The notes under the pieces were generated by a model. It was not told the DNA's origin and searched no databases. It saw only the letters and a program-made list of their open reading frames with translations. 64,000 bases of DNA, taken from contig CM102288.1 in NCBI GenBank assembly GCA_046563655.1, forward strand, positions 5,456,001-5,520,000, read 5' to 3'. This document shows positions 1 to 64,000 of the stretch, one piece after another. Made by a program: the position numbers and the translations under genes. Every line of letters begins with the position of its first letter. Position 1 is the stretch's first letter. This stretch comes from Yuukianura sp. NJ FZ-2021 (lineage: Eukaryota).

Positions 1-472
1 AAAGCAAAGCCACACAACTAAAATGATTCCCTCTGAAGTTTTCAAAAAAAAGGAGCGAATTTAGCTCATAAACTCGAATTTCAAGTACTAATTCTTGTGG
101 AAATGCAATTTTTTTCCCAAACTTCATGTAATGTAGAGTGGAAATTCTATTTGTCAACAAATTGCAAGTGATTTTTGAAAAATTAATAGGAATTCCCAAA
201 AACCGGATGGGTTTTTCAAAAACTATTACTTGGAATCTTCAAAGAATTAGTTAGAGTCAGATTCATTAGAAGTTTCAAGAAGTTGTCTCTCCAACTTTGA
301 AACTTTGTGGAACTTCACGAGTCTTTCTTGTCAATTTCTAGAACTGGATTCAAACTTTCTTCAAGTTGTTTAACCCTACGTGTTTAGCTCATGCTTAGGT
401 TATTAAATTTTAAAATTCAGGTTATGCCATCTAGTAACTTCATTTTTATCCAAATGAAAATCAATTTCTTAC

Positions 473-3400
473 TTTCTGCTCTTTGAGAATAGAAGTGTTG
501 TGAGCCCTGACCCACTGCCGAACACGAGAATGTCTTTTGGGGACTTTCGGTGCTGGATTCGGCGTTACGGTTGAAGTCGAAGCACAAAGACAAAATCCTC
601 CTACAGCCCCTACTTCCTCCGGATTCAGTTGACACGGACACTTCTTGTTCTGCCCCTCAGCGTTCTCCTTATCATTTGACTTTGGATACTTCTGCAGCAG
701 TGGTGAACTGTGATCTTTGAACTGTGAAAACAAACTTCTGTCAAGTTCCGACAAACCCCAGGAGTCCAGATCCAGGCGAAACGTCCCTCCTGTTGCTGCT
801 CTTTGTCGCTTCCGGCCTACTTTGACCAAGTACTCGGCCTTCTCCACCAATTCCTCAATTTCATTGAGATTCTTGAGCGCCTCTTCCTCTTGATCCATCT
901 CTTCAAGTTCTTTGCTAAAGTCAAACACCAAATCGGAACTGAGACTTGATCCAAATTCAAACTCTCCGATGGGATTCATGTTGAGGTCTTGTTGGCATCC
1001 ATCCACATTCCTCTGGCACTCTGACTTCCTGGCAAACAAGAATCCATCCTCACGTGGGGCACAAACTGACGAAGTCTTCAGTGTCCCACTTTCCCAACTT
1101 CTCACATTCCCGTTTTTGCAACAACTAAGCTCCTCTCCAGCATTGTGTTGATTCCTCTGCTCATGCAACTGACTCCCTTCGGCCTCCGTGTCACTATGCT
1201 TGAAATAGTAAGTGGAGATGTTCATCTGCATGGAAGGAACCACTTGTGGAGAGGACAGTAATTCGGTAATGCCTGGAGACACTTTCCGTTTCACTCCCAC
1301 ACTGTCACCACTGCTACTCACTCCATCAAACGACAGCTCTATGACGGAACAGTTTGTTACTCCAGATCCCTGTAAAACCACAATACATGATTTATTATGT
1401 GGATCAAATGATAGGGAATCACAATCTCACAAATCACAAAGCTAAGCTTCCGCCCATTCCTCGCACTCCGTATTCTGTAAATAGCTAACAGTTGAATCGC
1501 AATCATAAAAATAATTCATATTGTGCAACAATTTGTGCAATTTTTATCACAAAAGATAAAAATTGCTCCGCACCAACACGATATTTCACAGTCTCTTAAA
1601 ATTTCCATTTCAAGCCATCATAAACAAAAATCTTACAAAAAAAATTACACGCTAACCATAGAAAATGAACTTTCGAAATTTTGAAAATCTCACCGACTCA
1701 TAGACACTTCCAACTTCGTGGCTCTGGCCCATAACCTGCTCGTCGTTCGCATAAACCAACTGGCGGCTTCCAGACTTCGGCGTTTTGCACTCCGAAAGTG
1801 ACGAATTCTGCAACTTATTCGCACCGTTAGTTGCTGCGATTTCGGATTCTTCTGCGAAATCAGATTCAACAAGCGACGAAAAACTTCCGAGTCTCGCGTA
1901 CTTGCTCAGCGGTTCGTTCGTGTCGTCGTCACTGAGCACTCCGTTCGAATCCACCAGCCCTGCTCTCCCCTACAACACAACAAAACACAGACTATTAAAC
2001 TTCAAAACACAAAAAACAAATGAAAAGTACAAGAAAACTCTCGTTTGAAAAACTTTTTCAAACTTTAAAATTCGGAACCCATAGACTTAATTGCCCCTAC
2101 AGTTGTTAATTCTTAGCATATTTTTGCACCAACTCAACTCAGAGATCCTTGTCCTCTGTGCAGAATAATTTGAGGTTGCAGATTCTCACACTCAAGTCAG
2201 TTCCCTTTCACACGCATGCGTCACAGACTGTTGTGCGCCTACATTACGGTTCCCGTAATTAACGCGTCTCACCACTTCCAATTTGATCTCAATCAAATAG
2301 AAATATGAAACTCTTAAATTCAGTTCAGTATTAAGTCGGCTTCCATCGTTCCAACAACATTCAACACCCAAATTCTGCACTGACTTCTAATTACACATTT
2401 TGCTCCTTCTTCTGTCAATCCATCAACTTCTAAGAAATACCTTAACTTAGGTTAGTTTTTAGCTTACCTAGCCTTAAATTCAAGCAAATTACAAGCTTCC
2501 CAGACACTACCCACTTCCTCTTTTCCTAATTCCCTTCAGCTCAAACTGAAACTGACTTGTCTTCTTCGGTGCAGTTTGATGAGTAATTAAAGTTTAATGT
2601 ACTTGGAAGGGGCGTGGCCAGAGGAAGCATCGGATGTAGGACATTATCATCACAAAACACAACTTCACCAGCACAGGAGCACCCTTTCTTCTAATTTCAA
2701 CAATGACAAAACTGTAAAAACCTCCTAATGACTTCAACTTTAACAACAAAAACAAAACATCAGCAACTTTTATACTCCTGTCTACGTGCCAGTAGCTATG
2801 ATTCTACTATTTCTACTTCAAAAACCTGAAAAACAACTACTTTTCCTAAAAAGCCCGCATTTTGAGCTCCTCATAAAACGCCCGCATTTTAGCTAACTTC
2901 GTGCATTTTCTGTCATCCAAGTTTGATTCGCTCACAAAAAAAGATAAAATTGATTTTCAAAAACCAGTTGCAAAATGCAACTGACCATCGCCAATTTTTA
3001 TACAGTCGCACAGCTATAGTTGTAGGTTAGCAACATAGGATTTAAGTTAGGTCAAACTAACAAACTGAGCTAATTGTTAGCTGTAAAAATGCTATCTGCG
3101 ATGCACTGACATTGAAAACAAATCTGGCCACAACTCCCTGCAAACCCTTCAAAAATCAATTCCGGCGTATTTAGGGGTCCACGAGTAAAACTAATCATTA
3201 AAAACAATTGAAAGTCTGAAATTAACTCCAGCTCCTCCGGAAGTTAGTGGTTCAGCTCGTGACCCGCCCCTCCGCCGTTGTCTGTCTCCAGAGGAAAGTC
3301 ACTTTTGGATGAACTAAGGATAATACCCTATGCGTGTCCACAAAGTTAGTTAAAATGACAACTGGACACGACGGGATGACTGTGACATTAAGGAAAACCA

Positions 3401-6400
3401 TAAAAATCCTAATTTTTCATATCCCGACGGGGGAACGTTCAAACCGTTTCATTTGGAGGACGCATTGGCAAAAGTAAAAAGCTCCTCTATAAACTTCAAG
3501 GAAGCATTACCAGCTTTGGCTGTTTTCAATTCGTCACGAGGGTTGACTTTAACTCAAGGAACGACGGTTGGATTCACATAAGAAACATCCTCAATTGAGC
3601 TACATCATGCAAAAATTTCTGCAAAAACCACTGCTCGACTGCTCTCCTTGATGTTGCAAAGTTGTTGCAGAATAACAACTTTGGCACGCCCTCAAACTTC
3701 TTGTTTTTTGAAGTAAAAACACAAGATGCGAGAAAAAACGCACGGTGCTATTTTTAGACTTTATAGCTTCAAAATTGACGCTGTCACTAAAATCCTCACA
3801 CAATACTAATAAAAAGACTATAAAAACATTAGTCCACTTCCTATAAAATATTATACCCTATTTCACGGCGTATTTCACGCACTTGCATATAACACGCACT
3901 AAAATAGAAGAAATTTGACCACGTTAAGTTGTGGAATTAGGAGGATTTCTACAATGCTTCTGAAAGTTGAGGTATTTTAAAGTTCTGAAGAGTTTTTTGT
4001 TTTTAAGTTTTGCTTTGCCTCTCAAAAACAACAGATAAAGCGCGCGTTATACGCCATGAAATATCGTAGTGACTGAAACTTAGGTGTAAAAAAGTTAACT
4101 TAACCAGATAAAGTTAGGATAGGTGCTAAACGCCAATCACATCATACATTAAATTCCACCTATCATCATTCATCATTCAAAACATAAAAAGTTATCACCA
4201 ACTCACACAAACAAGGAAATCGACTATCAAATTTTCAAATTAGATTTGTTTTGTCATCCAATATCCGATGTAACAAACAACCAAAATGACGCAGAAACTT
4301 CGCGAACTGCGGTCATGTCGTTTCATTTTCGCCGGAAATTGAAAAATCGAAAGTCGAAACCTGATACCCCAACTGTGCCACTCAAAATCAAAAAAAAAGT
4401 GCCAATTTCATGTACTTTTTTAAATTTTTTTCTGACTTACGTTAGTTTTCGAAGCTTCCTTTTGCTGAACTCGGGAAAGATGTTCCACCCACTCCAGAAT
4501 CCGAAGTCTCAGTTGAATCCAGCGCCTCTCTACAACGTCAATTCGCTTCTTCGAAATCCGACCTTGGGATCGACTATTCCTCAGAGCAGAGTGAACAACA
4601 GCCGCCTTGGATTCAATTTCCGATTGAAGATCCTAAAAACAAAAGAAATCCATTAGGTTTTTAATGTTACGCACTCAAGTCTTAATTTCTTCCACTTAAA
4701 CTTCAAAACTGAAAAGTAAAATTTTACTTTAGCAGTAAAAGTATAAAACTAAAAGTAAAATTTTTGACCACAGCAGGAACTCCATCATAAAATTATCGTT
4801 ACTCCTAATTACCTTGGCCTCAGATACAACATTAATTTAGAAATTACATGTCGAAGGCTCCACAGCCTACTTCTACTCTACAATCAAAATCAACCAATCT
4901 ATTGTTCTTACGTTTTTGTTACAAAATCACTCAACTTCTGAACAGGAACAGAGGAATTTGTTATACTTTTTGCCAACTTTTCAAATGTTTTGCTTTTATG
5001 TAACCGCAAACTAACAACTTTACGCGGAATCAGATTATCCAAACAACTCAGAACCATAATTTTCTAAAACAAAATAAAACAGGAAGCCAACAAATCATTC
5101 ACCACAAACTTTGTTTTATGTTTTACCAACAAACAAACGGTAGTTTTTCAAATTCCGGAAAAGAGAGTTTTCCATTTCCTTCTCTCAAATTTTTTTTTCG
5201 TACTTTTTTTTAAGCGCATTTCAAGAATTTTAGCTCTAGGTTTGCTTCGTTCCAAATTTAAAATAAATTTAAATTTAAATTTAAATTTATATAAATATTG
5301 AAATAAATTTAAATTTCGACCCAATTATTTTCGATCCATTTCACTTCTACTGAATTTTAGTAATATCCTCTCCTGTAATTAAAAAAAGGTTCAACAAGAA
5401 TTAGTTCCACTCTCAACAGGGAAATTGGTTGAAAATTATTACGACGACGGAATCTAACTGGACCAAAACTTAATTAACTTCGACCCATTTTCGAACCAAT
5501 TTCAAAGTTGACCCAAATGGTTTTGAGCCTTTTCATTTGAACCAATCTCCTCAACCTCCCGTTACTTTGAAGTTACGAACCTAGCCTAACAATAGATCAA
5601 TTCATTAGGAAAAATGCTCCAAGCCAATACGTTTTTATAGAAGACAAGGATTTTCCCGTTACACTCAAATTAAGAACGAGCAGGAAGAAACCGTGACACG
5701 TCTTTCTTCCGTCTGTTTCTACTTTTTACACAAAAGCGATTTGTTCTCAGACAAAACTGTACTCCTATACTCTGCTAAGTTTCTGGGCCAAGTTTCCGCA
5801 CTAACTTTTGTTCATTTTCTGCAATTTGTAATTGTCCATTAACTATCCTCCTACGGGACACTTCATTAACTACATCAATCATCTCCATCACCAGCTTTTA
5901 GCAAACACCGAAAACCAGCAACGACTAAAAAGATGTTAGATTAGGTACGTAATAATCAGGGATGCCAAAAATATTTAGTCCCAGGCTAAACTAAAAAATT
6001 AAATTTTTAACACAACCAAAATATTTTTCTACTAGATACAAATTTCTTATAAAAACGTAAAATTTCAAACCAGAAGCCATGAACTGTCATTTCCTTTCTA
6101 ACAACTCCACTGTCTCCCAAGAAAATTAATCTGTCATGGTTTCATATAAAAGTGATTACATTTTCAACAGTTCTCACCATAAAGAACAAGAAGCTTTTCG
6201 ATTTACTACGCTTTCAGACTGTAGCAGACACAAAAACATAACTTACAAGACTTTTTCGCAAGAATTTCTTGTTGCAAAGAACCAAACAATAGACCATGAA
6301 CCAAAGCAAAAATTGCAAATTGTTCATGCAGAGAATCCCAACTTCTCGAAAAACACCGTGACTCTCTACTTTTCTCCCCTCTGCCAATTTAAAAGCCTTT

Positions 6401-9400
6401 AAAAATTTAGCAACTTTAAAGCTCCTGCGTTGCCAAAATTTCACTTTTCAGGGTGAAACTGCTCAAAATTCAGCACGTAGAAAGCTTCTTTTAAAAACTT
6501 CAAAAAAAGAGTTCAATTGAAAAAGAAGTCCTCAATTTCAACTTCCATTGTCTCGCAAAAGAGTACAGAAAAATGCCTCCCTCAAATTGTCAAATTGTCA
6601 GAATTTCAAATTTTCACAAAATTAATTGAACGAACCCATTTGCATTTTTTTCTCATTTCAATTCAGATCACTTTTTACAAAAGCTTTTTAACAAAACTTT
6701 TTTCCAAGTCATCCAACGGGTCTTTTCCGAACTGCCTCACTCATCACACTCTTGTAATTTTTTTCCTCCCGTCAAATCTGTAATTCGATCTCTAATTCAC
6801 GTTCATGTTTTCTCTTATCCTCACATCTCGATTCTAAACAATAATTCTGACTTGTGAAATTCTCAACCTTCCCAAACATTTTTTTTTTCATTTTTTTGTA
6901 CATCGAAACACATTTTAATGCGTAAGCTGTCAGAAGTTAATCCTCGGAAACAGGAACCAGTAAAATAAAACGGCATGGGAAATTATCCTGTCTTCACAGC
7001 CACTGCACTCATGTAACAAAAGACCACAAACATTTCCACACTCAAATTCATACTTTTGTGTACAGTACAAAGCCTGATATCTTTTCTTAGAACACGTACA
7101 CCATACTTACTGTTACTGTTAACAATGAGTTAATTATAAAATTAGTTAATTGTTGCAGTAATTAAGGACAACAAAAGTATTTTCCTAGCTCAAATGAGTT
7201 CAAGCCTTTGCAACACGCTTAAACCCAATACAAACCGTAGCACAGGTCGATAATGGAGAACAAAAACAGCGAATTCATTAAAAGCTAATCCAAAAGTGGA
7301 CAACGCAAAAAAAAAATCAAAATATTCAAAAACATATCGAAACGTAGAAAGAAAACTTCGCGAAGAAAAAGATCCAAATGAAGTAAAACAGCGAATTTCA
7401 CAACAGGTTATTTCAAAACTAGCGAATGTCGGAACGTCAAAAAGCACGAAATCTTTAAATCTTGAAGTATCCATTTACAAAAAGCGCGAAATTTAAGTTA
7501 AACGTTTACGTTTGATTTTTTGGTTCAGTCGGGATAATCATTTCTGAAATTATAGACAACTTTTACCTTAACTTTCTTTCGGAAAAATTGTTGTCACTCG
7601 TTGTGACTGTTTAAATCCGCATTTTTTTTAACATTGTTCCTTATGCTTGTTTCGCTTTTTGCTACGCCATTTTTGTTCCGAGATGGAAACAGTCAAACAG
7701 ACAGCTAGAGCTACTCAACGTCACGTTGCACGCGAAATGTCTAAAGTTCGCGGATGCTGACGTGCAAAAAGGAAGCGGACTTGGCATGGTTTTCGCACTT
7801 TGCTTGAAGGGGGAGGGAACAAAAACGGAGAATGATGAATGGAAACTTTGTGCAAATTCTTAGCACGACCACTGCCAAATTCAATTGAAATCAGACAATG
7901 AAAAATAATTAAGAACTCATTCTCTGCCCCTCAGACTTAAACTTATCGTTAGTCGAAGATTTTAATGCACGTTTTAAACAAAACAATCAACAATTGCAAA
8001 ATTTCCAATTCAACTTACACTTTGAAGGCCACCATAAAGAAAACCAGCAAACACCAAAGGATTTGTCCGGTTTCAATTTTAAATTCTAAAAACAAGAATC
8101 TTGGCTGGCCTTTGGCCAGCCAAAGATTCTAGACTGTTGCGTACGTACCAGTTTGACGAACTAATTGCAAAAAAAACGATATCCCAACCGTTAAATACAC
8201 AATAACGCCGACCGAAAACAAAGATTGTGTACAATAGTGCGTATTTAGTTTACTTCAACCCTTGTGTTGTCTACAAAGAGTATTGTCAATCGTGGGTGTG
8301 TATAGAGGAGGGCTGATTCAAATGGGGAATAATAGAGTGGAGTGTGTAGCGGAGAAGAATGCTATAAGATATAGCTGGCCTTTTGTCGTGTGTTTCAGTG
8401 AGAGTTAACTGTTTATGTTTTCCCCTATTCACACACAGTGAATGAAAGAGGATTGAGTTAACCCTCAATTCACTCACACGCGGCCGTGCAAACAGCAGAC
8501 GGCTAACTTCGATTTCCCCTTATGCTTAGGATTAAAGTATCCAACCAATTCTTACAAATCCAAATTTGAAATTTCAAAACTTATGATGAATTTGAATCGC
8601 ATGTAATCTATCTCAAAACAACATTTTGGATTTCGAGCTCATTCTCACATTAAAAACACACCTCAAATCCTTCAACTTCTTCACTGACCCGAGGATGAGG
8701 TCAAAGAAACAAGATTTGGATTGTGCAACTCCTCGTCTGTCTGAGCGCAAAATTTCAAATTTCAAACCTTCCAAGACGCAAAAAAGCTCCGTTTCTCCCT
8801 TGATGCAGGTTCTTTGCCCACTTCTGAAGCTGACGGCTACTTCTAGGTACTTTACAATTGTAATAAAATGCAAATAACAATAATTGATCTCCTGCCTTCA
8901 TCATCTCTAAATCAAATTCAACACCACTTCCCTCCTCTTTTTTTTCAAACATCAACAATATATGTACTTAACATCGAACAATCGTAAAAACCAGCTGCAA
9001 GCTTCTTCAAAATTTCAAAATTTTCAAAAAAATCAAAACTCTTTTAGAAAATGTTATCCAACTTCCCATTCGGATTAAACACACAAAAGACGAAACCCAA
9101 GAAGCTAAACCACATTGAAAGGTTAAAGTTAATCTGAACAAAACTAAACAAAATTTTTTCCACTGTGTTATAATTTCAATAAAAAAAAAATGTTCATCTG
9201 TATTTTTTTTTCAAAACGTAAAAAATCGGTTCTTCGAACTCTGTGGTTAAGATCATGAGAAAACCCATCCCATCTCCAATGAATTTAAGTATTATTTTCT
9301 CATGGACTGAATGCGAGGGATGAGTATTCACTTTATCATTGGAAATCAGTGGACCAGAAGAGCCTCCATACTCCCGCTTTCGCAATTCAAATTAGCACGT

Positions 9401-12400
9401 ATACAAAAGTACATCTACTTCGACACTGAAAACTGAAATTAAGCTGAGACTGCATCTCTTCACCTGCTCCTGGCTTCAAAACTGCCAGAGGAAAGATGAC
9501 TGTCACGATCTCAAATATCAAATGTCCAATATCTTACAATCTCAATGTCTGATTGTTCCATTTCAGAATGGACTTGACAGCTCATCCACTGTAATTTCAA
9601 TTACGACACTCATTCCTAAATGTACAGCCTCAGAGCACCAATAACCTCACCTTAAGAATTGAGCCTCATTTAACGTATCTCTGCTTCTGGGGCTGCTTTG
9701 AATCCGTGAAAGTCATTCACATTTTACAAATTGCCAAAATTAAAACTAAATTAGGCAACTCCCTTACTAATAAATAATCGTTAACACAACTACATTTCTG
9801 CTACTTATTTTTCACTTTACTTTTTACACTATTTTTTCCTAACATATTTTTTTAGTACAGTCCATTGTCCCTTGGGCCATTGCTCACATTTCCATCGTCC
9901 ACTTTGAAGGCTCTTTGAGTCTCTCCGTGGAAGCCGCAGCCTTGAGCAAAATGTAGCAAAAACCAAATTGCGAATTCCAATTGGCACTCTCTACCCATCA
10001 CACATCAAACAAAAGCACCAGAAATTATTCTTCCCAAATTGCATCACATGGGAGGAATAAGAAACGACGTCAATTGAATAGCAATTCTACCATGCAAAAA
10101 TAACACCATAACCTAACATTTTACTTTACAAAAAATAGCCTAACTTTTTACAAGCTCTGATGGAATGCCAATCATAAGGATACACTCCCTCAATCAAAAT
10201 CTCACCTCACCACCGTAACACCTCTTTTTTCTTGTACCTTGCAGTTGAAATTAATAAAAATTAAAAATGAATTGAAAACACTATACTGTTTCATTATTAT
10301 CTTCAAAAAGTTAATAACAAGGTCCGATTCTAACAATCTCAGAAGGCCATTCAAACACTCTACCACTTTACCTAAAGCTAAGAACACAGCGTAACGTTCA
10401 GGCAGTTCACTATACCTCAACACCCAATTTTCAAGATCAACAGACAGGGTTTAATTCCTTCTAGTTTCAGTTTTCATCACCCTCCTCAAAAGTGCGGAAA
10501 AAAACTACACAACACATTTCAAAAAAAAAGTTTCAAAATTTTTTTCAACCTAACCATTAACCTAACATAATCAAACTTTCAACACAAGGCAAAGTGGAAG
10601 TGAATGCATTACCCTTTCCCATATTCTACCTTGCAAACTGCCTACAGTATGTATTCAAAAAAGTACTAGGTATTACATAGGTAAAAAAACATATAGCTAT
10701 TGAAACAGGTATTGATGTACGTCTTTTTAGTGTAACCGCAATTAACGTAATTTAAGTAAATATTGCACTTATTTAAATTTTTTGCTATCTTTTAGTAAAT
10801 ATTTTTGGCAGCCCTGGAAATTATGTACCATTGTCACGGATGGTACCACCCGGAATTCTTGTCCAGCATGAAACGCGTAGCTGGATGACATTGAACATGT
10901 TCAAAGTGCCCTACCCAAGTGCCCCCACTAAGCGAAGATGTGACCCTTACAACTAATTGTTGTAAGCACTTTTCCAGCAGATAATGGAATTCCACTGGAT
11001 GTTTTAACATTCTCAGCAGAGATAGAACACTTTAGACGTCAGTGGGGAGGAGATCTTTAGATGATCAATGATTTATCCTCATTCCCAAATCCCTGGGAAT
11101 GGAAAAGAGGGTTAGTCGACCCCATAGGACGAACGGCACTTGAAACACATGCACTCTCATCTCATCTCCACTTTAGACTCGGGTGGAGGTCACAAGGTCA
11201 CGCCAGAAACTTAATACCGAAATCCACCACATCACTAACTCAAAAACACCGCATCAGCATCCCTCTCTAAAAAAACGAAGTTATGATATCTCCATTTTCA
11301 AACTTTTGAAAAACTCCAAACTTAGAACTTCTACCATAGTTTTAACATTCTTGGAACCTTCTAACCTTTTCACGAACTTTTTAAATTTTAAAACAACTTT
11401 TCCCGCCATTTTCCCGTAGTTTTGGTGCAGTCATACTCGTTGCTATTCCTCTTCGCCACCCTCGTGCATGAATAAGTAATGAAGATACACTTTTTTCACC
11501 TGGTCCAAATTCCAGTTTCACTAAAGCCCTGCTCGTACCCTAGACGATGCGTCGGCTCGCGTCCGCGCCTCTTTTGTGTTAAACTTCTCCCGAAACCTTC
11601 ACCTCCGTTATCGAGCGAACCCGTTTCCCTTCCACCCACACAGCAACTCTAATCTAAAAACTACTTTTTCTAAAAGGTGGCACGAGCCATTCCAGCACAA
11701 AGGAACCACTCTGGAGTGGCTCAAAGTCATTCAACTCCGACCAACACCGAGGGAGTCCCTAACCAAAAACTAACACCGCTTACTAACCTAACCAAAAACG
11801 CTTTTCATCTGTCATCCTCAAAAAACAAACTGAAAAAGAACTAAACTGAACAAACCCATGGCATCTGCTGTCTACCCTACTCAAGTCCATTGACCATCCT
11901 GCAACGCATGATTATAAACTTTAAAGTGCGAGTGTGACACAGGATGTGATATTTCCTCTCCCACTTCTCAATTGCTCGAATCCTACCACCATAACAAAGT
12001 GAGTCACTCATAAAATTACTAACATCAAAGTTATTTCCAGACCTCTACAGATAATTTCTGCGTTAAATCTCCATCGGGCGGTGTCTCCTCTCGAAGTTCA
12101 TGTGTTTACATGATCTTTAGCTTATCCTCGCAAGTCCACATGAATCCTTAACCGTAATCTAATCCCTAATCTCATTACAACATCAATTAGAATTACTAAG
12201 AGCATAAGTTCAGTTTACTTTAGCTTTTAGCACACCCTTCATCGTCTCAAGGACGGCCAATCCTTAAAGCCAAAATGAACGATTGAATTTAAACCCTGCA
12301 CACTTTGAACTTAAGAACACTTTACACTAATTACGCAAAATATCAAACTTAACTTAACCCGGCTTAGTATTAGTAACAAAAAATTTAACCTAATGCATCA

Positions 12401-15400
12401 ATACATATATGACACCGGTCAGTTCAAAACATCCTTGTTTAGAAAACAATAAAAACCTCACCACGTTCCTTTTAACACTAAAACTGTAGTTTATGCTGTA
12501 CCTCTCTGGTTATCCTTGACCCTCGCAACCTGTTTTCCACAATCCTTTTAGCATCCTTACCTTAAAATCCTTCCTTGCTTGAGACAAAGTCTCAACAAAA
12601 TATAAGTTAACTTTTGTTATCCCAAAAAGAAGACGAATCCTGGTCCACCTTTTCGACAATCCCAAAACAACTCTTATTTATGACAAACACAGTAGAAGAG
12701 TTAATTAGATTCACAAAACTTGTCTCCAACTTCAACTTCACTAAATCCTTCGTGCAGCACTTCCTTAAACTCTTTGTTCAAATATTCAAAACTAACCGCC
12801 TTTTACTCAAATATTCAAATCTAACCGCCTCCTTGTTCAAATATTAAAACTTAACCACTTTTTGTTCAAATTACACAGGAAACCACTCAACAACCACTTT
12901 GAGTCTCACTTTCACTTGACTGATGTTACCGAATTAGCACCTAAACTAAGCTGGTTAACTTAATCCAAAGTTAGCCGGTTTCACGGTTACTTTAACGTTG
13001 TTCCAACAGTATTAAAAGTGAGGAATGTTAATTATTAAGTAGAACCGCCAAGAGTCACAGTGTCCAAAAAGTGGTTTTATGACAGCATCTGCCCTGCGTC
13101 TATGTCTCATGAACACTCAAGTGAGACTGTGTGAGTCTTTTCTCAGAAGAGCAGAGGTTACAGTGGGGAGAACAAACAGAAGGGGCCGAATTCAACACAA
13201 AACTTCACCCTCAAAGCAGTGGTTGTTTTTGGGTATACCAACAATTGAATAGTTTATGTTTAGGTACGTGGTTCTGGTTAGGCTAAAACAAGAATTCTAT
13301 CAAACATTCGATGTTCGAGTAACGCTAGCGACTAAACAGTAAGCAAATCCAGCCAAACCCAGTGAAAAACAACAATGTAAGTCCAAAAATCAAACAGCAT
13401 GGTACTATGTACTAGCTCTTTTAGTTAAGTTACTTAACTTAAGTCGGACGTAAGTTAATCAATGACAACCGTATGTCCATGTAGAGACTTAACAGTTAAC
13501 AATCATCATCACACCCTAACCAAATTAGGACCAAACATCATCATCCAAACCACTTCCACTCAACTTAAAATTCATGTTCATCCAGAGATGCTGTTCAAAA
13601 AAAAAACATTCGAATGTTAACAGGTTTCAAAAATCAAAACTTCCGAGGTCAAAAAATCAAAACTTCAACCTAAAAAGTGAAACAACTCAACTGAAATTCC
13701 AAAAACGGTTTCAAAATTTTCGAAAAAGTATTTCAAAAGGTGTTTTTTTTTCCTAGCAGGACCCAACAGTATAGCGGTTACAGCCCACGTTAATTTCAAG
13801 AATAAACTTGTATTTAAAAATTGATCAGGCTAGTTGCAAAGTATCGCCCCTCCGTCCGAGTCAGTTCTAATTACAGGTTACGTCGATCGCTTCCCGCTGC
13901 CCCTGCTCCCAAAAAAAAAAGTATTTCGAGGTAGCCAACTGAAACGGTAACACACACGATCATCTACCATTTAACTTTAGTAATTTCATACAAACGAACG
14001 TTCCAAACGAAAAATACGTAAACAAAAACATTATCCTTCACGTAAAAAACTGAAATTTTTTTCCTCTTTTTTTGATTTTTTTTAAAAGTCCGTTTCAATT
14101 CAATTCTCTTCCTGATTCTACCGCTTTTCCTTAACAATGGAATAGAATCAAAAAAGTGTAAATTGAAATTTTACGAGACTCGCTACCACAAACAATTGAG
14201 CAGCTCATAAAAACCATTACGAACTTCATTTGCTGCGGCTTTAAGTCCTTTTCTGAAGTCCATTGAACCTCACAATTCCTACTGCCTGTATCCCCTGCTC
14301 TTGCGCACAGGCAATCTAAAATTGCAATTTCGCCTCAACACAAAAGTTGTGTTTCGTGCAGAAACGGAGGCAATTTGTTATAATCCTTTGGCCTTCATTG
14401 AATCGACAAGCCCCAGTATTACTATTGTGCTATTCAAAAACTTAAATTTCCCACTGAACACGTCTGATCCCTATCACAAACGCCCTTCCTGCTCCTCAAT
14501 TCATCAAAATCTAAGTCATAATTACCACTTTGCAGACTGCTTGGCTCCAATGGCTCGGGGTTTACAAGTCTCGAAAAACTCAACCTCACTCACTCATACT
14601 AACCGAACTCAACAAAAATCAGAACAACCGTCAAACAATAAAGAAAAACGAGTTTGATTGCTTCCTGAACACAAAATCTCATTTTGAAAACAGTTAATTC
14701 AAAATCAAAATGTGCTCGGAATTAGATTTTGATTTTGCATTCAGTTGAATTAAACTGTTGTGCTACATAGCTAGACTAACCTAACCAGCATCTTAACTAC
14801 CTAAACGCTCCGAAGTAGAAAAAAATCATTTTGAAATCTAAGATTTCTTTTCGATTTTCTGAATTCAGATTTCTCTGACACGCTAAACATGAATTTCTTT
14901 TTCTCTTTTTCCAGATTTTTTGAATTAAGAATATGGCTGAGTTTCTGAATTCATTTATTTGATTCTTTGAATTCAAAAAAATTCTGAATTTCTGAATTCA
15001 CTTCACCGACTTGAATTAAAATTTTGTCTCGCAGTTTCTGAACTCATTTTTTTGAATTTCTGAATTTTTCTTCCTGATTTTCTGAATTCCAATTTCCCTG
15101 AATTTCTGAATTCTAATTTCAGTTCTTTTTTTTCTGATTTTCGCTTTCAGTTTTTTCAACTAATAATCACTTTCTAAAATTAAACTCAAAACTCATCTGT
15201 ATTTTAAAAAACGTGAGTGGATGAATATTGCATGTGTGACATGTGTCCCATAATTCCAACCGGCAATTACACCAAATGCATAGGGTATCAAACCGGTTGT
15301 CCAGGAAACCCCATAAACCCGCACTATTAGGGTGACACTAGGGGTCGGAATCCGGATTTTGGCTCCGGATTCAAATCCGGATTTTTGACGGATTCGGATT

Positions 15401-18400
15401 ATCCGAAATCCGGATTTTTAAATACTGAAATCCGGATTTCTACGGATTTCAAGAGCTATTCGAGGGCATGTGCGATATCCAAAAAAAAATAGCCAACCTC
15501 AGATATACTCAATTTCAGGGATCGTAAAATACCGTATTTTGTATTGTTGTGCCAATGTTGTGCCAATGTTGTGCCAATGCTGTGCCAATGTTGTGCCAAT
15601 GTTGTGCCAATGTTGTGCCAATGTTGTGCTAATGTTGTGCCAATGTTGTGCCAATGTTGTGCCAATGTTGTGCCAATGTTGTGCCAATGTTGTGCCAATG
15701 TTGTGCTAATGTTGTGCTAATGTCGTGCTAATGTTGTGCCAATGTTGTGCTAATGTTGTGCTAATGTCGTGCTAATGTCGTGCTAATGTTGTGCTAATGT
15801 CGTGCTAATGTTGTGCTAATGTTGTGCCAATGTTGTGCTAATGTTGTGCTAATGTTGTGCCAATGTTGTGCTAATGTTGTGCTAATGTTCTGCCAATGTT
15901 GTGCTAATGTTGTGCCAATGTTGTGCTAATGTTGTGCTAATGTTGTGCCAATGTTGTGCCAATGTTGTGCCAATGTTGTGCTAATGTTGTGCTAATGTTG
16001 TGCTAATGTTGTGCTAATGTTGTGCCAATGTTGTGCTAATGTTGTGCCAATGTTGTGCTAATGTTGTGCCAATGTTGTGCTAATGTTGTGCTAATGTTGT
16101 GCCAATGTTTCATTTTTCTTTCAACACTAGTAATTATAAAAAATAAACACGCCGAATTTATCATCAAGGTTTTAGCTACGAGTGTTTCCAACCTGCATTT
16201 CTGACAGCTTAAACCAATTTTGAATTTCTTATGGGAGTTAACACAGAAATTGAAATCCGGATTTAAATCCGGATTTCAGGATTGAAATCCGTCAAAATCC
16301 GAAATCCGGATTTTAAGAAACCCGCTCCGGATTCCGACCCCTAGGTGACACCCTACTCCCCTGTCTCTACTACCCGCAATTGACAATGGACAGGGAAAAG
16401 GAAATGTTCCATGAATTTTGAGTTCCAAGCACGAAATATGATTAATTTCAAAAAATCAAATGTTAGCGGGGATCACGGGAGGAAGTGCCACAACATGGTA
16501 CGAGTTCACCCACAGTTAATTGCCCCACTTCCACTTCAACCAACCAACAAAAGGCATACAAACTGCGGTGTCAGCTTTTCGGACGATGCTCTACATTCGG
16601 AAAACTCTTTTTTCAAAATCTTTTTCAAAAATTAAATTGGTACAAAAAAAAAGAGAAACTTTAAACTTCCAATTCAAAAGCCAGGAAATGACAATCATCA
16701 TTTTAGTGAATTGGAGAAATGCAGGATTCGTCACTTTCTGAACTCAATTTAAAAATTCTTTAGGAAAAACCACAAGAGGTGCCAAAAACTCACTCAAAAA
16801 CGCACTCAACTCCAATTAATTTGATTCAATGCGTTAAATTAACTTGGCGAAAGTGGAGTCTTGCCTATTCAAACTTATTTTAAACCAAACGAATTCCAAT
16901 TTACGCATCATACAATTCAAAAAGTTACACACTTTTCAAAATCCAAGTTTGCATTCCAACCGCCTCAAAAAATTTAAACATGTCCAATTTTGTAAGATTT
17001 ATCCCCGCCACGGAACCTCAAGTGCCCGCCAAAGTAAGCTAAAAGTTGAAATACGTAAACATAATTGACATAAACATGAAACACATAAGCATGAAATGTA
17101 TCAGCAAGACAATTACGTGTAAGGCTATTACCTAAACAGTACTTACATAAACTTAAGAGCGGAACCTTCACTTTTAGTCATGTTTGATGTAAAACGATAG
17201 TTTGATTCGTGTTTATGTCAATCTTTGTGCTTATGTAAACTTACTTTTAAAAAAAAGTGAATGTTTTCGTACCTGGTGTCGACGAAGCTCTTTCTGAAGA
17301 CAGTCTGGAGCCCACTGCACGTTGAAAGCAAGCGGTTGAAGCTCCTCCTCCATTTGACGCAACCAACGACTCACCCAGTGCACATCGCAGTCCTCACCTG
17401 AATGACACAAAAACGTATTTTTATCGAATTTCACATCATTTCGTCGCTCCAAATATTTCAACTGCTATTTGATCAACAGAATTCCATCAACAAGACCCAT
17501 CAACGATTTTCAGCCCCTAAATTGCATCAACAGGCTAGCCAAACCTATCATTTCATCTAACTGAGATATTTCGACTGTTGACATAGTCAGTTGATACAAT
17601 TAGGGAGTTGACGAATTGTTGTTGACGGAATTGTGCTGATCCAAACGCAACTGACGTAATGGCATACTGCCGATTGATAAACCCCGGCTTATTTTGAAGG
17701 AATGAAGCTTACTGGAAGAGTTAGATGATCTGTGGTTCTCTTTGTTTCTTCCTGAACTCTGACAAAGTAGAATTTTCTCAAGAGAATTCCATTGAGAGTT
17801 CATGTGCTTCATCCTCCACTGAAACTCTTCCTTCAAGTTAGGAAGGCTGCAAATCCAAATTAAAATGCATTAGACTTCAATCAACTAAAAAGTATTCAAA
17901 AAAGCGCGGCAAATCAGAACTTACTTTTCAGCCAGGATTCTCCCTCGTTCGTTCATCTCCTGCTGCACATGCTGATTTCGCTCCATATCGTCCGACTGTA
18001 AAAACAGAACCATTTTGAGACACTCATAAGTTCTTAAGCACATAATCCATAAGCAAAAACACATTGTATATGTAGCCTAATATACTAAATACATGCACGT
18101 ACAAACATTCAATACTAAACTGTTGTTTTAGTATGAACAACTTACGAGTTGACACAGAACAGCCGAATCAGCCAATTGACTTCGCTTGGCTTGCATGGAG
18201 TTGAGCCAATCAGAAATTCGAGAATAGTCTTCCAGGAATTCACGCACGTCGTCATGCTTTCCCGCCAAAGTTGAAGTTGTGCCCTGCCGAGAAACCAACA
18301 AAATTGTATTAAAATTCAGTTAGATTTTCAATTACTCGAAAATTTAACACTAAAAAATACCAAAACTTCTAGCAGTTTAAAAAAGTTAAAGTTAAAGCGA

Positions 18401-18513
18401 GTGTTAATGATCGTACCTGCACTGCTTGAAAACAGAACTTCCACAGCTCGTCTTGACTCATTTCCTCCGCCGAACCCCAAGATCTTCGATGGAACTTTTT
18501 CTCCAAAGCTCTT
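473..18513 (-). CDS. klar: Klarsicht-like protein (KASH-domain nuclear-migration/lipid-droplet transport family), N-terminal part; multi-exon, 3' end runs off the left edge
   Basis: Phase-compatible GT-AG exons on the minus strand: 18417-18513, 18146-18283 (EFLEDYSRISDWLNSMQ), 17925-17995, 17713-17846 (EEFQWRMKHMNSQWNSLE), 17273-17397 (EDCDVHWVSRWLRQMEEEL), 4441-4632 (DLQSEIESK...VERRWIQLRLRILEW), 1694-1969 (EPLSKYARL), 473-1369 (TYYFKHSDTE, IEELVEKAEYLV, RVRQWV). These motifs and their order match my recollection of arthropod Klarsicht N-terminal regions. The KASH domain is not in the window. A candidate upstream exon (18831-18990, ATG ~18981) could not be phase-joined with certainty. Confidence 0.75.
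12772..12872. repeat. Short degenerate minisatellite (~30-bp unit, ~3 copies)
   Basis: Recurring TTGTTCAAATATTCAAA(A/T)CTAACCGCCT-like unit in the klar intron. Confidence 0.6.
15339..16343. mobile_element. Non-autonomous hAT-superfamily element (MITE), 1005 bp, in the klar intron
   Basis: Perfect 18-bp TIRs TAGGGGTCGGAATCCGGA / TCCGGATTCCGACCCCTA; exact 8-bp TSD GGTGACAC (15331-15338 and 16344-16351); clustered subterminal AATCCGGATT motifs at both ends; no transposase ORF. Confidence 0.9.
15545..16109. repeat. 11-bp tandem array (TGTTGTGC[C/T]AA)n, ~51 copies, inside the hAT MITE
   Basis: Direct reading; head-to-tail units with no spacers, variants TGTTGTGCCAA, TGTTGTGCTAA, TGTCGTGCTAA. 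Confidence 0.97.
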
Positions 18514-21500
18514 CTGCAACAAAAACAGCCATCAATTCAATTATTTTCATATCACAAAACACAACTTCCAACGTAATGTCGAACAGACATTTGGGAACAT
18601 AAAAAAAGTTCATTTGGGCCAAATTGATTTTGTGGTTTCGCATTAAATTGGCCTCTGAGGTTAGAAATCGCAAAGTCCAAATTGCATTTTGCTACGCACA
18701 GAAGTAAGTGGAACCCAAATGGAATCCGAGACACTAAAAAATGGCGCATAAATTCAAAATTTTCATTCCCGCAATCCGCATCCTGCTCTCGCAGTATTAT
18801 GAGAATCAAAATTTCAAAAATACACTGTACGTTTGCTCCGTGGCGAGTATGTTTCGAACCTTGACTTTTTGGACGAAAGTGAATGGCAATGTCTATAGTT
18901 GACACTCATCTTCGACGATTCCGGCGTTTTCAGAACTTTATTGGACGGGCTCAGAGACGACATCGACATGCTGCACTTCATCTTCTCCTTCTGAAATCAA
19001 TTAACAAAGACGATTAATAATTGAACTTGTCTAAAAATTCTAACAACCATACTATCGTTCTGCACATAAGTAGTTGGTGGGTTTTGAAAAACCCGCCAAG
19101 GAAGCTTCTTTTTCTTCGAGGAAGATTCATTGGCGGTTTTTTCAAAACTTGGGAACTATTTCTGTGCAGACCGCTAAATTTTGAATTCCTTACCCGTTGT
19201 TACAATCAGCTGTTTAGTAGACTTTTAAGTTAAGTCGTGTCGTCGTCGTGTGTTGCTGCGTAGTTTTTGCAAACGCCTGTCTTCGCAATCTGAAGTCGCG
19301 TAGATAGTGTCCGCTGCATCCACCACTTCTCATTTCTTTTACAGAGTTACCCAACAGGTTATGGCTACTCTATTTTACACTAATTGCCAACTAATTGATT
19401 AATTAGTTACTACAAACTTACAAAAATCAATGATATGTTACAACCGAAAGTACAAGCTCGTGTATACAATCACAGAAGCAGTATAAATTACAAGGAAACT
19501 ACGATTTTCTTACGTTGGCACTTGAGATATAGTTAGATATTTCAACAAATCGTAAACTGTTTTAACATTCCTAAGTCAGTCTTAATTAATTTACTCGTAA
19601 AAGGCATATGACATAAGGCTCTAAGATAAGCTTATTCACAGTGACAGTGAGTCACACGATCGTATTCCTCTTCAGTGTAAGTTGGAATTAGAAGTGCTTT
19701 GGTTCTATAGATTCCGATCCTAGTAAGCACTTTGTCAGCACTTTTAAAGTGTTGCAGTTGAAGGATGGATGGTGTTAATTAGTGATGGAAATTCAAATGA
19801 AGTAGACCATTTTACTCCTGGTGAGGAGTGTTTCCTGTGTCTTTCGGCATCTGGAACCCCTGCAAAAACAAAACAAAAATGTTAATCGTCTATTAGAGTA
19901 CGATTAACGTTAGGTTTACTTAACAGTAACATGGTACATATTCTGTTGACTGATATCCATAACATAGTAACTAACACAAGAGATAACGCAGCTCTTAAAA
20001 AGTGCTAAAATCTAAAACCCGTTTATGTTTCAACTAACAACGTCCCAAATTCTTTAACTTTTCTGCCAACCGATTGTTTACTCAGCGTATCTCAACTTAT
20101 CAAGGAATTATCGCCATACAAAAGTGAATTTTCAATTTGATTCGAAAATTTCCCGCCACATCTCCAACTTCGAATCGAACTAATTGCGAGTTTTCAAAAT
20201 CCAAGTTTCAGCAAAATTGGATTTGTCAGTTTGAACTTCAAACTTTGAAGTTCAAGCTTTGAACTTAGAAGTTCCAACTTGGAAACTTTGAAGTTTTGAA
20301 TCGTTATCTCGCAATTGCCTTCCAAATCAATCCACTTTCTTCTTTTGTCTCCTTTTTTAGTTTTTCTCTACATTTTTTGTTCTAAATCACAAACTACCTT
20401 CTCAAGGATTCCGCAAATTGGAGAACTCAAACAGAAAAAGTTGGTGTGAAAAGCACAGGACCTGAACGACGAACGACTAAAAAGTTGGAATTTGAAGACG
20501 GAGTGACACAAGGCAAAGGAACTTGGAGTACTGTAAATTCGCAACGTGCTAATCAGGAAAATATGGAGATGACTGTTTGCCAATCCCATTCCCAAAGTAT
20601 TTCTTGAGTTCCTCCTCCACACATGAGACACCCAAGTCAACACTGGGACCCTGTCGAGACAAAAAATGGGGAGACAAAGGGATATTAACACACAACAGTC
20701 GAAGATTGGACGACTTGACTTCGTTGGCGACCTTTGGATCTTTTGAATCTAGTCAACGAACTCCTCTTCATCTTCCTCCGCATCTTAAATCCACAGTTTC
20801 CTTCTCTTTCTTATTACCACATGAGTTGTCCATGAGAGTTGGCTAATTAAAAGTTCAAATGTGTATCATTCCTAACCAGAATTGAGAGGATGTTGGGCGC
20901 ATAAGATTATCATTTACATGACTATGATTTGAATCTGTGTTGTAAACAGGAAATCCACCTCCGCACCGACCATGGACTACTGATTCATCGAGATCACTTT
21001 ACTACTCACACCCATGCCACCACCCTGCACAGAATCAACAAAATTAGTTAGTCAATTGAAATGCTTCTCAAAACATAAAGCTTGGTTAGCTTTCTAGGCA
21101 AACGCAAACGCAGTAGTTGAAGTTGAGGGAAACTGGATGACCCTGAGAATTGTATTATGAATTTATCCGCTCCACCATCAGAGGAATCGTTAGTGGACTT
21201 TGATAGCTTAATTTATCACATGGCGTATAATTTTATTACTCTTCCCAGTTCCCACTTTAATCATTAAGCTTGTTATGCATATCCTCAAAGTAAAAGATTA
21301 AACAAGTACTACTGAATGGTGGAAATCAACTGCAAAAAATCCAAGTAGGATATTGTTAGACTCTGACTTGTTAAATTTGCGAATGCGGGCTAACAATGGC
21401 AGTAATCAACACAAACTAGCACAAAACTACCAATCACTAGCAGTTGAGCTGAGCTAAACGAAAACTTTGAGGCAAAAACTCCATGTAGTAGAACCATGAC

Positions 21501-21735
21501 ACAGCACTATTGCTGATCTTGACCTTTGCCCTGACATGATGAGAAATGACAATAGGTTTTTGAATGCTCCTGTTGTCATTTATACTGTCCATCCCATTTG
21601 AAACACGAACCATGCATCTCTCTAGCTAGGATGATCTATTGTCTTTGTCTTTGTCACTGTGTGTGGATGCAACAGTGGACGCAGACATTTGGAGGTTAGG
21701 ATACCAGCAATGGCGCCGAAGCACGCAATTTTAAG

Positions 21736-21979
21736 TAAAACCGGAAGAGGTGCGCAAAACCTTGGGTAAAAACAGTGCACTAATTAGCATTTATAGCAGT
21801 TTGTGGCTTGGGTGTTTAGTCGAACAAAGCCCAATATCCGAGTTTGGTTGAACCAAAATTAGGTTACGTTAATTGAAGGTTTAGCAGTGATTAGCAATGT
21901 TGAAGTGGCTGTTTGTTCATGCCTGATGATCTGCTTAACGTTTTCCGATTTCCTTCGACGTTAACCTCTTCCGGTTTTA
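21736..21979. mobile_element. Probable old MITE (~245-290 bp)
   Basis: Perfect 16-bp inverted repeat TAAAACCGGAAGAGGT (21736-21751) / ACCTCTTCCGGTTTTA (21964-21979), extending imperfectly ~20 bp outward; no clear TSD. Confidence 0.45.
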
Positions 21980-24900
21980 TAAAATAACTGAATCGGAGCG
22001 GAGCTGCAACAAACTATCTTATAAACACGTCCTGACTTTACCCTTTCCCCTGCTTTACTTTATGTAATGACTCTGACTGAATGCTAAAATCCGAATCGAA
22101 TAACAACAACATGTAGTGCCTACATTATAATTGACTTATTAGTAAAGTTAATGATGGTTACCCAACGGCTTCCAGTGCCCCTCTCGTTGAAATAGCGTAG
22201 CTTAGCTTGTGACCCCGGACGTATCGCTGTCACTGTTTTAGTTTGTGTGTATACTGCTTCTGGAACTGGAAACAACCGACGACTCACTCATCGTCCCATT
22301 CCTTTTCCCTGTGAGCAAACAACTGCTGAGCTAACACAAGAGATCTCTACAATCTCACGGGCGATAGAAGTTGAGGTGGAACATTCTCCTGATTGCAAAA
22401 AAAAAACACTTTGCGGAATTTCATAGCGACCGAAACTGAAGGATAAAAAATAGAGAAGAGATTATTTCTCAGGATTCAGGAAAGAAGGTTGCAGTACACC
22501 GATACATAGTTCATTGTACCCACAGCATTATCCGAACCATTTTCTGCTACTCCGTTGCTTGTAACCACCACTATTTTATTTGAACGGAAGCACGCCATAA
22601 GGTTGTAAAGGAGAATTTTTTCTAAAAATTTTGTTTCTACTGCGTTGAGGGCTAGGTTTTTCGAAGTAATTTTTAGAAACATTTACTTTAAAAGCCATTC
22701 ATTTGAAACAATGGCATGGAAGGATATGAAACAGGGCAGCATTTTAAGGTTATGTTGTAACCACCTATTATAAAAACTACAGTTGGGTGGTTACAAAACT
22801 TATAGGCATATAAGACAACAGTAAGTTACACATACTACATGGTTACAGCTATTAGCATTAAGTTACTCCAAAATAAAATGGTAGCCACCATTTGTAATAC
22901 TTAGGTCGTTTATTACACAGGGTAGTTTACGTTTATAACTTAAAACAATGAACCCTGTGCTCGTTAGTTTATTGTTGTTTGCTTAGAATACGTGGTCACA
23001 TTTATTATACGGTAGCTCGCTTTCAACCGGCCTAAATCTTTTATATTCTACTGAATTTGGATTTTAAAATGGTTTCCCGCTGTTCCAACTCATAGTGTAT
23101 AACGCGGCCAAGAGAGGGCAAACGACGCTCATATTTTCACATTACTTCACAAACTCATTTCGTAATGCTAATCGTATTCAACTTTCCTACTATTTTGCAG
23201 CAGGTAAATTAATTTAAACCTAATTTATTAAAAGTCACATTAATTCAATATTTCTTTAATCCTTTAGTTCATCAAGTTGTTTCAAACTAAAAAACTAAAT
23301 CCCTACGAACACAAAGCTAGGAAATGAAGACCAGGGTTATGGAAAAACATTTGCTTCACTTTGTGAAAACAATTCAAAACTCAAAAAGTTGTTTTCTCAA
23401 GGTTGAAGTTATGGGAATTTGTGTTCAGAATTTCATTCCGCAAAACGCATAATTGCAACACGCACGAAGGATCCACTGCCCTTTGCACAGAAAAACAAAA
23501 TTCCAGGCCCATTTTAGTTTTTTAAGTTTAGGTTTATAGGTGCTTGGGAATTTTTTGTAACAATTTGGCAGGAGTTTTTCAATTTTCTTGGAGCTTAACT
23601 TTCGCATGTCCATGTCCAACTTCATCTTCTTCACAATTCAACACTTTCATCATGTCATATTTTTTGTTGAGGCACTTGACCTCTGACCCCGACACCATCT
23701 ATTCACATTCTTCCATGGAAGTCATAAACTTCAAGACTCAACTGTCGAGACATAAATCAGAGACTTCATCTGTTCCACATCTGACTGAAGATGAGCTAGT
23801 CCATTGTGTTTTTGGGTTTGGCCGGAGGGAGGTTCAAATTGATCTGGACAGATACTAAATTGTGTATTCTACGCATGAACAGAAACCCACTTTTTACTGG
23901 CATACTGATGGAGAGTCAATTACACCTTTGAAAGTGTAACATCTTAAGTTAAAAGATGCTGGTTGAAGTAGCGTTGGCTTGCCTTCTTTGTAACCATCAC
24001 AGGAGTTCCACAGTACCAGTAGCCGCCATGTCAGATGGTACAGCAAAAAAAAATATTTGCGGAAAAAAAACATACACATAGATAAACTTTTTGCAGCTAC
24101 AAAAACCAACTTAATATACCCGCAAAATACCAGCAAAAATCAGCAAAACAAAAGCAACGCAGCAAAAATCGAGGAGAAACACTTTTAGTAAAAATGACAA
24201 CAAAAATATTTTTTTGCTGGAACTATTCAACGGAGTGGCTTCAGTCCGGTGGTTACCATGTTTAAAAAAACGTTGTATCTCTTTCAAGTAGTAACCACTT
24301 GGTGGTTACCATATGTGGTTACAACAAATGCAACTCAACCATACTGCAACCGGTCTAGGTGAATGGGTTCAAGGAAAGGGAAAGTGCGTAAACGCACCTT
24401 TAACACTTCCCCCAAGCCAATTTGAAACACTTAAAATGATGATACCAATTTCAGATAATAGATTCAGCATTATTGAGTCTCTGTTCTTAAAGTAATTTTT
24501 TCTAAACAAAAATTCAAATAACTTTTTTGAAAACCTTTTCAGCCTAAAGTCTTGTTTTAAATTAAAAAACGGAGATGAATATGAACAAGATTTTTACTTC
24601 TGCTCAACTTAACCAGTTCGCCTGTCGCCTCGAAAGATTTGAAATCGCCCGCTGCGAACTCTTTTAATTGAATCTTTTGCCTCCATTAACATGAAAAGTA
24701 GTTAAAAGACGAAAATTAATTAACAGCCACCCAAAAATTTAGTTGAAGCGTGTTGGACTTGTAGCGGGTCATGCTTCGTCACTCCGCTAAAGAGTGAATG
24801 GACGCTGAGCAATTTATTGTGGGGACCAATAAATTAAAAAAGACGTGTACTTTTTAATGCGACTGCAATTTACTGCATTTTCCGCGTTTGCTTTTGTGCT

Positions 24901-27900
24901 CTGCGCTCCGCCCCCGATGAGCGTACAACTGCTCTTGAATGAAAGGCTGTAATTTGAAGTGTTTAATTGTTTACGTTAATTGCAAATAATCAACTCACAA
25001 ACACCTTCCAAGCCACTCAACTCAAACAAAAACATGAGATGACAGTCAAACAAGGGAAACAAACTCGAGAGAGAGAAAACGTCCATAGCAAAGTATCGAA
25101 AACAACGTTTGTACCAAAGTATCGACGACGACGTGTGTACCAAAAACATGTTGATGATGAGGAAAAACAATATACATCTCTCCAGTAACCAAAAATACTC
25201 AACAAAACAACAAACAATCAAACATACACGCTCGAAAGGGCAAAAATTAAAATAGCCAGTGAAATAAAATCGTGTTTAGCACAAATTTGAAACGTGTGCA
25301 TAAAGTACTACACCAGAAAAAAAATGCAAATTGCGAAATTTTTGCCCAGTTTTCATTTAACCAATAGCAAAAATTACTTTCAAATCTACTCTGCTGGGTT
25401 CAGTGATACACGTGACAGACAGACGGACAGACAGACAAAGAACTCCAAGAAAGTATGTTTGCACTACTTTTAAACCAATGCCGCATTTTTCTGTTGACTT
25501 TCGCTTTCTCCAGAGTTTGAAATGTCAATGCCACTTTACTTCTAGGAATTGACCCAAAAAATACGCAGAATTTGGATCGAAACCGAAAGCTAATCGATAT
25601 ATGAGTTGGCTTTAATAATTAAATCCGTCAGAAACCAGGACACACTTGGAGGAAAAGCAGGTTAATTAACTTAGAAATTTTTCATCATAACTTTTTTTTT
25701 GAAAAAAGTTTATAGCTCATAAAGCCTATTGTCATTAGACCCTTTTAGTGAGAAAGTATATGATCTGTATCATAAAAGACATTTCGACATTTGGAACAAT
25801 CGTGAATGTCCCTACAAGGCGCAGAGACGAAAGCTGAACCAATTGTGTCCAAAAGTCATTCACTTCCAAAATCAGTGACTTTTGTGACTTTACTTGATTT
25901 TGCCATCGGTACTTAATTCTGTTATGTTAGCTAACCTAACTAACCTAAAGCGAATCATAAATCAGGAAATGGGGAAAGTGGAAATGATCAAAGCACTTAA
26001 AAGCGTCTTAACGAGAAGTGCGAAGTTTGACACCTCGTAATCAGATGAAGCGTACAGATCATATTAGGAAAGAGTCACGATCGAATCTCGCTCTAAATCA
26101 AACATAAGTACAGCCGAATTCCGCCAAACTTACCATGTTCTATGCTCAAAATCTCTACTTACAGAAATTTTCAAGAAAAAAAAAATAAGTAGTCTCTACC
26201 CAACTGTTTGTTCCCTAAAATGTTTTTAAATTTTCTTGGAGAAAATTGAAAAAAGTACATAATGGCATAAAGAACTTTAAATTTTTCTGAAATGATCTCC
26301 ACTTTTTTGAAAAAATCACGATTGAAAAATCCCGTTGACTGTGATTCCTAATCCGACTTAAGTTAGGCTAAGCTTAACCTAAGCCTAATTTAGAGCAACA
26401 AAGGGCACGACCTCTGACCCCTGACAGCTTGTGCTCACTAAATCTTACACCGTTAAGTGTCGTGACACATTAGGGTAGGTTTAGGTTAAGGTTAGTGACA
26501 CATTACGTACAATTTATGAGACATCTAAAGACGTGCTGGATTTGGAAAACGCTTTTGTTGGAATTAGGCTCAAAATCATGGGGTAATCAGCATGCAAAAC
26601 GGGCCAAAATTACATAAACACAAAACACAACAGAACCGGTAAATTTCAGGACTTGACTTTAATCACCTTGTCGCACCTTAATCCCGCTTTAAAACATGCT
26701 AAAACACTTGTTCAAATTCTTCACAACTTGAAACTCATTACACAGTTTGCGTCTAAAATTATAGTAGTCATGTGAAGAAAGAAGTTATACCGGTAGTTAA
26801 CACTTTCCATAGTTTTATGTCTAGAAAACATTTACAGAGATCCAAAGTCTATAAAATACACAAAGATGCATCAATAAAATTTGGAAGCGAAATTTTGAAA
26901 TTTCAAATCTTTTGGAAATCAGAAGTCACAAAACTCGTGGTTAATTGAAGAAGCGGAAACGTAAAGAAAGAAAAACGTCGGAAATCTTAAAATTCTGTAA
27001 TTTTTTAAATTGTATTACTGAATTCTAATTATCAAAGTCATTAGGTTTAATTTTCGTTAATTTTAAATTTTGTGTTAAAAATTTCATCTAGTCAGTCACA
27101 AATTTTTTTGAAAGGTGGCTTGGTATATTTCCCAAATATTCTTTCAATTTATTTTATGATTCTTGTAGTTAACTGTTTTATATTTTCTTAATAAATGTGA
27201 AATAATTTATATATAATTACATAATGCAAATAGACCAACAGAATTCGGTTACTTTTGAGTAAGATTTAGTGGTTTAGATTAGTCAAACAGTTTTTTCGAG
27301 GGCACGCCCTTAGTTCGTTTAGGAGTGGATTTATGCTAACATGGGTGTACTTATGGCTCATGTTTTGTTTGTATTTATGCGTGTAGACGCACTTTGAGCA
27401 AGAACAGAGGGAATCCATTACAATTGGAATGGAGATGAGGCTGTTTGGACTCTTTCATAAATAAAAGATTAAGCTGGGAGAGGGTCGTGCGTCTGAAGAC
27501 ATAAAACAGAAGCCATTGAACTTCAAATGTTAAGTTTTGTTTTAGAAATGAATTTTAAACACCCCCGCCCATGGAGAAAGCATGGACACGTGGACACACG
27601 ACAAAGCACAGGACTTGGAAGCCTTACTTAAAACTATAACAGCGAATTTCGGCTTAAAACTCATCGAACTCCTGAACAATTTTACACTTCAGCACAAAAA
27701 ACCTACAGTAAAACCTTTTCTAAAATTTTTGTTCATTCTGATGTATTTGCAATTGCAATTTTCTAAAATGTCTGCTTAAATTATCTCTAAATCCTGAATT
27801 ACTGCCTAAAGTACTTTTTATTCCTAAAATTATGAATTTTAAATTCTGAACCTGAACTGTATGACTTTCAATTTTGGAAATGGCTTTTGTTATTTTTGTA

Positions 27901-30235
27901 ATCCGAAGCAAGACTTCATATGGTCAAGTTCAGAACAGTATTTTCCCAAAATAGGATTTTTATGGAATACTTCCGGAGGGGAAGCTGCTGCAGCAGAAAA
28001 GCTTAAGATTCCAACTTCTGTTAAGGGAACAAACGGAAACACAGTCTGCGTGAACTCAAACACTGTTTGGGCTTTTTGACATTCCCCAAATTTCCAAGCT
28101 GTTCGCCAGATAACAAATGCCTTTCAGCTTAAAAAAATATTCATAAATTTTATGAAAATTCATGAAATGATTTTTTTTTTGAAAAACATAGAACACGAAA
28201 CTGTTCAATCAAGTTAAGACTTCCATCGCATGTCAAAGGGCAATGAAAAGTCATACTCACGAAATAAACTAAAACTCAACATAAAAATAAAAACTTTGTC
28301 CAATTTCTTACTTATTCTGTCCGTACTGCCCCCATTTTCCTGTTTCAATTCACTTTTACTTTTGGCAGAGAGAAAAGTGAAATTGTACCGTACTATCCTT
28401 TTTCATGATTACTTAATTCAGTAAAAGTGGAGAAATCAATTGAATTACTTTCAAAATCTAGTGGAAAAGGACATGCGAAAAACTAAAATTCCAAAATACA
28501 TTTTAGTACATTCTACTACATTTCGTGTGGAACAAGCGAAAGTTAAGAGAAAGTGAATAATATAGTTACATTTGTAAATCTAAATGAGTGATACAAAGTG
28601 GGTCGATTGCAATTTGAAACTGGCGGGGTCATGACCTCGGAGTGGCAATTCAACTGTCAAATGACCCCCCGTTAGCCACTTCCAAATTTAGTTGAAGCGT
28701 AATTTGCATCTACCTCACTCACTTTCTAATTACTTTAGGCCTGGTTTGGTTTAAATCAACAAAGCTAAACTGAAATCATCTTGCAGGTCATTTTTTAAAA
28801 CCAAATTTTTGTTTCAATTGAGCTTAGATTTTAAAAAATTTGCAACCAAAAACACATGACAAGTGAACAGCAAACCCATAATAATAAAAATTTCGCGACG
28901 TTTAATTCAAAAAAACGAGAAATTTTGTCAAACCTTTTTTTTTCCAAAAAATTTTCTTCGTCAAAGTTTTTAAATTTCGTATGTTAATATTGGTCTACGT
29001 TCACTCCGTTTCATCTACCGAAGTTGTGTTTACTATGAACAGATACGGAAAATTTTATTTGCACAAAAACTAACTTAATTAACTCCACGGATTAACCTAA
29101 TTAACAAATGTAGTTAGTAAACTGACTTACTTGAAATGTGCTGAAGTGTTGCTTTCTCATGTGACCTTAGAGTGAAAGTTGGTTAGAATTGAGAATGAGG
29201 AGGATTATTTTGCCCCTTTGTCTTCTGTTGTGCAAGGTCAATGATACAAAATGCAACAAACGACAAAAGTATGAAAGAAGTTCCTTTGTGATCCCAAAAA
29301 TCAATTGAAAATTGATGAAATTGATGGAAAATTGGCAACTTGAATTGATTGTTTTGAGGGGAACACTGTGTCTGCGGTTTTCTTATTTTCCAACAACGTT
29401 TAGGATTGCAGGTACAACTGTTAGCTTTAGCAAAATGGCACTAAAAAATCCATCTGTACAAACGGAAGCCTCTTTACTACATGAACAGACACACCATGAC
29501 TCCCACATGTCAATACAATTCAACACCACTTTAGCAGATTATCAATCTTCTGACAGGGATACACAAGTACACGCAAACGCACCAAACGCAAAAAAATGAC
29601 GAAAAAAAAACGTTGACTAATAAATTGACTTTGAACGTTTTTTTATGGCAAAAAAACATCGACAGTTCCAAAAGATGATTGCTCAAAACTTCGATTTTTT
29701 TTTGGCAAAAATTTCCAAATTTTATGGCAATAGTAAGAGTATACGCGGATGGACGCAGAAGAGGTGTTCTCCTTCACTCGAGTCCTGAATCGGATCTGAC
29801 TGTTCCCCTCATGTGTGCATTTCCTTTTGTTTACGAATGAAACACACTTCACAACCAAACGCACTGCCATGCATCAACTCCATAAAATCCAGAGGTTTAT
29901 CATTCCATCAACAACGTTTTCAGAAAACATGACAACTTCGTGTCATGTTTTCAAAATATATCAATTCTAAACCAAACTCTGAACTAAAAAAAATCCTTTA
30001 AGCTTTTGTATTGTTTGGCAGCATTTTGAAATTTTCTCGCTAAAAGCAACCGTTCGCAAATGCAGCACCGTCTTTCATTACTTTCGTAAATTCCTGTTTA
30101 CGGCCGGTTTATTTTACCTTATAATTTTCAACCAATATTATTGTAAACCTCTAAACATATGTAATCATGTATACGCTAAATATGTAAGTATGTAAATATG
30201 TAAAGCTAAATTTGAATTCTGGTAAATATGTAAAG

Positions 30236-31983
30236 TTAAATTTGAATTCTGGTAAGTGTTATGCGGAGTTCACGAAATGATTTCGTCGTAAATCGACTTT
30301 CGTTTCGTTCGGAAGCGTTTTTAGTTTGTGGTTTCTGCAGAAGAGTTTTATTTTTATGAGCTTGGCTTGCCAAATGACTCCTTAAACCGCTCGAAGTTTT
30401 ATAATCTGCTTGACACAGTGTGCAAACGTTAGGTCGTTCTCCAGTATGAACTCGCATGTGGTCGGTGAGTTCTGTTTGGTTCAAGAATTTCTTTTCACAC
30501 CACTTGCAGTTGTACAGTTTTTGTCCTCGGTGGCGATTCATGTGTTCCGAATAAGTCTGTCTGTGAGAAAATGCTTTTCCACAAGTTGAACACTGAAAGG
30601 CTGACGTAGTTCGCATATGGGCGACAGCCCATCCGTTCGATTTGTCTGAAAATTTGCACAGTTGATGTCGAGGTCAATATGATCAACTTTTGTTCAGGGT
30701 CCAGATGGGGCATCAAGCGGTTTGACCTCCAGGGGTCACCAAAGGTCATGGAGGTCATCCTATGACTACACCCCACAAGTTAGGTGTCGTTGAAAAGCTG
30801 TGGATCTGCTGATTCCAAAAATATACGGGTATCCATACTTTGGTTCAACCGCTTAGCCGATATAGGTCAAGAAAGGTCATGTTTTCCGTTGGAGTTGTGC
30901 AAGTTATTTAAATGAGATATTTCTTGACCCATATCCGTTACGTGGTTGAACCAAGGTATGGATACCCATATATTTTTGGAATCAGCAGATCCACAGCTTT
31001 CCAACGACACCTAACTTGTGGGAAGTAGTCACAGGATGACCCCCATGACCTTTGGTGACCCCTGGAGAGTCAAAACCGCTTGATGCCCCATCTGGACTCT
31101 GAACAAAAGTTGCTCATATTGACCTCGAGATCAACTGTACAAATTTTCAGACAAATCGAACGGATGGGCTGTCGCCCATAAGCGAACTACGTCGGCCTTT
31201 GTTGAGCCAGTCCTCGTGCGTTTTTAAGTGAGCTAGGCGATTTCCTATGATTGACTTGTGACAGAATTTGCATATGATTGGTTTTCCAAGTCCGTGTGTA
31301 TGGCGCATGTGCTTTTCCAGATCCAGATTTCGAACGAACGTTTTGGGGCACGCTGTACATTTCCTGTTTTTCTGTGCTCCATGACACTCCATATGAGCTG
31401 AAAGTTGTTCCTTCCGCCGGCCTACGTAGGGACAAATGGAGCACTTGAATTCCATAACGCCGTCGTGAATTTTTTGGTGCTGTTTTAAGCCGATCGCTCG
31501 AACAAATTTTTTTGGACATACTGTACACTGGAATGGTTTGTTCCCAGTATGCCGCCGATTCATATGCTCAGCAAGCGCAGTAGCAGAAGCTGACGCGTAT
31601 TTGCAGACGTCGCACATGTATTTGCTTTTTCTGGTGTGTGTAATGAGATGTCTTTCTAAATTGACCTTCCTTGGAAACTCCTTTTCACAATATTCGCATT
31701 TTTCCAGGCCCTTGCCGGTGTGCATACGGAAGTGAGTGACCAAATTTTGTTTTTGAGTAAACGTTTTGGGACAAACTGTACATTTGTAAGGTTTGATCTT
31801 CAAGTGGCTTGCGGAATGAATCATCATGGCTTTACTGGTTGCGTACTTAAATCCACACGTTGAGCACTGGAAAGGCTTGGTGTCAAAGTGTACATGTATA
31901 GAATGTTTAAGGTAGCTATGAGCACCCGAAAAACTCTTGCAGCAAACGCTGCATCCAAATACAGTTTTCAGCGGTTTCGTCAT
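30236..31983 (-). CDS. C2H2 zinc-finger protein (12 fingers), interrupted after finger 9 by a 599-bp insertion; this allele is predicted truncated
   Basis: ORF 31147-32037 has 9 CxxC...HxxxH fingers with TGxKP-like linkers; ORF 30236-30616 has 3 more. Removing 30599-31197 fuses them in frame (...HEDWLNK^FQCSTCGKAF...). Likely start ATG 31983 after a 5' intron (~31997-32080, GTAAGT...TTTCAG). Confidence 0.88.
30599..31197. mobile_element. Palindromic (foldback) non-autonomous DNA transposon, Spy-like, copy 1 (599 bp)
   Basis: Two ~275-bp inverted arms (30599-~30874 and ~30920-31197) around a ~45-bp loop; termini GGCTGACGTAGTTCGC...GCGAACTACGTCGGCC; flanked by AAA and TTT without TSD. Confidence 0.88.
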
Positions 31984-33065
31984 TTCCGGTTTGTTTCTGA
32001 AATAAATAGATAGTTTTAAAGCGCTTTTTATAATCATTAAACCATTAAAAGTAGAATTAAAGTTAAGATTTTAAACTTACCAGTTAATAATGTCACCTTA
32101 AACTCAAATAAAAGCGAATTTTTACGAATTTACAATTGGTTGAGTTTAAGAAATTTTTTAACCTTTTCTGCTGACACTAACGCTTTATGTTGTGCTACTA
32201 CACAATTGAGTCGACTAAATTCTGGTGTGTTTGGTTAAGCCTCAACTTCAAATGCACAAATGAATTTCATATTTTTGAATAAATGCAAGGGTTGCCCATA
32301 TTTTGTGTGGAAATTTTATGAATAGGAGAAAGGATATGCCCACAGGCAAAGTATTTTTAAAAAGTCAGAAACAAAGCACAGGAATTAAAATACTTTTTGT
32401 GTTTTTATCAACTGTTTCTGAAGTTTGGTAAAAATGAGCCTAGAAAAGCTTCAATTCATTTGAAAACTCAACAGAAGTATATTTCTTTGTTCATAAATTA
32501 AGTTTTCAAAAACAACTTTTTTAAAAAATTGAAGTATATTATACAAAAAAGTATGAACTTATTTAGAAACTGAATTGAAGTGAAATATAACGGGAGGAAT
32601 ATAATAAATTTATTTTGCACAACTAATTGCTTGAGGTATTTTTACCTGGTTTTTTATTAAAATTTGAAATTATATCCGAACTTTATTGTAAGAAATTTGA
32701 GGATTTGTAGCAAACTTTGGGACACTTTTCGCTTATGAAGTTTTAATTTGCTGAATTTGACATTTGCAATTTCATAGGCCGTGGTCTTGTCATAAAATAA
32801 ACAAAAAACTAAGCGGCAGAATTTAAAAAATAGCTGTTCTTGCTCATCGCACGACGAAAAAGTGTTTACACAAAGGTTTATTTGCTCTTTACAATATCAA
32901 TACAGTTTTAAAATCAATTTTTGAAAAAATGAAACAACCCCTAAGGATTTTCGGACAAAGTTTTTAGTTGAAGTTTTGCGCGGGTTGCTACCAAACAAAA
33001 CTTTGCGTTAAGGAATTCAGAAATTTTCATCAGCACCAACATTCAAAGTTTAACTGTGATAAACC

Positions 33066-35555
33066 ATGTCTCGTTTTCTTTTTTTCGCAAAAATTTTTAT
33101 TTTCTTCGCATCAGATAGATTAAAAGAATCAACAGTTTCAGCGGAGCAAGTTATTATAGCGGAACCACCCACCGGGGAGAAATCAGTAACTCCAGAAGCT
33201 TCAAAAACTGCTTTCCAAATTGTGAATCTGCATCAACTGATAAACCAGTTTCCACACAGTGACAATTTGATAGTAGCAGAAAATCATCAATTCCAAATCA
33301 CTTCAAGTTTTGCTGTGCCTATACAGTTGTATTACGCTTGCTTTAAAAATGGAACTGATGACCCTGCTATGGACGACCTTTACATGAGAAGTCACATACG
33401 TGGTTACACATGGTTAAGTCATGGTTACAAACTAAACTTTATTCAAGTTTTCCTTGTACTGCCCACGGAGACTAGTTTGGCACACAAACTGTTTCGTGGT
33501 ACTTTTGTTTTCGACGGTAACAACAGTTTGTTCAGCCGCCAGTTTAGTGGAGTAGATTCATTTCATATTATTGATTTGAAGTATTCCGACGATATTAAAA
33601 ACTTGTTAGTGAACCGCTTTCCAGATGCATTAATACTTTATCATCGCCTAAAATTGCATTCTAAATTCATTAAGAATAGTGACAATTACCTAATTTCACA
33701 AATATTTTTGTACTGCGAGATAAGAGTATGGGGGAAGTTCCAAATATTTGAAACGTGGTGGGGTAAGTGGAACGAAATGAACACGACGCAAGCGCTGTCT
33801 TTCAAAAACTTTCGACAATTGAGCGCAACAGTTGAAATAGAAGGAAGAAATGCTCTTTTCTTTCCTGAACAAAATATAACCGAAGGAAAAATAGCAGTTG
33901 ATAAAATTTTGAATCCGTTTAAAGTAAATGAACTTATACCTAAGTGGTATGATTTCCATCACTATGTTGGATTACTTTTACATTACAAACAGGGAACGTT
34001 CGTTTCGATGGACAAAACCAAATTCCTACAAGAAATACATTCATTGGAACAAGGGTATGGTGTGTATTTAAAGCTTCAGCATCCAATGAAAGATATTTTT
34101 GAATTTCTCCCAATTGCGTATAAGGCTATAAATTTCTTAACTTGTGATGGAACAAGTGACACCCTGACTTTTGAAATTTATAGAAAGCCATACGATGCAT
34201 GGTCTTGGGGTGCAATATTAGCAACAGGAATTTTGTTAATATGTTATGCTACATTGGCTGTATGTCGGCAATCATACAAAACGTCTTTACATCTCGTTTG
34301 CTTGGACTTTCTATTTGTGTTTTACGGAAGTCTGGTTGAAATATTTCGTGAAACACAATACAATATTGGCCGAAATCGCAAAATACCTGTGATTACCTTG
34401 TGGATGTTGATGAGTGTAATTCTGACAAACGGATACAAGGGAGTGGTCGTATCGTATTTAACAATGGGAAGACCAATTTGGCAAAAATATGAAAAGTTCA
34501 AGCAGTTAGAGGGCTTTGTTGTATTAGCCAATCCAAAATATTCGTGCAGATACATCTACGACATTGTTCATTTTCACAATTCCTATGTCGAATTTCATTC
34601 AGTAGAGCTTAAGGCACTTTTCTATTGCGAATGCGAGTGTGCCTCCTATGAACGTTCAAAACATCCCAAACCAAAAACTTACTTTCATTCTTTTCCAGTT
34701 GGTATTTCCGATAATACTGGTCTCAGAGGAATAGTAGATTACACCAAATCAAGAGACCTACACTGTCGTGAGTGCGGTAGCGTCAAAATTGTTAATGCGT
34801 ATTGTCATGACAACTACGTATACGTTAACCAAACTCAACAAATTACTAGCCTACGGCTTCCTGGCAAAGACGACTTGACTGTAAGGCGTAAATTCCCATC
34901 CTCGTTTATACTTGCTGAACTCCGAGTGTTGAAGATGCCCATACTCTTTCTACCCAGACATGTACAACAAACGCTATATGAAATTCTGTCTCTTTGTTCC
35001 AAATTGGCGCTTCTGGCACCAGAGGAAGATTTAGATATATTTTTAGCACAATACCAAAAACACCATGCACGTTTAAACTCTAATGGAGATAAAGAAGTAA
35101 TCTTCCGTAAAGGGACGGAACCTCTTGGCACATTTGTTCTAGGGTACGAACTAGTTGCTAAGCATCAATACGAACGATTGCATCAACTGATGCAGTCTGG
35201 AATTTATCGTATGTGGGAAAAATGGTTTCCGATCACTAAACCTAATGCAATAGACAAAATTATGAATGAGCACGAAAAAACTGAATCACTGAACCAAAGC
35301 CCCAAAAAACTAAAGTTGACAGGAAACATTGTATCATGTTTTTATATGATTCTGTGTTGTTTAGGTATGTGTACTTTAGTACTACTTTACGAAGTAAGAC
35401 TGCTAATTTTTAGTTGTTTGACTCAACTAATAACTATGTTAAAAATTGCCATTCTACGTTACGTCACAATTAGGAAACTTAAAACATTTAAGTTTCCTTG
35501 TTTTCGTCATAAAACTACACAAATGTTTACAGCAAGACAACGCCGCCAGGAATAG
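33066..35555 (+). CDS. Divergent ionotropic receptor (IR, variant iGluR chemoreceptor), intronless, 829 aa
   Basis: Long single ORF; hydrophobic N-terminus; NFLTCDG..TFEIYRKPYDAWSW before TM1, WMLMSVILTNGYKG (M3-like), LMQSGIYRMW and a C-terminal TM, the layout typical of divergent arthropod IRs. Confidence 0.8.
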   Translation: MSRFLFFAKIFIFFASDRLKESTVSAEQVIIAEPPTGEKSVTPEASKTAFQIVNLHQLINQFPHSDNLIVAENHQFQITSSFAVPIQLYYACFKNGTDDPAMDDLYMRSHIRGYTWLSHGYKLNFIQVFLVLPTETSLAHKLFRGTFVFDGNNSLFSRQFSGVDSFHIIDLKYSDDIKNLLVNRFPDALILYHRLKLHSKFIKNSDNYLISQIFLYCEIRVWGKFQIFETWWGKWNEMNTTQALSFKNFRQLSATVEIEGRNALFFPEQNITEGKIAVDKILNPFKVNELIPKWYDFHHYVGLLLHYKQGTFVSMDKTKFLQEIHSLEQGYGVYLKLQHPMKDIFEFLPIAYKAINFLTCDGTSDTLTFEIYRKPYDAWSWGAILATGILLICYATLAVCRQSYKTSLHLVCLDFLFVFYGSLVEIFRETQYNIGRNRKIPVITLWMLMSVILTNGYKGVVVSYLTMGRPIWQKYEKFKQLEGFVVLANPKYSCRYIYDIVHFHNSYVEFHSVELKALFYCECECASYERSKHPKPKTYFHSFPVGISDNTGLRGIVDYTKSRDLHCRECGSVKIVNAYCHDNYVYVNQTQQITSLRLPGKDDLTVRRKFPSSFILAELRVLKMPILFLPRHVQQTLYEILSLCSKLALLAPEEDLDIFLAQYQKHHARLNSNGDKEVIFRKGTEPLGTFVLGYELVAKHQYERLHQLMQSGIYRMWEKWFPITKPNAIDKIMNEHEKTESLNQSPKKLKLTGNIVSCFYMILCCLGMCTLVLLYEVRLLIFSCLTQLITMLKIAILRYVTIRKLKTFKFPCFRHKTTQMFTARQRRQE

Positions 35556-38294
35556 AAGTGAACAGCACACTTGTAAGTTCTAGAAGAATTAATCATGGCA
35601 TTTCACAACTCCAATTTGTTTTCGATTTGCTGGATGAATATAAGCAGAATTTTTGTTTGAAATAATAATGAAAACTCTCTTGTATGTTTTAATACAAAGA
35701 ACTGTGATTCTTCTGAAAATTATAAGAACGATTTCCTGGTGGCATTTTTTTCAGAAAGTAAAGAGAAGATTCAAAAAAAGAAAATTCATAAAATATTTCA
35801 ACTAGCATTATTTTGTATTGTTTTTTTTTACTCCAAATTTGTTAATATTAGCAGTTTTGAATTTTCTGCAGAGATCTTTCTGTTTTCGTACTTAATTTAA
35901 CGCGTTAATTAATGCTAATAGTAGTCGACATTTCCTGTAGAATAAAGTTACCAAAGTTAAAACTACACAAGAGGACAGAGTGCTTTAAAATACAAGACTT
36001 GTTTCATGAGATTCATGTTTGATACCGTGATTCATGTTTGTTTTTGAAAATTTTAGGTGTGAGCTAAAATTTAGAAATTGGCGGTTGAAAATTTTTGAAA
36101 TGGGGAATATAACTGTGCTTTAAATAAGTTCTGGATGATTGTAAAGCCCGTGGTTTAGAAGCATTACTCGAAATTTTATTTTTCACGTTCTTTCCCAAAA
36201 GGTGTAATATCGAATTCCAAAATTTAAAATTTAAATACACATATTGACGCAGAAACAATAAGTATAGTGTTTGCATAATTGCAAACCAATCTGACTAAAT
36301 TTCAGCACAAACTTCTTAAAACTTGGAAAATTCCTCAGCATATTCTTTTTACTTATGTATTGACGTGAAGTAAAGAAAATTAAAAGTAAAATTGTACGAA
36401 GTAAAGTAAAAATACTCCGTCTGTTTAAAAGACAATCATTTTGAACCTGTTGAATCTGGTTGCTCATAAAATTTTATTGACGCTATTGGGTTAGACTAAG
36501 CTCATGGTTAAGACTAAAGCGTGCTTAAGCTTAAGTTAAGTTCAATGTACGGTTTAGTTAATACGGTCGTGCGTTCGCGCTAACAACTTTAAATTCCCAT
36601 AGTAACGATGGGTCCTATCTGTCTTTTCGATTCCCACAACCTACGAGTGAAACAGCTTTGCCAAGACTAAAATTTCAAAAGTCAAATTTTTTAGAAAAGG
36701 TTAAGTGAAGTTTGTGTTGATAACAAAATAACTATCAATTACCCGTTGTTTTTGAGACACTGTGGAGTACTTCTGCCAATAATTCGTGCAATCCAGAACT
36801 TTGTGCTTTCAATTTCATTAAACTCAAATTCGCTAGATGTTCCTCGTTCATCTATATGAGACACAATGTTCCTGGGATTGGATGCTGGAATCAACGTAGA
36901 AAGCCAAGTTTCTGTACCAAAAAAAATACTGTCAGTAACAATTCTTACTTGCAAAATACATTTCCAAATTAAATTTTCAACTTTTTTTCACGGTCCAGTG
37001 AAACGGTGCAGAACCCTCTGAGTATTTCTGCAGTGTAACGTCGCTCAACTTTTTGGACGAGAGCGAACCTTCTACGTACAACGAAAATTCCTTTAAAAAA
37101 AGGGGAAAAAACCAAATTGAAATTCAAAACAAAAATCAAAAATTCATATATTTTTCAAAATCTGACTGACCTCATTGTTTTTTCTTTTAATTGCGCTGGA
37201 AATGATGTACGTCCCATCAGGGATGGGGGATTCTTGAGGTTGCACAAGCGGCAAAAAGTTGCTCAAGAATAACGACAAAAACTAATGCAGTCATTTTTAG
37301 TTTTTGCAAAGCGAAAGATCGGAATCTTTTTCTTGTTTTTTTTTTCAGAACAAGTATAGTTGAAAATATTTGTATTCCTTCTGCCAGCTCAACTGCTGCT
37401 GCATATTTTATACCTTTTGACCACACCTTTGTTAACCGCTTACATTTTTTAACGAATCACTTTTACTTAGCTTCTCGCTTTAGCGGAAACACACCCTAGG
37501 TAAAGATAACGAAGTTACTGGAATTTCTGCAGGAAAACGACGAGAATTCTTTACTTTTCAAAAAGTATTTGACTCGAATTAAAACTAGCCGCACAAGCCA
37601 AAAAAAAAAAAAACTCTTTCAAAGTGCAGAATTTCGTTTTCAAAGGTTAGATTTTTTTGTTTTAGCGGAAACACTTACCACTAAAGATTACTAAGTTTAC
37701 CGGAATTTATTCAGGAAAACGCAAGATAATGCATTCATGGCTCAAAGTTTCGCAATTCTTGGAGCTTTGCATCAAGTAATTGGCAAAATTTAAAAAAAAA
37801 TCCACACAAGCAAAGAAGAAAAAAGAATTTCTTTCCAAGGTTTTTAGAACTCGGTTTTTTCACGCTTGACCCCAATTTGTATTAACACTCAATGCTGACA
37901 TACGAAACCTATGTTTGGTCGTGGGCTTAATATTTTTTGAGACAAATTCTTATAATGTGATGCCAATTTCGAGGCCAGGTCAAAGTCAAGCTAAGTCCCG
38001 TGATATCGTCATGGAATGGCCATTCCCAGGCAATAGTCTAAGCCTTTCGAACTGTGCGCAAAATATTAATGTAATTGATTGTAAGATATGCTCTTTATGT
38101 AAAATGCTAGGAAAAATGTTAATGTAAATATTTACAAAGTCGGAAAAAACCCAAGATTCGACTTTCGGGAGTTCAGTGTAAATACCGTGGGCGAGAATGA
38201 GAATCGCCTCATGCTAAAAGTTTACAAAACGTCTTCATAAAAAGCTTTTATGTTTCTGTGTTAAACTTTACTTTAGTGCAAAGACAATTTCAAA

Positions 38295-41121
38295 ATGAGG
38301 TTTACTATAAAATTGGCATTTTTCCTACCACTCTTTTCCATGTATTTTACTTTTTTCTTTGACAAACGAGAGCTAATGGTGGAAAATTTAAATAAACACT
38401 TGAATCTTTTCAACGATTGTAGAGTCCATCTCTATTTTGACACCAAAATTGTTGGTTTAGAGGAACCTTCAATTCCTGTCTACATTGGGAACGTACTTGC
38501 GATTCCCGCTCCAACAAGTCTTGACAATTTTTTCACATATGACACCCTGCAAAATTGGCACAAAGAGGTGTATCTAAACACCTCCGATTCTAAGTCACGC
38601 TTTTGTGTCATCTATTTCTTTATTCATTACACAATGAATGATGCTGGATTTACTGTCTCACATGAATTTCCGCCCAGTGGGTTTCTATTTTTTCCTGAAG
38701 CAACAGTTCTCTTTGTTGTTTTTCGTGTTTTGTGGGTACAAGAGCCACTTATCTACATTAGAGGAACCTTCAATTCCTGTCTACATTGGGAACGTACTTG
38801 CGATTCCCGCTCCAACAAGTCTTGACAATTTTTTCACATATGAAACTCTTCAAAATTGGCACAAAGAGGTGTATCTAAACACCTCCGATTCTAAGTCACG
38901 CTTTTGTGTAATCTATTTCTTTATTCATTACACAATGAATGTTGCTGGATTTACTGTCTCACATGAATTTCCGCCCGGAGGATTTCTATTTTTTCCTGGA
39001 GCAACAGTTCTCTTTGTTGTTTTTCGTGTTTTGTGGCTACAAGAACCAATTATCTACACTAGAAACTTTATACAAAACTATGAAATTCCTGTTGCAGTTT
39101 TGTCGCTGGAGGAGAAGTATTTCGGTCGCGAATCGACTCATCGGCGTTACTTTTTTGTAAACAGAATTTCCCTTGCTCCATTTCTGCACAGGAGAGACGA
39201 TGTGTTTTCAATCCCTTTGGTTTGCAGATTTGCGCTAAATAAGCAGGATTGCATACTAGGCAAAACGAGCCTCCTTCGCATTACGCTGTACCGAAACAGT
39301 CAACAAAAGTTCATAAGGCTAGGGATAGATAATAAGCGCTGTGGTTCAAGCGACATTAACATTACTGATGCACTTGTGACTAAATTTTTTGGTGTTCCGA
39401 AAACGATGGTGAGGAATACATTTTGGTTGCGTTATGACTCGCTTAAGTTAGACACAGCACGACCAGTTCCTAATCCTGGTAATGAACCTTCTGTACTCAA
39501 CATCCATTTTCTGGATGTCAATGTTTTGTTTCACTTAATTCCTGCCACAAATAGCTGTTTTACAGTTATAAACGCCGATACATTGCATGAGCCACCCAAA
39601 ACAAACCACTATTTCTTATTACGTACGTATAACCTACTCTTTGATGACGTTGGGAAAGTATTAGGAATTGAGAGAAAAGAAGGACGATTGAACATTCCGG
39701 CGTTTTGGCAAGTGGCGGTGGTAGACACGGATATAAAGAATGTGTTGTTCGCAACTTGCGATGGTGTTAATACTTCATTGACGTTTGAAATCTACTTCAA
39801 TCCATTTGACATATATAGCTGGATGTACATTCTTTTCTCGACTATTGTCCTAATTCCTGCGTCGCTGGCCTTGATGTCACTATCTAAACAGATTTCGACA
39901 CAATCCGTGGCTGTATTTGCAAAATACGTCGAATCTGCACTGCTTATATTATTGGACGTAAGTTCGTGCATTAGTGACAAGGTTCTGGACAAGCTCCAAC
40001 TAAAATTTTACCATCGAATAGTGTTTGGGACATGGTTGATACTGTGCATTGTGTTGGTGAATGCATATAAAGGACTCTTTACGTCTCAAATGTCAGGTCC
40101 ACTGAAACCGCATCATAAATACACAAAACCAACAGACCTCGGAGGCTTTCTTATATCTGGAGAAGGTAGGCTCCATTGGGAAGAACACGCGCAAAGTATT
40201 AAGAACAAAACTATGCTTTATGTTAACCCTGTTTACTGCGACTGTTTGGATCTTGGCATCGACGTAGGCCCACAAAGAGGGCTAGACGAGTGTAATGCTT
40301 TGCGAAAAGTTAGAGCTGATTTGGACTACCTCCGTTCCAAATATGTCACAAACACAACAGCAACAGAAGCCTTCTGTCGCCTTATTCCATCGAGCGCTGC
40401 AGATGATTATTGGTCAATTTTTCAAATAGGCGGATCCGGCTCAAGTGGTAAGCTGAATTGCAGCAGAGATGGTTGCAAACCAGTGTTCGTGAGTAGGTCA
40501 TTTCGTAGAATACCTAAGACTAAGTATATAGAGGGGTTTACGCGCAACCTTGCGGAATGTGACAGGCTTGCAGTTATGGATTACACAAAGCGGGTCTACA
40601 CTGCTGTAAATTATGCAGTTGCAGAATCTCACTACAGTAAGTCAGTTCCAATTCAGTTTACCATAGGAAAAGAATCAGTCGCTACTGCATGGGAGGGGTA
40701 CGCGCTTTACCGCCCGTATCCAAATCTTAGACTTGTTCAGTGCAGGATGCTACGAAGATTACAACGTCTGGTGGAAAGTGGCTTTGAAACGTTTTGGCGT
40801 GAATGGTTTGAGCGTATAATGCTGGCAACAACCAGATTGGATGCTACAGGAACCTCTACAAGAGTTCAGAAGTTACCGAAAAAGATGACACTGGAAACAA
40901 ACATTGTGTCCAGTGGTGTCGTCTGGGCTGTTGGAGTTGTAGCTGCCATGATGTTGTTAGTTGGTGAGAAATGCTCAGCCATAGACTACCGTTTACTTTG
41001 GATAGAGTTTAAGTTGTACTGTCGGCGTCATGCCTATCGGTTCAGCCGACAAAACATCCAGGCGTTTTTGAGGCGACAAGTCGTGAAAACTTCTCAATAC
41101 TTATTGACACTTTTAGAATAA
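38295..41121 (+). pseudogene. Divergent ionotropic receptor, frameshifted by a 301-bp internal tandem duplication (841 aa if one copy is removed)
   Basis: ORF 38295-38825 gives the N-terminus (paralogous to 41693); ORF 38638-41121 gives the rest (FATCDG..TFEIYFNPFD, WLILCIVLVNAYKG, LVESGF). The frames are offset by the duplication 38457-38757/38758-39058. Confidence 0.75.
38457..39058 (+). repeat. Tandem duplication, 2 x 301 bp, ~96% identical
   Basis: Both copies begin TTAGAGGAACCTTCAATTCC and end ATCTACA; 12 substitutions counted by eye. Confidence 0.95.
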
Positions 41122-41692
41122 TTCTATCTGCAGTAACTTAAATAATTTTAACGAATATTTAGAACCTCCATTTAGCGCAAAGGGACGAGCAAAATATTTA
41201 AACATTTGAATTTCAGAGGCATACACCAACTGGGATCCCATTAATTGTAACATTCAGCCGTTTAAAGTAAAGTGGCAAACCTCACTTAAGCAACTTTACT
41301 TCAATTTAATCAATCTAAAACTTAATATTTTTTTCAGACAACGATATAGTGGGGTGTCTGGTTTAAGGTCATGTCAAAGGCAAGTTAGGTCTTGTGATAT
41401 CGTGTAAAGCGTCATGAAATGAGCATTTTCGAGCATGTCAATGTGTCTTAGCCTTTTCGAATTATGCAATAAATATGCATGAAATTGAACAAAAGGAAAA
41501 GCTCTTTATGTAAAATATTGGGGAAAATATTAAATATTTACAAGGCCCGAAGAAACCCAACAGTCGACTTTTGGGACTTCAATGTAAATACCGTGCACGG
41601 GAATTGCCTCTTACTAAGTTTACAAAACGTTTTCATAAAAAGTGTTTAGTCTGTTTGTTAAACTTTGCTTTTAGAGCAAAAACAATTTCAGA

Positions 41693-44545
41693 ATGAGTTT
41701 AGTTATAAAGTTGGCATTTTTTCTACCATGCTTTCCCATTTATTTTGCCTTTTTCTTTGACAAACAAGAGTTAATGGTGGAAAATTTAAATCAACCATTG
41801 AATCTTTTCAACGATTGTAGAGTCCATCTGTATTTTGACGCCAACAACGTTGGTTTAGAGGAACCTTCCATTCCTGTCTACATTGGCAACATACCTTCGA
41901 CTCCCAGTCTATCAACTCTTGACAATTTTTTCACGCCTGAAACGCTACAAAATTGGCACAACGAGTCGTACCTAAACATATCCGATTCTACGTCACAGTT
42001 TTGTGTCATCTATTTCTTTATTCATTACAAAATGAATTTGGCTGGATTTACTGTCACATATCAACTCGAGGATGATGAATTCATATTTTTTCCTGGCGCA
42101 ACAGTTTCCTTTGTTGTTTTGCGTGATCCGGATGTAGAAGAGCCACTTAGCAACAACATTGTCTTTACCGTAAACGACGAAATTCCTGTTGCAGTTTTGT
42201 CACTTCATGAGAACTATTTCGGTCAAAAAGCAGCTCATCGACGTTATTTTGCTGTAACCAAAATTTCCACTGGTGAATTTCTGCAAAAAAGAGACGATGT
42301 GTTTCCAATCCCTTTGGTTTGTAGATTGGCCAGAAATAAGGAGAAATGCATTCCAAGTAAGCGGAGTCTCCTACGCATTACTCTATATAAAAACAGAAAA
42401 AAAAAGTTCATAGGGTTTGGGATAAATGGGAAGCGATGTGGCAAAAGCGACGTTAAAATTACGGACAAACTTGTTGCTAACTTTTTTGGCGCCCCGGAAA
42501 CAATGGTGGACAATACATTTCGGTTGTATCATGCTGCTAAAAACCCACCTCATCATCTCCGTGTTATTGATGTCCTTCTCCTATTTCATTTGATTCCGGC
42601 CACAAACAGCTGTTTTACAGTCATCAATGCTAACAGATTGCCAGAACCAACAGAAAATGATTCCTCCCCGCTTATGGATAGCCTACAATTTGACAGTATT
42701 GGAGAAGTATTAGGAATTGCCAGAAAAACAGGATTTGTACCCCACGACTCGCCGTGGCACAAGATGGTCGTACAAACGGAAATGAACGCTGTGCTATTTG
42801 CAACTTGTGATGGTGTGGAAACTGCATTGACTTTTCAAATCTATTTCGATCCATTTGACCTGAATAGCTGGATGTACATTATTTTTTCTGTGATTGTTTT
42901 AATTCCTTGTGCAATGGGCGCTATTTCATTATTAAAACGACTTGAAACACAACACGGGATACTTTTTGTAAGGTACGTCGTGTCTACATTGTTTATATTC
43001 ATTGAAATCAGTGTCGACATAAGTGACAAGGTTCTAGAAAAACTTCACCTAAAGCACTACCATCGAATAGTGTTTGGGTCATGGCTGTTGCTGTCCATTG
43101 TGTTGGTGAATGCATACAAAGGACTGTTTACATCTCAAATGTCTGGACCACTCCAACCGTACCATAAATACAGAAAACCTGCAGACCTTGGACACTTTCT
43201 AATATTTGGAGCTGGGTCAGGACTATGGCATGAAGTCGCGCAAAATAACATGAACAAAACTGCACTGTACATTAACCCCGTGCACTGCGACTGTTTGGAC
43301 CTTGACATTCATCGGGAGCTCGAAATAGCGGAGGAAGACCAAGGTTTGTAAACAAGAAGCTAATTTTTTCTTCTACAGGTTAGGCAATATGTGGCTTTTT
43401 TTTTATTGCCTCTCCCAAAATTGCAAAATTGAAAAGAGAATCACGGTAAGTCTCGTTCCCTCAGCAGTTTTTAGAAACCAAATTATTTTCATTCTTTTTG
43501 AAAGTTCCGTTTGGTGTAAACCAAGGTTGCTATAGCGACCATTTCTGAAATGTCGTAAGAGGTTATGTCATGACTTAGATCTTTAAAAAAAAAAACACGA
43601 AAACAACAACTTTTGGACCAATTTTATTTTCACAACAATATTTTCAAAAATTTTAATTTTCACCTTGCTGCTGATTCTTAGTTTTGATTTCCAATATTGC
43701 CTAACCTGTTAAAGAAATTCTATTTTGTTGCTATAGGAACCTTGGTGGAGGACTGTGATGCTTTGAAAAGAGTTAGAGCTGACTTGGACTACCTCCGTGC
43801 CAAATTCCACTCTGACACAACAGTAACGGAAGCTTTATGTCGCCAGCTTCCAACAAACTTAGCCACTGACTATTGGTCCATTTTTCAACTAGGTGGGTCC
43901 AGTTCAAACGGGAAACTGAATTGCAGCAGTGATGATTGCAAACCAGTGTTTACAAGCATCTTATTTCATAATGCCATGGATACGGAAGCTATAATTTCCA
44001 AGTTCGCTGAATGTGATAAGATTGCAGTAATGGATTACACAGATCAGGTTCACTACGCTGTAAACAAATTAGTTGCTGATTCGCTGCATAACAAGTCAGT
44101 TCCCACTCACTTTACCATAGGCGAAGAACCAGTGGCTTCTGCATCAGAGGGGTATGTGTTTGACCGCCCTTTGCCAAAGCTTAGACACGTTCAGTGGAGG
44201 ATGGTACGAAGATTGCAAGCACTCGTGGAAAATGGAGTTCAATCGTTTTTGCATGGCTGGTGTCAGGGTATAATGGATGGAAAACATAAATTGGAAATTC
44301 AAGAAAAAGCGGCAAAGGTTCTGGAGTTACCGAAACAGACGACATTGGGGTCAAACATTGTGTCTAGTGGGATTGTATGGGCTGTTGGAATTGTAGCTGC
44401 AATTATGGTTTTAGCTGGTGAAAAATGCTCTGTCATAGGTTACCGTGTAATTTGCACGGAGTTTCAGTGGTACTGTCGGCATTATGCTTACAGTTTTAGC
44501 CGAAAAAACATCAAGGCGTTCTTGAAGAGACAAAAGGTCCCTTGA
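41693..44545 (+). CDS. Divergent ionotropic receptor, two exons (41693-43343, 43737-44545), ~819 aa
   Basis: Close paralogue of 38295-41121 along its length; a phase-1 intron CAAG|GTTTGT...CTATAG|GAACC joins the two ORFs in frame (EDQGTLVEDCDALKRVRADLDYLR). Confidence 0.82.
43376..43708. mobile_element. MITE (333 bp) inside the IR intron, possibly Tc1/mariner-pogo type
   Basis: Perfect 15-bp TIR CAGGTTAGGCAATAT / ATATTGCCTAACCTG; left flank TA, right flank TT (imperfect TA TSD). Confidence 0.7.
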
Positions 44546-45046
44546 TAACCGAAATATAACAACAAATTGTATTTCCTACAATAGGTTGCCCAATAACACA
44601 CTGTTTCCAAAAATCTTAGTTCAGACAAATTTCTAACATCAATTCTGCACCAATCCCATTTACATTACATGCAAAAAAAATAGCATAGAAAGGCAGATTT
44701 TTTTTTAAATCCACTTACTAGTAAAGATGTTGGCGGCAACTGAAACTTCTCTTGAATTGTGTGCCCGAAGAATTTATTCGGTTGTTACACAATACTTTGC
44801 ACTGCAGTAAAATATAATATATGATGTGAAAGTGAATCAGGATGGAATGTATATTATTGGAAAATTGTGTTTTAAATATAACTATTATGCTGAACACCTA
44901 AAACGCACTATGACATTGTTAAGACTACTAAGGTATTCCTAGTTAACTACAATTAAATTTATGGTAAAAATTGAACTGTTAACTTCATCTCATGTGTTGT
45001 GTAACAAGTTGTGACTTTTGAATTTCATAATCATTCAGATCCGAAT

Positions 45047-48000
45047 TCAGACTTTAATGGTTTCCTGTAGCCATTCACGGTAGTGAGAAACTTTTACGTA
45101 TACTCCAGGCACCTGAAATCAAAAATTAACAAATTTAAAAATTCAAAAAATTCAAATTTTTGTGATTTTTTTAGTTTTTTAGTATTGCTTATTGACCTCT
45201 CGGTGTCCACATCCCACTCCCCAGCTAACAATTCCCGCCAACACAAATGTACCTTGAACGTTGCACACCAAAGGGCCTGCAAGTTATCAATCACAAAACT
45301 TGTTAAAAAAAGGAGTTTAGGTTTTACTTTTAGTTTTTCTTTTTTTAAATTAATTACCTCCGCCATCTCCCTTACAGGCATCCCTCCCTTCTTCTCCGCC
45401 CGCGCACAAAAATCCGGAGTGTAAAACGAAATCAGGGCCTAGCCTAGTTCGCTTCAGTTTTTGTTCGCAATCAAAATGGCGCAGAACAGGAACATCCACT
45501 TCCTTCAAAATGTTTTGGTACTTGCCCTATAATTAAATATTATAAATTGAAAATAAGTTTTATTGATTTAAATTAAAAAAAGTTATTTGACCTTGTCTCC
45601 CCATGCATCTTTTCCCCATCCTGTGACCAGACACCTTTGACCTCCAAGCTCCACATTTGTCGGAGGGAGACACACTGGACTTATGTGTGGGCTACAAGAA
45701 AAACACAATGTTAGGCTAAACTTAATAAAAATAGAATATGCTTAGCTAATCAATTTTTGTCAAACTTATATTTTCTGAAATTATTTTCTGTCTGAAATCT
45801 GAAATTATTATTTCTAAAAAAAACCTCACTTTTGACGAAAGTCCACCGCACCTTCGAGCCTCATCACTGCAATGTCCTGAAAAATATAGAGAATTAGTGT
45901 ACTTGCGCAGGCGCTAACACGTTTGAATAATTAATTTAAAACTATAATCTTAAGACTAATTAATTAAAAATTCAGTAATTAGTTGACTATTTAAGTTAAG
46001 TTAGTTACGTTGAAGAGATTTCCTGCGTAAAAATCCGGATGCAATGCAAATCCAGCTACATCTCTCTCTACATGTGGATAGAATTCAGTTTCGTGATTGA
46101 CGTCCCATTCTCCTAGGCGAACACGCAGGTCATTTGGTTGGAGACCCTTGAGGCAATGTGCAGCAGTGACAACGTGACGCTCATCGATGACGGTCCTGTG
46201 TTAATTAATTAATAATTAAATTAATTATGATTAATTACAATTAAATTGGAATTTAGTGTAGTCTTACCCTCCACAAACATAGACATTGTCATAGCCATCT
46301 TTTTTCAGAATTGCCACTTGCCACGGCCACTCCCCTGTATGAAAAACAAAATTTTATATTATATTATAAAAAATATAAGTTACATAATAAATACTAAAGC
46401 ATACATGACAATTTTTACTAAAACTGTGAAGCCTCACAAGGTTAAATCTGTCACAAATTTTACAACCATGGTCCAACTGACCTCAGACATGCCATTGCCT
46501 CTGTTTAGTTATTAACATTATACAGGCGTTGACTAAATATTTTTGACATCCCTGATTATAAGGCAAGAAGATACAGGCAGTAGAAACGGGAATACAGGAA
46601 ACGAGTGCTTATAGCGTTTTGTTAACCTCAGAGGCCAAGGTCAAAAAGTCAATTCGAAGTTTTTAAAATTCTTTTCTAAGAAATTAGTCAGGAAAATTAC
46701 TAAAGTTGCGCCAATAAAAGTTTTTGATTCACCGTTTCTTAAAGGGAACAATTAACTTTTGGAGAATGCAAACATTTTGTGGTTCAGCGTCTTTGATTGC
46801 TTTCTTGAGAATAGTTAAACCTTGAACAATGCAAAAAGTTAATGATTCAGCGTCTAAGCAGGGACAATCAAATGTTCCTCAGAGGTCGATGTAAAGGCAT
46901 TTGGCTATTTCAGTCTGCAGTTTGTCTTTGCTCTATCTGCACTCAGCGTCCACTTACACCACTAAATACTATTTTACATTTTCAGAAATGAAAGGTTAGT
47001 AATACACTAATCTAGTCCGAGTTTGAGCATTTTGTGAGTTTTTGTTTTGTTAATTTTTAGCACAATGGACTTGCGGTAGTTCGTGTGAACTAAATACATC
47101 GCAGATAGCTCAACGTTAGATTAGAACCGAGCACTACTTTCTACAATCTTAAACACAGCTTCGCACGGCTACGACAGTCACGGTAAGTATTTACTCAGAT
47201 TCTGTTTTGGTCAGCATCATTTTTTGCTGAAACTGCGCATGCGCGGCGAATTATGTTGTTCTGAGAAACAATTCATATCAGTGTATCACTTTAGTAAAAA
47301 AAAACTGTTCTTCGAAACTTCAAGGTGAAGTTAAAGTAAAAACAGTAGATCCTCTCAAATAACAACGGCTGAAAGCCTATGTTCGTGAGAAAGTTTGAAA
47401 ATATTTAAATATCAGTTGCTTACCGTAGTCTGACTCTCCTTCAGTTGCTGGATTAGGATTTGTGACTCTGCCGGTAATGCCCCTCGCGTTCCTCTGGCCG
47501 CATTGACCCGGCACAAAACTGTTAATCGAATTGATTAACGAATTGGTCGGTTGTTTTTGTTGAGAGCTTGGCCTGATCGGTCTTCTGCAACAAACATAGC
47601 CATTGGGGCAAGCTCCACCCAAATTCAGTTGTCTCTAGAGAAAAAAAAAATCAGAGAATTCCGCGTTTTAGTCACATATCTTACGCTTTAATTTTGTGTG
47701 CTATCTAGTACTAATTTATTAGTGGATCTTGTTTTGAATATTTATAAGTCAGATATATAATGTCATCCATTCACTCTTGTCATGTCAACGATGCAAGTAA
47801 GGTCAAGTCAGACTGTCGGCCGAAGCAAAGTCAGGTCAATGTTATCGGACGAGTGAAGTTCCAGTATTATAATTATCTGTCGCTGACCTGTTTCTGGGCA
47901 GCGGTGGTTTGACTTAAAACTCGAGCAAAGTCTGGACTTGACCTCACTTGGCGCCTTGACCTTGACCTCTCTTTAGCTTCATCCGGAAAGTTCACTCTGC

Positions 48001-51000
48001 CTTTATTCTGTTTCACTGCGAAGGTCAACCGACCTCCGTTTGACGTCGGAGCGTCAGGCCCCGTAGCGCTGATCGGAAGCCGCGTTTCGACGTTTCCGGT
48101 AGGCAGAACTCTCCGTTCAAAATATTTTTCTCCCGCATTTTTTTCGTAATTGTCGGATCGAGCTTCATCCTGAAGCGGGAACAGCGTTCGACCTCTTCTG
48201 ATGTTGTTAGACTGTGAAGAGTCTTGATTTGAGTCATAGTTGATGTTCAGTTCGTCTAGTTCTTCTTTAGTTATTTGACCATCGGCCAAAAGTTCCTGGA
48301 TGAGAGCACTGTCCTCATTGGTCAGTTCTCCTTCTCCTCGATTTTGATTGGTCAATTCCCCTCCTGCGTCAATCACAGGCGCGAATTTCTCTCTGTCGTC
48401 AAAAACAGTTGCGGAGTTGAACTTATCTGCGTATTCGTCACTCCCCGAATTAGTGGAGCCAGGAATTTTAAATACGCTTCTGTCACCATCAAATTGAGAA
48501 TTTGCAAACACATTTGACGCTCCGGCGTCGCGTTGATACTGATTTGATGTTAGTGAAGCGTAATTTGGTGATAGTCCAGTTTTCTGAGCTGCTCTGTAAC
48601 CACCAAATCCGCCAATGGCTGCAGCCGAAGAGTAGCCATGAGCATAGCCACCAGTTGCGTACGCTTGCGCATATGCATCACTTCCGTAGCCACCTCCGTA
48701 GCCATGCGCATAGGCATCACTGCCATAGCCATAAGAGTATTTCCCGCCATTGTAGCTTGGACTCCACCCCTTCGAGTGATAATGCTGCCCTGTGATTGGA
48801 TAAGAGCTGGAAGGCCACCCCCAGCCGTAGCTGATTGGATACTGATGGTGGTAGTGCTCGTGCTGATGGACCAATGGGAGCACTGGAACCGGAACGGGAA
48901 CTGGGACGGGTGCTGGATATGGATGGTGGACATGATGTGTTCCAAGTCCAAATTTGTGAGCCTTGGCGGCCTTCTTTTGATGAAAGAGGCCCTTAATTCC
49001 ATAAATGAGACTTGGATTCGGTGTGATATGGAGGTTCACAAGGGGTTTGAACACTTTCGTCTTGTCCTTGTCTTTTGTCTTCTGGAAGGACACTAACGGG
49101 TTAATTGAAATCGGACCAAGGTCAATTCCTCCGCCATTGTACGGGTTGACAGCAGGGTCGGTTCCAAAGGGGTTCAAAGGGTACCCGCCGCCTGCTTGAG
49201 GGTACCCACCCGGGAGGCCGAAAGAAACTCCCCAAGTAGGTTCAAAACCCAGTAGTCTTCCCAAAACTCGCTAGAAACAGAAATTCAAACCTTTTTGACA
49301 TTTGGCGGGAAATTTTGTTTTGAATTTAAAGGTCCCGGTATTTCCCGGGTACTTACGAGACGATGGCCTTCCATCTTGACTAGCTGAGATGAGTCTTCAC
49401 CGAAGTCGTATCCTGCGAACCTAGTTAAATTCCGGATCATAGGATCTTGAAGCAGAGATGAAATGAATCTTCCTTGAGTTTGACCTGCGACCTTTGGCTA
49501 TTATGAAGCAACATCAGGTTACACAAATTTCAAAAAAAAAATTTGAATCGCTCACATTCACTCAGTACAGTATTTCATAGTGTATTGGATTCAGTGGATT
49601 AGAAGATGCCTACAGGCACTGTGAATGGAACCGACGCCATTCAATCGAAAACATATTTTCAAATTTTTGAATTTTTTCACAGTTTTCAAAAATTCATTTC
49701 TTTTTCTTTTGAAATTTTTGAGATGGAAAGGGCGACGCAGTTCGCTTATGGAACATGCGCCATCCGTGCGATTTGGCTGAAATTTTGCAGAGTTGTTCTT
49801 TAGGTCATTACCACTTACTTTTGTACAGGGGTCAACTCGGTGCATCGAACGGTTTGACCTCCAGAGGTCACGAAAGGTCAACGTACGTTTTATTAACGAT
49901 CCCATGCACATAATACATCGCTGGAAAGACATTTTTACGCTGATTCAGAATATATATAGGTATCAATACTTTGGTTCAACCATATGACCTCCAGAGGTCA
50001 TCAAACATTTCTGTTCAAAATTTTAGACGATTTTGAATGTTTGATGACCTCTGGAGGTCATATGGTTGAACCAAAGTATTGATACCTATATATATTCTGA
50101 ATCAGCGTAAAAATGTCTTTCCAGCGATGTATTATGTGAATGGGGTGGTTCATAAAACGTACGTTGACCTTTCGTGACCTCTGGAGGTCAAACCGTTCGA
50201 TGCACCGAGTTGACCCCTGTACAAAAGTAAGTTGTAATGACCTAAAGAACAACTCTGCAAAATTTCAGCCAAATCGCACGGATGGCGTGAGTCCCATAAG
50301 CGAACTGCGTCGCCCTTTGTTTTTGATCTTATGAGTATGACGTATTCTATCATAGTCGTCTTTTCCTAAAAAGTGTTGTTTGTTTTCGATAAAATGTCGG
50401 GAAAACATATTTAGTCTTAAATTTTTTAAAAAAAAAAGTGTCGTACCGATTCGGCTAGCGCAGGCTCTGAAGATGTGACAGCTTTTGGTTCTTCGCGTTT
50501 GCGTCGTTGAGTTCTTGGTTCTCTGACGGCAGCGTAATCGCGACGCCGAGAGTCAGTTGCGTTTGACTCAATTTCAAACTGTGAGTGTTTGTGACGTGGA
50601 TCAATGTTGTAGCCAACAAGTCCAGAGTTGGGAGTGCCCGTGCCTTGGGTGACTTCTCTTCCAGAGGAACCCTGCTGCACAATGTCAAAGGAAGCGCATT
50701 GGTTGATGGGAACGCAGAAACAGTCGTTTTGGAGCGAAGAGCGGAAGTCAAGGTCATTAATCTTCCGCTGCGGAAATGAGCCAATGGAGGCTCCTCCCGG
50801 AGTGGCTAAACTTATTGCTGGCTTCTGTGCAGCTCCGTATTCGTCAAACCCTCCTGCATAGCCTCCACTGCTTCCAATTACACCATACGTTCCTATTCCT
50901 GGAAATTTGTTCGAAAATAATTAGTTCAAAATAGAATTCCTCAGAACAATTGGTTCAAAAGTAAACTAGGGTAATATGCATGTGTAAAAAAAATTGGTTC

Positions 51001-52395
51001 GAAACGGAGAATGAATGAAATGAATTGGTTCTAAAGAAATTTCTTCAACAGTAGAACTAGTTCGAATAAATTGGTTCAAAACAAATTAGTTCAGAAGTAT
51101 TGGCGTATGAACTTACCACTGTTACCAGAAACTGGTGTGTGGTGAATATGGTGATGAATGTGTTCAACAATTTTCCCGCCGGAATTGTACAGGGGGCCAA
51201 TCAGAGGCTTGGAATTGATCGGTCCTCCGTAGTCGTAAGGTTTAGAGTTGAATGGCGGCAACACTCCTGGTGGCGCCTTTTGTGAAACTTGCGGTGGAGT
51301 ATACACTGGCAATGGCAACTGTTTTCCATAAGAACTCTGCGGATTGAGCGGTGGACCGTAGATTGGAGGAGGTGGAGGAGATTTGAATGGCTTTTCAAGT
51401 GGAATTGCTGAAATTGGTGGACCTACGGGCTTGATAGCCACCGGTTGAACTAATTTGATTTCGTTCAAAGGAATACCAAGTCCATAGGATCCGCCGCCGC
51501 CTTCCAGAAAATCACCACCGCCATAGCCATGCTTCTTTGACAATGTATCAGCACCACCACCACACTGAAAAAGTCAACATATCAATTTAATAGATTAACT
51601 TTTTTAAGATTAAATTTAAAATTCTATTTTTAGTCTAAATTTTGTTTGATTTATACAAAATCGCTCAGCCGCTTCAAACGCTGTACAGAAGTAGCGGCGA
51701 ATGCTTAATTTAAAATTTTACTTTAAGGCATATACAGACCGACATACAGTAGTGGAGATCAATAATTTTTCTAAAACTTCATATTTTTATTGACAGGTAT
51801 TCGAAAATGCTTGTTTTTGGGAAAAACCAACAATTGTGTGTTCACAAAGGATGGAACATTCACCGATGTGCGGACAGAGCGACATAAACAGGTAAAAATA
51901 TTTGATACCTTTCGCTACTTTGTTACTTTTGTTTCTTACGTGCATTAATCCTAAGTCACAGAGCTTGTCCCGTATGTAGTTTCTCGCTTGAGCTTCATTT
52001 CCTGCTGAAATTTCAGCACGAATCTTAGGATCCGATGTGAGTTGTCTCAAATCTTGAGACCCCAAATCACCATCGAGGTCACTCAGGTCAATTTTACGCC
52101 CTGCTCGATTGGCTGCTAAAATTATGTCAATGGCTGTCTTTTCATCAATGTCGTCGAAGTGATCCGATGCTGCTGTTTCAACAGAAGATGAAGTGGAAGG
52201 GAGTTTTGAATTCTTTTCTTCCGACTGCTCTTCATCTTTGGGAAATTTTAGCTTAGATGAGAGTGATCTATGAGACGCTTCTTTCGGAAAAAAGTTTGAC
52301 GGTTGCCCTTCGTAGGGGTCATTCTGTGATGCATGTCCGCATGATGCAAAAAGAATAGTCACAACTGCCAATGGCAACAACTTGTACAAATACAT
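45047..52395 (-). CDS. Secreted CLIP-type serine protease homologue (masquerade/PPAF-II-like, catalytically inactive), 13 coding exons, ~1268 aa
   Basis: Phase-compatible GT-AG exons: 51940-52395, 51117-51564, 50447-50898, 49357-49497, 47888-49270, 47424-47634, 46268-46334, 46009-46195, 45830-45876, 45592-45691, 45358-45526, 45197-45276, 45047-45112 (sum 3807 nt). Signal peptide; clip-like CFCVPINQC ... CPNGYVCC ... CG; trypsin fold GEWPWQV, TAAHC, DIAV, GWG, DACKGDGGGP (Ser to Gly), GIVSWGVGCG, PGVY. Probable non-coding first exon near 53630-53850. Confidence 0.93.
49730..50315. mobile_element. Palindromic (foldback) non-autonomous DNA transposon, Spy-like, copy 2 (586 bp), intronic
   Basis: ~280-bp inverted arms (~97% arm-to-arm) around a ~26-bp loop; termini GGGCGACGCAGTTCGC...GCGAACTGCGTCGCCC; flanked by AAA and TTT without TSD; colinear with 30599-31197. 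Confidence 0.88.
50905..51095. repeat. Degenerate intronic repeat of AATT(A/G)GTTC motifs
   Basis: About seven AATTGGTTC/AATTAGTTC-like motifs within one ~220-bp intron. Confidence 0.5.
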
Positions 52396-52544
52396 TCTGA
52401 AAAGACATTAAAAAACAGTCTGACTTCAAATTTTCAAATGAAAAGTTTCAAATTTTCATAATTTTTGCGATCCTTTGTTCCAATTAAATTGATTCCATGT
52501 AAAAAAAAAACGATTTGGCCAAAAAGTGACGAGGTTAAACAGTG

Positions 52545-53445
52545 AGCAAATCAAAAATAAAAAATAACTAGCCTAAAGCAATGGACATTTCCACTTTTTG
52601 ATCAAATTTTTTTCACAATTTCACCTGCTATGGTTTTATTTTTGGTCATAATTTAAAATGGAAATTTGCGATCTAAATTTCGTTCCGGTTTGCGTAGCAT
52701 TATAACAAAAAGTGACGTTAGTTGTGTCAGGTTAGTTTTGGCAATGAGTTTGACCTCATCCGTATAAGGTCAAGAATCGAAAGTGAGATTAATTGCTTTT
52801 GTTTGATTACTCAACAACGCCTTCTCTGTTTTCTGTCTTTCCGTCTGCGTCATTATTTTGAATTGCAAAAAGTCTTAAATGAAAAGGAAATTTCTCTTGA
52901 GCCAATCTTACCAGCATCCGGTAGAAAAACAAAGGAGTTTAATGTCAACCTATGATAGTACTAATGTTAGAATAATGTCCAAATTTCTTTTTCCGCTGAT
53001 GTTGAAAATTAATTTTTCAAAGTTCATTGTGAATAAGGAATAAGGGAGATGGACTTCTTTATGTGATTTTGGCGTTTTTGTGACTCGCAGTTTAGTATGT
53101 GAGTATGCGATACAATTTTGAAATTTTGGAATTTGACAGTATGATTGTTCTATTTTTTTTTGAAACGCTCTAAATAACTAAATGGCCGTTCAAGTATAAA
53201 TCTTCAGAAGATGACAAGAGATGAGCGGAAGTAGGACGGAACCAGCAGAACTCCGTTTAATAATTGTCATCAAAAAATTTTTAATTTGACACTATAATCT
53301 CAAATTTCACATTTTCAATTTTCATTTTCTAGAGTTTGGTCAGACCATAGCAAGTAAAATTTGATCAAAAAGTAAAAAGGGCAACTGTCACAACTAGTAA
53401 AGACAAAGAGGGTTTAGCTAAACTAAATTTTTGATTTTTGATCTT
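52545..53445. mobile_element. Probable decayed inverted-repeat element in the 5' UTR intron of the protease homologue
   Basis: ACTTTTTGATCAAATTTT (52593-52610) is the reverse complement of 53356-53373; TGCTATGGT/ACCATAGCA and further outward matches are in the right order. Confidence 0.45.
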
Positions 53446-56400
53446 CACATTTTGATCAGCTTGTTTTGACCATATTACAGTAACCTTTAATAACCTTATT
53501 ATTAAGAAATTAATAGTGTCATTTCAAACTTCTTTCGCATTTGTTTTTTTTTTTGGCTCTGCGAAAAGTGCTATCAAACTCAAAAGTTTCAAATTTCAGA
53601 GTAAAACTTAAAACGAAAATGTACTTACGAGTTCCGCGTTAGTATATGGAAAAGTACCAAATGGTTCCTTTTTGCCCTTTTGAATGTCCACTCATAAATC
53701 ACTGAACTAACAATAAAAATCCATAATCACTTTGGTCACTTGTTTCGAAAAGCCGATTTTTATTGCATTTTTATTGAGAAACACTTTTTGCACACCGATT
53801 GGGGCACCTTGAGAATAATACTTTTCAGTTGTCGGACAGTTGAATGTAGTTGTTGTGTCTGTCTGACGATGATAACTGCATACTAAAAATTTTATTTTGA
53901 TAAACTCAATGTAAGTTTGTGCTACGGGACTCTTCCTTCGTTTTGCACACCCCTTGTTTTAGTCCAAATAAGACACAACGCGAGGGCGGTTCTGTTTTCG
54001 CAAAAGAAAACTTTCACTTTAAAGTGGTGGATCCGTTACACGGAATTCACACACTCCACATCCTAAATTATAAACATTTAAATACCAACAACTTAACAAA
54101 ATAATCAGTTTTTACACACACGCATTTATGCAAAAAAAATTTTTTTCAACTTTTGTCAACCAATGATTAAATTCTTTAATTCACTTTAAAGAACAAAACT
54201 GATTTAACAATAGAACTAGCAAAGCTTCTCTCAGTTTGTTATTATGACGATGACTTAATTTGGACGAAAGTGAGAGTGTGGGGAATACCTGTTCGAGGCA
54301 GTAGGATTCGATCACACGTCATCCAACATGCAAATTTGGGTGCAAAAATATTGCAACAGCTCAACCCTTTCGCTTCTGGCTTGTCCGTCCTTGTGGAGAT
54401 GACTGACCCCTGGCCGACTTTAAACTCAATTAACACAAACAATTGCTTTTAAAAACCAGGATGAGTCCTGGCATCCTGGCATGACGATTATGAAGTATCT
54501 TTGTTTTCATTTTTTCAAATAGTTTTGCACAGAAACAGGAAATTTCTGTGAAATGAAACTTTTATTAGAGAGCGTTTAGTATTTTAAGTGATGGTTTTAT
54601 TTTTGGTTTGATTTTGTTTTAGATTTGTGGCGATGGCGTTCCGTAATTATCAAAAAAGATTCAATCGGAGCGAAAAAAGATTCAAGTACTTCGGAAGTGT
54701 CGAGAAGATGTACGTTTGCGACAAGGTAAGTTATTGTTTTCCCATTCTATACACACCTCCATGTAGTAAACAGATTAAATAAAACTATACATTCTACATA
54801 CAAATCAGTTTTATGACACATTTTGTTACACAAATTAAGAAAAATTTTGAATCAGAGATATTGGTGACACTTGGTGGCGGAAAACCTTCTTTATGGAACT
54901 CGTGCAACACGTTTTGAAGAGAATGTTTGAAATGCTATAACCTAATTGTGACTATGGACGAGGAATACTCCACTTTGCCGTAATTTGCCCGTTATCGATT
55001 ATAGAAGTATATTGTTATGCCATCCTAGCTTATCTATACCATTATAGTGTAAGTGCGTGTGGTTTTACATTATATACTGCTTTTTATTCACTAGTAGTTG
55101 GTTAAATTTACTAAGCAGTAGCAGGTACTATGTTTTTATCCAAAAAAAAAGCCTCGCGTTCCGAAAAAACTTGAACGCAAACCCACCAATCCGCCAATTA
55201 TAAGGGCGTTCACGCCGTAGTAAAACTTAATGCTATCCCGACAAACTCCACCGTGCTGCCTTGACAACGCCGATACATTGAATAGTTAGACTTTGTTTGA
55301 GGGTTTTAACACAGGGTTAATCCTTAAACTTTAGTTTTTGCGGGAAAATTCACTTGCCCACGCAACGTTAATTCATATTGAGTACAAACCGATCCATATA
55401 CCACCTCACCGGACGTATAAGATTTTTTTTTTTGTTGGTTATTGCCGCTCCCTTCAGGCTCGCAGCCTATGGAGCCATATAAAGTTACATATTAACAGGA
55501 TCTTCTGGAGTTTGGTTTGTACATTATTGGACAGTGCAGACTGGGTGGGTATGCAAAGCCAAAAGTAATGAAACAAAAGGTTCAAAGGTAATACATTTCA
55601 AAATGATGACATTTTATTTTATGTAATTTTTTGGCTTATTCAAATATACCAAATAAGAAGTTTTAAAAAAGCTAAACTTAGCTGTAAAATTTGTATATAG
55701 CCATTAATTAAGTATTGCAAAATCCAATATGCAGTGTGAAAGTTCTAGAGCTTAAAGAGTATTAATTGTCAATAGGCTCAAAGATGATAGTATTGGCAAT
55801 TTTATGTCTTACGTCATCTAAACTTTAGCTGGGTAGTTCAATTAGAACTCCAAATTTTTAGGACAGGAAGCAAAAGAAATGTGATGAATAGATGAGCCAA
55901 AAAGGGCTGATGTTTTCGCTCACTGGAATTCCAAATACGGATGGTGGATGATAAGTCAGCAACAATATTGAGGACAAAGGATTTGAAGAAAAGAATGCCA
56001 GTTTTTATATTTCTCAGTGATTTTTCTGGTCTAAACCAACAAATTCAAACTACAACACATATAGTAAATATCAACAACTCAAAGTTAACTTTTTACAATT
56101 CCAAATGTAAATTTTCACTTTTAATCAACTTTGTCTGAAATATCATCTGCGTATTAATTATTCTCATTCGATCAAATTTATGTTTCGGCATATGTAATTT
56201 TGTTTATGTAAAAGTACAATGAGGTACGGTATCTTCACTCACCTGGTCATGCTGGAATCCTTATATCTTCTGCTATCGCCGTTTCGATCTCATGCATGGA
56301 TAGAAAAATATCATACGCCACTATTTTCATTGTTATACAATATACATTGTATTATACATTACATATAGTTTGGCGCAAGTGACCTGGAGAACTTCACGAG

Positions 56401-57657
56401 CCTTCAAATTTTATTTAAAAAATCCAAAATGACATGCGTATATCTGATGGAAGTTCAGTTAGCCAAACATGGAAAATTTTGTATAGTTGATAAATTACCT
56501 GAACCGTAACGGTTTGTACTAGATCTGCACAGCATGTTATAATTCTTCCTATCTCTTGCACGTTGTGAGTGATAGAATATAACAGAAGAACCGTTACCCA
56601 CAACATCAGCATCGGCTTCATGACACGCAACCCAGCAGTTGAAGTAATTTCCGGAAACGACAGCACGGTGAGGCACCTTGACAGAAATGAACGGGTTCGA
56701 ACGGAACGAACCAACGGGACAGACATTGATCTATAAGAGACTATTATAATGGGTAGTGAACTGTTTAACGTAATGCAGTTGAGCTTTCAGTTGGGTAGGA
56801 GGTCACAAGGCGGGCTAATGGCGATCATGGAAAAGTTAACGCATCTACTAATTAGCGTAACTAAAATGACGTCACCACTACACCCTCATCTCTGTTCTAA
56901 ACTTAATCTAACCATTTTTAACATCTTTACGCACAATACTATTTCTAACAGTAGTTATACGAGCAACTAACATGTTATTAGAATTCGAATCGAACTCCCC
57001 CTCCATGGGCTTTGTGCCCGCAGGGAGGGTAACATATAAATATAAAAAAATACTAATTAGCGCAGAAATTGTTAAGTTACCTAAGGTTCTTGGACGAAAT
57101 GAGAGCTAAAGGTACGACGAGTGAGACAATTGATGTTATCATCATTCTTCACAAGCTGCCGATGTAATTGTACGCGCTGAGGTTACTAAATGCCAACAGC
57201 CAAGTTTTTGCCAATATATACGTATACAATGCACAAGGCCGGATTTGTCCTACCCTTTCTTGGCTTTGCCAGTCATTGGAAGTGCACTTTGTGTAGGTTT
57301 TTTGCAAACATATACGATATGTAGGTAATGGACAACCTGGGGTGGATTTGTTTGTTTACGAACCTTGGATTATCTGCTCAAGTCGTTTTTTCCGAAATTC
57401 CGACAAAAAAAATACAAAGGCGTTTATTGCTTTACCTATCCAGGAAAAACTATTTTCCTATTTACCAAGCGTGACTAACCATGATAATCCAGTTTAGTCA
57501 CTGTTTAGCGAAGGTGAATACCTTTACTTTAGCTTCAAGCTTATACATATATGCGGCTTTCGCGACTTATGTTATAGTACCTGGTGTCAGTAATGGTAAT
57601 CGCAGGGGGTACCAAATAATTCCCGGAGTCATGCGTTGCAGGCAGCATGAGTGTGTT

Positions 57658-59011
57658 GAGGGTGAATCTGCCGATGGATGACAAAATCGAAGTCATCCAT
57701 AACGGTTGCGTTTTTATGCTGGATACTTTTAACACCTTATTATTGTACACATAGACCATATGCAGATAATACTCGTAGTCAATCCCTTTCTCACAATATA
57801 TTTCTTCTGCAGTAGGAATTGAGGTATAAAAAACCTTTACTTTGAAGAATGCTTTAAAGACTTACCTTGGTTTATGCTCCAGGGATGGAGTGTTAACTGT
57901 GTCCTCAAAAATTCGGTAGTCTTCGTTACTTAATGCTTCATTATCGAATTAACTGGCGGTGCTAGTAATTCCTTAGGTTTCGTTGTAAAAATGCCAACCC
58001 AGTCTCGTGCTGATCTATTGGCACCGACGAAGTTCATCGTCGCCAGTCAAAAGGTCTCTGCAAGGGGATCACTGTAAGATGACACTGTCAAAAAAATCCT
58101 CAACCTATGAGGACGGCAAGGTAGATAAGTTTACTTTTTTTTGATTCATTATTTTCCTGATCACCAGCAACTTAAATTGCAAAATTTAAAAAATGACAAT
58201 ATTTTACAAAAGTAGCTGGAACATGTTGTAATACACTATGCTTCAATTGTTAAATATATCACCTTCCGATGCACGCTTCTCACCACGTTGCATGGAAGAA
58301 GAAACCGGACCGTTTGTGCCACCAACCCTAGCGCCGGTGGTCTTTACAGTTCCCGCTTGATATGTGAGACTTAAAATTGACACCAAACCAAGTAGCCAAG
58401 CTGAAAATCGGTGATGGCAAATAGAAGGAATTATCTGTATGTTTAGTTGGAATATGCTTTCTCAATAGAGGAATTGAAATCGTAGGATTAAACTTAGAAC
58501 GCGCGTTTGCAGAGGGTGAATCTGCCGATGGATGACAAAATCTAAGTCATCCACAACGGTTGCGTTTTTATGCTGGATACTTTTAATACTTTCTTATTGC
58601 ACACATAGGCCATATGCAGATTATACTCGTAGTTAATCCCTTTTTCAAAATATATTTCTTCTGCAGTTGGAATTGATATATAGAAAACCTTTACGTTGAA
58701 AAATGCTTTAAAGACTTACCTTGGTTTATGCTCCAGGGGGGATTGTTGTCTGTGTCCTCAAAAATTCGGTAGTCTTCGTGACGTAATGCTTCATTATCGG
58801 ATTAACTGGCGGTGCTAGTAATTCCTTAGGTTTCATCGTAAAAATGCCAACCCAGTCTCGTGCTGGGGTATTGGCACTGACGAAGTTCATCGTCGCCAGT
58901 CAAAGGGTCTCTGCAGGGGGATCACTGTAAAGTGACACTGTCAAAAAAATCCTCAACCCAGGACGGCGGCAAGGTAGATCAAGTTTACTTTTTTTTATTC
59001 ATTATTTTCCT
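57658..59011. repeat. Direct repeat pair, ~500 bp each (57658-58158; 58512-59011), >90% identical, 353-bp spacer
   Basis: Both start GAGGGTGAATCTGCCGATGGATGACAAAATC and end TTCATTATTTTCCT. Confidence 0.93.
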
Positions 59012-61553
59012 CCTTAGAAAACTCTGCGTTTGACCAAACTTTCTTCCGAATATGTGCACTCCTCAAGCAGAAGGCATTCTGTTTAGAAGGTATTCTGTTT
59101 ATTAGAAACCTCCAAAAGGCTTCCCGCGACTACAAAGTCGAGAATACGCAAGTCGGGCGTACCTTGAACTGGGTTCGCATGACGATGAGAAAAAGTTGCG
59201 TGACCTTTAAAGCAATTAACTGAAATTACAAATGGCGAGAGTTACTGTTAAAAATTGGGTTGAGCTTAAAAACGCCGAGCGCTTTCTTGGAACTACCATT
59301 AGCTCGTATTTCTTCTAGTTATACAAATTGTTGAGAACACCGAGCACGAGTAATTACATTCAGCGGAGGGTAGGTTCCGTATATTAATGTGACTGTCACG
59401 TAAGAATTGCTGTAACCAACTGAAATTCAAACAGAAGATTTTTGTTAAAACATGCTTCAGTTCCCTTTTTGGACTGCCTGCCTATCGCCTTCTTTTGCTG
59501 CTCTTCTTTCCACCGAATTTGTGTACTAAACATGGGCAACCTTAATGTAAGAACTGCTAGTTCGAAAACAGCACACAGAAGCATGGTTGTTGCTATGCTT
59601 CGGATGGCACAGGGCTGCCTTGAGATTGGTATCTGGTGGATTTTTTGTGTATAACTAGTTCTAGTAGCGTCTTCTATGAGAAGAGAGGGAGGCACTGCGC
59701 CTTTAAAAGAACAGTGGAATGTGGAGTGGAAAGTGGAATGACCCGGTCATACCGCTCACAACTGGATATAGATTTTTCTTAGTTATTCGTGGCATTCTCG
59801 CTAGTTACTCTAATCTGTAGCTATGTAACCTCTTTACTTCATTAGCCACGAGATTCAAAGCAGGGAGAATTGAGGCCGTAAGATTATTGAGGCACAGTTG
59901 CAAACGGTCAGTTTTAAATGCGTACTGACATTGCCGTTTATACGGTGTGAGTTTTTCCTTCATGAACGCATGCTGCAAAATCCACTGCAAAAAAGAAGTC
60001 AATCTTTTTGTACCTTTAAGCTAAACTTCATTCTTGGTGTCTTATATTGAGATGAAAGCGAAATTGAATGTGGCATTAGGTAAGGCTTGTTGTAAGATTT
60101 GCAATTGCACTGCAAAAATGACATGCTCCCTGTAGCAAAGAATTGCTAAAAAAGGCGGGCCTTATTCAAAATTGCTGTTAATATTATTGCTTTTCCATTT
60201 ACATCCAGTCTCTATTTTGTTAGTGACCACGCCTAGAGTTGCAGTCCATGCTGCGTCAAAATAGGATAATACCACTGTTGTTTTGCATGCTGCTTTTATT
60301 TCATCTCGTATGTAGTAGCTATTCCCAAGTATACGAATTCAAATTTCACATATAAATTGTAGGCTAAAGTGGTAAAACGTTAATATAACTGTCTTTTTCA
60401 CATCGACAAGGAAAGTTGCCGCTTGTTTGCGTAATCAAATTTGTTTTCGGGAACAGCTTTGAAGGCGATGGTTAACAAAGTGATGGCAAATAGAGATCTA
60501 GTTTTGGACTTACGGTATTCACAGGATGTTCCCACTTTAGTTTAAGATTTAGAAATGAAAGTGGAATAAAGCCGGCGCTGTATTTTTCAAAGATATTGGG
60601 TTAACCAAAATGTACTTCAAAGGGAATTGGCGGATTGGTGGTGCACAAGTTACCCAAATATAGGGCCAGTAATATAAGACAAAATTTGAGCTATACCGTT
60701 TCGTTATACATTACTTTCTGGCGGAAGCTAAAGATTTCATATGTATAATATAATATATGACATTAGTAGATATAGCATAATATAGCAAATGGCATTTTCA
60801 AAAAATGTTTACAAATGTTAAAATATATGTAGTTTACATTTATAAGAAAATGGCAGTTAAACAGACCAAATGGCACAACTCAATTCAAAATATGTTTTTA
60901 TCTTATATAATGAACTAGAAATCATTTTTTTTAGAAGTTTAATATATTCAACCAAATAGGTAGAAGTTGTTTAAAATTCCTTAGAAAACTGTTATTACTA
61001 AGTAGGCATTTTCCAAAAGTTCAAAATCTATTTTCCAATCCACAGTTGGTAATTTTTTTTCGATGTTTTCCTAACTACAGTATAATTAAAAATCTGACAT
61101 TTCCGAATCTTACTTTCCTGATGCTTAAATGTCAATTGCAAACATTAACCTGCTATTATGTTTTTTTTTTATTTTAAACGTAATAAAAGCGGAATTTTTA
61201 ATGATAAATAAGTATACGGGCACCTTGTTTTTTTGAGAATTTTTTTTTTCAATTTCTTTGAAACCGATTTTGATGACAAACAATTTTTGAAAAGCCGATA
61301 CTTTTGCCCGCCACTGTATTATCTTCCCCGTAAAGTAAAATTAATTACATACTGCTAAATACTAATCTAAACTGTGCGGTAAAACCCCTCTATTTATCGA
61401 AAGCACTATAAAACCAATATCCTAATACACTAGAACAAGATTTTCGTTTGAAGTCGCAGTTTGAAAAAAGTTGGTTGCGTAGACGCTTTCGGAAATTGAA
61501 AACTCTGAAACCCAAAAACTGATCCCAAAAGAGGAAATAAAAAGAAAGTTAAA

Positions 61554-63164
61554 ATGATTTCAGATTTTGGATTTCGTTCTCTCCAAAATTCAATCCGGTT
61601 CATCTGTTTTTTTCGCATGGCTCCGTACAAGTGGAATGGCGAGACGTGTCAGCTTGAATTTTTGACGTCGTGGTACGACCGTACACTTTACGTTATCAAT
61701 CGTACGGTTGTGTCCTTACTTTCTCTTTTTTCGGCTTTTCGATTTGTCCAATCACTTCTATATCATAATCTACATTCCAAAACTTTGGTTCCGCGAATTG
61801 CTACGATGAATATACTTTGGGGTATGGCATACACTATGTCAGCAATTGCCTACCATCAGTACGATCTCAAGAAACCGAATATCCGCCTTTTTGGAAACGC
61901 TATTCTCAAATGCATACATGAAGATAAAAAAGGTAAAACATAAATTTCCATAAACTTGAAGAAAAAAACTTTTTTGGATTATTTAATAGTTTTGTAAATT
62001 TGTTTTTAAAAAAAATAGAGAGTACTACCGACGTAGTACGTGAACCAAGCTCGGAATTGGACCAGCAGGGTTTCAAGAAACCTACGAAAACCTTGAAAAG
62101 TATGGCGACAAATTTTGATTTGTCGCAAATATACAGAAAACGTGTGCTGTTTTTGAAATTTTTTTTGAAATAGGAATGAGGACAATTCTCGAATTTGAGC
62201 AGAACAAGAACAAGAAGTTTGACTTTTTTTCATGGACGGTTGTACTTTCTGGAGTGATGTTGGTAATCAATCCACCGTTTCATAGCATAATGATGATTGG
62301 TAAGACGAAAAATTTTGACCCGACAATTCAAAAATTCAATTTCAGAAATTCCTTTTTAAAAAGTTATTTCAATATGTTCCGTTGAATGTCCACAGATACT
62401 CCGTGTGCCCCTCATTTTTCTTCTTCCATTTTTTTGAATTGCGGTGACACTCAAGAGGATTCGAATCCATTTGTCCACAAAATTGTTTTCATTTTTATCG
62501 AAACTTATTTCGCGCTCTTAATTTTTCTGTCGCTGTCCTTCAACTGGACGCTGATCTTCGTCGGTCTTGGTTGGATTGAAGCCGAACTCAAAGACATGAA
62601 GCATTCACAAATTTCACAATTTCCAAATTTTAACAGTTTTAAAAATGATGTCTAAACTGATTCATTTTGCTTCATTGCAGTGAGAAATTGCTAAACGAGG
62701 AAGAAAGCGACGTCAGCCTTGTTGGACGTTACAGAAGAATTTCCAGCCTCACTGCTCTTCTCAACGACAGTTTTCGGCTCTACCTGCAGTGGTTCCCCAC
62801 ACTACTCCTCGGAATTGTCTCATTTCTGCTCTACGCATGTATCAAATTCCCCAGCGTCGGTTGGCGTGCATATGGAATGTTTCCGTCTTGTCTCATTCGT
62901 TGTTCATTCGAGTCATTTACGCCGCTCGGACTCGCTGGGCAGGTCAACCAGAATTGCGTTAATTTTCTGGCACATTGGAAACGCGGTAAGGCAGGTCAGA
63001 CAGTGGAGGAGAAGCGACATCGTCGCCAATGTCGCCGAAGTTGCAGGGTGATTCAGTGCACTGCAGGGGGAATGTTCACTTTTGAAAATTCCATTGTTCT
63101 CACGACAGTCAGCAACTGCATTTTACTCACAATGAACCTCCTTCTTTTGAAAAGTTTCAACTAG
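61554..63164 (+). CDS. Gustatory-receptor-like 7-TM chemoreceptor, 4 exons, ~397 aa
   Basis: Exons 61554-61932, 62174-62299, 62396-62600, 62681-63164 join in frame; multiple hydrophobic helices; C-terminal YRRISSLTALLNDSF...AGGMFTFENSIVLTTVSNCILLTMNLLLL resembles the GR/OR-superfamily TM7 region. The third intron needs a GC donor. Confidence 0.72.
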
Positions 63165-64000
63165 ATTTACAAATTATTTCACAAACTGTAAAAGTTTGGG
63201 AATATTTAAAAATTTAAACCCTGATTAGCTAGTTTTAGCAAGAATTGAGTTATTCTAGGAACTTTTGCTGCTTTTCAAGAGGTTGAAATTTCCAAAGAGA
63301 ACTTTCATTCAAACTTGTTATATTTTGCAAATCACCTTTCTCAGAATTTCAGAAATACTAACGTAAGTTAAAGAAGACTCTTTAAAACCAATAAATGTAT
63401 TAGTCCTCACGCCATGACAAACCTTGGTTTTGTTATTCCAATTTTTTTTACAGACGTGCAAGGACTACTACTTGAAATTTGCATCACAAATTTTAAAATC
63501 TGCCAAACAATTTGGGAATTAAAAAAAAAGATTAAAAAAAAAAAAAAAAAAAAAAAAATTGGGAAATGATGTAAATATTAGTAGGTCAATATTAAATCCA
63601 AAAATGTAGACTGAACAAAATTTAAGCATGAAGTTTTTTAGTTCTTAAACTTTCTTAATCAAAATTTTGTTAATTTTACGATGAACTTTCCAGATACAAG
63701 CCTCCACTACACGTACGGCAATAACTACCAAATTGGAATTTATTTTGAAAATAAAATTTAACTGCTCAAATGCGCCTGCGCAACTGACATTGAGTTTGTA
63801 TTTGGCCTTGTTCAACTTTAATGTTCCCTTGGAGTTTCCAAAGAGCTTTAGCTTCAAAAACTCCGTGTGTTGCATCACAATGACAAAGGACCTTAAAAGT
63901 TCCCATCACTTCTGACAGTATATAATTAACTTTTGTAAAATTTCGATTTCCAGTGTATTTCTTGCTTTCAGCACGCAAAAGTTGCAATAACTTGAACTTT

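Follow-up and report, generated by a model that had tools for sequence, protein, structure and literature searches.

Two palindromic elements in the genome of Yuukianura sp. NJ FZ-2021 as probable central-deletion derivatives of long-TIR Spy transposons

Two stretches of about 600 bp within one 64,000-nucleotide piece of the Yuukianura sp. NJ FZ-2021 genome (contig CM102288.1, positions 5,456,001 to 5,520,000; hereafter the window) are almost wholly palindromic, and one of them lies inside a zinc-finger gene. What are these elements, how did they arrive at their sites, and what do they do to the gene that received one?

Two palindromes between AAA and TTT

The palindromes described in the original prediction are real. 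E1 comprises 599 bp (30599–31197) and E2 586 bp (49730–50315), and both are framed as AAA/GG...CC/TTT. In E1, the left half of the target, AAA (30596–30598, plus strand; a TTT Phe codon on the gene strand), is followed by the left arm (30599–30874, plus), a loop of 45 bp (30875–30919), the right arm (30920–31197, minus) and the right half of the target, TTT (31198–31200, plus; an AAA Lys codon on the gene strand). In E2, the corresponding parts are AAA (49727–49729, plus), the left arm (49730–50009, plus), a loop of 26 bp (50010–50035), the right arm (50036–50315, minus) and TTT (50316–50318, plus). Arm and loop lengths were as predicted, the arms being 276–278 bp long and 92.8% alike in E1, and 280 bp long and 96.8% alike in E2. 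The fold computed for E1 has an energy of −302.7 kcal/mol (z = −54), matched by none of 100 shuffles. The left arms contain six (E1) and seven (E2) GGTCA/TGACC motifs, and position 4 of E1 is T in the left arm and C in the right arm.

E1 interrupts a C2H2 zinc-finger gene on the minus strand, of which the 5' part (start codon uncertain) extends over 31198–31983 and the 3' part, with three more fingers and the RIQI end common to its paralogues, over 30236–30598, free of stops and frameshifts. The unspliced frame enters E1 for 18 codons and then meets a stop; with GG...CC removed, an open frame of 411 codons results. Most likely, E1 truncates its host behind finger nine of the twelve. E2 probably sits in an intron: a probable GT...AG intron of a minus-strand gene, deduced from the flanking ORFs, spans 49498–50446 and contains it.

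A low-copy family with transposase-bearing members

The family has at least 27 loci in the genome, among them 26 two-ended copies; its members are 156–3817 bp long, mostly about 1.1 kb. The C1 locus consists of a single arm, and its left end was left out of the end count. When the flanks were tabulated, as had been proposed, AAA or TTT was present at 52 of 53 ends, while in the window AAA precedes 69 of 1758 GG sites. The sole deviating end (C3:5.905 Mb) has neither the terminal GG nor TTT. The ends themselves carry G at positions 1 (51/52), 2 (50/52) and 8 (51/52), and position 3 is C or G and never A (0/52). A GGA-ended Spy in the same genome has its inner TIR in common with the family. The great contig depth over E1 pointed to additional, hidden family members, but two further pattern scans (27 and 45 matches) yielded no new locus in the assembly. 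Of two metagenome scans, one gave no match and the other four, none of which was AAA-flanked or alignable beyond the motif.

Long elements with the same ends and a Spy-type DDE transposase, which the original prediction had called for, were found in two cases, A1 and A2, with one ORF each; their TIRs are 390–583 bp long and their ends are 73–81% identical to those of E1 and E2. A1 (3817 bp) has TIRs of 583 bp that agree at 99% and a single ORF of 807 aa counted from the first ATG, which looks intact and matches Pfam DDE_Tnp_4 (E 9e-17); a GC-rich leader of about 130 codons precedes the conserved part. The A2 ORF runs for 749 codons before a frameshift. The A1 transposase matches a Colletes gigas protein at 45% identity over 543 aa, and with none of 125 database relatives does its identity exceed 46%. 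Its catalytic residues are spaced D82D48E; conserved residues were compared by eye with those of Spy-1_CGi and Spy-3_HSa. The first spacing lies outside the range printed for Spy, D(79-80)D(44-62)E (PMC4122938); Spy-1_CGi, given in the supplement of that paper, has the same motifs as A1 and, counted by hand, the same 82/48 spacing. Two TIRs and one ORF occupy 3671 of the 3817 bp of A1, so that there is no room for a second ORF; neither a second, YqaJ exonuclease ORF nor, in the Pfam scan, a THAP domain was detected in A1. The labels "IR-like" and "7TM-like" for host and neighbouring ORFs are our own assumption; the A1 host, the IR-like ORF and the ORF next to E2 matched no Pfam family at the cut-off.

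E1 and E2 are colinear, as had been predicted, yet identical at just 422 of 611 positions (69%), and they have different transposase-bearing partners, so they are to be assigned to two lineages rather than one. In the arm tree, E2 groups with A2 (support 100/100), and the E1 group is sister to the A1 group. The E1 left arm, which we read as a truncated Spy TIR, shares 78% identity with the outermost 280 bp of TIR in A1, and the E2 left arm 80–81% with the A2 TIR. The E1 loop is common to all five copies of its subfamily and aligns weakly with deeper A1 TIR sequence, and the E2 loop aligns in part with the continuation of the A2 TIR. With high confidence, we consider E1 and E2 to be non-autonomous cut-and-paste DNA transposons of the Spy type (PHIS superfamily), probably formed by central deletion from long-TIR parents and presumably mobilised in trans. 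The expected non-autonomous Spy family is supported by target, empty sites and same-ended transposase elements, but not as one family of 600-bp copies: the two belong to two lineages of a larger family.

The deletions were probably separate events. Both breakpoints would have fallen within the long parental TIRs, leaving the outer 280 bp or so of each end, with an A1-like lineage as the parent of E1 and an A2-like lineage as that of E2; the assembly contains no direct parent of either. A transposase supplied in trans would bind the 22 bp conserved at the termini, probably also the GGTCA repeats, then excise the element and join it to an AAA^TTT target cut bluntly and without stagger, a cleavage chemistry proposed by Han et al. 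2014 (PMC4122938). As E1 and E2 are only 78–81% like their nearest transposase-bearing partners, we infer rather than observe their mobilisation by the A1 and A2 enzymes. That naturally occurring derivatives in both lineages retain some 280 bp at each end suggests a minimal functional end. In cgSpy, which is used for gene transfer, 42–60% of the activity remained when one TIR was cut from 467 to 320 or 191 bp (PMC11304231).

Target sites and the interrupted gene

Flanks and paralogous empty sites agree with the predicted insertion into AAATTT without a target site duplication (TSD). No two-ended copy (0/26) has a duplication of four or more bases outside AAA/TTT; the bases shared there number none in 17 copies, one in seven, two in one and three in one. 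TTTAAA occurs on both sides of two of the 26 copies, formally a 6-bp repeat, but such a palindrome is expected from AT-rich flanks. Ten of ten empty satellite units aligned over the C5:197.5 kb junction read AAATTT, and an IR-like paralogue aligns without a gap over the C7:451 kb junction; among the loci compared, these DNA-level empty sites cover just two of the 26 copies. Length-exact paralogues exist at three coding sites, including that of E1, where all seven zinc-finger paralogues covering the site have the same His-x8-Cys spacing and one reads AAC AAA TTC. Among the listed paralogues of the A1 host, four of five match in length and the remaining one is one residue shorter. The empty sites of E1 are paralogous, none allelic, and for E2 no empty site of any kind was found. 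Excision of GG...CC does open the zinc-finger frame (...WLNKFQC...), as had been noted, but the frame alone cannot place the boundary, because taking out AAA and TTT as well (six more bases) also preserves it; at this gene, the boundary is fixed by the paralogues. The longer consensus GAAA^TTTGTT did not hold up: among 27 sites tested, one of them with a misplaced left end, only E1 and E2 have it. An extended target preference was likewise dropped: compared with 892 background half-sites, A was rarer at −4 and −5 and T commoner at −5 (p 0.005–0.04), and none of this survives correction for 24 tests.

Two readings compete with insertion of mobile copies into AAA^TTT. AAA and TTT could be the terminal bases of the element itself, inserted into some other target with a short TSD, and since they are as invariant as the terminal GG (51/52 ends), filled sites alone cannot discriminate. 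The empty satellite units and the IR-like and zinc-finger paralogues, however, retain the six bases or two codons, and copies have no common duplication outside AAA/TTT. Family copies have neither the AT duplication at A/AT/T of ISL2EU nor the TTAA duplication of Kolobok, and a TWA duplication with a Myb/SANT second ORF, as in PIF/Harbinger, is absent. A real TSD (TTAA or TWA) was looked for and not seen, and the paralogous empty sites contradict this reading, which is highly improbable. That the palindromes are assembly artefacts or foldback inversions made locally, and not mobile copies, has a vanishingly small chance of being correct. Assembly errors can indeed yield perfect-looking hairpins, and among the matches listed, no contig from three DNA runs of a single sample, which may be the one used for the assembly, bridges a whole element; none of the contigs listed spans any element end by 31 bases. 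But arms within an element diverge by 3–7%, five E1-type copies on four contigs have the same asymmetric loop between unrelated flanks, and the transposase-bearing elements have the same ends as the palindromes. In the same runs, no contig joint skips E1 or E2 among the 15 of 33 joints listed (region 30350–50349), and contig depth is low over the zinc-finger gene.

A further reading concerns the fate of the host gene: rather than truncating it, the Spy insertion E1 might be spliced from the zinc-finger mRNA as an intron that brings its own signals; in any phase, 3, 9 or 12 bases would stay behind without shifting the frame. One arm of E1 has GC or GT within its first 11 bases and the other AG two bases inside, and use of the terminal donors gives full-length frames of 412–415 codons; only 1, 3 or 4 codons would be added. 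The candidate donors AAG/GCCGAC and GAC/GTAGTT, however, conform poorly to the usual consensus, and there is no pyrimidine tract at the acceptor, with a stronger, out-of-frame TTTCAG 8 bases further on (judged from general knowledge), and a hairpin with a 280-bp stem may block splicing of the pre-mRNA or trigger silencing. The gene-strand end ...CAG/CC depends on a base absent there in the nine other arms of the subfamily, so E1 would have acquired its AG through a single change; this change, C>T of the CpG type, is among the 12 that E1 shows in one arm only. The host frame carries no other lesion, and under 2.5% neutral change the whole ORF with its 40 zinc ligands stays intact in 2.5% of simulated runs, although the part downstream of the insertion does so in 38%, which is unremarkable, and the 2.5% change in the gene may predate the insertion. 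AG/CC lies on the host sense strand in three of three coding-exon copies and roughly 8 of the 23 remaining ones (post hoc Fisher test, p = 0.063), but exonic sites were assigned by a crude open-frame rule and one of the three hosts (IR-like, C7:451 kb) in any case bears a frameshift and is truncated. A copy at C8:609 kb, once considered exonic, lies just within a probable intron. Splicing of E1 is, in our view, unlikely. So is the broader proposal that the family is a latent introner and the zinc-finger gene still functional: because the element is palindromic and generates no target duplication, either strand would have a donor in one GGCT-type end and an AG in the opposite one, independent of orientation and phase. 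Were E1 spliced, a palindromic transposon that makes no TSD would have given rise to an intron.

Relation to known elements

Introners derived from TIR DNA transposons (PMC12130899) share with the family, hypothetically, splice-like dinucleotides in the ends and a short in-frame scar, but 23 of 26 copies lie outside coding frames by the open-frame rule and one exonic host is a pseudogene; among the best 10 literature matches, no paper joined introners and Spy. The PHIS elements ISL2EU and IS4EU resemble the family in GG ends, a related DDE core and an AT-rich target. ISL2EU, in contrast, is characterized by an AT duplication at A/AT/T, a second YqaJ ORF and a THAP domain, whereas here there is no duplication, no space for a second ORF and no THAP match.

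The closest likeness is to Spy (Han et al. 2014, PMC4122938; active cgSpy, PMC11304231), with its AAA^TTT target without TSD, GG ends, G at position 8, long TIRs, a single DDE ORF whose motifs agree, among them the C-terminal GWYC..C..GARTVGCCAH block, and copies that are mostly non-autonomous deletion derivatives. Spy-3_HSa, Spy_MOc, Spy_TUr and Spy_RPr are the nearest long-TIR families. Spy TIRs range from 9 to 1,474 bp, the latter in the 3,192-bp Spy_RPr (PMC4122938); an almost-all-TIR build is therefore true of E1 and E2 but not a novelty, since long-TIR and TIR-dominated Spy copies have been published. The published terminal consensus GGANNNNG is "relatively well conserved" (PMC4122938), whereas the ends here are GG(C/G) and never GGA; Spy_MOc and Spy_RPr lack A3 too. 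In the long TIRs of Spy, Han et al. noted no sub-repeat structure (PMC4122938), whereas those described here contain 6–7 GGTCA/TGACC motifs per 280 bp and an internal repeat of about 130 bp, and the copy number, 27 loci, is low. From its sequence, the family is probably a new low-copy member of the ordinary Spy type, with ends other than GGA, sub-repeats that can be seen in its TIRs and one transposase that looks intact; a literature search found no paper joining Spy transposons with Collembola.

Two long TIRs per copy also recall the two-TIR copies of Galileo and Foldback-like Drosophila elements (PMC2775673, PMC3573991). This likeness is structural; Galileo is a member of the P superfamily and has a 7-bp TSD, and we claim no sequence relationship. 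Galileo TIRs are >99% alike within a copy and about 7% apart between copies, chimeras occur, and recombination and conversion have been proposed (PMC2775673, PMC3573991). In the family described here, 18 of 24 copies have two arms that are more closely related to one another than to any other arm, with mirror-image mosaics, as in Galileo. Along the lineages of the family, one arm appears repeatedly to have been copied onto the other, by conversion or by hairpin-templated repair, and the family illustrates, cleanly and on a small scale, how the arms of a TSD-less transposon become homogenised.

Structure, target site and boundaries of the palindromic elements

Both palindromic elements lie where the original prediction had placed them and read AAA-GG...CC-TTT at their junctions, with AAA and TTT outside the GG...CC termini: E1 occupies positions 30599-31197 (599 bp) and E2 positions 49730-50315 (586 bp). 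Their arms, the inverted halves around a loop, measure 276-278 bp in E1 and 280 bp in E2, are 92.8% and 96.8% identical to each other, and enclose loops of 45 and 26 bp, respectively. A single-hairpin fold is predicted for E1 (z = -54 versus shuffles). E1 and E2 are colinear, yet agree in no more than 422 of 611 alignment columns (69% identity). The most conserved arm block (30723-30748 and 49855-49880) carries everted and direct GGTCA half-sites 4 bases apart, an arrangement that we take to resemble nuclear-receptor response elements.

When each arm served as a query in a DNA search of the organism's own genome (98.7 Mb, 22 contigs), 45 and 46 matches were retrieved and 40 candidates scored each; end-pattern searches gave 48 and 45 matches, compared with 0 and 5 for reversed controls. 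The combined searches delineate a family of at least 27 loci; 26 of them have both ends, and the remaining one, on contig C1, has a single arm. Two additional patterns run over the genome yielded no locus beyond these. Read inward, AAA flanks 51 of the 52 ends of two-ended copies as well as the single C1 end, and the lone end without it has also lost terminal bases; as background in the window, AAA precedes 69 of 1758 GG sites. Direct repeats outside AAA/TTT are absent from 17 of the 26 copies and comprise one base in seven, two bases in one and three bases in one; the palindrome TTTAAA is present on both sides of two copies. Insertion at AAA^TTT without a consistent target-site duplication, first proposed from the window alone, extends to the family. 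The longer consensus GAAA^TTTGTT fits E1 and E2 only, and flank biases beyond AAA/TTT are weak and lost after correction.

E1 interrupts a C2H2 zinc-finger gene on the minus strand, and the reading frame restored by its removal had been taken as evidence for its boundaries. This argument cannot place the boundary because removal of 6 more bases also preserves the frame, and the His-to-Cys gap is 8 residues at E1's empty site versus 7 in this protein's other fingers. Paralogous sequences, on the other hand, decide in favor of a host origin of AAA/TTT. Seven of eight close zinc-finger paralogues span the E1 site, all seven with the 8-residue spacing, and one reads AAC AAA TTC where E1's host has AAC AAA TTT. 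The copy at C5:197.5 kb sits in a ~190-bp satellite, and AAATTT is found in 10/10 adjacent units aligned over the junction. Empty sites were expected to read AAATTT, as the satellite units at C5:197.5 kb do; at E1's site the paralogues agree in length. The C7:451 kb junction aligns without gaps to a presumably IR-like paralogue located in the window, and at the host junction of A1, a long transposase-bearing member, length is equal in four of five listed paralogues, the fifth, a distant one, being shorter by one residue. An empty site for E2 was not found.

Host genes and neighboring features

E1 breaks a 12-finger ORF that is otherwise intact, and without splicing the protein would stop 18 residues inside the element. 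On the gene strand E1 terminates in CAG|CC. Possible donors at +2, +8 or +11, computed from sequence, would give scars of 3, 9 or 12 bases that keep the frame, so that removal from the transcript by splicing, as in introners derived from TIR DNA transposons (PMC12130899), can be envisaged; this AG occurs in all 3 exonic copies, compared with about 8 of the 23 remaining ones (post hoc, p = 0.063). However, the splice signals are weak, and the base creating the AG, absent there from the 9 other arms of the E1 subfamily, is a CpG-type change, one among 12 one-arm changes in E1. The downstream part would stay intact by chance in 38% of cases, which is unremarkable (2.5% for the whole ORF, provided the 2.5% divergence is later than insertion), and one of the three exonic hosts is broken regardless. 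We consider splicing of E1 improbable and a truncation of the gene by the element most likely. The site of E2 is probably an intron.

The window also contains long intronless membrane-protein ORFs at 33063-35555 and 38277-44545 (830 aa, 827 aa and a broken tandem copy), which we take to be IR-like; the one tested had no Pfam match. A 301-bp tandem duplication (38457-39057) disrupts the start of one of them. An 11-bp tandem-repeat array is located at 15413-16250 and a tandem duplication of ~853 bp with about 90% identity at 57651-59011.

Family members and evolution of the arms

The family includes five E1-type copies (595-599 bp), E2 as the only one of its type, twelve ~1.1-kb copies, single copies of 156, 780, 945, 1284 and 1548 bp, one pair of mismatched ends 6.7 kb in length, and the long, transposase-bearing members A1 (C3:5154318-5158134, 3817 bp) and A2 (C7:1593182-1596832, 3651 bp). 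The 156-bp miniature has both ends and AAA/TTT flanks (L070:543-698, i.e., C6:928042-928197). The 6.7-kb stretch (L115:451-7193, C4:3445450-3452192) is bounded on the left by a long arm and on the right by a 51-bp end from a different subfamily, both with correct AAA/TTT. It contains no ORF of 150 codons and may be a composite unit or a pair of partial copies. One ~1.1-kb member lies in a unit of the ~190-bp tandem satellite (L033/L060, C5:196.9-200.1 kb), which has one AAATTT per unit.

E1 arms are 78% identical to the outer 280 bp of the A1 terminal inverted repeat (TIR) and E2 arms 80-81% to that of A2; a tree built from 49 arms joins E2 with A2 (support 100/100) and places the E1 group as sister to A1 plus the 1.1-kb group. 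Two lineages therefore reached ~280 bp per end. The 600-bp form would have arisen by central deletions with unequal breakpoints within both TIRs, under which the weak alignment of the loops to deeper TIR sequence would be expected. An internal repeat that begins at about position 282 of the A1 TIR may promote a breakpoint there. GGTCA/TGACC motifs, plausible candidates for transposase sites, number 6-7 per 280-bp arm versus about 0.5 in base shuffles, and this count was equalled in at most 1/2000 of the latter.

Of 24 copies, 18 have arms that resemble each other more closely than either resembles any arm of another copy; one copy is a tie and five do not show this. Copy-specific variants in the A1 group (15 copies) occur on both arms in 38 cases and on one arm in 35, and the copies at C4:9.22 Mb and C7:7.92 Mb are two-subfamily mosaics in mirror image on both arms. 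From these patterns we infer that one arm must have been copied onto the other along lineages. The E1 subfamily is less homogenised (13 variants on both arms, 32 on one; 0 and 12 for E1 alone) and therefore looks older or quieter.

Transposase and relationship to Spy

A1 has TIRs of 583 bp (99% identity) and a sole ORF of 807 aa, counted from the first ATG; since TIRs and ORF take up 3671 of 3817 bp, a second gene is absent. In A2 the TIRs measure ~390 bp (97.7%), and its ORF, with a core 80% identical to that of A1, is frameshifted ahead of the C-terminal Cys/His block. Both match Pfam DDE_Tnp_4 (E values 9e-17 for A1 and 2e-14 for A2), and A1 and A2 are the long, same-ended elements with a Spy-type DDE transposase that the original prediction had suggested searching for. 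The family is a low-copy, long-TIR Spy; it includes derivatives that consist of TIR only, and one of its transposases appears to be intact. The 125 database relatives of the transposase are at most 46% identical; those named stem from insects, bivalves and one springtail, with a Colletes gigas protein at 45%. Features of ISL2EU and Harbinger described in PMC4482050 are missing here.

A GC-rich leader of ~370 bp, in frame before the conserved transposase (L031:3250-3700, minus strand, C3:5157.0-5157.5 kb; L069:1045-1415, plus strand, C7:1593.7-1594.1 kb), is 89% identical between A1 and A2, which outside it are 72-73% alike in transposase DNA and TIRs. Save for one 76-bp piece, it was not found elsewhere in the genome; its similarity may reflect inter-lineage exchange or a conserved element. 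A1 lies within coding exon 1 of a membrane-protein gene that has several exons and is intact in other respects (L031:28-518, L172). Three further Spy elements of 3.5-3.7 kb have the canonical ends AAA-GGA...TCC-TTT (L117:2904-6571, L122:2796-6417, L123:2966-6432), and the genome harbors about 15 Spy-like transposase loci in total.

No paper on this family was found in the literature searched. The catalytic triad spacing of A1 is 82/48; that printed for Spy is 79-80/44-62 (Han et al., PMC4122938), but counting by hand gives 82/48 for the Spy-1_CGi sequence printed there. By eye, the motifs of Spy-1_CGi and Spy-3_HSa agree with A1 block for block (PMC4122938). A GGA-ended Spy at C4:10.84 Mb has an inner TIR in common with A1 (130/198 columns; score 113 versus at most 34 across 100 shuffles). 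The ends differ from the published Spy terminus, GGANNNNG, at position 3 (A in 0/52), where Spy_MOc and Spy_RPr likewise depart from it (PMC4122938). The same article describes TIR-dominated Spy_RPr (3,192 bp, TIRs of 1,474 bp) and lists one Spy copy covering 645 bp. Han et al. noted no sub-repeats within long Spy TIRs (PMC4122938), whereas the arms described here carry GGTCA/TGACC motifs. For the pattern of the arms, Galileo provides a precedent (PMC2775673, PMC3573991).
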